Origin: Negaprion brevirostris
Taxonomy: Eukaryota
Reading direction: 5' to 3'
DNA: 64,000 nt
NCBI GenBank assembly: GCA_030324005.1
Contig: JARDVH010000084.1
Coordinates: 56,367,879 to 56,431,878 of the forward strand
The notes under the pieces were generated by a model, which had not been told where the DNA came from, did no database searches, and saw only the letters and a program-made list of their open reading frames with translations. The position numbers and the translations under genes were made by a program. Within the stretch, counting starts at the first letter, position 1; the number at the start of each line of letters is the position of its first letter. This document shows, piece by piece, positions 1 through 64,000 of the stretch.

Positions 1-148
1 GATAGACAAGGGAATTAAGGGTTGTGGGGAGAAAGCGGGCAAGTGGAACTGATCCACTTCAGATCAGCCATGATCTTATTGAATGGCGGGGCAGGCTCTA
101 AGGGCTTGACGGCCTACTCCTGCTCCTATTTCTTATGTTCTTATGTTC
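1..148 (+). mobile_element. CR1-clade LINE 3' end
   Basis: aagggaattaagggtt...gatcagccatgatcttattgaatggcgg...cctactcctgctcctatttcttatgttcttatg tail; same family as 35586-36305. Confidence 0.85.
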
Positions 149-1699
149 AGAGCTTTGCACAGAATTCTTTTGAAATAAGTGATATTAAAATAACAAAACA
201 AAAATCAAACAGCACCACGGACAGGCTTTTAACTAGAATATGGTAAATATTAATGGTCTTTTATCAAGCAAAATAAACAAACATTAAGTGAGAGAGCAAC
301 TGTGAGGGATTTGTAACTTCTTACACTTGTCCTTTAATAATTAAAAATATTTATTACCTAATATACAGTTCCATTCTCTAGGTGATGCAGCACTGAGCTA
401 AGACTCAAGACTGGTAGCTTTCCGGGTTACAGTGTCCCAGCCGCACCCTCAGCACAGACAGGGTGCGATTGTGCATGTCCAATTTCCTACACAATGGAGT
501 CCGGCTCTCAACCGTGCTCGACAGACAGAGGGGGACACCATCCCACAGAAAAGGAAACTGCAATGGTGGACTCCTCACACACAAGGCTGTGGACAGCTTG
601 TAGCATTCATTTCACACACTAATTTGAAGTTAGAAAATGGGCTTCCCAGACATGTGCAATGTCAAAATAAACTTTCCAACTCTGCTCCACATCTCCAACA
701 ATAAATTAAGGACACAAATATATGCACAGGAGAAAAAGAAAACTATGCAAGATAGTCTCGGATAAGATTCTCATGCGGCATCAAATTACAAATTAGAAAA
801 TTTTTTGCTGTTTCAAATGTGACCATTTGTTAAAAAAAGTTGATCGTTTGCTAATAATTCGAGATCAATTATCACAGCCACAATTACAAGCAGAATTTTG
901 AGAACCTCACACATGCACAAAAAGATCACACCCCAGTGTGTAGATAACACAAGAGCACTCAATCCCACCCACCCCCCACAGAAATTTAAAATAACTCGGC
1001 AGCATTGGCATTACTGATCAGTCTAGCGATTACGCATCAGCCAAGCAGCAAGCAAACTCCATCTGTCATTTGAGCAAAATCATGCAATTCCACACAGAGA
1101 AAATTCTCAATAATGAAGCAAAGTTGACAAGCACACCAGAACTCGCTATTGTAGGTTTTTTTAAAAAAAGTATCTTTTCAATTAAAGCATTTGTTTGCAA
1201 TCAACCTCTTCATCCTCAGATATGAGAGCCACATTTAAGTTTCCAACTTATTCCATTGAAACTCTTGATCCTCTCCCTCCTGTATACTGTGGACAACCTC
1301 TCCTTCACCCTTAAAACTAAGGCAGCTTGAAGTTCATTCAGTTCATATCTGAAACAGTGACAAAATAGTACATTGAGAAAGGAAGGCCAAATGGCTTTCT
1401 TCTATGCTTTGGTTCAAGAACTCTTAATCCCACATCAGAACCAAGAGTTCCTAAGAATCCTTGATGTCTGTTAACAAATCAACAGACAATATCCAAATGA
1501 ATGTCTTATTTTAATGCTTCATTTTTTTAAGATAACTTTCAGACATGTGCTATCTCAAAAAACATATCCAACTCAATTTAATTAGTGAATTAAGAACCAT
1601 AAAGTATTTACTGAAGTAGGAAAAGAAAAATATATAATTCTCAGGTAACCTTCACCAACTGAAAACATGACTGAACCACAAAATAGACTCATTGCAGCA

Positions 1700-1895
1700 C
1701 AAGGTCTGAGAGGGCTTCACAAGATAGACGCTAGAGGATGTTTTCATGACAGAAATGTCTAGAACATGGGGACACAGTCTAAAAGTCAGGGAAATGGCCA
1801 TTTCAGACCAAGATCAGGGGAACCTTCGTCACTTAGAGCGTTCTGAACCTTTGGAATTCTTCAACCCAGATGCTAAATGGTTCAGTATAGTTTGA
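1700..1895 (+). mobile_element. CR1 LINE fragment (ORF2 C-terminal region)
   Basis: Degenerate gggcttcacaagatagacgctagaggatgtttt...ggacacagtctaaaag...ctttggaattct, similar to the CR1 at ~35950-36110. Confidence 0.65.
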
Positions 1896-2539
1896 GATAT
1901 GAACATGGTCACTTGCAGTTAGATCATGGCATTTATATGAGATGATCACACAAACATTGCTTTAGAATTGATTTTCAACTGTCATTTGTTTTGAAGGGAT
2001 TTGAAAACCTGCTCCCTGGACTTACATGATTAAAACCATCTCCCTTATCCTTGTGACAGAACCAAAATCCATAGGAGGCTGGATTTTAAGTTTTGCTGTG
2101 GGAAAATATCTCAGATTTCTTAGCGTAAATGGAAGTAAAAGATTTTTCATTTATATAGTGCTTTTCCCAACCACCAGATGTCTCAAAATACTTTACTGCC
2201 AACACAGTTATAGTGCAGGAAATGCAGCAGTTAATTTGCACATAAGAATTTGATGTTTTACGTCAGATAACATCATGATTTCCAACTTGTGCCCCAATAA
2301 CTCTGCAGATCTCAGGAATAGGATCAAAAAGAAATACGAACTAACGCAAATCGTATAGGCTAGGCCAGAGAAGGAAAATAGGAGAAAGCACAGTTAAGCC
2401 ACATGATGCATGCACGCACAGAGGAGGGTACAGTGCAACAGCCAATAAATACCATCTCTCCCTACCATGACCTGCATATTGGAGCACCACATCCAAGAGG
2501 TGAGGCAATCCTAGGTTCTACACAAGAGACTGTTGGCAA

Positions 2540-3300
2540 CAATTAAAGCTCATGGAATTGACATGAAAATTATTGATTGGTTAAGGTTGTCAAAGTCATG
2601 GCATAGTGCTAATGGGTACCTATACAAATTGTAAGAATGTGACCAGTGGGATCCCACGAGGATTTCAGCTGGAGCCTCAATTATTCATATCTTATTACCA
2701 GCTAAAACAGGAGAATCAGGTACACAATAAAAAACAATATCCTCTGTTAGAAATGTATTACTTCATCATTGCTGGATCAAAATCCTATAACTCGCGACAG
2801 CAGCACTGTGGGTGGACCTGCAGTGCACAGGGCTATACCGGTTCAAGAATGTGGATCACTGACTTTTTTTTAGGATACTGAATGCTGGCCTTGCCTGCTA
2901 TACCCACATCCCAGGAACAAATAAAGATAATGTGAGGGCCACATATTCAGGTTTGGTAATGACAAAGTAGATAGTACAGAGCGGAATGCAAAATTCTAAG
3001 GATCCATTGAAAGATCGAGTGAGTGAGTGAAATTTTGGCAGATGGACTTGAATGCAAGCACACATGGGGTGTCACACTTTTGCAGCCTAAAAGGCTACAT
3101 GAGTATTATTTAAATTGTATAAAGCTAGTAACAGTGGCCAAAGAGATTGAGGGCTCCATAAACACTGATCACAAACATGTTATATTTAGGTAAGAACAAA
3201 GATCTAAAAGGCTAATAGACTGTTAGTCTATTTAAAGAAAGGACTGGAATACAAAAAGGGAAGATGTTTAGCTATAGCTGTAGAAAGCCTTCGTTACCAT
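2540..3300 (+). mobile_element. Degenerate CR1 RT fragments with a nested LINE/SINE 3' tail (~2760-2925)
   Basis: VTSGIPRG..LEPQLF (PQG motif) in ORF 2606-2881 and tggcagatggacttgaatg; the nested piece resembles the tail at 4380-4560. Confidence 0.6.
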
Positions 3301-3309
3301 GTGGGTTAC

Positions 3310-4560
3310 CATTAATCTGAAACTGAACTGGGGTAGTCATATAAACGCCGCAGCTACAAAAGTAAGGCAGAAGCAAGAAACCCTGCAAGTAACTCACCTC
3401 CTAACTCCCCAAAGCTGTCCATCACCCACAAGTTGGAGTGTGATGGAATACTCTCCACTTGTATGAGTACAGCTCCAACAACACTCAAGCTCAACACCAA
3501 AACAGCCCATTCACAAATATTCACTCCCTCCAGCAGAAACAGCATGCTACAGAGTTAACTATCAGATTTAAGCTCTGCTGTTCTGCCACCTCCAATCACA
3601 AATGGTGGCAGGCAATTATACAATTGACTGAAGGAAGCAGTTTCACAAACATCCCCATCCTCAATGATGGAGGAGTCCATCACATCAGCGCAAAAGGCAA
3701 GCTTGAATATTTGTAACCATCTTCAACCAAAAGTGTTAGGTAGGATGATCCATCCTGGCCTCCTGTAGTCTCCAGCATTACAAGTACCAGCCTTCAGCTA
3801 GTTCATCTTCTTCACATATGAAGAAATAGCTGACAATACTGGACTAAGCAAGGTCCACCAGCACAAATATCCAGCATCACACAAGCGTCAGATAATGATC
3901 ATCTCCAATAAGTGAGAATTTCCAACAAGTCACCTCCCCATTACAATGCCAAATTCCCTACTATCAAAATCCTGGGGGTTATAATTGACCAGAAACTGAA
4001 CAAGATGAGCTATATAAATACTGTGGCTACAAAAGATCAAGGGCTTGAAATACTGCAGTAAGCAATCACCTCCTGATTCCCCAAAGCCCATCCACTACCC
4101 ACGCAGCACAAATCGGGAGTGTGATGGAAACTTTCCACATGCCTAGAGATTCCAGTAACACTCAAAAAGCTCAATACCATCCAGAGCAAAGCATTCCGTT
4201 TGGTTGGCACTCCCTCCACAACCAGCACACAGTAGCAGCAGCGTACCATTTACAAGAGAAAGTTCAGCAACTCACTAAGCCTCCTTCAACAGCCCCTTTT
4301 AAACAGGTAAATCACTGCCAACCAGATTCACTCCAAATCACACACCGTCCTGACATGAAGCCCTATCGCCCACCACTCCTTCACTGTCACTGCACAATTA
4401 CCCCAAAACTTGCTGCCAAACAGCATGGTGGAAGTACTGACATCACAGACTGCAGCAGTTAAGGCTGTGGTTTACCACCATCTTCTAAAGAACAAATATG
4501 GATGGGCAATAAATGCTGGGTCTTTGTCAGCGGTGCCTACCTCCCACAAACAAATAAAAA
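3310..4560 (+). mobile_element. Fragmented LINE (second shark family) with 3' tail
   Basis: Repeated ...gagtgtgatggaatactctccact... blocks, the NIPILNDGG peptide, and tail ggatgggcaataaatgctggg...cccacaaacaaataaaaa shared with the SINEs at 27225, 29500 and 56040. Confidence 0.65.
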
Positions 4561-4754
4561 GGCCTCAATCCCACCAAAGAGGCAAACAGACTTAAGGCTG
4601 AAAGAAACAGGTGGTGATTGAAGTACCTTGGAGAATTTTGTGATAATCAAACTTTTACTCTTCCAAGGCAACATCAACCGTATTCATTTGATATCAAGAT
4701 ACCAAAAGAAGCCAAGACCAAGGAAGAAAATATCTGCACCTAGAAAGAAGCACA

Positions 4755-4970
4755 AAATTACAAAGAGATGTTAATAGATTAAGTGGATGGACAAAATTGT
4801 GGCAGATGCACTTCAACATAAGGGAATGCAAGATCATCTACTTTGGATCTCAAAAGGATAGAACATTCTAAATAGTGGAATGCTAGAAATGACATATTCT
4901 GCCATAATCTAATTATCTGGCAGAATAGGCTCAAGGTGCTAAATGGACTCTGCCTTTTCTTACGCTTCTA
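4755..4970 (+). mobile_element. CR1 fragment, internally deleted, with 3' tail
   Basis: tacaaagagatgttaatagattaagtggatggacaaaattgtggcagatg (LQ.D.DRL..W...WQM motif) followed by a CR1-type 3' UTR. Confidence 0.6.
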
Positions 4971-5769
4971 TGATCACTGCTGAGAACACCATTAACCTCT
5001 ATGCTTAGTCACTATCAATCCGATATAACCATTTCACAGTTCAAATGGAATAAACTCCAGGACAAGACTTCTCTGTACAAAACAATAAAACTATGCAGCA
5101 AGCCACTGACTGTAAACCATAACCAGATTTAATTACACCACTGCAAAGTGGTGAACAGCACAATTCCGTGATCTCACATGAGGCCTCCCTGCTTGGTTTG
5201 CCTCATCTTAAGAGTGAGCCCTCATTATCAGTAATTCCTCTTTAACTCCCAATATATTAAATGCATGTCTTGTGTAGCTGAGAGACACCATGCACATAAG
5301 AAAAAAATCAGAAGCACAAAAACAGCTTGGCCAGCTTACATGAGCAGCCCAGATACAGTAAATATGTGCGGCTGTCCACTCACTTGGTTACAAGACAGCT
5401 GCTGCGTGTATACAGAGACCAAAAAATTGCAGGACAGTACAGAGGAGAAAGAAAATAGATTTAAAAAATCCCACGCATTATCTCAGACATGCAATAATTT
5501 GTTGCATGCGCTGGAGACGCCAACCTAAACAGAGCTACTTTTCTATGAGCTAACAGCAGCTTTAAACAGCTATCAGCTTCATTTCACCAACAGGACCAAC
5601 TCCCTCAACATTGCAAAGCATCAACAAATTTTTTTAAGAAAAATCACCACCAACGCTACGGCCATTGAAAATAACTCAATCAGCAAAACAAAAGCAAATA
5701 TCTAATTATCACGCATTAACACCATCACCTCAGCCCCCCCAAACAGAAATTAAACAGTTTGCATCCCTG

Positions 5770-6000
5770 ATTCAGTGGCAGAGTCAGAACATTATGGGTT
5801 CAAGTCCTACTTCTTGGCCGACATTTATCCGTCAATCATCACCACCAAAAAAATTATCCAGCCATTATCACATCGCTGGCCAAATTGGTCGCCACATTTC
5901 TTACACAACAACAATGATTACACTTCAAAACTAATCAATTGGCTGGAAAAGCACTCTGGGTGTCCTGTTGTCACAAAAGATGCAACTTAAATACAATTCT
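5770..6000 (+). mobile_element. Deu-domain (SacSINE1-like) SINE remnant
   Basis: ggttcaagtcc B-box, then caaattggtcgccacatttcttacacaacaac...tacacttcaaaa...ttggctggaaaagcactctggg L2-type tail. Confidence 0.55.
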
Positions 6001-7039
6001 TAGAAAAAATTAACATACTAATTTATCAATTTTAAACACACAGCTTGGACAATCTAATTATCTCATCACTCAAGGTCTCCCTTGACATGGTCTACAAATT
6101 TCTATGCAGTCTGCTATATACAAATGAATATATTTAGAATGCAAAATATAAATATCTTGCAAGGATTTGTAGAATTGCTATCACTCCCATATCACTCCTA
6201 CATCCCAAATCAAAGTTTGTGCCATTACTGGAAAGATAGGCAAAAGAAATATTTCTTGGAACCATTTCAACCAGTGTCAGGGGGGCAAATAGTTTCAACA
6301 GTTCATGTGGATCAGTCTATTTAAAATTCATGGACTGTAGGAATTTATTTAAAAAGGAAACAGGATGTTCTGATCTGGAACCTGGTCCTTGTTTATCAAG
6401 ATATCACAACAAAAAGTCTGTTTTTGGAATGACTATGGACAGTTTAAAAGATAGATTCCTCACTATTTTAAAACCATGAAATGATCATTGAAATTTAGAA
6501 ATTCTCAAGTAATGTATTATGACTTAGAATGAACTCCCACAAATAATAAATCATACTTAATTGTGCAGCAACCAAACAAGCAAATTAAAGACAATTTAAA
6601 ACCAGCAATTGGATGCATTTCTTCAGACTCAAGAATGTAATAAAAATCATATTTTTAAATTTACTGCAAAATGTCACCAATTGGTAGGGAGTTGGTTCAA
6701 GGGCACTGAGAATAACAATGTATATATTCATTGTTAAGTACACCATTCAGCTGCAGTAGAGACTGGCTGGATGTAAAACGAAAAACTCAAACCCAGAATA
6801 GAGGTTCCTTGTGCTCCTTTCATTTGCCACTGCGGTCATGCAGCACTTCAAGACTTTTTCCAAATGCACTTTGGTAGGTGCTCATGTCAAAAAGGTATGT
6901 ATGTACTTAAGATCCATTGTTTTAGGATGTCCAGGGTTAATACATTTATCAATTACCTGCATCAACTGACTAGTGGTTGTCAATATGCTGATCATAAATC
7001 TGAGCTGTAACCAATAACACTTTTTCTAACTTACTACAG

Positions 7040-7701
7040 TCTAATGAGGATTTAACTTTGGAGATGGCAATAGTTAGTCAAAAGTCCACCAGCAAAATAA
7101 TCACAATCAGAGGGAAAGACAAACCATGGTTCAGGATGACCCCAATGACAATGGTACAGGTTATTAAACCAAAGATTGCCAAAGACACAAGAGACTTTAC
7201 GGAACAAAAGTTCAAGGTGCTGAAAAGCCCCACCAGCTAGAACAGTGTCCAGCAAGTACAACAGAAAGCTTTTGTTGTAAAAGAGTTAGGCAATTTGAAA
7301 TGGTGTGCAGAACTAAAGCCTCTGGATACACAGATGATCATAAAAGAATTTTTGCACACAAGGCTATTAACAAAGTAGAGGAACAATGATGTTTCCCAGG
7401 TGAGATCAAAGACCCAAGATACACTTTCTGGAATGCAAACATTTTTGTTAATGGCCAGACCACTAATTTCAAATTGGACACAGGAGCAATTGTAACAGTC
7501 CTGTGGGGTAAAGTACCATTGCTAGTAAACATGTGGCTGAAGGCAACTGAAAACCCATTATATGGTCCAGAGGACTCACACTACTAGGCACAGGCATGTT
7601 ACAAGCACAGCTCCAATGCAAGGACAAACAGAAACTGGAAACATTACATGTGATTCACAATCATCTCTTCCAAGCAAAAATGCCTGTGTTGACCTCATCA
7701 A
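7040..7701 (+). mobile_element. Gypsy-type LTR retrotransposon relic A, gag zinc-knuckle / aspartic protease part
   Basis: Translates DLTLEMAI..., CPASTTESFCCKRVRQFEMVCRTK (decayed CCHC knuckle), and VNGQTTNFKLDTGAIVTVL with catalytic DTG at 7477-7485; ends SKNACVDLIK. Confidence 0.85.
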
Positions 7702-8367
7702 GATGTGGAGATGCCAGCGTTGGACTGGGTTAAAAACACAGTAAGAAGTCTCACAGCACCAAGTTAAAGTCCAACAGGTTTATTTGGTAGCAAAAGCCAC
7801 TAGTTTTTGGAGTGCTTGCTGCTCCTTCGTCAGGCGAGTGGGAGTTCTGTTCACAAACAGGGCACATAAAGACAAACTCAATTTATAAAATAATGGTTGG
7901 AATGTGAGTCTTTACAGGTAATTAAGTCTCAAAGGTACAGACAATATGAGTGGAGACAGGGTTAAGCACAGGTTAAAGAAACGCGTAGTGTCTCCAGCCA
8001 TGACAGTTAGTGAGACTTTGCAAGCCCAGGCAAGTCGTGGGGGTGACAGATAGTGTGACATGAACCCAAGATCCCGGTTGGGGCTGTCCTCATGTGCAGA
8101 ACTTGGCTATCAGTCTCTGCTCAGCGACTCATGACATGGTGAAGGCTCTGGAGAAGGTGTCGTAGTTTCTTCGCTCTGGGGAAGTACTGGACGACAAAGA
8201 GTACTTTGTCTGCCATGTCCCTTGTTTGTCTTCTGAGGAGGTCAGTGTGGTTTTTGGCTGTGGCGCTTCGAAACTGTCAATTGATGAATTGAGCGCCATA
8301 TCCTGTTCTTATGAGGGCATCTTTCAGTGTCTGGAGGTGTCTGTTGCGATCCTCCTCATCTGAGCAG
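7702..8367 (-). mobile_element. Penelope-like element 3' part (RT C-terminus plus pseudo-LTR)
   Basis: Minus-strand peptide CSDEEDRNRHLQTLKDALIRTGYGAQ...VVQYFP; terminus gatgtggagatgccagcgttggactggg...cacagtaagaagtctcac; decayed hammerhead motif at 7796-7840. Confidence 0.85.
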
Positions 8368-8467
8368 NNNNNNNNNNNNNNNNNNNNNNNNNNNNNNNNN
8401 NNNNNNNNNNNNNNNNNNNNNNNNNNNNNNNNNNNNNNNNNNNNNNNNNNNNNNNNNNNNNNNNNNN

Positions 8468-8575
8468 CCCCTACGTATTCTATGAACGGTATGCTCTGTC
8501 TGTATAGCACGCAAGAAACAATACGTTTCACTGTGTTCCAATACATGTGACAATAATAAATCAAATCAAATCAAA
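8468..8575 (+). mobile_element. Rex1/Babar-like LINE 3' tail
   Basis: tgtctgtatagcacgcaagaaacaatac...atacatgtgacaataataaatcaaatcaaatc, same tail as ~42920-42990. Confidence 0.75.
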
Positions 8576-9905
8576 TGCTGTCACCTCCTAAATCTGTGCC
8601 TCTGCCAGATTGGCAGAACTACTCCTACCAAAGTCACAAATGACATTTGATGTGATCGTGACTGATAAACTACTTCTCCTCCTCTTTCTCAACTTGCCCA
8701 CAGCTTTGGCATAGCTAATCACATCATCCTCCTACAAAGCACCTCTGTCATCCAACTGGATGGGTCTGCACTTGGCAGGCACCAGTCATAGCCAGAGAAT
8801 CACCTGCTAATGCTTATCTTCCTGTTGCCATATTGTCACCTCTAATGTGCTCCTAGTATCTATCCTTCCTTGGCCTCCTCCTATTGTTCATCTGTATGCA
8901 GTCTCTTGACAACATTACCATAAACACAGGGCCAGTTTCCACATGTACGCTGATGATAGTAGCCCTACTTCACTGCCACCTCTTTTGATTCCACCACTGT
9001 CTTTAAGTTGGCAGAGTGCTTGACTGGCATCCAATAGAGGGAGTTCAGAAAGTGTCTCCATAAATATTGGGAAAACCAAAGCAACCCGTCTTCTTTGTAT
9101 TGGGGCACCCCAATACAAACTGTGTTTTCTAGCCACCCATACCAGCCCTTTTCCTGGCAACTGTTTGGGGCTGAATCAGTAACACATGTAACATAAGAGC
9201 AAAATGCTTCAAGCGCTGGAAATCTGCAAGAAAACAAAGACTGCTGGAAACACTTAGCACCTCAGGCTGCATCCATTCTGATGGAAGGTCATCACCCTGA
9301 CTTCTTCCTTCACTAATGCTACATGATCTGCCAAATATTTCCAGACTTTTCATAACGTTGGTGTGATAGTTGGCCCTGAGATAGCCTTCTTACAAATTAT
9401 CGGCACTAAACAATTAGCTTTGATCTCTGTAGCACTGCTTGACTCCATTCTGCCTCAGCTCATCTGCTGATGAAATCCTCATCTACATTTTTGTTGCCTC
9501 CAGACTTGACTATTCCTGCACACACCTGACTGACCTTCCATTTTTCTTATCATCCCTGAGGCCATCCAAAATCTGTTGTCTGTGTCCTTACTCACACTAG
9601 CTCCCATTCACCCATCACTTCTCTACTCCCTAACCTAGAGGTTCCTGCTTAAACAACACCTTGATTTGAAAATTCACAACTTTGTTTTCAATCCCTCCTT
9701 AATCTCAGTCCTGCCTATCTTAGTAATCTCTCCAGCTCTCACAAATCGCTTTGAGACACCTGCACTCCTGAAAAATCGGGCCTCTTGAGCATCCCATATT
9801 TTAATTGCTTTGCCACTAGTTGCCATGCCTTTGGTAGCCAAGATCCAAGGCTCTGAAATTTCCTGCAGAAACCTCTCCAGCCTCATACCTCCTCCTAAAA
9901 TTAAA
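8576..9905 (+). mobile_element. L2-clade LINE RT/3' fragment
   Basis: ttccacatgtacgctgatgat (FHMYADD), decayed LLLFLxLxxAF motif and tccagacttgactattcc (SRLDYS). Confidence 0.75.
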
Positions 9906-9914
9906 GTTTTTAAA

Positions 9915-10170
9915 AGTGTCCAGAGGGGCAATTTTCTCATACAGAGGGTGGTGAGTTTCTGGAACAAGCTGCCAGAGGTAGCAGTTGAGGTCGGTAATAT
10001 TTTGTGTTTTAAAAAGCATTTAGACAGTTACATGGGTAGGATGGGTATAGAGGGATATGGGCCAAACACAGGCAATTGGGACTAGCTTAGTGGTGAAAAG
10101 AAAAAGGATGGCATGGACAAGTTGGGTTGAAGGACCTGTTTACATGCTGTAAACCTCTACGACTCTATTG
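9915..10170 (+). mobile_element. CR1 LINE 3' end
   Basis: RGNFLIQRVVSFWNKLPEVAVEVG...FKKHLDSYM in ORF 9810-10085, ending in ctgtaaacctctacgactcta. Confidence 0.85.
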
Positions 10171-11454
10171 CGATATGCCAAGGTCAGTGACAATGACAGG
10201 ACACAGTACCTGTAAAAAAAATACAACTGTCCATTAAATAGTCTATTCCCTAAAATGGGACACATTTAAGTTGATTAAATTTCCCTGTATGGTGCACTAA
10301 CTTCAATTTTCTGTGAACCATGATGAGGGAGAGAGAGAGAGAGAGACTATTGATATTTTTGTAATAGTTAAGTCTCATTTTGCCCTCAATTCTATGCCAC
10401 TACTAGAACTGCTTTTTGGTTCTGGGGGTGGAAGAATATGGGTGCAGCCTAGTGTTTGTTTTTCTTCCTTTCCACCCTCCTGTTCCCTCAAGGTTCTCAG
10501 CAGACCAGCTGAGATTGGGAGATTTTCTGAGATGGAAGAGTGGTGCCCATAAACCCACATCCTTCAATCCGTGGCACTGGATGCTGCCAGAGATAATTGG
10601 TGGGCCAAAGAATGTTTATGTAATTCTAAGATGCTTCAGCTGCCACTTGGACAGTCTGATGGATTACTAGCTTGTAATGAGAAACTGTCTCTCCTGCTCC
10701 CTGTAATGAAATAGTTTTGATCTACATCTTCAGTATTTTTGTGAATTATTGGGCTATGCCAAAGGTTCATTGCAAATATACACTGGAGGAGAAATATATG
10801 ATACCGAAACCCCCTTTAAAATGATTCCGTTGCATTTTTAATGGACATAGTTCAATAGTGGCTTATTTATTTTAAACAATTTGGATATTTAACTCTTCAG
10901 TGATCAGAGAGGTGGAAAGGCTTTGGCCTTCTGCAATACACCAAAGTTTAAGGAAATCATTGTGTTTAGTAATTTGGTTATAGTTATATAAAGGTGAAGG
11001 GTATCATTGTAACGAATGCAAACATTGTTCAACAGAATGTCTCTTGAACTTCCAAAGTTACTGCCAGTTTCACAACATCAATGTTCTGTGGTTAATAGTG
11101 ACAGAAAATGCCACCTCTTGTAAATCCCAGGCTCAATATATCAGTCTGAAAGAAAGGAAAGCAGCAAAGCAAATTCTTCTTGGCTTCTTTTTGAAGCAGA
11201 CATAGGAAATAATCATCTATTCAGAAGCCACAGCTCGATTGAATAAGACTTGCATTCACTCCACGAATGAAAAGGCGGTCTTCAAATGGAAGCTTTTTAT
11301 GTCTATTGCTTGTCTACCACGATCTGAGATTTGACCCCTGGGATTCACATCATCATTGCTTATTTACTGATTAGCAGTTTGGGAATTTTGAAGAGGAGAG
11401 ATTTTATAACCAAGATGGGGAGGATACAGAGAATGTTTCATTCCTCCATGGGGT

Positions 11455-11575
11455 TACTGGGCTGAATGCTATCATCCCGTCATACAGAGCGCAGGGCTGG
11501 AAAATGCGGAGAGCGATTCAAAAGTCCATTGACTTCGGCAGGAGCGAAAAATCCCATCAGTGGGACATTCCACCA
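11455..11575. mobile_element. Short non-autonomous element (MITE-like), related copy at ~22770-22900
   Basis: Shared gctgaat.., ggaaaat and aaagt(t)ccattgacYtcgg blocks between the two copies, with imperfect inverted ends. Confidence 0.45.
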
Positions 11576-12669
11576 TTATTTCAGAATCCAGGAGATGAGG
11601 CTTTGATGCAGGAAATACACCAGCCATTAACATTTCATGCTGCAAGAGTTATGAAGACATTGCCTGCCTTTTGGCATTACTAAAGGCCAGAACCAGGCTT
11701 AGGTTGAAGCAAAAAGACTGAAAGATTTGTTGCACCAGCAACAGCATTGCTTTTTGGTCAACTTTCTTTATATCAAACTGCAAGCCGCAACTATGCAAAA
11801 CTTGGGAAGAAAGAACCAAAATTGCAGAACTGTGTTATCAGGCCCAGATTCTAATTAACGCTATCTGTTGATTTGTTAAATCAGGGTAACAGCTAGATTT
11901 GAAATTCTGCATTTTCTAATGGAAGGATGGAATTCTGTAGTTATCCTGGATAATGAAAATGTGCCTGTGAAATGTGTCTTTTTTGGGGAGAAGAAGACCT
12001 TGATCCCCACGGGATCTCCTGGCACACTAAGAATAAAGAAAATTATAGCACAGGAACAGGCACTTTGGTCCACCAAGCCTGCACTAGTTGGTGCTTTGTT
12101 GGGAAGGTTTGAGTTGCTTCAAAGTCACAGTGAGATTGTGGGAGGTGGGGATGGTTCACAAGCATGAAGGTTATTTTCAGCAGAATGAAAAAAAATGATA
12201 ATTTATCTTGAGATGTTTAATTTACTTCACTACCATGCCTTTTAAATTTACAAGGCTGAAACTTTCCATTTATTAGTTTCAATCCATTTCCAATCTTCTG
12301 CTTGAGTGATGGTGATACACTGTGAAATTGAGATTTTCACCAATCCAGTGTTACTCTTGCATACAGGATGCTTTCAGAAGTTACAAGAATGATGTCTTTG
12401 TTAGTTTTTGTCATATTATTTGAGCTGAATTAGGAACTATTTTGTTATGTACATGTATACATAAGTGTCCAGCATGCCACATCACTCAGTACTGCATTAG
12501 TCTGTGCACCAAACTAACAGTGTATCATTCCTGTAGCACAAGGATATCTGGGAAAAATACACTAAATGTCCGCATCAGTATTCTTGCCCAAAAGGTTTAT
12601 TTCAAATTTCTGGAAACCACAAGACATAATATGCTAGCAATGGTGGGATTTGAACCAACTCCTGGAGGG

Positions 12670-13012
12670 TTTGGCACTTGTCTTTTCCGATCAGGGCTTT
12701 TTTGTACATCAGGGTATACTGATCCCCAATTGAGCTGATTTGCCAGCTTTTCATCCATTTCTTTTAAATTTACACTTGCTGGCTTCAATTCTCAATCTCT
12801 TTTAAGAAATCATCAACAGACTCAAACTAATTCCTGCCTCAGGCTGTGAAATTTACACCCCATGGTTTTTCCTCTGGCTGTAGAGCTGTGCTAAATTTCT
12901 CAAAGTTTTTGTCTGGACTTTTACTGACATCCCCATTAATTTCCCAGCTATTGAAAAGATGTAAATCTTTCTCTCCTATCCACAAAAGGATGGGGCTGAC
13001 CCTTTTCTCTTT
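12670..13012 (-). mobile_element. Gypsy-type relic B, gag N-terminal region
   Basis: KEKRVSPILLWIGEKDLHLFNSWEI...FEKFSTALQP, then ..VDDFLKRLRIEASKCKF / KEMDEKL..QL..G..YPDVQK resemble Gypsy gag. Confidence 0.7.
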
Positions 13013-13172
13013 GATGTGGAGATGCCTGCATTGGACTGGGGTAAACACAGTAAGAAGTCTCATAACACCAGATTAAAGTCCAATAGGTTTATTTGCTGGT
13101 GAAAGCTAGTGGCTCTTGCTACCAAATAAGCCTGTTGGACTTTAACCTGGTGTTGTGAGACTTCTTACTGTG
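13013..13172. mobile_element. Penelope pseudo-LTR pair in inverted (hairpin) arrangement
   Basis: cacagtaagaagtctcataacaccagattaaagtccaataggtttatttg (from ~13046) is the near reverse complement of caaataagcctgttggactttaacctggtgttgtgagacttcttactgtg (to 13172). Confidence 0.88.
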
Positions 13173-13185
13173 TTGACCTCATCAA

Positions 13186-14516
13186 AACAGTGGAAGATAT
13201 AAATGAACTGACATTCATTGATTGTTGTAAACTGAAGCCTCTCAAACTGTCCAAATGCTCCAATGACCTGGACTGGGACTTAAATGCTGATCTGAGGCCA
13301 ACAATCCAGCCTTTTTCCAAGAAGGTGACTAAGGGACAGAGAGTAAACTTGTTCTTATGAAGTAGTAAGGAACCAATTCAACCAATGAATACCTGAGTGT
13401 GGCCATGATCATTCAATCTCTGTGTGACAACTGGGAAGCTGGAAGACAAAACTTAGGCAACAGAAAAAACTGTTATAATGCCACATTCAATCAGTGGTGG
13501 CCCCTTTGATAAGTGCATCCACGCAGACCCATCCACCAAAAGTGGTAATCAAGAATGGAAGCAATCAGACAAGTCCAAAACTAGAGACAGAACCAAACCA
13601 GGCAATGTCCCTCTCTTCCATATTGGAGGAAACTGATTTTCCTGCTACAGCGAAGTTAGCAGAAGTTGTGGGACAGCAAGGTACTAATTGTTTGCCTTCT
13701 TCATAGCTTTCTATTTTGCCTCCACAAGGAAACAAAGAGGAGTATCAAGTCCAGATCCAGATAAAAGAGTCTTCCATTGTCCATTTTGGAAAACCAGATG
13801 TAGAGCATCAAACAACGTGCGCGTCTGTGTAATATTTAATCATGTTTAGCTTATATTTGAATTGGCCGTAATGAAGACTTTCATTTCATGCATACCAGTT
13901 TATATTATCCGATCTGAACTGGGGCAAATCAGATCTGCTCCAATCCACGCCACAGGGACTGATGATCTGCCTGCCAATATAATCAATGCTTGATAAGCTG
14001 CATTGCATCGCACATCGCTTAAGGAGTTCACGTGCGCTATACACCAATCGTATCCACATACGACTCCATATCTGTAACACATCACAATCTACAGCAGTTG
14101 AATTTATGTTCATCATGAAGAATTTGAGCGCACCAAATACTGCAACTCTTACCAAAGACCAACAAAGTCAAACTAAAGTAGTTCAAATAGAGACTATTTT
14201 CCAAACCTCAAGAGCATGATCAGGAAGAATCATGAAACCGCCTGGCCAATTAAATCTTTGAAATCAGAGACGTGGGGAGAAGTGGTAATGTAAATATAAA
14301 TTTTAAGAACACTTTGATAAAGACTAACAGTACATTCTACAGAGTGTCATAGAGAGGTGGCATGTTTAGGAGTCTAGAGGGAGAAACTCCTGACTTAGAC
14401 GGAGTTGTATCTGTAGTCCTGTACATCTGTAAATAGTTGTGTTCACACAATAAACCAGTTATTGTTCAGACATATCTACGTCTCCTCAACCGTTCCTTAG
14501 CCAATCATAATCAACA
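13186..14516 (+). mobile_element. Gypsy relic A continued: deleted pol end, purine tract and 3' LTR-like segment
   Basis: Continues the protease frame (..DLIK|TVEDINE). SGRIMKPPGQLNL* at ~14219-14261 resembles Gypsy pol C-termini; ggggagaag purine tract, then an AATAAA-containing segment ending ...caaca. Confidence 0.7.
13815..14131. repeat. Local duplication, copy 1 (~320 bp)
   Basis: Aligns in direct orientation with 15658-15996 (catgtttagcttatatt...gttgaatttatgttcatcatga). Confidence 0.95.
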
Positions 14517-15657
14517 CATAATGGAATCAATTTTAGATGGCAGATGACCATTAGGAAAAACAAAGAACAAAAACAGACAAAAATCCATGAGCAGAAAAAT
14601 TGGAATCCTTGCTAACACACGACAACGTTATGTATTGAGAAAGTCAGCTTTGATCCTAAAGGAAACAGGAGAGCCTCCAGTAAAGAAACAACTCTACTAG
14701 TCAGGCAATATAATTTTGCTCTATAAATGTGTTTTTCCCTGTATTAACTGCACCACACCAGGGCTGACAGAAACTTGCACTCCAAGTGGAAGGCCAAATT
14801 TATGCAAGCAAATTAATTCGACAGGGGTTTTCTCACACATTTATTCTAAAGAATTCTAAAGGATGAGTTGATCAGCTCACTCACACCTGCCCTTAAATAT
14901 TATTCATTTTACAATCTCCCATGACACTCTCCACAAACTTAAGTGGTGCGGACCTCCTTTCTCTTGTCTCAATCACGAACACAATATTTCCTAATTCTGT
15001 CCCTTTCTGTTCAAAACAGAATAGATTTGATTAGTTCTAGACTGCGAAAACAATTGCTTTAAAATTTATCCCATAGCTTCCATAAACACTTCTGAAGTAT
15101 GAACATATTAAATAGTTGACCATTTTTAATGAACATTTCCTCTAGCATCAGTATTTCTCCCTCCTTAATAAACAAACATTAACCATTCATCAGGGACAGC
15201 TAGAAACAAAAGATAAGATTAAACCAAGACATCTACTATCTGCTTCCCTGAATCCAGTTAGAGGGAAACAGTACAATTTGACCATCGTGACAGCGTAGGG
15301 TGATTACAACTGAGTTTGATCCTATTGTAAACCAACATCCAGAAACGCACTCTTCAGCACAGTTCGTTAGACTAGGAAAAGGAGGCTAAGCTGATTTTTC
15401 CCTCTGATCTCTCTCCTCACACCTGGTCACAAAATCTCTTCAACAATTCTCTCTTTAAAGAGATCTTGGGTTGTCACCTCCTACTCTTTTTTGAATACCT
15501 GTCTGATGCCAAAAACATCTCTTTTCTGCCATCCCTCCCCCATGAGGCCATGTCTGGATATGTCACTTATTAACGTGCTATACAAGTTGCTCTGACCACT
15601 ATAACTTCCCACTGCACCACATTTGATCTACCTGCTGACTTGTCCGTGTGAACAATG

Positions 15658-15996
15658 ACGTGTGTGTATGCGCACGCACGTGTGTAATATCTAAACCTCA
15701 TGTTTAGCTTATATTGGAATTGGCCATAATGAAGACTTTCATTTCACGCATACCAGTTTACATTATCCAATCTGAACTGGGGCAAATCAGATCTGCTCCA
15801 ATCCAACTCCACAGGGACTGACAATCCATCTGCCTGCCAATATAATCAATGCTTGATAAGCTGCAGTGCATCGCACACCGCTTAAAGCGTTCACATGTGC
15901 TATGCACCAGTCGCCTCCACATACAACTCCATACCTGTAAAACACACCACAATCTACAGCAGTTGAATTTATGTTCATCATGAGGAATTTGAGTGC
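15658..15996. repeat. Local duplication, copy 2 (probable donor)
   Basis: Aligns with 13815-14131 and lies in unique-looking sequence. Confidence 0.95.
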
Positions 15997-18019
15997 CTAC
16001 TTTCAAAAAGTAATATTACTATGTGGTACACAAGCAAGCCAGGGCTGGACAACTACCCCAACAGAATAGGATGAAGATATATGCTGTTTAATAGTGGGTT
16101 TGAACTGTGATCAGCTCATTTTACAAGAACGGTGTGCACACATACAATCCATGGGCAATGGATTGCAAGATTCATGTTTTTTTAAACCATCCCTGCCTGC
16201 AAGATGCCCACCAACTTGCGCATTATATGCCTGCCAAATGACAACTACTTTGTTTTTAACCCTGGCCCTGTTGAGATTTTACTGGGCATGACTTCAAACC
16301 TCATATTCGACGAATCATACAACATAGCAAATACATTGCCATTTTATGATCACAGCAAAGAAACTTGACATTAAATGGATCTTTATGGATGTTAAGATTA
16401 AGACAGTTAAATGTTACCATGAGCAGATATGAAATAAAACGCTAAACGCATCACTACCATCCATCCTTTGGTGCAGAGGTATGGGAGAAATTCAAAGCAC
16501 TTGCACTGCATTGTAATGGAACATTGTCAGGAAGGGTGGAGAAGGGCAGATGGGTTAAGAGGACAGGATGCAGTGTGCATCAAGGGAAAATATATTTGCT
16601 GCCATATTTTTGAAATGTAATTTTTTCCAAAAAACACAACAGGCAGATATATTCAATGGGCTCACCCTCAAATATCATTTTAATGAATAAATTCTCAAAT
16701 TAATGTAAATTGTCAAAGAGTAGGGGGAAAAAAAAATCGCTCAATCCTCAAAATTGTTACACATACGAAGAAATCAAAGTCTTGATCCTCAGTAATAAAG
16801 TAGACATGTTTTTCTGAAAATACAAGGTGGCATTCTTTCAACTTTATTGACAACACTTGAGGCTGCAAAGCTGGTGCTGAACACACTGCAAACTGCTGTT
16901 CAGTCCAATTCCCTTGGCAACCCCAATGGCCCTGCTCATGCCCTTTTAGCAAAAAGCAGAACCAGATGACAGATTGACTACCAAGTAGCTGCATGTGTCA
17001 GCAAGATGGAATGAACAATTCACTGAACAGTCTAGTGGCAACAGCCCCACTACATCATGACAAAAATCCACATTCCTCACCTCTGAGGAATTATCTTCAT
17101 TTGCCAATTGTCCCAGCATAGCAATCATATATACAAATAGCAACCACCCTTTCCCTGCCTGTCCACACAACCCCCAGCCATCCCCACTACTGGATTCACA
17201 CTGAGCAAACAAAACACATGTAGATTAATACACCAAAATATTATCTCAAAATATATTCTAATTTCCAAGGTCAACTAAACAAGTTGAGATCCTAGTTTAC
17301 TTTTAGAAGATTAAATGCCAGCTAAAAAATTAAGATTTTCCAACACATCTGGATACCACTGGAGCTCAGTTGCTTTGTTCAAGTTGTGTATAANNNNNNN
17401 NNNNNNNNNNNNNNNNNNNNNNNNNNNNNNNNNNNNNNNNNNNNNNNNNNNNNNNNNNNNNNNNNNNNNNNNNNNNNNNNNNNNNNNNNNNNNAGTTGTG
17501 TATAAACTAGGCCTATGCAAGATCTTTCAATACCTTACCAACGTGTATTGGTATTCTCCTGGTTTACATATCTCAAATTCTATCCCTGGTCCTTGCTGAA
17601 CTTGCCAATCCTGGCCGTGATGATGATACAATTGCTGTCATACTCCTCAACTGCTATCCAACAGCCTTGCTCGCAAGTTCACAAATGGATACACCAAAGA
17701 GGGGAAGATCTGGCTCACTTATCACAGCTCCTATAGTTGAATAATCACTGCCAAAGTTCACATTTCAGGAATGGTCAACATTTCCTCCACAATAGGTCAG
17801 CTGCTTAATGCAATCAACACGTAAACCATGAAACTAGAAAGAGTCCAAATTTTATCTCTAATGTATTCCAAATTAACAATTCCTACCAGGAGCAATGGAA
17901 GGGGTACTACAACTGTCCTCGGTACCCACTCCTGGCTGCAATGCAGCAACCATGAAAACTGGAGTTCTGTTTGTGCAGTTATGACTGGATTGAGTTTGCT
18001 TTTGATGTTGCCTATTCAT

Positions 18020-18490
18020 AAATAGAAACAGCAGTAGGCCATTCAGTCCTTCAAGTCCACTCTGCCAGGGCTGATCTTGTACTTCAACATCATTTTCCTG
18101 CACTCTCTCATATTCCTTAATGTTTTTAATATGCAGGAATCAGTTGGTCTTAGTCTTGAACATACTCAATAGAGCCCCCACAGCCCTCAGACTGGACATT
18201 ACAAAAGATTCACGACCGCAAGTGAAAAAAGTTCTCATCTCAATCTTAAATGGCCTGCTCCTTATTCTGTGTCCCCAGTCCTAGAATCCCCTCAATCAAG
18301 GGAAACATCCTTCCTACATCTACCTCGTTGAGCTCTGTTAGAATTATATATTTCAATGAGATCACCTGTCATTCTTCTAAACTCTAGAGAATAAAGGCTT
18401 ATTCTATGTAATCTTGCCTCATAGGATAAACTCTTTGACCCAGGAATTAGTCTAGTGAACCTTAGTTGCGCTGCCTTCATGACAAGTATA
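18020..18490 (-). mobile_element. CR1 LINE 3' fragment
   Basis: QLRFTRLIPGSKSLSYEARLHRISLYSLEFRRMTGDLIEIY (ORF 18292-18519). Confidence 0.88.
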
Positions 18491-20519
18491 CCTACGGCTA
18501 GTAGTCTAACAGCCTGCAAAAACTCATCTGTCTAAACTCACATCTTTTGGGTAAAACAGCAAAAAGTTCCTGCCATCAGACCTTTATCTCTTCAAACTGT
18601 CAAAGCATTTGTGGAATGGGACAGGATGCTAACTTGTAGAAGGTGAGCAAAAAAATATCCACTTGGGTAAGGTACCAGAGCACTACAAATACTCCAGTTT
18701 ATCACTAGCCCAAGTCTACGAGGGAGGCTATTTTGGCAAGGATGGCAAGGAAAAGGTACAAAATTAAAAAAGAATTCAAATATACCACACAAGAACCAAC
18801 CACACTAGAGATTAGATGCCAACTGTACTGATCCAGCACACTAGCATGCACTGAAGGTCTGTTGTGAAAAGCAATATACATTTGCTCACTGGCACACACA
18901 CATTGCCTTGTAGACATTACATTCTTTTTGCAAAAGTGCCAAGTAAGGCATTTATCCAATGGGGGCTGCAGAGCCAAGCCAGTTCTATCTGTGGTCCAGA
19001 ACCAGGGCCAACATTTCCCTCCCTAGCTCAGGGGCATGCAGGGCAGGTTTACAGATTGCTGCATGTTTAAGACTACTATTACAATTAACTTGTGAACGAC
19101 TAGTGAAAGATGCACATTGTTGAAACAATGCAGTTTTTGTACAAACCCCACCTGTAATTTAAGCCCTTCATGATCCACACCTTCAAAGTGAGGCACACTC
19201 CCTTCATCTATTTTGTGAGGTTGTTTATGTACATACAAACACGTTAATTCAGCAGGCAACAAACTCCTTGCATTAACTTAATTAACTTCAGCAAAACAAT
19301 TCATACCACAATCATAACCAGTTTGGAAAATGTATTCCCCAGCTTTAAAATAAAGAAAGGTTTGCATAATTAGTAATGTCTTGCACACAATAGCTCAGTG
19401 GGTCAATCCAACAGATACACTAAAGTGTACAAGTTTAATTTAATTCCTAGTAAATGATGAGTTAGCAAAGACTTTGGACGCGCAATGTACACATCTCAGA
19501 ACTCATTTGAACCACGTACTTATTTCTGAATGAAAGCAACAGGCTGGATGCAGAACCAAATCAAATATAAACACCAAAATTATCTCCAAAACCAATTTTG
19601 TGAATTCATATTGAGCCTTTATACACAAAGGCTCTTCATAGTCTTCACTGTGGCATTTAGACCACAAACAAAAGGTTGAGTGGTCCCTGGCTGTAATATT
19701 AAGCTATAGACTTCCAGAGGCCTCAAGTACAGTGAGACACATCCATCTGTCAATTGAACAGCACAAATTAACATGCTCAGCTCTGTCAGGCAGCCTACTC
19801 AACCAAATTCTAGGCAGGCAAATTAACAGATCTCCCACCACAGACTTCCTCCTTCCACCATTTCCCTCTGCCCAGGCCTCCTGCTCTTTGCAGTTTCCCT
19901 GCTGGGGAGAACTTAAAAATTGAAGCTACAATTGAAAGATATGTGAAAACCAGTGTTTATATTGTATACTTTGCAGAGCTTTAATCTTCAGTGAAGGAAC
20001 AGCTATTTTTCTCAGTGCTACAAATAGTAACCAAGAGCAGTAAATATCTTTTTACATTTTGGCCAATTCCCCTTGAGTGAGGCTGGCTGTTTACGTCCAA
20101 TTTGGGACAGTTTTGTGTTGTGCCTGCATACACTAGGGACCACACTGCATCTTATAACTTCTACTTAGAATCAATACAGATTTTAATTCCAGAATCTAGT
20201 CTGACTTTTAATCTAGATTTGAAAGGTTAGTATCTCACCCACTTCACCACTCAGTCCTTTGTAAAAGCTTCATTTAAGGGCTCTGCAAAGGATCAACACT
20301 CCTGCATGCAAATACTTTGACAAAAACATTCAAAAGAGTGAATGTATGTCCCATACCAAGAAAGCAATTTTGTTAACTTTTTGCTTTATCTTTATAAAAC
20401 AACTACCTCTGTAACCTTTGGTTTCAAGTTAAATAAANNNNNNNNNNNNNCTAATTCTGGAATACTTTTACAGCCAAAGATCCTTTGCAGGACTGAGTCA
20501 CAAGATTGCAAAAATGGCC

Positions 20520-20850
20520 AATTTTCCATACCTGCACCCAGCTGAGCTAATCTGGTTTCTGTAAGGGTAACTAAGGACAACTACTGTCTCCATATCCACC
20601 CGGGTGTAGTCTGGGAGAAGGTGGTGGAGATGTGTAACAAAAACAGCTTAAATCCCCACTCCTGGCTGTGACCCCTGTTAGAAAGTACACATGGGAAAAT
20701 TGAGTAAAGGCAGGGATTTAATTGAGTTGCTCCACTCCCCAGTTAAATAGTCCTCTGATACTCCCAGAAGCTACAAGGGAAGGAAGCAAATTTGGGCAAG
20801 ATGTCAGTGTTAAGAAACCATGTACTTCAACACCTCGAGGAAAGAGAAGA
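20520..20850 (+). mobile_element. LF-SINE-like relic
   Basis: gctgagctaatctgg...gtgacccctgttagaaagtacac...aggcagggatt...aaatagtcc...gaggaaagag follows the recalled LF-SINE block order. Confidence 0.5.
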
Positions 20851-21724
20851 ATCTCAGAATCAAAACTGTGCAAAAAAATGAGAAATAATTATACGTAAAT
20901 TGTAACAACTGCAGACACGTTCAAAAGTTACCAATCACCATTTGTTCCACGCAAACTGATATCATTGGTGCAAGATACACTTCGGCTAACTTGATTCTGA
21001 GGACAAGGTCATCTCCATTTTGCTGACTTCAAGTACTCTTGGCACCCGAAGCTGAACTAGCCAATCTCATTCTGCATAGTGCAGAGTACAAGCGCCAAGT
21101 CAACTTCCTTGTTTATCAGCAACCCACCGGTAGACTAAGCAAGACAACAATTTACATCAACCTGTGAAAAGCTTTTCCATAAAATATTAAACATCAAGCC
21201 AACAAAACTTGGCATTTCTGACAAGATTCTCTCCTTGAAACATTAACCTCTTTTTCCATTTCGATGGACATTTTTGCTTTTGTTCAGGACTTCCGATTTA
21301 CCAGACTGTTTATAAAGAGGGAAGCTTCCTGTCCACAATTCCATCATCACTTCAGTGTGAATACAAAGAAATCACTTAATTTTTTTTAAAGGGCCTGGTC
21401 CTCATCATCAAGGAATATCTCAAGGATCATTTATGTTTTACTTTTGGGAAAAGCTTAAGAAAAAAAATATTTTTAGGAAGAAGAGTTTCGTGTAAAAAAA
21501 ATGCAAAAGAAGTTCGCATCATTTTGCTCTACAGCTTAATTTTTCACCATGTGTTCTTTCTCCTCTCAAAATATCACAAATCAATGTATCCTCTATAATT
21601 AAACAGATCCAATACTAAATGGACATTGCTAATTTTCACCACCTCCCCAAATATCAGTCAACAACTGTGCATCTAATATCAAAACGCTGCTGCCAATTTT
21701 TCAAATAGTTAATGATCCCCTAGT

Positions 21725-22080
21725 TCATGTGGAGTATTGAGTGCAATTTTGGTGTCTTTATCTGAGGAAGGATGTCCTTGCTATAGAGGCAGTACAGCAA
21801 AGGTTTACCTAGGATGGCAGGTCTGTCATACGAGGAGAGACTAAGTTGGTTAGGATTATATTCACTGGACTTTAAGAGTGAGAGGGGATCTCATAGAAAC
21901 TTATAATATTCTAATAGAGTTAGACAGGGTAGATTCAGACAGAATGACCCCAATGATGGGGGAGTCCAGAACTACGTGTCATAGTGTAAAGAAAAGGGGT
22001 AAATTTTAGAACTGAGGTAAAGAGAAATTTCTTCACCCAGGGGGTGGTGAATGTGTGGAATTCACTGTAGTTTCTATGAC
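21725..22080 (+). mobile_element. CR1 LINE fragment
   Basis: ggagtattgagtgcaattttgg...aggaaggatgtccttgctatagagg...tttcttcacccagggggtggtgaatgtgtggaattc. Confidence 0.85.
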
Positions 22081-22989
22081 TGACTGAAAAATCATGCAGT
22101 TACCATTCATAACAAGGAGAAGGCAGACTGAAGGAAAATGCATGTTGACAGGATATAGTAGGACATAAAACTCCAGATCAATTCAAATTGAGCACAGGAT
22201 GATTCTGGACCAACTCAGAAATTAGGAGTTCACCACATTTACCATAGAGAGAACCAAAAGCACAAAGTTAATCTAAATTACCATCAAGGCAGACATTTTC
22301 GCAGTAAAAGAGGGGTCTGATTTGTTCACTCAGCAAAAGAGAGAAGTCAGAAAAATGCACACGTTTCATCAACACTGCTGCCCCCAATTCACTCCTAACT
22401 CTCGCAGATTAGCCTCAACTTTAACATGTGACTGCTTGTCATTCTTAGGTGATATGGAACATGTTTGATGGAAAAGCTGATTTTTTTTTCTAGTCTTTTT
22501 TTTTGTAAGGTTCTAATAGATTGGCATCAAATTAGAAATAAATAATTCGGACAACGTACATACAGTCCAATAGAAAACTCAATAGTAAACATCACCAACC
22601 TGCAAATCTTTTTAGAGGAAAGTGGCATTACATAAACCTACAAGCATTTACAGGATCACAACTGTTATGACGCAAGAGGAGGCCATTTGGCCCATCTTGG
22701 TTGCACTAACCGCCAAACAAGCATCATGACTTAGAGTTATTCCTCTATATTTTCCTCTACTTCTTTATATTGACTGAATTTTACAATCCCGCCCGCCATA
22801 GAAATTGTAATGGGTGGGACACAGAACATGCAAAGTTCCATTGACCTCGGATGGGACTTTCTGGTCTTGGGGCGAGCGCAGCTGGAAAATCCCACCCACT
22901 GTTTCTGTTTAAGCATTTACTCTGCAAGTTCTACACTGTGGAACATGCATTAACAAAGGTACAAAATGTAAATGCAAGTTAACATAGAA

Positions 22990-24960
22990 AGGTGATGACA
23001 GCTGCTTCACAGAAAACAGCTGGATACCAAACCAACGGAGGAAATATTAGGAGAGGTATTGAAAACCCTGTTCAAAGGAGGATTTTTTGTATCAAGAGAT
23101 GGAAGGGTCAGGGAGGGAATTCTAGAGGAAAGATCTGGACAACTGAAAATGCTTCCATCAATGGTAGGGCAAAAAAAAGGAATAAGCCAGAAACAGAGAA
23201 TACTTCTTGAGAGTAATTGGAGAGGAGAATGCAAGTCACATAAATTCAGGTGCATAAACCAGGAAAGGATTTGAACACAAGGATGAGATTTTAAATTGGA
23301 GACTTTGGAGGATGAGGCACCAATGTCAATGAGAAAGGGAGGAGTGATGAGTGCATGGGACAGGACACAGGCAAAGTTTTGTACAAGTAGATGGTTACAG
23401 AGCAAGGAGAAGCCACCAGACAGGATAACATTACAATAGCAGAGTCTGGAAATGCCAAAGGCATCTTGGAGAATTTGAGCAACAAAATGATGACATTACC
23501 AAGTTGGAAATCTTTGTTTTAGAGTTGGAAGTTCAGCTGCAATAGACGATGCCTTAATACAACTTGACACATTTGACAAGTAAAAGCATGATTATGAAAT
23601 TGACAGCGAAAGCACAGAGTTTGTGGCTGGGGAAAAAGAGGCCATCTTCCATCTTCTTAATATTTAATTGGAAGAAACTATGGCTGAAATGGGATTAGAT
23701 CTCAGAGAAGCAGTTTAGCAAAGCAGAGGCAGAGAAAGGATCAAGTAATGGTGGCAAAAACATAGAACTAAGTTTTGTTAGTGTACACGTCAAAGCTAAC
23801 CTCATGTCTGCAAAATGCCTCACATGGGCAGCACATCGACAAAGTCACTGAGGGGACCCAGGACAAATCTTTGGGCACTTTGAGGCAATGGTGCCAGAGG
23901 CAAAATAAAAGCCATTGGTGGTGATGCACTGACTATGATTTGTTAAGAAAAAATGGAACCAAGTTTTTGTTAAATTTTATCCCTTTCTCTGAGTTACAAA
24001 GATGTGCAGAGCAGATGGAGCAAGCCCTTAATCCAACCTTGCTTGCTCCAGAAAGAAAATCCAAATTGAAATTAATTCATGGCCCCCACAAAAGAGACAA
24101 CCTAGATCCAAGGTGGCAAGAACAGGCATTACGCTTGATTCTACGTTGATCTCAGCCAAACAGCTAAGAATGGAACCAAGTTGGACAGAGCTAAGGCATT
24201 GTAAGAGTATAGTGTGATGGTATCATGTTGAAGAGAGCAGTCTTGAAGAAGTGAAAGTGCATCATGGTTACTGGAGTAAATTATGTAGTTTGAGGGTTGT
24301 ATCAGCAGTCTTAACAGTGTCAAAAAGAGAAGCATGGAGTTGCAGAAAAGATGGCAAGAGAATTGGAAGGCAAATTCAGCTGTGAATGAGAAAGGGAGGT
24401 TGGAGATGGGGTGTTAGTTTGCAAGAACATGACTGAGGATTGGCATTTGTGGGGGCAGGGAGCACTTGCAATGTTAGCTAGATAGCCAAGATGCTTCACA
24501 GGATCAAGGAGACAGAAGTTGAAACTTATGGACAAAACCAGTTTGGAGATAGGAAGTGGGGATATAGGAAAGAGATTGGAGAAGGACTCAGCAACAGAAC
24601 TAGTGAAAAAGGAAGTTTTAACTCCACCAGTGGCATCAGTGCTTTCAGTTTCCATGGCCCAAAACCTCCTTTTTGTTAAAGCTATCGGTCATCTGTCTTA
24701 ATGCTCTAGAGTAGTGTGGCCTGGGGTCAAGTTTTGGCTGAAAAAACTCTATGAAGCACCTACAGGCAATTTACTACAGTAAAAGCATGATATAAAAATA
24801 AACTGTTGACATGGGCAAAGGGAAACGGAGGAAGCAAAAGAAGCAGCTGACCAGATAGTGTTAAGTCTTAGTGACAAAGAAACCCATTAATTCATGGTGA
24901 TGTGGAGGTGGGAGATGTTCAAGTGAATGGTAGCCAAGAGAAGAAACAACAGGACAGGAT
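22990..24960 (-). mobile_element. Degenerate L2-like LINE
   Basis: Purine-rich plus strand typical of antisense L2; reverse complement resembles the L2 at 8576-9905 (e.g. gatttgaacacaaggatgagattttaaattgg, catcgacaaag, ggagtaaattatgtagtttgagg). Confidence 0.6.
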
Positions 24961-25126
24961 AAGAACAATTAAGATGGAGGTAAGGTAGCAGTTAATTTAA
25001 ACAACACATACACACAGATAAAATTTGCAGAAATAATTCAGGAAATAGTTACGATACTGATATCATTCACAATGACCACAGTCAACACAAAATTTAAAAA
25101 ATTAATAACTACATTCTAGGTCATCA

Positions 25127-25320
25127 GAACATAAGAAATAGGAGCAGGNNNNNNNNNNNNNNNNNNNNNNNNNNNNNNNNNNNNNNNNNNNNNNNNNNNN
25201 NNNNNNNNNNNNNNNNNNNNNNNNNNNNNNNNNNNNNNNNNNNNNNNNACACTCAGTTCCCTCCTCCAGATCATCTATATAAATGGTAAATAGCCGAGGC
25301 CCCAGCACCGACCCCTGCTG
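25127..25320 (-). mobile_element. CR1 LINE spanning a gap
   Basis: agaacataagaaataggagcagg tail, and QGSVLGPRLFTIYIDDLEEGTEC on the other side of the Ns. Confidence 0.85.
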
Positions 25321-27224
25321 ATTCTGGTACAAATGAGATGGAAGTGAAACATTTCTGATTTTTAACTGAGATGAGGGTTTTGTGTCGTGCACCAACAGAG
25401 GCAGTCTGCTGGATGCAACAATAGCGCCCGAGACAAGTTCAATATTGAACAGACAAAAGTAAGTCACTTGTCAGGTTTGGTGAGAATCTGGGAAGAAGGA
25501 ACATCCCTTCCTACAAACATGTAACCAGGACTGAACTACAAAGGAATGCTACAATTTAATTTATTTAGCACTTTTCACAAGTCAGCTGCTGGACTCTACC
25601 ATGATTCATGCAGGATACTTGGTTGTTNNNNNNNNNNCTACTGGTCATCATCAGTGAGCACTCTGGGAACACATACATTAGGTGACGACAGAATCAATTT
25701 CAACATCGTCTGATGACTGACATTTATTTAGGTCTCACCTGGATAGGCTAAACTTGGGTGTTTTGGTGACAAACACAGGCCACGGTTCTTTTAATCTAAT
25801 TCCATTTTTCAAAATAAAGTACACTTCTACTACCAAATCAGTTTAGGTTTCATGTGGCGATAAGGACAGGCTAGTTAAGTATCTAACAAAAACCTCACTG
25901 CAGTGCATCCTTGTTAAAGATATTCTCTCCTCCACTCAGCAAGAGAATGTTTGACAAGAGCCAAAACAAACCCAATCTCAGTACAGATGACAAAATTTGG
26001 GAGCTGTAAAGTGCCTTGACAATTCACTTCCTCCTCTTCCCCCACCCACCCCGCTACACATCAAGGTTTAAACACTGAACGTTCACTAGAAATCTCAGCA
26101 GGATCACAGCTAACCAACCCTCCCCCAACATTCTAAACTCCAAAAAAAAGCAAATAAATCCAGATACGCCACTACTTTTGAAAGCGAGGAGAGAGTTTAC
26201 GATGTTTCACCAAGAGCACATAAGGGACAGATGCCGTGTTTGAATAGAGAAGCCCAAATAACTGAAGCTTTTTTTGTGGTTCACAAAGCAAATCGTGCTG
26301 CAGCCCCAATACGAATTGCAAATTTCCCTCTTTTGTCTTCCCTTTGTCCTTTAGAAACAGAGATTGTGGAAAGAACCTGGATGGAGGCCCAAAACCTGCA
26401 AAAACTACAAAATTTGTGGTTAGGTCTTTTGCCCAAGAAAAATTGCTGACCCCACCCTCCAAAATCCAAAATCCCACCCAGCTACCCTGGGAGGGTCAGA
26501 CACCTCCAGAGTGCAAATTAGACAGCAATAGCTGCCCCTAAACCAACACAAAGGCTGTCTGGGTGCTGGCCCCTATTACACGTGGCCATGTCATCCCAGG
26601 AGCACACAATGAACGACATTCTACAAACAAAAGGCAGCTCACACTGGGCATCAGCTACGCCAAGCTCTGCTGCTACGAAAAAACAAACATTCCCTCAGCT
26701 CAGGGTTGGGGGGAATTCTTGCTCTTCCAGCAATATTTTAAACCAGTGGGAGGAAATAAAAATCAAGCATTAGACTCTGAGTTGTTGCATTCTGCTGATA
26801 AACAATACTACCACCCAAAGCTCACAGGAAGCAGCTCGGTCTCAGAGTGCCATCTCCATGCAGAAGACTAATCTGATGTGTCATTCTAATTGTTACTATT
26901 CTTAGCAATTGTTTGGAAATATTGGATACTGCAAACATTTTACAGTAACTATTGAGGCCAGATGTATTAAATGTACATATTTATCTGAGTGAAACATCAA
27001 TTAGCACTTAGGTAAACCAGAGAAGAAGGGATGGGTAAACAGGAGTATCACTTCCAGAATTTGTCTCTAAGCATCAGTACACAGCTTTTCCAGGGTCGTG
27101 GAGGAACAGAGCTGAAAGGAAGTCCTTGGTTATTAACACATTTGTCATCAATTCCATACATCTTGTGTATTACAGCTTTACTTCTCAGGGCTGCTAGATC
27201 AAATAGAAAACCACCCAGGAATAT

Positions 27225-27510
27225 ACATGGTAGCGTATTGGTATTGTCGCTGGACGAGTAATCTAGAGACACAGGGCAATGCTCTGGGGACCCAAATTCC
27301 AATCCCCACCATGGCAAATAGTGAAATTTGCATTCAATAAAAATCTGGAATTAAAAGTCTAATGATGACAATTACTGATTGTTGGAAAAACCCATCTGGC
27401 TCACTAATGTCCTTTAGGGAGTAGAAATGCCATCCTTACCTGGTCTGATCTACATGTGACTCCAGACCTACAGCAATGTGGTTGACTCACATGGGCAATA
27501 AACGCTGGAA
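27225..27510 (+). mobile_element. tRNA-derived SINE (tail shared with LINE at 3310-4560)
   Basis: A/B-box-like head, cccatctggctcactaatgtcctttaggga...ccttacctggtctg...acatgtgactccagacc body and gggcaataaa tail. Confidence 0.75.
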
Positions 27511-27652
27511 GAAGTCTCACAACGCCAGGTTAAAGTCCAACCAATTTATTTGACAGTTAACTCACAAGCTTTCAGGGTTTGCCCCTTCACCAGGCGAATG
27601 GAGAGTTCTGGCCTCAGACAGAGCATATAACAGCACCGACTGTTTACAGATT
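27511..27652 (-). mobile_element. Penelope pseudo-LTR fragment running into a gap
   Basis: aagaagtctcacaacgccaggttaaagtccaac... plus a decayed hammerhead motif at 27560-27598. Confidence 0.8.
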
Positions 27653-28393
27653 NNNNNNNNNNNNNNNNNNNNNNNNNNNNNNNNNNNNNNNNNNNNNNNN
27701 NNNNNNNNNNNNNNNNNNNNNNNNNNNNNNNNNNNNNNNNNNNNNNNNNNNNNNNNNNNNNNNNNNNNNNNNNNNNNNNNNNNNNNNNNNNNNNNNNNNN
27801 NNNNNNNNNNNNNNNNNNNNNNNNNNNNNNNNNNNNNNNNNNNNNNNNNNNNNNNNNNNNNNNNNNNNNNNNNNNNNNNNNNNNNNNNNNNNNNNNNNNN
27901 NNNNNNNNNNNNNNNNNNNNNNNNNNNNNNNNNNNNNNNNNNNNNNNNNNNNNNNNNNNNNNNNNNNNNNNNNNNNNNNNNNNNNNNNNNNNNNNNNNNN
28001 NNNNNNNNNNNNNNNNNNNNNNNNNNNNNNNNNNNNNNNNNNNNNNNNNNNNNNNNNNNNNNNNNNNNNNNNNNNNNNNNNNNNNNNNNNNNNNNNNNNN
28101 NNNNNNNNNNNNNNNNNNNNNNNNNNNNNNNNNNNNNNNNNNNNNNNNNNNNNNNNNNNNNNNNNNNNNNNNNNNNNNNNNNNNNNNNNNNNNNNNNNNN
28201 NNNNNNNNNNNNNNNNNNNNNNNNNNNNNNNNNNNNNNNNNNNNNNNNNNNNNNNNNNNNNNNNNNNNNNNNNNNNNNNNNNNNNNNNNNNNNNNNNNNN
28301 NNNNNNNNNNNNNNNNNNNNNNNNNNNNNNNNNNNNNNNNNNNNNNNNNNNNNNNNNNNNNNNNNNNNNNNNNNNNNNNNNNNNNNNNNNNNN

Positions 28394-28470
28394 CCCTCTA
28401 ACCAAAGCATCTCAGGACACTAAGGGGCAATTTTAGCATGGCCAATCAACCTAACCTGCACATCTTTGGA
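28394..28470 (-). mobile_element. HE1-type V-SINE fragment
   Basis: ggacactaaggggcaattttagcatggccaatcaacctaacctgcacatctttggac. Confidence 0.75.
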
Positions 28471-29204
28471 CTATTTATTACTATTTTCTCACCCTTTTGC
28501 CTTATCCTGGAGATTATGTTGGAGATTTAGGTTACTGGGATATTACATTCTGTTCCTTCCAATGAAATATCACATTCATATATTCTTTCAGAAGGAAATT
28601 AAATACCTTTTTGAAGGAGATAAATTAACAAGTGTAGGGCTATACCAAGCAACTCAGAAAAACACAAGTACTTGACCTAATAACAACACATCACAATAAT
28701 CCGGGTTATTCTGGTTTCAAAACAAGAGATTCCCATTCATTAATTTTGGTGCAAAATGAACATTTCAAACTACCTTGAGTTCTGCTTCAGCTGGATTGCT
28801 ACCAGTGGTCACAGCAGCCCTGAGCTACCAGTGGGAAGTAGTAGCCAAGGCCTTCACTCCCAGTCACTTCCTCTGGAAAATGCACATATGAGCACAACAA
28901 ATGAGAGTAAGATCATCCCTTGGAATGCCACACACATCCAGTAAGCCTGCTGACATACACAATCTGAGATCACGCATACAAAAAAGCCACTTGGATGTGT
29001 GTAGCGAGAGATTCTCGCTGAAAGAAATTTTACAACAACTCAGCTCCATCATGAAGGGAGAAGAGAAAGAGAAAATGTTTACGCAATTTCAACAGTAAAA
29101 CCTCCGCAGCTACACAATTTTAATAACACTGACAATACACTGTACAAGTTGTTTTGTTGGAATCATTCTTTTTCAGACAGATTTGTCTGTGCAATACTCC
29201 ATAC

Positions 29205-29945
29205 ATCATGGTAAATACTCCAACTTCTAAATCAAAGTGTTGTGGATTCAAGCCACACTCTCGGACTTTAGCTCATAATCAAGGCTGACACTCCAGTGAA
29301 GCATTGAGGGAATACTGTACGGCTAGATGTGTAGTCTTCTGATGACAGGTGAGACATTAAACTAAGGGCCACTGGTTACTAGCTCCACTGGTTCAAGAAA
29401 ATGTTGAAATGCAGTTGAGTCACACAAAGAGGAAGGAGTATTCCACCTCTATACCACCACCAAAAGCTTAATGGACACATCATTGTTTGTGGATTTTAAA
29501 AATTCATTCATGGGACATGGGCATCACTGGCTGGCCAGCATTTACTGCCCATCCCTAGTTGCGTGAAGGCAATTTAGAGTCAACCACATTGCTGTGGCTC
29601 TGGAGTCACATGTAGACCAGACCAGGTAAGGATGGCAGATTTCCTTCCCTGATTGATATTAGTGAACCAGATGGGTGTTTCTGACAATTGACAATGGTTC
29701 ATGGTCATCAGTAGATTCTTAATTCCAGATATTTATCAAATTCAAATTCCACCATCTGCTGTAGCAGGATTCAAACCCGGCTCCCCAGAACCTTAGCTGA
29801 GTTCCTGGATTAAAAGTCTAGGATGAAACCACTAGGCCATCGCCTACCCATGGCTATCAATAAAATGACTATCACACTTTCCCAAATGCCAATAAATGTA
29901 CATCAAAATAGTTGCCTTTCAGAATGTGAGGTGTGAAGTGCAGTG
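29205..29945 (+). mobile_element. Deu-domain (SacSINE1-like) SINE interrupted by a minus-strand tRNA SINE at ~29500-29845
   Basis: ggattcaagccacactc...aggctgacactccagtg...gagacattaaactaaggg; the nested element is the reverse complement of the 27225 family. Confidence 0.65.
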
Positions 29946-30104
29946 TAACTCTCTTTTTGCTAACCATACCATTTCAGGTAAGTGCTCCTCAGGGGAGCAG
30001 AGGCACAGCCACTGCTGCTCTCTCCCTGTACACCTCATGGTAGCCAATTCCAGCAACGTGAACAAGTACACAATCTAGTGACAAAAACAATGTGACTGAC
30101 AGCT

Positions 30105-30310
30105 GGAGTAAAAACAGAAAATGCTGGAGAAACTCAGCAGGTCTAACAGCATCTGTGGAGAGAGAGAAATAAATCTAATATTTTGAGAAAAATAAGGCTA
30201 ATATTAATATTTTAATTTTGAGTATTTACAGACTCTCCTACAGAACTCAGTTGATCCAGCACTTTCATTTTTTATTTCAGATTTTGAACATCCGCAGTAT
30301 TTTGCTTTTA
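30105..30310. mobile_element. Short palindromic non-autonomous element, probably Penelope-derived; related copies at ~9195-9350, 34350-34660, 44640-44755, 55780-55970
   Basis: aaacagaaaatgctggagaaactcagcaggtct..cagcatctgtggagagaga and the reverse-complement arm ccagca..ttt..tttcagat...gcagtattttgc; several copies keep ctga..ggtca..gacctgaaacgtt hammerhead-like remnants. Confidence 0.65.
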
Positions 30311-31964
30311 TTAGAGAGCACTCAAGGTTGTTGGGTGGGCAGGAGGGGGGTTTGATGAGGTAAGGAATGAACGAAATTGGAGATGTGAGCAAGGGCCTCT
30401 GTATTTTGTAGCTCAACACATCCCAACAATTAGAACACTCCTGTGGAAAAACAGAATATTTTTTATTTCTTTGACATTTTAATGCAGTTATCAAAGAAAG
30501 TTACACCCAAGCCAGCCTCTGTGTACAGTCAGCAAGCCATTAGTCAGCAATTTTCCTCACAAAACATGAGAACTGTACCTCCTTCATACAATTGAATCTA
30601 TTCATCCACAAATTCATACACCGAGTGACACATCTGACAAAAGTTTCAATTAAGTTCACTACAGAAAAGGTTTCAAAACAACTGACAGTTGAATCCCAAT
30701 AAACTGACACTACTTCAACTCGACTTGAGCAATTACTCATGTCACATCAACACTAGCACAGTTGAAGCACCACTCTTTTCAATGATCAGTTATAAAAGGT
30801 CTATCAAAGGACAAATATAGAACTTTTGTTCCCAGAATAGGACTTATTTTCTTTAAACATCCAGTTCAAACAAAATAGGCCAGTTCCAGTCGCTACTTGG
30901 TTTCAGATAAATGTTTTCTCCCTCTTCTTATCTGCCATAATTTGCTTCACCACCCTTTTCGATGATGATGATTCATTACTGGACCACAAGTGCTCTTGGG
31001 TATCTTGCCCAAAATGGGTAACCGTCGTGAGTTAGCCTTGTCAATGTTGAGTTCAGCGGGTACTATAAAGCTGATCCAGACTTAAGTTTGCACCGATGAT
31101 CCACACACAGACAAGCAAAACTCTCCATACCTCAGGTAAAATTTAGTTTGATTATAGTGTTCACCCAACCACCCATCTCACCCAAAATATCCAGCTGAAT
31201 TCAGCCTTNNNNNNNNNNAGCTCAACTACTTGTGGAGCTGGTGGAGGAGCTATAAAAAAAATTAATGCATCAAACCATCTGTTGCATGCGTAACACCCGA
31301 GTATCAGCCACACAATGCTGTATCAAGTGTTTACTTGCATCACTGATACCATTTCCAAGATACAAGGAGCATAAACACGCTGGCCAGTTGCCTGGAACAA
31401 TTTGGCCATTCATTATCTTTTACATCAATACAATCCAACCATTGGCTTAAGATGATGCGGACACTGAAGTGGACAACACAGTCCACTACGGATGTGGCAT
31501 GATCAGTTCTCAAATTTGTGCAAGGAACTTGGCAGAATTGTTCCCCTTTTCTCCAAGGATAAAACATTAACTTAACCCCCTCCCCCTTCTCTTTCCAATG
31601 TTGATTAATCCACCATGCAGTTCCAACTTTCAGTATTTTTATATCACAATTCCTTTTTATTAGAACCTGCAAATATGCTCAGGTCAAATTAATGTGTAAC
31701 AAACGTTGTTCAGCTATAACTACTATCCACTAAAATACGGAGTTGTGGAACCTGTAGGGTTGATTCTTCTCCATTTGCTCTCAGTTCCTTCCCATACTTT
31801 ACGTGACTCTGCAGGATGTGGGCAACATGCTATTCCCTGTTTATATTTATTAATGTTTCAATAATTCCTTCACACACCTAGCTCGTTATGTTCCCAACAT
31901 TAGGAATTTCTAGGGTAAAATTTTCACAATAGAAGCCTCCTTGACGAACTAATTCCAAACCTCA

Positions 31965-32295
31965 CTCAGTGTCATAGATATAAGCAATCAAGTATAGAGC
32001 AGGAGGTCCCATGTTCAACTCCTGCATTTGTGTTGAGTTAGCTGATCTCAGAAAGAGTGATAAGAGTCACTAAAATTGGCTGCAGCAACTCAGTCAGGAA
32101 AAGGAAATTTAACAGCCCCCACCGGAAAGTACATGCATGATGCTGAAACGATAAAGGCATAATGATTCAAGCGCCAATAAAGTCTAGCAAGGCTCAAAAA
32201 TAATGAGATCCGCCATCCTGAAGCACACAAGTGCTGCCGTCTTGTGGGACTGAGCAACCTTTAAGACTGGGGGGAAAAGGGAGAAGGGAAAATTC
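31965..32295 (+). mobile_element. LF-SINE-like relic
   Basis: gttcaactcctg..tgtgttgagttagctgatctcag...cactaaaattggc...gggagaagggaaaatt. Confidence 0.6.
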
Positions 32296-33109
32296 GACCT
32301 GCTTGTAACCCTGTAGTAGCTGCTGCTCAAACATTAGGAATAAGTGGCAGGAGGCTATCAATTAATAGTGGATAAGTTTTTGAATGTCACAAAACTCCCT
32401 TTTGGTCACCTTATGTAGCATTTTTAAATACTAAAACACAAACAGTACAGATATAAGGAAACTTATTTCAAGTTTCTAACAGTGCATTTTGGTATTTTCA
32501 ATATTGCCCATTAATGCACAATGAAAGTGAATTATAATGAGATAACCAGTCCATCATTTTCACAGCAATTTTTACTGAACTGTGCTCAATGATTCAAAGC
32601 AATGCAAAATCAGCTTGGCGGTCACCTGTCACAACTAACTGTTACACTGCAGCCAGAACTTATGACAAATTAAACCGCAGCAGCTAAATGGTCTATTTCC
32701 AGTCATTATGGTCAAAACATTCCTTCCACAAAATGAAGCTCAAACCTCAAATTCAAACATTCAATTACATACTCCTTACAAGAGTAATGGTATAGTTGGT
32801 GCATGTAGCAGAATGTATTACACCAGAAGTACCCACAATGAGTAGAACTCAAACAGAAAACTGTTCAAGGCAAACTTCTGGAGCTCGATGACATTGCACA
32901 GTTGGTAAGTGCACCAGAGCAAAGTGAAAGACGTGAAAAGTCCACGTGGTTTGACATACAATTTGTCCTGACTTATCTAATCTCCACCAGGCATCAGCAT
33001 GACAGCTCCAAGGATAAGACAACCTCAGAATTGCCACTGGCAACTAAAATCCAAGCTCTGGTGCTGGTGATACTTGCAGGAAGAACTGCATGAGGATAAC
33101 CAACAGTAA

Positions 33110-33420
33110 TAGAATCTCTATGGTGCAAAAGGAGGTTATTCAGTCCATTGAGTCTGTACCAACTCTGACAGAGCATTTTACCCAGAACCCCTCCTAGCCC
33201 CACACATTTGCCCAGTTAATTCTCTAATTTACACATCTTCAGATACTAAAGGGCATTTAACATGGTCAGTCCACCTAATCTGCACACCTTTGGATTGTGG
33301 AAGGAAACCGGGACACTTGGAGGAAACGCACGCAGACATGGGGAGAAAGTGCAAACACCACAAAGAATTACCCTGGCACCTCCATTCCAGTAAGCCAGGC
33401 CTGGGTTCAACCACTGCGCT
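33110..33420 (-). mobile_element. HE1-type V-SINE
   Basis: ccacctaatctgcacacctttggattgtggaaggaaaccgggacacttggaggaaacgcacgcagacatggggagaaagtgcaaac (reverse-complement V-domain) with a CR1-like tail. Confidence 0.85.
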
Positions 33421-33834
33421 CTCATTGTCCTATTGCCTGCTGACTTCCACTGCCTAAAATCACAGTTCACGAATAAACCCCTGGACCAGAGTGGGCTTGG
33501 TAGATGTGCAGCTATACAGCAACCCATATCAATGGTTTGGGATTGGCAGCAAGAAAAGGAACTGACAATTGTGTATTCCAATGTTGAATCAAATGATTGG
33601 TCTGACGAAATGGGTATATTAAACACCAATCCTGACTAACAGTACCCACATAAGAATGGCAGGGCACTAAAGTTAGATTGATATCACACACATCACAAAT
33701 TGCATATCTTACTAAGATCATGAAACAGTTGCATACTCCTACAACAAATAGGACAAAGTGGTGATAAACACCTGTCAACTGCATCTCTTCCAATGGAAGA
33801 GATAAACACATCAATCAATAAGGTACTTAAACTT

Positions 33835-34120
33835 GTGCAATAAGGTATATAACCCAACACACAAGAAGGTCTCAAATTCAAATGATCTCTGCCAGTGCAG
33901 CTATCAGGATAATTTGATTTGTAAGTTCCCAGGCCAGAGGCAAAAAAAAACTAAATTAAGACAGGTTCTTGTCCTTAATCATTAGCCAGTGATCTCTCTC
34001 AGAAAACGTTCATATATATTAGGCAAAATCTGCCTCTGCTGCCAAGTCCACAATCAAGGAGTCCATCAGCACACACAATGAGCACTGGGGCAAGGTGCTG
34101 ATTTCTGTTGAGCAAAAGCC
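33835..34120 (+). mobile_element. LF-SINE-like relic
   Basis: aaggtctcaaattc..tgatctc...ccttaatcattagccagtgatctc...gagcactggggcaaggtgctg. Confidence 0.45.
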
Positions 34121-35069
34121 CTTAAGCTGGAGCTGCACTTGGGTCCCAATTTTGTGGTCTGAGAGAAAGCAAAACAGGAAATCTCTTGCAACGGTAATTT
34201 GATACACACACAAGCAGATGTATACAAACCATTAGAAATTTGCATAAAACATCGAGTTGTGCTCGCAATACTAACTCATAACCATTAGCTCAGTAGCATA
34301 ACAAGGTCCTGTACAGTACTTCTGGATGCTCAATAAAGGCAATCATTTAAGAAATAAAACAGAAAATTCTCAAAAGTGCTCATAACTTCATTGCAGTGGT
34401 AATGTAAGCCTAATTGTGACACTAATAAATAAACATTTTAAACAAGCTTAAGCAGGTCTTGCAGCAACAACAGATGGAAATAGAATCAACGTTGAAGGTC
34501 CATTTCCAGTCAGACTTCTCATGAATGGTCCTGGAAACAGGTCACAGACCTGAAACGTTTACTCTGCTTCTCTCTCCATCGATGCAGCGTGATTTGCTGA
34601 GTATTTCCAGCATTTTCTGTTTTACTTCAGGCTTCCAACATTCACAATATTTTGCTCTCAAATCACTCAAAGAACAGGAGAATGCAGGCACCCTACTCAG
34701 CTGTAGACATAGATGCCCTAGAATGTAATCTACTTAAAATTAGCCATGCATGATACAAACCTATATACACTTCGGGCAAAAAGTGCCACCAATACAATAT
34801 TACATTCAATTACAAAGTATCCAATCCATTCAGAATCATTGGAAAAGCACAATTTTACAGCTCTGACTATCTGTTTTTAGGTACTTCATTCACAGCAGAA
34901 TCTCAAGGTTCCAGTTTTCTACGATTGCCCAAAGACTGTGAAGCTATGTAGGGATGTCTTCTGATCTTCCTATAGAATCACTGGTGATAGGATAGTGAAG
35001 GTAACAACATTATATAAACTCTGGTTAAGGATGCTGTTCAGCAGTGGCCACGAACACTGAGTTGACCCA

Positions 35070-35335
35070 TTTCTTCCCAAAATCCCTCCCCCTTCCGTGG
35101 GAACTAATCATCCAAGTGGACATTCTTAAGACAGGTGCCTAGGCAATGAGATTAGTTTCACAGCCAGGCCCAATCCTTCTCACCAAATGTCCAATTTCCA
35201 GTAGGAATCACTATCAGGAGCTGGTTTTACGCTGTTCCAATTGAGGTGAGGAGCCCAATTTTAACACCATAACTGTTACCTCAATTAAGAACAGTTAACT
35301 CAGCAGACCATGATTAAGGCTGGAAACTTCTGGTT
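35070..35335 (-). mobile_element. LF-SINE-like relic
   Basis: ccaagtgg.cattctt...cacagccaggcccaatccttctcacc...ttccagtaggaatcact...agttaactcagcagacc (reverse-complement LF-SINE blocks). Confidence 0.55.
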
Positions 35336-35585
35336 TTATTTTATGAAGTACCAAATGAGATCTTAATGTAAAAACTAAGTCATTAGGAAAGGTCTGTACT
35401 AAGCACCTTCAATTCCTGACTATACAATGTCTGCTTTACACATCTCGAAGTATAACTCTGGCAAAGAGGTAACTTAAATAATCTCTATTTTCTTTCAATT
35501 TTTCTCTCAACTTGTAGGCAGTAACTAAAAATAGTATGCAACTTCAATATTGCCAGCGGACCTCTTCACTCCAAGGTTTATGCTA

Positions 35586-36305
35586 CTGTGCAGAGGGACC
35601 TGGGGGTCCTTGTGCATGAATCACAAAAACTCAGTTTGGAGATGCAGCAGGTGATCAAGGAGGCAAATGGAATATTGGCCTTTATCGCGACAGGGATGGA
35701 GTATAAAAGCAGGGGGGTCTTGCTGCAATTGTACAAGGTACTGGTGAGGCCGCACCTAGAGTACTGTGTGCAATTTTGGTCCCCTTATTTATGAAAGGAT
35801 ATATTAGCTTGTGAGGGGGTGCAGAGAAGATTCACTAGGTTGATTCTGGAGGTGAAGAGGTTAGCTTACGAGGAGAGATTGAGTAGACTGGGGCTGTACT
35901 CATTGAAGTTTAGAAGGCTGAGGGGAGATCTTATAGAGACATATAAGATAATGAAGGGGCTAGACAGGGTAGAGGCACAGAGATTATTTCCACTTAAATG
36001 GAAACAAGAACTACAGGGCACAGCCTCAAAATAAGGGTGAGTCAATTTAGAACAGAGTTGAGGAGGAACTTCTCCCTGAGGGTGGTGAATCTTTGGAATT
36101 CTCTGCCCATTGAAACAGTGGAGGCTACCTCATTAAACGTGTTTAAGTCACAGGTAGATAGATTTTTGACCAATAAAGGAATTAAGGGTTATGGGGAGCA
36201 GGCGGGTAAGTGGAANNNNNNNNNNNNNNNNNNNNNNNNNNNNNNNNNNNNNNNNNNNNNNNNNNNNNNNNNNNNNNNNNNNNNNNNNNTATCTCTTATG
36301 TTCTT
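35586..36305 (+). mobile_element. Relatively young 5'-truncated CR1 LINE
   Basis: QRDLGVLVHES...LYKVLVRPHLEYCVQFWSPYL / QRRFTRLI...RRLRGDLIETYKIMKGLDRV / RTTGHSLKI...WNSLP, with tcttatgttcttat tail. Confidence 0.93.
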
Positions 36306-36745
36306 ATATATACTTCCTGTGCTCCTGAGCCATTCACACATCTGGGTAACAACTTGAGACTTCAATCAATTAACCTTTTGTAAAAAAGGATTCCAAGGAG
36401 CATGAGGTTAATTGGAGCACCATAATAGCAAACTCACCAAGAGGATCCAAGCCAATGTCTTCCAGGTCGATGTCCCTCAATCCCACAAAAACAATGTATT
36501 TCAACAATAAGCTGCTGAGACTCGGACAACATTTTATCAACCTAATGGCTTTTGTTTTTGCTCAAAATTGACAAGTCTTGTCAGTAACTGCCAACTTTTG
36601 CTTTCAAAGCTATTCACCTCAGGAGTTATTCTATTACAAAGAAACACATTTCCATGAAAGTTACCCTCTTTAGGCAGCTGATATTTACAGCAGACTAAAC
36701 AGAATTTGGCAAAATTTGCAGTTAAGCCGTGATTTACATAGAACC

Positions 36746-37121
36746 ACAGTAAGAAGTCTCCCAACACCAGGTTAAAGTCCAACAGGTTTATTTTGAATCA
36801 CCATCTTTTGGAGCGCTGCTCCTTAATCAGGTAAGTGATTCCACCGGTTGGACTTTAACCNNNNNNNNNNNNNNNNNNNNNNNNNNNNNNNNNNNNNNNN
36901 NNNNNNNNNNNNNNNNNNNNNNNNNNNNNNNNNNNNNNNNNNNNNNNNNNNNNNNNNNNNCCAGGTTAAAGTCCAACAGGTTTATTTTGAATCCCCAGCT
37001 TTCGGAGTGCTGCTCCTTCATTAGGTGACCTGACTCACCTGATGAAGGAACAGCGCTCCGAAAGCTTGTGATTCCAATTCTTACTGTGCCCACCCCAGTC
37101 CAACACCAGCATCTGCACACG
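36746..37121. mobile_element. Penelope pseudo-LTR cluster (tandem and inverted) containing hammerhead motifs
   Basis: Two ccaggttaaagtccaacaggtttattttgaatc copies, then an inverted arm ending cttactgtgcccaccccagtccaacaccagcatct. Confidence 0.88.
37032..37074 (+). ncRNA. Minimal (Penelope-type) hammerhead ribozyme motif, core intact
   Basis: TCAC-CTGATGA-A-GGAAC-AGC-GCTCC-GAAA-GCTT-GTGA: stem I TCAC/GTGA, CUGAUGA core 37039-37045, stem II with one mismatch, GAAA 37060-37063, palindromic AAGCTT in place of stem III. Confidence 0.65.
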
Positions 37122-37129
37122 GTATTGAA

Positions 37130-37435
37130 TCACAGCATCAAATCACTACAGTGCAAAAGGAGGCCATTCGGCCCATCAAGCCTACGCCAACAGTCCCACC
37201 CAGGCCCTATCCCATAGCCCCCAGATATTTACCCTGCTAACCCCCAACACAGAGGATCAATTTAGCATNNNNNNNNNNCCAATCAACCTAACATGCACAT
37301 CTTTTGGATGTGTGGGAGAAAACCGGAATATCCTGTGAAAACCAATGCAGACACAGGGAGAATGTGCAAACTCCACACAGGTAGTCACCCAAGGCTGGAA
37401 CTGAACCCAGGTTTCTGGTGGTGGGTCACCGTGCT
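37130..37435 (-). mobile_element. HE1-type V-SINE
   Basis: aggaggccattcggcccatc tail; ...aaaccggaata...gcagacacagggagaatgtgcaaactccacacag...gaacccagg. Confidence 0.85.
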
Positions 37436-37534
37436 AATGTATAAACAACTATAGTAGTGAATGTACTGACACTTAAGTGTAATCTAGAGTTCTATCAACA
37501 CATTCCACTTTTATTTGGTTAATGTAGTGTCCTC

Positions 37535-37732
37535 TGTTATGGGTTGTGGGTTTTACACAAAAAGATGTGGTCTGCATACATAGATTCAAACTAACAGCAG
37601 ATTTATTCTAGGAAGTCTTGTCTGTACGAGTACAAACAAAGTAAAACAGCAGCCTTTGCAAACATCCTAATGACATCATCAAATCATGTGATCAGCTCTT
37701 AAAGTAATCAGCAACCAATTAACAATATAACA
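37535..37732. mobile_element. Possible solo LTR
   Basis: Begins TGTTAT and ends ATAACA with internal tttatt and gacatcatc..catgtgatc; no clean target-site duplication. Confidence 0.35.
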
Positions 37733-39427
37733 TGTAATGCAAATCAAATTCTAAAAACCATAAGAAATGAAAGTTGCCCAACCTTTCCTACTAATGGAGT
37801 CCCAACACAGGTTACATATAGAGAATAATTAACAATGTTGAACTGCATTTTTCTCACGTGCTGCAGAACATGTGTGACACTTTGCAGTATATATGCTTCA
37901 ACACCTTTTCCAACAAGTTTGGTAAACTATTGTTACTCAACGAGTCACTTTAGCCTAGCTCCAACCACTCCGTTCCACCTGCAGTTCAGTTAATCATAAA
38001 CAGGTTGTCGTCACCTGGCCAACAAATAAAACCTCATGCCAGGGTTATAAATTTTCTAGGCTTTAGCATAGTGCTGCTGAGAAAGTGCAGCTCTTACTCT
38101 TACACAGGGACAGTGACTTTACTTCATGTTCCATTAGCAAGCAGGTGAGAGAATAGGGGCCAACTCAGAGTTGAACAAGAGACATACCAACATTTATCAT
38201 CAGGCTACACAGCACACAAAACAATGGTGACAGTATGACCAGATCTTACCTATTAAACAGCTCTGCACAATTTTAGCAGATATCCTGTGCATCTGTTTAT
38301 TTTTTTAAAATACTGTCTACATAAGCTTCTGTTCAGACCCGACCATTTAATTTGAAGTACAGCCGTAAGCGAAACAAATCAATTTTTGAGACAGCCTTAC
38401 GCACACTAGCGTGATAACATTTTCCAAAATAAATGACTCCCACAAAGACAGCTTGCTCTTGTAGCACAAGCTTTATACTGAGGAAGCAGCTTGTACTATT
38501 TATCATTCACTATCGCTGACATACTAAGTCAAGACATCCCAGTACCCAAGTATTAACTATGCAGAGCATGTGTCAGCAGACAGTCGAACCCATCAACAAA
38601 AGCAGTCATTCAGCAAGGAAGAGCAAAGCAAACTAAAAATCTGTTACAAACTCTGCTCCAATATGCATCTCATTTGAGCTCAATCCAAAATCGCCAAGTG
38701 CCTTCAAAAACTGCTCATGTTGGATTGTAAAATATTGAAGTCTCCATCTTTTTTTTTAAAATCACAAGGTCAGTTTTAAAACTATACTTTTGATATGCTT
38801 AAGAATTATTTCCATTCTGCAACAAACGTTTCCAATAGATTTTCCTTACACAGAAAAATTGCCAATGTGCGATACTGTGAGTTTAAACACTAGATCTTAG
38901 ATCAACACAGGTTTATCCTGAGCTCTTTCACTGTACTGACATGCTCCAGGTGCCTACACGTACCAGACATAGAAACGATAACTAATAGGTAAGTGGCAAA
39001 TGATCTTTCCTCTGAAGAGACCAGAATTCAAGGTTTATGTAAAACTATGACAAATTCAATGCAACTCAAATGCCTTAAAAAGTTTATTTTAAAACAAAGT
39101 ACACAATTTTATCGCAATTTTTTGTCAAACCTTTTTTAATTTGCATAGTATGACAAAGCAGGGTCTTCACAAGCAGCACCCAAAGCCAAAGCAAGTCTCT
39201 ATTTATTCAAGTCAGAAAGCCACAAATCATTTTTAAAATATCCACTAATAAAATATTAAGATTTATATTTCACGGGATTTTAGAACAATAAAATAACTCA
39301 CCCAAAAGAATCTGCAAACTAGTATCAATGTCAATTTGAGACAAGACATTCCATTTGGCAGCTATTCTCTTGCACACAACAGAATTATTTAAACCTACAG
39401 TTATTCACAGGAATTAAGAGAACTCAC

Positions 39428-39512
39428 ATAATCATGGAAGGCTTTTGCTTCACTTGAATGTTCACATGTGTCTCGTCTTTCAGGAGCTGCACAGTAAAGG
39501 TCCCAAAATACA
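39428..39512 (-). CDS. SSBP3: SSBP3 coding exon 4 ([C][28 protein letters not shown], 85 nt; end of LUFS domain)
   Basis: ttcttcctcccccag|T GTA TTT TGG GAC ... GAT TAT|gtgagt, in phase with exon 3 (TG|T = Cys). RRDTCEH plus the MFAK start favours SSBP3 over SSBP2/SSBP4. No later exon was found, so intron 4 extends past position 1. Confidence 0.96.
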
Positions 39513-41659
39513 CTGGGGGAGGAAGAAAAATGTTCTGTTACTATTTCACCTATTCTCAATGCAAAAAATAATATACTCCAGGCATGCACATGCAAAACAC
39601 AGTGTTCCGTTAACAAAGATCATTAGGTTGCAATCCACTGTGCTCAAGAGAATACAGGGCTCTCAATGATAAACTAAATACAGGATGTATACTGGTAGCA
39701 AAACCACAAAAACAAGTAGTTCATAAATTCAAAACTTTAAAAAGCAGCAGAATGAAAAGACAATTCAGTTTATAATATTTACAACAAACTGACAGGTAAA
39801 AAAGCAATATAACTTAGGCTGAGTGACAATCAAATAAATGGATGCTCATATTAGTTGACTGCAAATAGTAACTCCAAGGAAACAAGTTACAATTCTAACC
39901 CACAGCTTCTCTCAAGGCATCTGCTCATTCATATTGTGAGCTGCACATTCACAAATCCCCAGGTTCCGCCCCAGGCCTGTACCTGCAGGTGCTCAACTTA
40001 AACATTTACCTGACTGAACCCGTAAATTTGCAAACTAGTCAGTCATTATTCCATATAATTAGTGTCCCGTTGACAGCTCTCGAACTTGTACTATATATAA
40101 TTCACAGCCATCAAAATGAAATCCTGCCTTATCTTAAGCAGACCTACTTGTAAGAGATCCTAATTACTAGCAATTAGGGACAGATTATCGTAAACATGAT
40201 TAAAAAAACTGATTTCCACTCTCCACCTTTTTGTCAGAAATTCCAACCCTCTCCGAATCCACTACAGGAAGCGCACATTCATATTGAGCTACAACTCCAA
40301 AGGCACCAGCATCTCCTGAAAGACTAAACAATCCATCTGAACAGTAACAATAAGCTATTCCACCAAATGTGTCTCAGCAAAACCCTTCATAAAACCTCAG
40401 TTTATCCTTAGTTACTTCACAAACACACAAATTAGGTAAACATAGAAGACAGCCATTTCGCCATTCGGTTCATTCACAAAGCCTACAATCTTCTTTGTGT
40501 CTGCCTCTTGACCGACTCCCATGCCATCACCACTTAGGTTTGCCTCCACACTTCCAGTGGGAGTTTATGCTTAACAATCAGTAACTCTAGCTGGTTCTAC
40601 TGCTCCCTAGCCTGAGGACAACTATAGCACCCCATCACTTGGGCCAAGATTTGCAGAAACGCAAATTAAACCTGATCCATATGGCTCAATCTCACTCCAG
40701 ACAGTGCATCAAGGAGGTTAGATGTACTAATCATTAAAAATATTAAACATTTTTTAAACAACTTGCTCCCAGGCCTGTTGCCTTTCAGCCTGCTCATAGG
40801 TTATAGATCATTAGGCAAACCTTACCATCTTCATTCAACCCCTCTCTAAAACATTGTCATTGCACTCTGCATGAGTGCTTAGCCTATCATTTTTGTTTTG
40901 TAGACTTAATAAGAACCTTTGTATCAAACCCTTCCAGTGCAAGTAAAATATGATCATGTGATTCTCACAATTATGCAGAATGCATAATAACAGATTCAAT
41001 TAAGTCCAAAGAGATTTTAAAATCTATGTAGAAATCCCACAGCTTCTAAACATTGCTGGGGGTGTCTAAAGCGCAGTTTTAAGTCAATCACTCTTCTAAA
41101 ACAATAAATGGATTGATCAGTAGCAAGTTCAATACATCTTCTGACTTCTAACAATAGATGAACCCGTACAATACTCATTAGTACAACGCTCAAACAGCCA
41201 AATTAGTCACTAGATGTCACAATCCTTGTTCCACTGAAGACTCAAGCTTTTTAACAACATATACAAGAATCAAAGACCCTGAAGTCTGTAATTGAGGTGA
41301 ACAAACTGTCACTATAGATTCTCCAAAAAAAAGACAAACTGCTGATAAGGTGTCACAAAAACGCTCTTTTAAAATGATGCACTTTGCACAAATAGAAAAC
41401 TCCTGTATCAACTTTCACCATCATTACTATAGCCCCTCAAAGGAGAGGCTTTTAGTAAAAAGAGAGAGAAAATGGTAACTAGCACAGATTAAAATAGAAT
41501 TTTGAGTCCTCTCCAACAGTTTACCAAGTAGCAGACTGGTAGTGTGCCAGTTCAGTTTTCAGCCAACTGAAGAAAACAGTATACGAGGACCAGAATCTCA
41601 AACCCAACACTAGGGTCATGGTTTATCAGGCAGCAGTATTCCCCATGCTACTATATACA

Positions 41660-43450
41660 AATATATGAATTGGGAGCAGTAGGCCATTTGGCACATCATG
41701 CCTGCTCCACTATTCAATAGGATCATGGGTGGACTGATTGTGGCATCAACTCCACATTCCGCCTACCCTCGATAATATTTGCCTCTCCTCATCCTGCCTC
41801 CACTGCTCACTGAGGGAGATAATTCCAAAGTTCACAACCTCAAGAAAACATTTCTCATGTCCACCTTAAATCGTCCCATAGTTCTAGTCTCTCTGAAAAG
41901 GGCTACATCCTTTCAGCATCCACCCTGTCAAGTTCCCAAAAAATCTTGAATCTTTCAATAAAATACAGCTACAGCTCAACCTTTAAAACCATTATTCCTA
42001 CAAGACTCATCTCCAGACTTTGTGACCTGAGGCTCAACTCATCCCTCTGGAACTTGATCCTAGGCTTCCAAATCGCACTCAGCAAGGATAGACAACGACA
42101 CCTCCTCCACAATCATCCTCTCAAAACCAGTGCCCCACAAGGCTGTGTCCTCAGCCCTTACACACCTTTGACTGTCTGTCCAAATTTCCCTCCAACTCAA
42201 TTTTCAAGTTTGCTGATGACACTACCACTGTGGGTCGGATCTCAAATAAAGGCGAGACAGGGTACAGGAAAGAGATAGAGGATCTGGCATGATGACAATA
42301 ATGTCTCCCTCAATGTCAACAAAACGAAGGAGATAGTCATCAACTTCAGGAAGCAGAGTAGAGAGCATGCCCCTGTCTACGTCAATGGGGATGAAGTAGA
42401 AATGGCCGAGAGCTTCAAGTTTGAAGGTGTCCAGATCCCCAACTTGTCCGGGTCCCTCTATTCAGATACTATAGTTAAGAAAGCACACCAACGCCTCTAC
42501 TTCCTCAGGAGATTAAGGAGATTTCACTACAACTCTCACCAACTTCTACGGATGCACCATAGAAAGCATTCTTTCTGGTTGTATCACAGCTTGGTATGGC
42601 TCCAACTCTGCCCAAGATTGCAAGAAACTACAAAGGGTCATGAATGAAGCCTAGTCCATCACTCAGACCAGCCTCCCATCCATTGACACTGTCTACACAT
42701 CCCGCTGCCTTGGAAAAACAGCCAGTACCCCATATTCTATTCCACCTTCTTCCATCAGGAAGATACAATCACATACCAATCGACTCAAAAACAGCTTCTT
42801 CCCTCCTGCCATCAGTCTTTTGAATGGATCTAACTTGCATTAAGGTGATCTTTCTCTATACCCTAGCTATGACCGTAACACTACAGTCTTCACTCATTCT
42901 TTTCCATGTACACTATGCTTTGTCTGTATAGTGTGCAAATAATACTTTTTACTATACACTAATACATGTGACAATAATAAATCAAATCTAATCAACTCAA
43001 AATCACCACTTAATTCTTACAAACTCCAACGGATACAGGCCCAGCCCATCCAACCTTTCCTCATAAGATAATCTCCTTCATCCCCAGTCAAGTGAACCTT
43101 CTCTGAACTGCCCTTAACACATTTATATCCTTTCTTAAATAAAGCGACCAAACTGTACACAATACCCTACATGTGGTCTCACCAACGCCAACTAAATTCC
43201 ATTTGCCCGCCTAATCATTTGCTGTAATTGCAAACTAACTTTCTGATCTGCGTACCAGGACAGGCATATCCTTCTTTATATCTCAGTTCTGCAACCTCTT
43301 TTCATTTAACTAACATGCTGCTTTTCTTTTGTTCTTGCCACAGTGGATTCATTCACCTTTTCCCACATTCAACTCCCATCTGCCAATTTTTTGCCCACTC
43401 ACTTATCTATGCCCCTTGGAAACTCAATGTTCTCTTCACAACCTTCTTTC
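41660..43450 (-). mobile_element. CR1 LINE (minus) split by the Rex1-like insertion at ~41965-42990
   Basis: agcagtaggccatttgg..cctgctccactattcaataggatcatgg tail at the left; continues after 43000 with aaactccaac..ccaacctttcctcataag..gaccaaactgtacacaata. Confidence 0.75.
41965..42990 (+). mobile_element. Rex1/Babar-like LINE, 5' truncated
   Basis: YSSTFKTIIPTRLISRLCDL..SLWNLIL, APQGCVLSP, KFADDTTTVGRI, KKAHQRLYFLRRLRRF; (aatca)n tail. Confidence 0.88.
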
Positions 43451-43489
43451 CTACCTATTTGTGCTTATATGCTTCAGATACTTTAACTT

Positions 43490-43965
43490 ACAGCAGGCAC
43501 CACAAAACACTGGAGAATCACCACCTGTGATACGTTTGCAAGATTCTACAAATCTAATGGCAAGACATTCCCTTGGGCAGCTGCCCCAAAACCAACTTGT
43601 CCAATATTGAGGTGCTAATCACTCAAAACCAACTCCGTTGGGCAGGACATCTAGTTCACATGCCTGATACCAGATTCCCAAAGAACTGTTCTACTTGGAA
43701 CTCGGTTGTGGTACGAGACGCCCAGAAGGACAGCAGAAATTGGTTGGGGTGTCCTCAAAACATTCCCAAAGAAGTCAAATATCCACAATGCCTTATGGGA
43801 GACACTGGTTTGTCATCAACTAAATTGGGAAAAGTTCATTCAGGAAGACACTATCAGAAGGAGTGCACAAACCTCCAAACAACTCATCCATCCACCCCTT
43901 CAAGCAGCATTTGTCGGACTTATCAACCATCGTGTGTAGAAGCAAATCATCCTCAACCCTGAAAG
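43490..43965 (+). mobile_element. RTE-clade LINE 3' fragment
   Basis: NIEVLITQNQLRWAGHLVHMPDTRFPK in ORF 43573-43962. Confidence 0.8.
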
Positions 43966-45379
43966 ATAGCCTAACAGACAGAATATTCATACATTCAGCT
44001 AATTTGGCCAATCCTGGGATAGCAACTGATGTGGTAGAATTGGCTTCAACACCCTTTGGCTAGGCTGAGGGGTGAAAACCAGATATGCCATTGCGAACTT
44101 TTTAGTAGCCGCTGCATATAAAGATAATAACTTATTACATTCCTATATAAATGCATATAAAACTAAAGGATATTTTAGTGACTTGGGAATGGGCAAGGAA
44201 AACAGTGATATTGTCAGTACTGTCCAATATTCCGTATCAGTAAATCACACTGCATGGAAGATATGGGCCCCGAATTTGATTGGTTGAGCAGCCAGGACCA
44301 AATGATATGGTATGGAGCTACCCAGCACAAGCAGATATCCTGCCCATGGAGGGCAGGGTTAGAGATACCTAGCAAAAGCAGATGTCTTGACAATGAAGGG
44401 GGGGTGCGGGGGTGATGCAAGGGTTTGAAAATAGAAAATGGTTGAAGATGATCACTTGGACTTTGTTCAGGAACCTGAGAATCAGGCCCAGTGACTGATA
44501 CAAGCAGGCCAAATACTGTAAATTACTTAAGGCTGGCCAAAACTATACACGTACAACTAAGTATACAAACAAATGCTTATCAAACTATAATTCTATGACA
44601 GGTTACAAAGTTGCACAGAAACAAGTTGCTCCACATCAAATAACTCTGACAATGGGTCATCTAGACTTGAAATGTTGGCTCTACTCTCTCTCCACAGATG
44701 TTGACATTTTCTATTTTTGTTTCAGATTCCAGCATCTGCAGTAGTTCGTGTTTATCAAAAAACTGTTTATTCAGAAGACAATTTTACACAAGATGGGCTA
44801 GTGACAGACATCAGTTATGTATATAGTATGGAATTCCCAATTCACTTTAAATATGTCCAGCATAAAATTCCCTTGCATTGTTCCCACCCCCATATATCCA
44901 TAAACAGCTGCCATTCCCTCTTAGTTCCAGCAGGACTGTGTGGGTGGCTGCTAAGCTACAATCAGCATCACTCTGTAATCAGTTAATAGAAGGAACACCA
45001 CTTTGGGGACTCCTCTCAGTTTTTCACTCAAGATATTTAACTGCACCTTGGAGGTCAAATCCAGTCCTGAATGAATTCTTAGCCCTCTTGGCTTTTCTGT
45101 CCAAGACAATATATTGAAAAGTCACTGAAAAATTCCACAGTTCTCTAGCACCCCTCTGTCCTCAAAGCAGAAGAACCACCAACTGGTCCTATCCTATTAG
45201 ACCACAAGCCAACAGGCAAACTAATCCCAATAAAGTAATTCTGTTGTGAAACAAGCCAGAGAATAAAGAGATTCCAGCTTCAAACCCCCCATCCGTAACA
45301 GGTTGTACCTCAGGTGGGAACAACAGCAATCTTTCCAGAGAAGAGGGGGCAGCATTGGGAGATGTTAATTAACTAGCCA

Positions 45380-45610
45380 CAGTGCTCATTCAAGACACTA
45401 ACTCCTACTTGAAAACGGGCATGTGTGGACATCGGACAAATACCCAAAACTTGTCTGTGATACCATTCATGGTTAAATATTCTGCCAACACAAGTTGAGG
45501 CTCCCACATGAAGAATGACTACTTGCAAGAGGTTTTGGAAAATTGCTGCCACCTGTGGAACCATACCTCAGCAAGAGACAAAATATGAAATAAACGGGAG
45601 AAAAATTGAA
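45380..45610 (+). mobile_element. LF-SINE-like 3' relic
   Basis: gcatgtgtggacatcgg...aggctcccacatgaagaatgactacttgcaagagg...cacctgtggaaccatacctcagcaagag...gggagaaaaattg. Confidence 0.65.
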
Positions 45611-46462
45611 GGTTGATTTTCTTCTTAGTTCGTAGGATGGGATTCAACTTGCAAGCTGCAGTTCTGCACTGAACCAACAAAATTGTCCATCGGTTCCAAT
45701 CACCTATCAAAACACAGCTAGGTTTTCAATCCATTTTAACAAAGTAACAATAGCCCCAAGAGCATGATTTTAACAAAATTAAGCCTACCTAATAAAACAG
45801 ACGTAACTGTCCACTGCATCTGGAGAATACTACATTTTTTTCTTGTAGGTCTTAAAACCTACAGCAAAGCAACCAGAGTTTGCCCACTACCCAGTACAGT
45901 ATCGGGGGGGGGGGGGGGGGCGTTGGGCAGGGATTGTGGTTGGGGAAANNNNNNNNNNNNNNNNNNNNNNNNNNNNNNNNNNNNNNNNNNNNNNNNNNNN
46001 NNNNNNNNNNNNNNNNNNNNNNNNNNNNNNNNNNNNNNNNNNNNNNNNGGTTACACAATCAGTGGGGTTGGAGAAAGAGGGGCCATCCACGCAAGTAAAA
46101 TATCTGTCTGCAATAACTGCAAAATGATCTCATCCACACTTGAAATCCTAGCATATGGCTGCGTGGCTCACGATGCAATTTGGAAAATAACCCATAAAAG
46201 CTGTATTTTTTAAAAATGCACAGCCAACAAGTAACGAAAGGACGTGTAAATCAGCACCAAAACTTCCGATTTTATCAAAGAGATGCCTGTTGCTACTACA
46301 GCTCTTTTGTGTTGATCCCATTATCTGCGTTTTGTTTGGTACAATGTTGCCAAAAAAGTTCCAAGAGAAAACAGAGAATCAAAGTATCTATATTTATCAC
46401 ATGGAACGATGATGGGAACTCTGCACAAGCCCAATGTGGGACACTTAAAATTATCCACTTAC

Positions 46463-46524
46463 CACCACCAGGAGTGTAAAAACCCAGGAGGTTCTCCTAA
46501 TGTAATATTTTTCTCCCATCGTAT
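46463..46524 (-). CDS. SSBP3: SSBP3 coding exon 3 ([20 protein letters not shown][C], 62 nt)
   Basis: ttttgcag|ATA CGA TGG GAG AAA AAT ATT ACA TTA GGA GAA CCT CCT GGG TTT TTA CAC TCC TGG TGG TG|gtaagt; read directly from the sequence (too short for the ORF track). Confidence 0.97.
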
Positions 46525-46762
46525 CTGCAAAATAAAAACAAAGAAAAACACTCAGAAGTAGTACAGGAGAAAATGGGAGGGGGGGTGGGTGGGGAGAGAG
46601 GGGAACGAGGGCAGGCTGCATTCAGAACTAGTCAGCTGAATAGATTTTTTTTTGTTTTGTAGCCACAATACATGGCAAAAGGTTAACACAATTCAAAATG
46701 GAGGCGAGAGTGTCCGCCTGAGAAACAAAGGCTAAAGCGGAGTGATGGAGACATGCAGTTAC

Positions 46763-46835
46763 CTCTGAGAGGAAGGTCTGTGCAGATTTCTGTGCCCCGA
46801 CATGAAGCAGATATTCGTACACGTACAGAGCCAAC
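46763..46835 (-). CDS. SSBP3: SSBP3 coding exon 2 ([24 protein letters not shown], 73 nt; LisH motif)
   Basis: Polypyrimidine tract then cgcag|G TTG GCT CTG ... TCA GAG|gtaact. Phase is compatible with exon 1 (AA|G = Lys) and the peptide is the SSBP-family LisH segment. Confidence 0.97.
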
Positions 46836-47167
46836 CTGCGGGCGAAGGAGACACAAAGGGAGCCGGTTACAAGGTTTCTATTTATTACAGCGGGAATGCA
46901 GAAAGAGAGAGCAAAGAGGGGAGCTGGGGGTTTGTCAGCGAGCGGCGCTGCACCCAGCCAGCCCCGCCGGACACAATGTTTCATTCAGTTTCTTTAAAGA
47001 CGCGGAAACGCACAGCGTGCGAGTCAAAAACAAATAGAAATAATGATAAGGATGAAAAGCGATTTAATCCCCGGGATCTGCAGCGGCCGCTGTCTGGCCC
47101 CGGGGAGCCAGTAAACGGTGGGCAGGTTTCTTCATTTCCACAAGTAACAAAAAAAATTAAAACTTAC

Positions 47168-47223
47168 TTTTCTCGAGCCTGCCCGTCCGAGGGCACCGCC
47201 GAACCTTTGCTTTTGGCGAACAT
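47168..47223 (-). CDS. SSBP3: SSBP3 coding exon 1 (MFAKSKGSAVPSDGQARE[K], 56 nt coding)
   Basis: Reverse complement reads aaaagcATG TTC GCC AAA AGC AAA GGT TCG GCG GTG CCC TCG GAC GGG CAG GCT CGA GAA AA|gtaagt. This matches the vertebrate SSBP3 N-terminus MFAKGKGSAVPSDGQAREK, has a canonical donor, A at -3, and lies in a CpG island. Confidence 0.96.
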
Positions 47224-50200
47224 GCTTTTTTTTGGGGGAAGGAGCTGCCTGGCGTCGGGCACCTGTCAAACCATCAAACCCGGGGCGACCCCATCGCCGC
47301 GTCCGCGCACGCAGCCCAGCCCCGGCAGCGGAAAGGGCGGTCCCGGCTCCGCCCCCCAGACCCCCGCGAGCCGGAGTGACAGGCGGCGCCAGCCAATGAC
47401 CGCCAGAGGCTGCGCGTCAATCTCTCCCGCCGGCCTATCGGCGGCTTCGACGCCACGTCAATCAGCCCCGGGCGGCCCTCCCGCTGCGCCAATCAGACGC
47501 AGGCAGGTGGGCGGGTGTTTCCCGCTGGAGTGACTGGCCAGTTTGGTTACAGAGGCGGACTGCGCTGATTGGTCGCCGGCTCAGATACATCGGCGCGGGG
47601 AGCCTGGAAACAGCGTGCCCAGGAGTTTCTAAAACCCCCCCCTCCTCTTCTGCTATTCCGGGCTGGGGCGGCATTCCCCCTACTCGGCGGCTGCTGTAAA
47701 AACCTGGGACGGAATGCTACACAGAGTCCCAACAGAAATTACACACAATCCCATTGTTTAACGCTGGATCATTTTTCCTATGACATTCAGTTTTGTTCTG
47801 GTTAAGCCTTCTGAGATACTGCATTTTTTCTAGTAATTTCCCCGTAGAAATTGGTGCTTTGTCGTTGCTTAATTGAAATACATCTCCCTTGCTTTAACAA
47901 AGTCGACCTCCCCCCACCCCCTCGGGCAATGAAAACGAGATGCTAGGTTCATACAGAGTTAACTGCAGATATGTGCAAAACCCGATTCCGATTACTCGGT
48001 TTTAAAATCAATGTTGTAAAATCCCAGCTCATGAACAAAAGCGCATGCAACGCATGTGCTTCAGGTGAAAATACAACGAGCGGGAGAGGCAATTAGCCCA
48101 GAACTGTGCAAAAGTCATTCATAATTCGCGATGTTTTAATAGCTTTATTTTTCTGTGGCGGAATTTTTTTGCTCCTTTTTTAAGGTTCCCTTGTGCGAAT
48201 ACGAGAACGAGAAACGCAACAGTTTGGAACTGATCGAAACCGGTTTGCATACACGTGATGTGCAGTAGTTTTCCATTCAAATGGACCTGATCCTATAGAT
48301 TGCAACTCATTCGGGAAGAGAACTGCCTGGGAAGCAGCCCTGTTCCCCAGTTTACTAAGTCCTAGATGGTAACGATATCAGACACTCATCCAACGTGAGT
48401 GGAAAAGCCCGGACCATCCTATGCAAAATCAATGCGAGGTTTAACCGTCTAGACCTTATGATCAACTTCTTGAGCTTCCAGAATGGTTTAGTAAATTATT
48501 CAGAAACCGGCTTCCTGTGTGTATAAACATATGTGGATTAATTGGTCAATTCTGTGACTACAACCAGATTTATCGTTTGAATCTATGCATTTTGCGTTGG
48601 ATCGGATTCTAAGTTTATTCGCGGCGTGTTTTTGTACAAGGTCTGTTTATATATAACCGCGTAACTATGATGAAATGCAACCCATTTAAAACGCTACATT
48701 ACGAATACTGTTCACACAATAGTCAAAACCATCCCCTTTTTAAATTCTCAGTTTATAATTTGAATTGTTTACCTTTGTGAATAATGACTCCAATGGTACG
48801 TTTTTAAGAAGAAAGGCAAAAAAATCTCAAATTGTATCCTTTTTATTTTAAATCAGGCGTCAGTATTAAATGTACCTATCGCACACAGATCCAAGACATC
48901 AGGGTTTGTTTGAACAATTTAATATGCTATTTTTTAGTGAATTAATGCTTACGGAGTCTGCAGTCAGATGTGTACACACAGGAGGCTAAAAATACTGATT
49001 GTCATTTGCATAACCACAGCCCCACACAAGCTGCAACTGAATGCCAGAACAGTACTGTGATGCTATTTTCCAAACTCACCTATTAAAGTCGTCTAGCACA
49101 ACATTCCATGCAGCATAGGGAAAATACTGCTATTCTGACAAAAACTCTGCGTCTGGAACTTGATCTCTTTTAACAATCTTACTGTGTTTTCAATAATGTA
49201 GCTTTACTTAACATTTCTCATGTTTTCAATTTTTCACATTTGAGTTAGCAGCACTCCTGCAAATGGTCAGAAAAAACTGGGTACTTTTGTTTTCATATTT
49301 TATTTTTAAAGTACAGTGTCCATATTATTTTATAAACCTGTAATTTAAGCACAAAATTTAAAAGCAGGCTTTAAGGCCAGTGATGAAATAAGCGGGGGGA
49401 TCACAATAAGTATTTGAATGATATTTGTTCAGCTAAATAATCTCCGAAGTCCTCTAAGTGTCATCGTTGCTTGATTCCATGCAACTTCTGTGTAAACATT
49501 CTCCTTAGGGATGGGTTTTAACTATGGAAGATTCAGGATCAGCCTATCCTTTCTGGCAGACTCAACAACTTGTTACACAAGCCAGAGATGTGCACAGTGT
49601 ACCAGGGCACTATTATTACTGAGTTTGGCTAGCCCAGCATTGGAATTTGGAAGGCCCCTGTCCCTGGAGCCTGAGACTCTTCGGTATTGCTTCCAGATTC
49701 CTCTTAAAGAAGTGGGGCTGTAATCGGACAGACAGTTCACTCATGTCCTGAGTAATTTTAGCCCTTAAGATCCAACAATACTCCTTCATCCTAAATGTTA
49801 TGGATCATACTGTGGGAGGAGAGAGTGCCTCAAATGAGACAAATGGAATCTATATTTTGATGAATTTCTCAATAGTTTAGTTTTGAAAATTCTTACACCT
49901 GATATTTGGTTTAATAGATTTGAGACCAAGAAAAGAAAAGGAGCATGCGATCTTCAGAATGCATTCATTGGCCAGCAAAACAATTACAAATAACTGTGAC
50001 TGGAAATAAATAAATGATTAATTAATTAATAGATAGCTTTATTGGTCTTTAGACAAAACCTAAACTTCCAGCCACACCCATTGCAGGCATTGTATCCATA
50101 CAGATCTAAGAGCTTTTCAAAGATTCAGCATTACTTTTTTCTCAAGCCCTAGAACTGCTTGTGTAGGTAAATGGAACTTAGGACAACATTCATACATCTC

Positions 50201-53200
50201 ATTTTCTGTACAAAATTAATTATTGGTGAGGATGTCAAGTCCCTGGGATATTAAAGGTGGTAATTAGTCCTATGTCTTCCCCAGGAACACATTATTTATC
50301 TGTTTTCAGAGAGGTTTTCAAAATCCTTTTGGCAATGGATAGATGCATACATTGCAATGCCTCCTTGAAAATGAGAGAAAAAAAGACTCGATACTGTTGC
50401 TTTCTAAACTTTAGAAGCAAAATTACACAGTTGTTCTTTCATGACTTAAAGTGCTTACTTGTCAAAGCATGAGATTGTATACAGTCATGATCTTTGTGAC
50501 TTTTTTCTGTGCAGTTCTGCTTAGTCTTTCACTTCTAGAAATGATCTATTAGTTACACAATTTTATGGATGACTAAAAGTAATCTTCAAGTCCTTGCACT
50601 TGCTTCTACACTGTGTGTCTCTTTGGATGTCTTTTCAAAGTGCGGTATTTATATAATGCAGGATGTGAGTTTCANNNNNNNNNNNNNNNNNNNNNNNNNN
50701 NNNNNNNNNNNNGAAATCCAAAGATTTTGCCAATCTTTCGCTGTTTGACTCTTAGCTATCTTTCATTATTCTGGTCATGCTATTCAATGAATACAGTCAT
50801 TCAACAGAAGATTGAAATAATTGATCCCATAAATCTCTTCAATTGGAGCCTCTACAGCCAGTTCAACACCAAGAACTAAGCAACTGCAGGTAACAAATGA
50901 GCTTAGAAACTCAATCTTAAACAGCGGTGACTTCTTTAGTTTATTCAAACATCACTGCGCATTCTTATCTAAATTTCTTGCAGCTCTCTCGTTGTCCCAC
51001 AATTTTCAAAGTTTCCAGAAGATCTAAGTCAATTATACTGCCTGCGGCTCTATTAATAAAAGTTCAATCAAGCCCAGGAAGACAATGATCAGTTTATATT
51101 TTCAAAACGTGTCATGCAGATGCAAATCAATGTACACAGGTTACAGAGGATTGTGTTTTCATTAATGAAAATATGTGTTGATTCCCTATTATTTTTATTC
51201 AGAACACCCTTCACTATCAAATGCGCACAACTTGCCTTGTGTCCCAGGATATTTTGTCAGTTTTCATTCTGAAAATTACTTTCTTCTCTTTTTTTCTTCT
51301 TCTAACAAATATATTTACACATTAGTTTATACTTTAAGTGGAGGGATCCTCGCAAACTTTGATATTTTTGCAAACTGAGCATTCCAGATAGGGACTCTCC
51401 AAAGCTGGTGCATCTTTGAAATATTATATATCTATTGCTCACTGGTCCTGGAATTGGGGAGTTGAGAACAAACCACAGATTCAACGAGACTGCCCAAGGT
51501 CAGTCCAGGGTTCACATCTCCATGTTCTGGCGTAACCCGCCTATCACGTTCAGAAATGTGTTTGTCTAGCAATCAAGGTCACTTTCAATCACAATCAAAA
51601 TTTCACAGAAAGATGCTTCCAGCAGTTGGTTGCATACTGTAGAATGTTTAGTTTTAACATTTGTAATTTACCCTTTTTTTTCATTAGACAGGTATGAGAA
51701 CAAAGTTGTTTGCAACTGGTTTTCAGGGATCTTAAGTTACACACAGAAGGTAGCAGTGCAACTATATCCATTTTAACTCTGTCACTGCCTAACTTTCATT
51801 TAGTTTTTTTTATCAATTCTACTTTGTATTAATTAATCTGAATTAAAGTTTTGAATTATGATTCAATTGCCATATTGCCATATATCTCCCAGCTTCCTAA
51901 CCACAATCTGAGACAAACAAACCCAAATTGTGATAATGCGAAACATATGCCATTACATAAATTGGAATACAGCTTGCTACACTATGAACTTTCCAATACA
52001 GATCCCTCAAGCATGGCTATAAGACAGAAAACATGGTAAAATAATAAAGCTTTTAGTATTCAACTGTGAACTGTGGGCTGACCCTTTTGAAAAGCCCTGT
52101 GTGATCAATAGTTGACCATCTGCTGTGACTTGCTGCTATATTTCCAAACTATGGCATTGTGTGATCTGTGAGCTCACAAGTTTCTGTCACACACCAAAGA
52201 TAATGTGGCCAGCAAGCTAATGTTGGCTGTTGCAGTGTACCACTTTGATTCTTCTTACTTTTCAATGAGGATGCCTTGCTCCTTCTGTGCACCCTTACCT
52301 ACTTTGTAGAAATGAGTGTTCATAATGTTCAATGTTACTTGATATCCTACCTCCACTCTTGCCTTTCACTGGGTGTGTTTCACCATTCAGCATGCACTGT
52401 GCTAAGATAAATATTGGCAAACATCAGTTTGGATTGCTTCCACCAATTAGCTATCCCCACACAGAGTACAACACATAGATCAATCCACTTAATGATTAGT
52501 CACAGAACTTTTATCAGAGTCCGAGTGTGATCTGTTTCAAATTGCCACAAAAAAATCAAGTCTCTATCTAAACAGCCAGTGTTACCAATTTCTTTCATTC
52601 TCCACACTCTGAAAAATGACCAAGTGGATGTTACTTGTGATATCTTCATAGTTCATTGGAATACCAACTCTCACTGGCTCATCTTTGAAGAATAACCATT
52701 TGGGTACAATATCAAAAGGTGGCCAAAACAAGTGGAGCCACCAATATTGGTTTCCCTTTAGTCTCATGCCCAAACAACACTTTTAATCTGAGCCAGCCTA
52801 TTCAACTGAGAGGTCATCAATGGTAACTTAATGATCTTCTCACCTAATATACTGAGGAACTTGCATTCCTCAGTATGTGATACTAGATAGGGATTTCAAA
52901 TATTACACAGAAGCACTGACATAATTTGTATCATCCTAGCCAAGTTCAGCTATCTCAGTGCAGATGAAGAATCAAACCTGAAACTACCCTGGCCTGTACA
53001 GCTCAGTACCAAAGCAGATAGTGAAACTTCTAATGAAACCACTAAGCAGCCTTATTTTCAGTTTTTATGAGTTGTATTTCCTCATTTTTAAAGGTCATTT
53101 TGTATTGCCTTTAAACTTGTTCAAAAGAAGGGATTTTTTCAGTTCAAATGGAAAAAATTAGACCATAATAGGTTCCTCGAAGTTTCCTTTGATCAGTGGC

Positions 53201-55254
53201 CAATGTAAAGGGCAGTTTCAGGCTCAGGATGCTTCATTAGTTACAGGATGAATGTTTCTTTATCTATTTCCAATTAGATGTATCATATTGAAATTAAGAA
53301 ATTGTTTATTGCAGTTGAGACCGAAGTTAGTACCTGAAAGGCCTGAGATCTCCCTCGATGATGCTCAAAGTCATTCTGCTTTCAGTTTTTTTAAAGGTCC
53401 ATGATTCTGAAGGTACTCACGATTTGTAATGTGTGCCCTCCTCAGCCAATGTAGTTCGGCTCAAATCCATTCAAATGTGGACACTGGGATTAAATTTTAC
53501 CTGAGCTCAATTAGTATTCCTAAAATGCTCTCAAGATTTTATAAAAATAGAGGGCGGGGTACAGCAGGAAGTCGTATGAATGGGGAACATAAGAGGGGCA
53601 ACAGTGGTTTATACAAAGGATACACTCTGGGGATCTACTGGGGTGCAGATGGCAAGCATGTTACCGGTACACAATATAGTAGAGAATGTACTGGGGGCGG
53701 GGAATTTCCATTTCTCATTTCTCCAAACTTTAAGGTATGTTCTTAGTCTATGGTCTACTCTTTATTTGCATCCTGTAACCTCTATATCCCACAGTGCATT
53801 ATTTATACCAGCGCCTTTGCTGCCCCCATAGTGAATTGCGGTGTCACTCCATTCCAGTTGTGCTGAGTCAGGCTGCGGGCAGGGAAGCTGTGGTATTAAT
53901 GAGCTGTTACAGGAAGTTCCCTTTTAACAGGATTGCCTTTGAGGTTACTGAAATCTAATGGTTGACATGACCAAAACAAATAGTAACAAATGTACGTTTT
54001 AAACAAATACGCATTAAGCAAGCCAATGTTTTCAAAAAAATTAGACAAATTAACGAGTAGCCTTGTAACCTACATCTAACGATGTGGTTGCAAGTGGGAA
54101 TCTCATTAAATGCACTACAGTATTATGTAACAAGCCACATTGGGAGGTCATACACTTCTATTTTAATATAAAACTTAAACTATTAACACTGAATTTAACC
54201 TGTTTCTCATCCCCTCCGTCAAAAAAAACCTGGCGACTCCGTGTCCTGCCATAGTAATTTTTTATTGAACTGGCCTGTTCCTTGTGTATGGGACTTTGTA
54301 TGTCAGGCCATTCGATTAGATGGGGCATTTCAGTTTGATTTAATTGCCATCTGACACTTTGTAGCAGGAGTAACTGGATAGTCGTGGGGATTGGAAACCT
54401 TGATTCATTCTTGCCCATCCCAAGACAGAAGTAAGATTCCTGCTGCTTCCTACTGGGAATCAAACCTGGGGTCTCCTTGGTGTGCACTGAGCTTGGGACT
54501 TCACCAGGTGACGCATGTTGCCATTGCAGTCAGAAGAGCAGACACCCTGCAGACCGCCTGCCTTAGAAACTCACTGTCAACAGATGTACTGTTGCAGAAT
54601 CCTGCTTGAATGGACATTATGTACTTTGATGATTTCACAGCACACACCCACACATTTATCATGAAACAACAGTGATTAAACTAGAGGACATGTGTACAGA
54701 CCCCGAATTCTGCACTATGAAGGTCATTGCTGTAACACTAACTTCCCAGAAAAGCAAGGAATGCTCTGTTGACCAATGAAGTGAGCGTGCTGTGCAGCAT
54801 TTGTATCCCTGCAGTTTGAACCTCTGTATTTTTTTTGAGTCACACTCCATGAACTATGCATTGAATCAGCCCATAAGGACATGCAGGTCACCTCAGGATT
54901 TTGCTAATATTGTCTTCAACATTCCCTTTGAAATGATGCAAGAATAAGGCTCCTGATATCATGTTTCCCAATTTCCTTAAGTCACTTCTCGCCTCCAAAT
55001 GATTCGCCAACACTGGATGCCTCGTCGTAGCAAGGTCAAGATCTATGCGGAATGGAGGAACTGATATTGTATTTCCCATTCCTCTCTTGGACCGCTTGCC
55101 ATGCTGCAGTATGCTCCTGTTTGGATGAGGAACACATGGGCAATGATGTGGTGACATTTTGCCTAAAAAAAACCTCTGGTATCGGGGCTTTCACGCCCTC
55201 GTCCCAAAGCGGTTCAGAGCCACTGAAATTCGTTGAAATGTCGTTACTTTTGTG

Positions 55255-55560
55255 GGAAGTTAAGCAGCCAGCATAGTCAAGGACATCACGCAGCCCGGAT
55301 ATACTCTCACCTTCGTCTATCGGGATAAGGATACAAAAGTCTAAAGTCAGTTACCAACCGACTCGAGAAAAGCTTCTTCCATGCTGCTAGCAAACTTTTG
55401 GATGGACCTACCTCGTATTAAGTTACTCTTTCTCAACACCGTAGCTATGACTGTGATACTACATTCTGCACCCTCTCTTACTATGTGCTTTGTGGGTGTA
55501 GCGTGCAAGAAACAATACTTTTCATTGTATCTAATACATGTAATAATAATGAATCAAAAC
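55255..55560 (+). mobile_element. Rex1/Babar-like LINE 3' end
   Basis: ggaagttaagcagccagcatagtcaaggac...accaaccgactcgagaaaagcttcttcc...gcaagaaacaatacttttcattg. Confidence 0.8.
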
Positions 55561-56039
55561 CATCTCCCTAGATGGTTTATCCAGTCATAGAGCAGATTTG
55601 GCATACAATCTGTACTGAGCCAGCTAACCTTAAAGGGGACAGTGGGAGGGACATACAATTAGCTTAATCACTTTGAGGATCAGATAAGGGTCCTGCTGCT
55701 GATGGCTATCCAAGCACCCTTGCTGAGGTTAGGGGGTAGACACTAGGTAAGGATAGAACCCAATAAAGCTATGTTCTCAAACAAAAATAGAAAATGCTGT
55801 TTTTGGGGCAAGAATAGAATCAATGTTTTGAGTCTGGAAGCTGTGACCAAGGGTCATCCATTCTCCAAACATTGGCTTTATTCTCTCGTCACAGACTGTC
55901 AGACCTGCTGAAATTTTCCAGCATTGTTTGTGTTTCAGATTCCAGCATCCACAGTATTTCGCCTTTATCACAGTTACGTTCTCCCTGTGTACAGCTTTTT
56001 AGCCACAGGTGATTCAAGCCCTTCCCTTTTCACTTCTTC

Positions 56040-56350
56040 TTTCATTCAGGGAATGTGGGCATCACTGAGGGGCCGGGGGAGGCGGAGAGCACTTATTGCC
56101 CATCCCTTAGTGAGTGGCTATATTAAGAGTCGACCTGTTGATCTGGAGTCACATGTAGACATGGAGTCACATTGGTGAACCAGATTGTATTTTATGACAA
56201 TGGACAATGGTTTCATGGCCATCATTAGAAATTTGTTGAATTCAAATTTCAACCTACTGCAGCACAATGCATTCACAATTGGATTCAAACCTGTGTCCCC
56301 ATAGGATTGTCCTAGCCCTCTGGATTATTAGCCCAGTGCACAACTGCCTC
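56040..56350 (-). mobile_element. tRNA-derived SINE (27225 family)
   Basis: ttcattcagggaatgtgggcatcactg...tctggagtcacatgtagac...ggtgaaccagat...gaattcaaatttc...ggattcaaacc. Confidence 0.7.
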
Positions 56351-57149
56351 CTCCAAGGCATCTTCTCTCTTGTTTAGGGTAAATCCAGCTATGTACAATC
56401 TGATAGGTTTGTTTGATCTTAAATATAGCTTCAAACTTATGTATAGTCCTGGAACAGGATCAGAATTTTCTACTTCCACAACATCAACTAGCCATCCATC
56501 CTGCCNNNNNNNNNNNNNNNNNNNNNNNNNNNNNNNNCCTCCCTCCCCCCACCCAACCCCCCACCCCAGCCTCTACTCAAACTCTCAGCAGCCGGAGCCT
56601 CAAAGCCTCACTGGCCTTGCAGGTTTAACCCACCAGCAAATCATTCAAACTGTGTCCTGTCCATTCAATGTCTTTGTAAACTTAGATTGACTCCCTATCC
56701 CCCGTGCAGTGATTTTAAACTTGTTTTCACTCTTTAGTAACAGTACTGTGATCTTCTTCCACTCTGCTCCAAGCTGGCAGTGTTCTGAGTGACTGGGAAT
56801 CCCCCAGAAGAGACATTGCTCAAAGTTCTGCACTGGCATTTTTATCCAGATCTTTCTTCCTCATGCAACTTCTCAAAACTCTTGTGAATGCTTGCCATTT
56901 TTAAGGAATTTTATAAATTGAGATTCTTGTTGAACAATCTCAATATGAAAGAGCAGAGCTATGTAAAGACAACCCCTCTCCACCCGAAGCAGCTAAAGAA
57001 GNNNNNNNNNNAGAGACATTAATAAACTGGTGGCAGAAATCTCCACCTCAAAGTCCACACGATTTACAAACATGAAGCGCCCTTGAATTGGTTAGAAACA
57101 AGCTCAGCACCACAGAGCAGCAATCCTACTGATTATTCAACATTTTTCT

Positions 57150-57900
57150 CCTCAGCCCAGATTCCAAATTCGGACTCGACCCCAAACCCCAGCCCCTGCT
57201 CTGAACCCAGCTTCAACCCCAACCCTGATCCCACCACCAGTGCCAGACCCAAGCCCTGATCCCCCAACCTCCAACAACAGCCCTAACCCCAAACCCAACC
57301 TCAACCTCAGCCCTCNNNNNNNNNNNNNNNNNNNNNNNNNNNNNNNNNNNNNNNNNNNNNNNNNNNNNNNNNNNNNNNNNNNNNNNNNNNNNNNNNNNNN
57401 NNNNNNNNNNNNNNNCAACTCCCAACAACAGCCCTGACCCCAAACCCAACCCCAGCCCAGATGCCAGACCCAAGCCTGACCCCCCAACTTCAATTCCAGT
57501 CCTGACCCGAACCCCAGCCCTGATGCCAGACCCTAGCCCACATCCCTGATCCCTGCCCCAACCCTAACCCCAGCACCAGCCATGATACCAGCTTCGATTC
57601 CCGAACCTAGCCCCCATTGCTGAGCCCAACCCTGATCCTGGCCCCAGTCCCAAGCCCAGACCCCACCCACAACTCCAGCCCCAACTCTGACCTCAGCCCC
57701 GATTCCTAATCCCAAACCTGACCCCAGTCCTGACCAAGGCCCCAGCCCCTAGCCCCTAGCCCCCACCCCGACCCTAACCCCTGCCCCAATCCCTGACCCC
57801 AGACCATGACCCCAGCCCCAATTCAAGATTTTGACACAATCCTAATCTGCAGCCTGAACCCAGTCCAGGCTCATACCCCTTCTCTCTGACCCCCTCTACC
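57150..57900. repeat. Degenerate C-rich hexamer minisatellite (CCCYRA / CCCCAG-like)
   Basis: Runs of accccaaaccccagccc, ccctgacccc and ccctaacccc units; contains an N gap. Confidence 0.85.
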
Positions 57901-57934
57901 AGCCTAGGCCTCTTCACCCATGGCAGCTTTAGTA

Positions 57935-59110
57935 TCCACCACAGTCTCATTGTCCATCCAGGTCTCACTGCCCACCCTGAGTGCCGTGTCCACCCCAATT
58001 TCACTGTCCACCCCAGTCTCACTGTGCATCCTGATCTCACTGTCCANNNNNNNNNNNNNNNNNNNNNNNNNNNNNNNNNNNNNNNNNNNNNNNNNNNNNN
58101 NNNNNNNNNNNNNNNNNNNNNNNNNNNNNNNNNNNNNNNNNNNNNNNNNNNNNNNNNNNNNNNNNNNNNNNNNNNNNNNNNNNNNNNNNNNNNNNNNNNN
58201 NNNNNNNNNNNNNGTCTCACTGTCCACCCAGTCTTACTGTCCACCCCAGTCTCACTGTCCATCCAGGTCTTACCGACCACCCGGTCTTACTGTCCAGCCC
58301 GGTCTTACTGTCCAGCCCAGTCTCACTGACCACCCCAGTCTCACTGTCCATCCAGGTCTCACTGACCACCCCAGTCTCACTGTCCATCCTTGTCTCACTG
58401 TCCATCACGTTGTCACTGTCCACCCAGACTCACTGACACCCCCAATCTCACTGTCCATCCTGGTCTCACTGTCCATCACATTCTCACTGTCCACCTGGTC
58501 TCACTGACCACCCCAGTCTCACTGTCCATCCAGGTGTCACTGACCACCCCAATATCACTGTCCATCCTGGTCTCACTGTCCATCACATTCTCACTGTCCA
58601 CTGGTCTCACTGACCACCCCAGTTTCACTGTTCTTCCAGTCTCACTGTCCACCCCAATTTCATGTCCATCCAGGTCTCACTGTCCACCCCAGTCTCACTG
58701 TCCATCTTGGTCTCATTGACCACCCCAGTTTCACTGTCCACCCCAATTTCACTGTCCATCCAGGTCTCACTGTCCACCCCAGTTTCACTGTCCATCCAGG
58801 TCTCACTGTCCACCCCAGGCTCCCTGTCCACCTCAATCTCACTTCCATCCAGGCCTCACTGTCCACCCCGGGCTCCCTGTCCACCCCAAACTCACTGTCC
58901 ATCTAGGTCTTTCTGTCCACCTTGGTCTCACTGTTCTTAGTGCCCACCCCAGCCTCACTGTCCACCTTGATCTCACTGTTCTTAATGCCCACCCCAGTCT
59001 CACTGTCCATCCCAGTCTCACTGTCCAGCCCATTCTTACTGTCCACTTGGTCTTACTGTCCAGCCCGGTCTCACTGTCTAACCTCACCCCGGTTTCACTG
59101 TCCATCCTGG
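57935..59110. repeat. 18-bp minisatellite, consensus approx. GTCTCACTGTCCACCCCA
   Basis: Dozens of tandem tctcactg(t/a)cca(c/t)cc units; the period of 18 produces the repetitive VSLSTP / WTVRLG / MDSETG ORFs. Confidence 0.95.
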
Positions 59111-59169
59111 CAGCAGGGGCTGGTTTTGTAGTGAGAGGGAGTATCTGCTCTGGTAGACCTGAAGTCACT

Positions 59170-59570
59170 TCATTCCTGTCTGGCACATCACCTTCTTCTT
59201 GTCATCTCTCATCGCCACGGGCTCCAACCTTCTTCCTTCATCCCATTTTGTCTCTTGGCTTTTTGCTTTTCTTTTCTGTCCCTCCCTCTCTATCCTTTCA
59301 CTGGATCTTTTTATTTTATCTGGTTTCTTTCTATTTCTTTCACTCCCTTCTTTTCTCTCCCACCCCTCCGATCTTTCTTTCACACACCCCCTTCTTGTTT
59401 TCATCTTCTTTTCTGCTCTCACTCTCAGGCTCTTTTCCATCACCCTTCTTTCTTTATTTCTCCGTCTTTTTCTCACCCACTCGCTTCATTTGTCCACCTT
59501 TGTCCCACCCATTCTCTCTCCGTCGTCTCCCTGTCTGGTTCTTCCCTTTTTATCTCTGTTGGGTTTATCC
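59170..59570 (+). repeat. Polypyrimidine low-complexity tract (~400 bp)
   Basis: Very strongly C/T-biased on the plus strand. Confidence 0.85.
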
Positions 59571-59939
59571 ATGTTCCAGCCGCTTGATATTATATTGTTT
59601 CCAACACTGGGAAGTTGTGGCAAGGAAAAAAGTTTTCTGTTATATTTTTGCAGTTCTTCTCTTCAGCCTGGTTGTAAGATGTTAGGTCCCAAATATTTGA
59701 ATCTACACATTTTACGCAAGATTTATTCACAGTCAGCAAATGAAATGTTTTGAAGAGCCCCCAGTGCAAAAAAACAAACTAAAAATCGAACTTAAAGCCT
59801 TGCAAAGTGCGCCATGTGCCTCTCTGTAAAGGGAAAGTGAGGGAAGTGGGACAATAAAGCGGTACATTGTGTAAATTACATTGCGATAAAGAATATGTTC
59901 GACCAGGAGCTTGAGAAATGCATTTCAAGTGTGAGCGAC

Positions 59940-59956
59940 GCGCCATCTGGTGGCAG
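59940..59956 (-). promoter_or_regulatory. Candidate CTCF site
   Basis: Minus strand reads CTGCCACCAGATGGCGC, fitting the CTCF core CCAC/GYAGRKGGCRC, in a locally CpG-retaining unique segment. Confidence 0.6.
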
Positions 59957-60884
59957 CTGCAAACGGCACGTCCGGAAAGGACATCACTTAATCTGCAGCA
60001 AATAATACTGCAGATAAAATCTGCAGTTAATGCTATGGCTCTTATCAAATTATCGTGTTGTGAATATTTTGTTGTTGCTGTTCTAGGGGAGAAACACAGT
60101 TAATGCTACAGATTTGAACTATCTGCCAACAAGCTGCCCTTCAGTTTATAGATAGGAACAATATGTAGGCACTACTAAGTATTAGCACTGTTGTGTGCAC
60201 AATCTGCAGTTATGTTATAGAAATGAGCACACGTTATGATTTAGGAACTCTACATTTAATAATATAGGAATAACTAATGGTGCAATGCTATAGAAATCTG
60301 CAGTCATTGTTTTTGGTACAATGTAGAGTTAAACTATGGGACTGATCATCAGCATTATTCCAGGAAATCTGCAGCCATTGCCGTAGGTACAATCTGCTTC
60401 CAACAGTGCTTTTCTTTTATATACAGACAAAACAATCTAATTGTTCTGAAAATAAATCTTATAATGACAGACTATATTTAGGTTAACAACTAGTTACAGG
60501 AAGCAGCCTCAAATTACAAATTGTACATTTTCATGTTTTGGCATGTATTTCTTTCTTGAAGGTGTGTTTTGTAGAAAGCAATTCCAGTTTATACCTGCTG
60601 AATTCAGATAAGGAAGCTTGTTTCGGCAACAATGGAATGAAAGGACTGTAAGATAGTTTGAATCATTCACAAGGATAATAAGAACCCTTGGAGGGTTCGT
60701 CTGCAAAAAAGGATTTGATCTGGGAAAACCTGCAGTTGGATAAAAGATTTTCCCTCCTTCAGATTCCCTCTTATTTTTACCCTTCCTTTTCAGAAGCTGG
60801 AGGCTCATCCTGTCATACTGTTCTGCAGTGCCAGAAGCAATTTCTTCATGTTTGTGCAGAAGTGTGATTCCCAAAAGATTTTTC

Positions 60885-61060
60885 CCCCCTCTCCCTAGCC
60901 TAAGCCTACAATGGATGCCGGTTGTAGACCTCACTACTGCTGCTGCTCCAGCTAAGATCAGCCAACTCAGCACAAATCACGGATTGGATCAAGGACTCGC
61001 CTGATCTATATGATTTATTACCAGGCCGGACAATGATTTAATTGGCTGAGCCATTGAGAA
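60885..61060 (-). mobile_element. LF-SINE-like head relic
   Basis: ctccctagcc...gccggttgtag...gctaagatcagccaactcagcacaaatc. Confidence 0.55.
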
Positions 61061-61484
61061 GCCATTTGTTTTTTGTAAAAATGTTTAAAGTACACAATTG
61101 TATTTCTGATTTCCATTGAGTACAGTGACTGTACTAAAAGAAAATTTAGAACTCTCCTGGGTTACCTATTGCTTGATTTGATGAACTTTTTCCATTCACA
61201 GAGTTCAATCAATTCTAGAGACCTGAAGCTAGAAACCACTTAGATCCAATTCCATCTTATTACAAGTATGATGTAAGTGTTTTGGAAGTCTCTGCATTTT
61301 GTTTTGTGTATAATGTTTGATAATGTCTATGGCTGTGACATGATCATTTCAGTGCACCTTATAAAGCTATTTTTTAAACACTGCACAATGGTTTCATGCA
61401 GAAAGCCATCATGAAGTCAGAAGGACAAAGGTTCATATTTTGTTCTGTACTAAGTTATCTGTTCTCAGTTAGAGCAGTGAAAAG

Positions 61485-61980
61485 GTCTCGCCATCTTTTG
61501 GAGAGGGTGTAACAAAGGTTTACTAGATTGATTTCTGAGATGAGAATGCTGAGGAAAGGTTGAGTATAATAGGCCTGTGTTTGCTGGAGTTTGGCAGAAT
61601 GAGAGGTGATCCCATTGAAACATATAAAATTTTGAGGGCTTGACAGGGTAAGCTGCCCAGAGGCTGTTTCCCGTGACTGGGGAATTTAGCACTAAGGGTC
61701 ATAACCTCATGACAAGGGGGTCAGCCAATTAGGACTGACATGGAGAGAAATTTCATTTTCAGAGGGTTGAGAATCTTTGGAATTCTCTACACCAGATGGT
61801 TTTGGATGACCAATTTGTTTTTAGTATATTCCAGACTGAGATCAACAAATTACAATCACAAAGGAAATGGGGATAGGGTGGGAGAGTGGAATTAACACTG
61901 ATGTTCAGCCATTGACTGACAGTATGGCAGAACAGACTTGAAAGGCTGAATGGCATTCTCCTATTCCCACTTTTTATGCA
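61485..61980 (+). mobile_element. CR1 LINE 3' fragment
   Basis: aaggtttactagattg...gaatgagaggtgatcccattgaaacatataaaattttgagggcttgacaggg...gaatctttggaattctctac...ggctgaatggc. Confidence 0.85.
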
Positions 61981-62769
61981 AGAAAAAATATATACTTGAT
62001 CACAATTCAATGATTTTAATAGCATCATAGAATGATTACAGCACAGGAGGCCATTCAGCCCATCGTATCTGTGACAGACATATTATTGAAATGTTTGTGG
62101 GCTTCAGGTGAAGTTGTGACTAGATTCTGTTGTGATGCCATTAACAGCTGAGTAGCCTAGAGCCAATTCTTAAAAATGGTCACCTGAATTATGCATTGGA
62201 AAGTAGCTTGAGCTGTAGCAACAATCAGCAGTTTCAGAACTTTTAGCAAATTGGAAGGAAAAAGCTTGTAATTGAAAGCATTGTACTTGTCACTGATTGT
62301 ATGACAAAGGTTTTAAAAAATAAAAACCTTGGAGACCCCAGAAGACTGAAAAGCAACCAACTCAGCAGCAATTAATAAGAAACTTTGGGAATTCTAGACC
62401 AATGAACTCGACCTCAGATTTAGTAAAATCAAGTGATTATTGCAAAGGACTCAATTCAGGGTCAACCTTTGAAAATAAAGATGAGACATAAACCTAACAT
62501 TGATTTACAACTGAGATCATGCCCTACTAGTTAATTAGATTTTTCTTTCCTGAAGAATGTGACTTAGCATTTGGTACACAATTTAAAAAGAGCAACATTT
62601 TGTGTGACTTTCTAAAGACATTTGATACATCACCTACTTTGAAATACTTCATGAGGTAGTGAAGGTGAAATTTCAGCCATGGAATGCTGCAAAAGCTGAA
62701 ACAAACAATGTTTTGACAACATAAACTGAGAGAAATAATTATTATTTGGGACCGAGTAAATGCACTATA

Positions 62770-63055
62770 TAGTCTTGCAATATATAGTCAAAGGTTCAAT
62801 TTGCATGTGCTGAACTAGCTGATCTCAATCCAGATAGAAATAGGTATGACACAAAATGAGCAAAATCCAGTCCTCATCTGACATCCAGATATGAGTACCT
62901 TTCAGACATACCCACTGGATAACCTTCAGAAACCCAACTTGTCTTTTATTTCTGAGCCAATTGAGCAGAGGCCAATGATAGCTCCTCTGCTACCACTCTG
63001 ACTACAGTCAGCTAACACAAAATGAGAAATCAAACCTGGGGATATTCCTAATCTG
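62770..63055. mobile_element. Two LF-SINE-like heads in opposite orientation
   Basis: ggttcaatt..gtgctgaactagctgatctc on plus; gaggccaatgatagc...gtcagctaacac...aatcaaacctgggg on minus. Confidence 0.5.
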
Positions 63056-64000
63056 CATTGCTTATTAACTGATGATTGTTCAAAGCATTTATCCATCGAG
63101 TATTGATTTAAAGAAAAGGGAAACATATTTTAATTTATAAATCCTTCAATTCTTTGTTATTGGGGCAGAAAGTTTGTAAGTCACCAATACAAGCATTGTG
63201 CAACAGAGTTCTCCCATCCACTTAAGCAACAGGTTTACTTAGAAATGCCTGAATAAGGAATACTGGCCTTCCATCTCTGGAACTGATTTGAAATGATTTT
63301 GGATGGACTGAATTTTATTGCTCAAAGGCCATGGACCAATAGAACAAAAGTGTTAATTTGACAACCTCAACTAGAAATTTATGTACAATTAGGAGCAGGC
63401 TGGCTAATATTGGAATTGGAAAATGTGTCACGTTCTGTGCCAGGTGTTTATAAATATATGGGTTAAACTTAATTTCAAATTAATTCACAGGATATGTATT
63501 TAAATGTGTTTGTGAAAAAAATATCATATTATACACTAGAGAGCAATGATTGTGGAGCAATGACTGTTTGTGGGGCAAAAGGAGCCTGAGAGTGGAGCCT
63601 AAGATAATGATCCGACCAATCTATACACTGTCTGAATATTGGATTATATCACTAGGAAGGACTTTTACTCGGCTGCATAACCTCTGTTTCTGGAAGAGTT
63701 CCGACTGCTTTCTAGCATCCCCAGGTGTGCAGTTTATATACATAGATTGGTCAGATTGTTATCTCATACATGTTCAGTTCACAGGCTCTTTAGCTCCACA
63801 TTCAAAGGAGTACAAACAGTAGTGAATTCATTGTTCCCCAGTGTAATTGTGATATACCTCTCCTTGAAACAAAGATTAAGGCTTTACTTACAAATATTGC
63901 ATTCTTTTATGAGAGACAGTATAACTGTAGAAACAAAGTATTTTTAGTCTAAACCTATTCCTCACTAATTATTATAATCAAATAATTAGAATTAAATTTA

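Follow-up and report, generated by a model that had tools for sequence, protein, structure and literature searches.

A composite insertion bounded by Penelope ends in a dead Gypsy element of the shark Negaprion brevirostris, possibly a case of Penelope-mediated transduction

How several kilobases of old, unrelated DNA came to lie between Penelope ends inside a dead Gypsy element is the question raised by a locus of Negaprion brevirostris, which we analyzed within a 64,000-nt window (GCA_030324005.1, contig JARDVH010000084.1, 56,367,879-56,431,878, forward strand). The insertion block occupies positions 7684-13185 of this window, downstream of three exons that belong to a gene of the SSBP family, and comprises approximately 5.37 kb of sequenced DNA and an assembly gap of 100 N (8368-8467), one of 16 gaps in the window, which conceals the junction between the Penelope body and the cargo. 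A run of 100 N is the usual assembly marker for a gap of unspecified size; the size of about 5.5 kb given in the first-pass annotation is, because of this gap, a minimum. It is well supported that the block came in as a single unit, with the target-site duplication (TSD) formed at the Penelope ends. We consider it probable, if by no means certain, that the block arose by Penelope-mediated transduction in trans of genomic DNA, with at least 4.5 kb of old unrelated cargo. An RNA route via the Penelope RT is the likeliest, but DNA-level exchange or a gap-collapsed duplication yields identical sequence.

The outer limits of the block are marked by an 18-nt direct repeat (7684-7701 and 13168-13185, both on the forward strand), as the first-pass annotation had reported. 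The two copies are identical, cannot be extended in either direction, and are absent elsewhere on both strands of the window. Approximately 0.04 such 18-nt pairs are expected in the window by chance, and two fixed junctions would agree over even 11 nt with a probability of about 6e-7. Among the 14 exact repeats of at least 18 nt listed for the window without its 56-60 kb satellite region, this 18-mer alone lies outside longer repeat families. Because it is exact, unique, and located on both outer junctions of Penelope-like sequence, the 18-mer represents a TSD. The first 7 nt of the right copy also match pLTR sequence, so the true TSD is 11-18 bp; the overlap of about 5 nt and the duplication of 13-18 bp proposed earlier are corrected accordingly.

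The target was a Gypsy element whose left arm (6933-7701, plus strand) contains the middle of gag, the zinc-knuckle region and the protease, interrupted by frameshifts and stops. A HMMER-only search (phmmer) gave 55 matches, the top homolog possessing RT, RNase H, and integrase domains, and a word-indexed search with the host Gypsy matched none of 48. With tblastn, the homolog alignments over the left arm break into five pieces spanning frame changes, and the scores of protease and gag were each reached by none of 200 background segments. The insertion site is the end of the protease region, and it had been claimed that the block splits a protease frame there; that frame was already broken. 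The proposed rejoined frame, SKNACVDLIK-TVEDINE, holds for a short distance: approximately five codons to the right of the block (13186-13200, plus strand) continue the protease-RT linker motif (p = 0.0034 against 124,124 six-frame 5-mers; p = 0.71 for the left junction in the same test), but these are followed by non-Gypsy DNA. No RT match was found in the next 500 nt, where a frameshift-aware search with a Gypsy RT profile scored at background (equaled by 181-292 of 300 segments; controls passed). The C-terminus of the host polyprotein (ending at 14258), a purine tract, and an LTR-like segment lie at 14160-14520 (plus strand); this match was reached by none of 200 background segments and extends to the profile end, with a tblastn E of 0.039 for the C-terminus at about 14160-14258 and the LTR assigned by eye only. 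As both Gypsy arms have identical orientation, a simple inversion was rejected.

Three pLTR copies are found in the block. Copy A (7702-7860, minus strand) carries a tail at 7702-7734 and a decayed minimal-hammerhead motif, and copy B (13013-13106, minus strand), with a tail at 13013-13043, has the same orientation and terminates at the identical nucleotide. The two are 85% identical over 96 nt and correspond to the same-orientation Penelope 3' termini reported previously at 7702 and 13013. Copy C (13102-13174, plus strand) is inverted and head-to-head with B; it is 93% identical to A over 73 nt and corresponds to the inverted pLTR earlier placed at about 13100-13172. The tail measures 33 nt in A and 31 nt in B and is absent in C; assigning the overlap to the target would lengthen the tail by up to 7 nt. 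Direct pLTRs with an adjoining inverted pLTR are a feature of EN+ Penelope-like elements (PLEs), and a tail of 30-40 nt limited to one end is likewise a PLE feature; both are present here. The arms of B and C overlap by 5 nt (13102-13106) and form a 162-nt palindrome (z = -15.6; reached by 0/200 shuffles), the axis of which coincides with the predicted hammerhead cut (13108). Judged by eye against PMC4209133, the hammerhead core of A lies near 7833 with a mutated GAAA box, and the motif is half present in C and intact at about 37040; Rfam gave no matches, and single-strand folds were non-significant. Across 52 compared positions, A and C differ at 3, B and C at 4, and A and B at 5, too few sites for dating. 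A-to-I editing was rejected as the source of the changes that cluster close to the axis of the hairpin, as these fall on both strands and their number is tiny.

The Penelope body next to A (7861-8367, minus strand) consists of the post-RT helical region joined to the ORF end at 8129/8128, as determined by protein matches. In the search with this body 17 of 73 candidates scored, the best with 80% identity to shark proteins, some of which contain RVT_1, and a PDB search returned three chance matches only; the RT core falls outside the sequenced part. The body aligns to homolog residues 135-213 and then 372-399, with about 158 codons missing, and the GIY-YIG endonuclease of the homolog (a domain match below the curated cutoff) falls in the missing part. 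Thus, the ORF is of PLE type but its C-terminal GIY-YIG endonuclease was deleted, making copy A non-autonomous and dependent on help in trans.

Between A and B lie 4.5 kb of layered, CpG-depleted cargo. A Rex1/Babar-like LINE 3' tail (8468-8575, plus strand) is 79% identical to 42902-42995, and the ORF upstream of the latter matches PF09004, which we take to indicate Rex1. This was the sole curated-level Pfam match (42.3-42.6 kb; others were sub-cutoff) in a scan of 91 of the 136 open frames of at least 72 aa, including all 14 cargo frames; none of 30 six-frame reads of 6001-15000 matched Pfam, and an Rfam scan of the whole 64-kb window gave no matches. The Rex1-like tail retains CpG (o/e 1.2, on 4 CpG), looks young, and may have arrived later than the block. 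A decayed LINE RT fragment follows (8576-9900, plus strand), with a YADD motif and many stops in translation, presumably L2-like by its motifs; a short repeat that also occurs at about 34570-34660 interrupts it between about 9181 and 9350. Searches with this piece matched none of 1349 database candidates and nothing in the PDB, and so provide no family-level age estimate. The LINE 3' end at 9900-10170 (plus strand), which we assume from motifs to be CR1-like, matches a LINE C-terminus at 36037-36213 (E 1e-10). The names Rex1, L2, and CR1 in the first-pass annotation depend in part on motifs. The segment 10171-12650 is single copy in the window and contains no Pfam domain or strong candidate exon; a splice-site scan found no host exon in the cargo. 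The second Gypsy gag noted previously is real: this fragment (12744-13012, minus strand) aligns to residues 43-115 of its homolog (E 2.7e-5, for a subject of 713 nt) with a score reached by 0/200 background segments. It begins approximately 40 residues into the protein, exactly at the Penelope terminus 13013, and neither an LTR nor a gag start was seen; a search of the window for the front part of gag found none, at a sensitivity too low to count. Because B ends on the same nucleotide as A and abuts mid-gag, its junction was made elsewhere, by insertion into a gag the front of which is absent here.

The balance of CpG to TpG+CpA (30 vs 706 in the cargo, 15 vs 113 in the Penelope body) shows the cargo to be more depleted (p = 0.002), although CpG content also reflects the starting level of each repeat family. 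Taken piece by piece against A, depletion is evident in the L2-like piece (p = 0.003), the gag (p = 0.04), and the 10171-12650 segment (p = 0.011), and is non-significant in the CR1-like piece (p = 0.37). By its CpG content the cargo, apart from the CR1-like piece and the young Rex1-like tail, is thus older-looking than the Penelope ends, and the mid-gag junction shows that it is not nested in them. The strand that would have been transcribed carries three AATAAA and three ATTAAA hexamers, which weighs against the transduction account.

In L1 3' transduction and twin priming, flanking DNA is copied along with the element, an inverted 5' piece is joined by microhomology, and a TSD is formed. 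The shark block resembles this in its apparently co-copied flanking DNA, its inverted piece at a microhomology, and its TSD. Unlike L1, it lacks poly(A) and ends in a pLTR tail, its cargo is located between two pLTRs, on the 5' side of the priming element A, and its inverted arm repeats the pLTR instead of continuing the template; it is not an L1-type 3' transduction (for the size limits of which see PMC6431247). The same anatomy has been published for Pen3a_Av/NRPS of Adineta vaga, described in PMC3846280 as having about 4 kb of cargo, two direct pLTRs and one inverted pLTR, and an outer TSD, and as being mobilized in trans, as proposed here. Likewise, the shark block contains non-PLE DNA between direct pLTRs, an inverted pLTR, and a TSD around the unit. 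The same source describes non-coding DNA captured between solo pLTRs and accompanied by TSDs, and the transduction behavior itself is thus already known for Penelope, in rotifers; the first-pass annotation had put it forward without naming a precedent. The shark locus differs from Pen3a_Av/NRPS in its vertebrate host, in its cargo of old repeats and other DNA in which no gene was found, in keeping 0.5 kb of Penelope body, and in a TSD of 11-18 rather than 8 bp; also, the rotifer case is backed by an empty allele, and the 64-kb shark window contains no donor copy of the cargo. No vertebrate case of Penelope-carried cargo was found in the literature searched, which covered few subscription journals.

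Ordinary Penelope/Poseidon insertions (Pen2a_Av, PMC3846280; PMC8557442) share with the block the direct pLTRs, the adjoining inverted pLTR, a short TSD, a one-end tail of 31 bp, and a palindrome at the inverted junction, but in the shark it is Gypsy gag rather than an ORF start that follows the upstream pLTR, and foreign kilobases replace most of the ORF. The in vitro behavior of PAc, a Poseidon element of Anolis carolinensis (PMC11167929), also fits the anatomy here, with two RT starts bounding the tail and both strands cut and extended, although the PAc work was without cargo. The PAc hammerhead cuts 26 nt past the start codon, an identical count being read in the intact motif at about 37040, and the distance from terminus to start-codon equivalent is 111-118 nt in PAc and 129 nt in A, which has small insertions.

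We infer that the donor locus would have lain elsewhere and contained, several kilobases apart, two identically oriented Penelope ends belonging to one subfamily: A, which lacked its endonuclease, and B, which had earlier inserted into a Gypsy gag. In favor of this account, A, B, and C share subfamily positions distinct from the copies at 36.7-37.1 kb. A transcript would have run from B across the old intervening DNA into A, where Penelope protein acting in trans may have bound the pLTR and nicked both strands of the dead Gypsy target 11-18 bp apart. According to PMC3846280, pLTRs suffice in cis to mobilize cargo, and according to PMC11167929, both strands are cleaved and extended from two RT start sites. 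Synthesis of cDNA would begin at two internal sites bounding the tail: a long cDNA, starting at the tail end (7702), would copy A, the cargo, and B, while on the opposite strand a short cDNA, starting at the tail-less site (about 13174) and aided by a primer-template match of up to 7 nt, would copy the pLTR only. The two would then be joined head-to-head via their common 5 nt near the hammerhead cut site, cleavage at which is reported to be dispensable for insertion in vitro (PMC11167929). The position of the axis at this cut would equally fit a later deletion of the palindrome center between two 5-nt repeats. Counting against the RNA route, the unit may be much longer than an RT product, because the junction of the A body with the cargo lies inside the gap.

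The same junctions are predicted if a Penelope insertion (A to C, with its TSD) came first and the cargo entered later at the DNA level via Penelope homology, either through non-allelic gene conversion, the donor having a Penelope on each side, or from a DNA circle with one Penelope. A and C are the closest pair (3/52) and share a short segment in which B differs at 4 of 6 positions, and recombination is invoked for some solo pLTRs in PMC3846280. However, the exchange would be needed within about 90 nt of B, which matches A or C exactly over 19-20 nt at most, the difference between A-C and A-B is too small to carry meaning, and for the RNA route an empty allele has validated one case; we regard this two-step history as rather doubtful. 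The pLTR differences do not discriminate between RNA and DNA routes. A recent local tandem duplication by unequal crossing-over with a downstream Penelope, collapsed by the assembler and with one Gypsy right arm hidden in the gap, would also contain both observed junctions, and the gap lies exactly at the expected hidden position, in a window with many gaps. The cargo is present only once in the window, where the B flank also lacks a partner repeat of at least 11 nt; moreover, the Penelopes nearby are either more divergent or of another subfamily, making such a duplication distinctly unlikely.

Assembly error would take the form of a chimera, with the cargo contig joined to the Gypsy right arm via the B/C palindrome, or of a mis-join at the gap. 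Palindromes and Penelope tandems are described as breaking short-read assemblies (PMC8557442), and the two other Penelope loci in the window likewise run into gaps. We nevertheless consider an artifact very improbable: the TSD links both sides of the gap to one site, independently of scaffolding, and B, with private changes along its whole length, shares no exact stretch longer than 20 nt with any of the six window copies compared. Least probable, and largely refuted, is serial nesting, in which LINEs and Gypsy landed later inside an inserted Penelope tandem array. The young-looking Rex1-like tail is possibly such a later arrival, but the cargo looks older than A and has a layered insertion history, the LTR-less gag starts mid-gene at an exact Penelope terminus in a junction made elsewhere, about 2.4 kb of the remaining cargo has no Penelope match, and the cargo pieces have no Penelope sequence between them. 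The earlier claim that the block moved as one unit is thus borne out, and Penelope-mediated transduction stands as the likeliest account, although DNA routes predict the same sequence as the RNA route proposed here.

The locus itself is probably neutral, being old repeat DNA within a dead Gypsy. If the RNA route is true, it would mean that pLTRs direct the capture of host DNA in a vertebrate as well as in a rotifer, and it would provide a genomic footprint fitting the two-start-site, two-strand mechanism observed in vitro. Chromosome-level shark genomes can easily be searched for the pattern of tail, cargo, tail, inverted tail-less copy, and TSD, which makes the rate of Penelope-driven duplication directly testable. 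More speculatively, and we think this unlikely to hold as stated, any two same-orientation Penelope ends a few kilobases apart in sharks may form a mobilizable cassette, its 5' end set by the hammerhead cut or promoter and its 3' end by the tail RT start, with multi-kilobase duplications as a routine outcome. This locus would then be the first vertebrate example within the literature searched and, as no more than 3 nt separate the end of the long arm from the predicted cut, would provide genomic evidence for hammerhead cutting of pLTRs in vivo, and Penelope would be a routine, unrecognized source of multi-kilobase interspersed duplications in a vertebrate lineage.

The Penelope-bounded insert is flanked by an exact 18-nt direct repeat (7684-7701 and 13168-13185) that is unique on both strands and cannot be extended. 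About 0.04 such 18-mer pairs are expected by chance in the window, and even 11 matching nucleotides at two fixed junctions have a chance probability of ~6e-7. On the left, Penelope sequence starts at the base directly after the repeat; on the right, repeat and Penelope pLTR overlap by 7 nt at the start of the repeat, so the target-site duplication (TSD) is 11-18 bp. The 18-bp repeat reported in the first-pass annotation is thus exact and unique, but its duplication of 13-18 bp is revised by this overlap. The sequenced insert is ~5.37 kb, and because a 100-N gap lies inside it, the earlier size of ~5.5 kb holds as a minimum only. Elsewhere, at 17382-17505, identical 11-12 nt flank a 100-N gap on both sides, a hint that few or no bases are really missing there. 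Because gaps of this sort differ, this offers no guide to the size of the gap at 8368.

The insert contains three pLTR copies. A (7702 to about 7860) and B (13013-13106), both on the minus strand with tails of 33 and 31 nt, respectively, have an identical terminal nucleotide, and C (13102-13174, plus strand) is tail-less. A runs on into an ORF remnant lacking ~158 codons, among them the GIY-YIG domain. B and C pair as a strong hairpin (z -15.6, 0/200 shuffles), and the 5 nt common to both arms (13102-13106) adjoin the predicted hammerhead cut at 13108. This candidate hammerhead, identified by eye against PMC4209133, has a mutated core in A and no match in Rfam. Just before the hairpin axis (13096-13101), B is unlike A and C at four of six positions, mostly through transitions and with G-U pairing kept; these changes may mark a variant of the subfamily or be filler from the junction.

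Read from the left, the non-Penelope cargo between the A body and B comprises a Rex1-like tail, an L2-like RT remnant broken by a short repeat, a CR1-like end (L2 and CR1 being the names we presume for these LINE pieces), ~2.4 kb without family assignment, and a minus-strand Gypsy gag fragment. The gag starts ~40 residues into its gene, right at the terminus of B, with no LTR and with its front part absent from this locus. Native tandems have the Penelope ORF after the pLTR, according to PMC3846280; the presence of gag beside B thus marks an earlier insertion of B into gag. CpG depletion is stronger in the cargo than in A overall (p=0.002), with p=0.37 for the CR1-like piece and a CpG-rich Rex1-like tail. 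The cargo has no second copy within the window, and searches of it for domains and strong exons gave none. Together with the mid-gag junction and the CpG contrast, this makes serial nesting, which the first-pass annotation had set against its own reading, unlikely.

The left flank of the insert is a Gypsy gag-protease remnant, as indicated by 55 homolog matches and the domain content of the best match, and its alignment to homologs falls into five pieces with frame changes between them. Scored separately, the first five codons of the right flank fit the motif that comes next in homologs (borne by 15/55; p=0.014, 0.0034 and 0.0048 for four, five and six residues); the same scoring at the left junction gave p about 0.7. 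Past these codons no RT match was found, 181-292 of 300 background segments scoring equally well. The C-terminus of the Gypsy polyprotein then returns, ending at 14258 (0/200 background); beyond it lie a purine tract and a stretch recognized by eye as LTR-like. Judged from this motif and C-terminus, the flanks are one Gypsy in one orientation, and by its sequence this element is long dead with its middle lost. The proposed splitting of a Gypsy protease frame is borne out as to the single element, but the frame was already broken, with no RT match on the right. A 316-nt direct duplicate (13826-14131 and 15681-15996, 89% identity) has its first copy inside this Gypsy, in ~0.9 kb of non-Gypsy DNA that stands in place of RT, RNase H and integrase. 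The pair may reflect an earlier capture of DNA from nearby, or both may be copies of some unknown repeat. Upstream of the Gypsy, decayed DNA at about 6300-6900 includes a stretch that we take to resemble a hAT transposase C-terminus.

The window DNA is shark, judging from the best matches of the Penelope fragment (17/73 candidates score, the best being Mustelus, Scyliorhinus and Heptranchias proteins, with up to 80% identity). The window lies in a minus-strand SSBP2/3/4-type gene, the family name we presume for candidate exons found by splice scan at 46763-46835 and 46463-46524 (both minus). A third exon of this type (about 39430-39515, minus) matches SSBP2 in PDB (E 4e-14); the insert lies ~26 kb downstream, probably within the intron that follows, and a motif search gave no SSBP-gene exon further on. 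Within the insert, Penelope has the same sense strand as the gene. At 36739-37119 lies another Penelope structure, from a different subfamily. Its ends are inverted and one of them is tailed, its hammerhead core looks intact, one of its pLTRs has a 42-nt-scale deletion, and it includes a 100-N gap; no TSD was seen by eye. A more divergent tail-less Penelope end (27492-27652) runs into a 741-N gap and is flanked by a different repeat in inverted arms (27314-27488 and 29577-29759). Two neighbouring short-period satellites, with units of about 6/12 and 18 nt and with gaps, occupy about 57170-59120.

According to PMC11167929, both strands of the target are cut and extended by a Poseidon protein, its cDNA starts at two internal sites bounding the tail, and hammerhead cleavage is dispensable in vitro. 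This two-strand, two-start-site mechanism fits the insert, which is tailed at one side and ends opposite in an inverted pLTR with no tail. As priming would be internal to the pLTR, we infer that any transcript ending in a pLTR could be copied with everything upstream, and one running from B through the cargo to A would yield the order seen. We lean towards mobilization of the cargo through such a transcript. Against this RNA route we count the six poly(A)-type hexamers that the cargo carries on its transcribed strand and the concealment of the A-body/cargo junction in the gap. It is suggestive that the hairpin axis lies at the predicted hammerhead cut; a palindrome-centre deletion between two 5-nt repeats accounts for this equally.

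The same visible sequence is predicted by an ordinary Penelope insertion followed by exchange through Penelope homology, which we consider rather unlikely, and by a collapsed tandem duplication, which seems less probable still; pLTR differences of 3, 4 and 5 of 52 carry no signal discriminating between routes. An assembly chimera at the B/C palindrome is very improbable, as no exact match between B and the six copies compared is longer than 20 nt. The Penelope-mediated transduction put forward in the first-pass annotation accordingly fits the anatomy and has a precedent in PMC3846280, but shares its predictions with these other routes.

That precedent is the mobilization of an NRPS gene, where the surrounding anatomy is as here, the TSD measures 8 bp and an empty allele is described; non-coding captures likewise appear in that paper, and PMC6431247 gives the NRPS cargo size as 4 kb. 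The available part of bioRxiv 10.64898/2026.07.22.740005 has no match to "transduc" or "captur", and no vertebrate example was found in the literature searched, where most subscription papers fell outside. The structure described here is real, and it is a new member of a kind that is already known.
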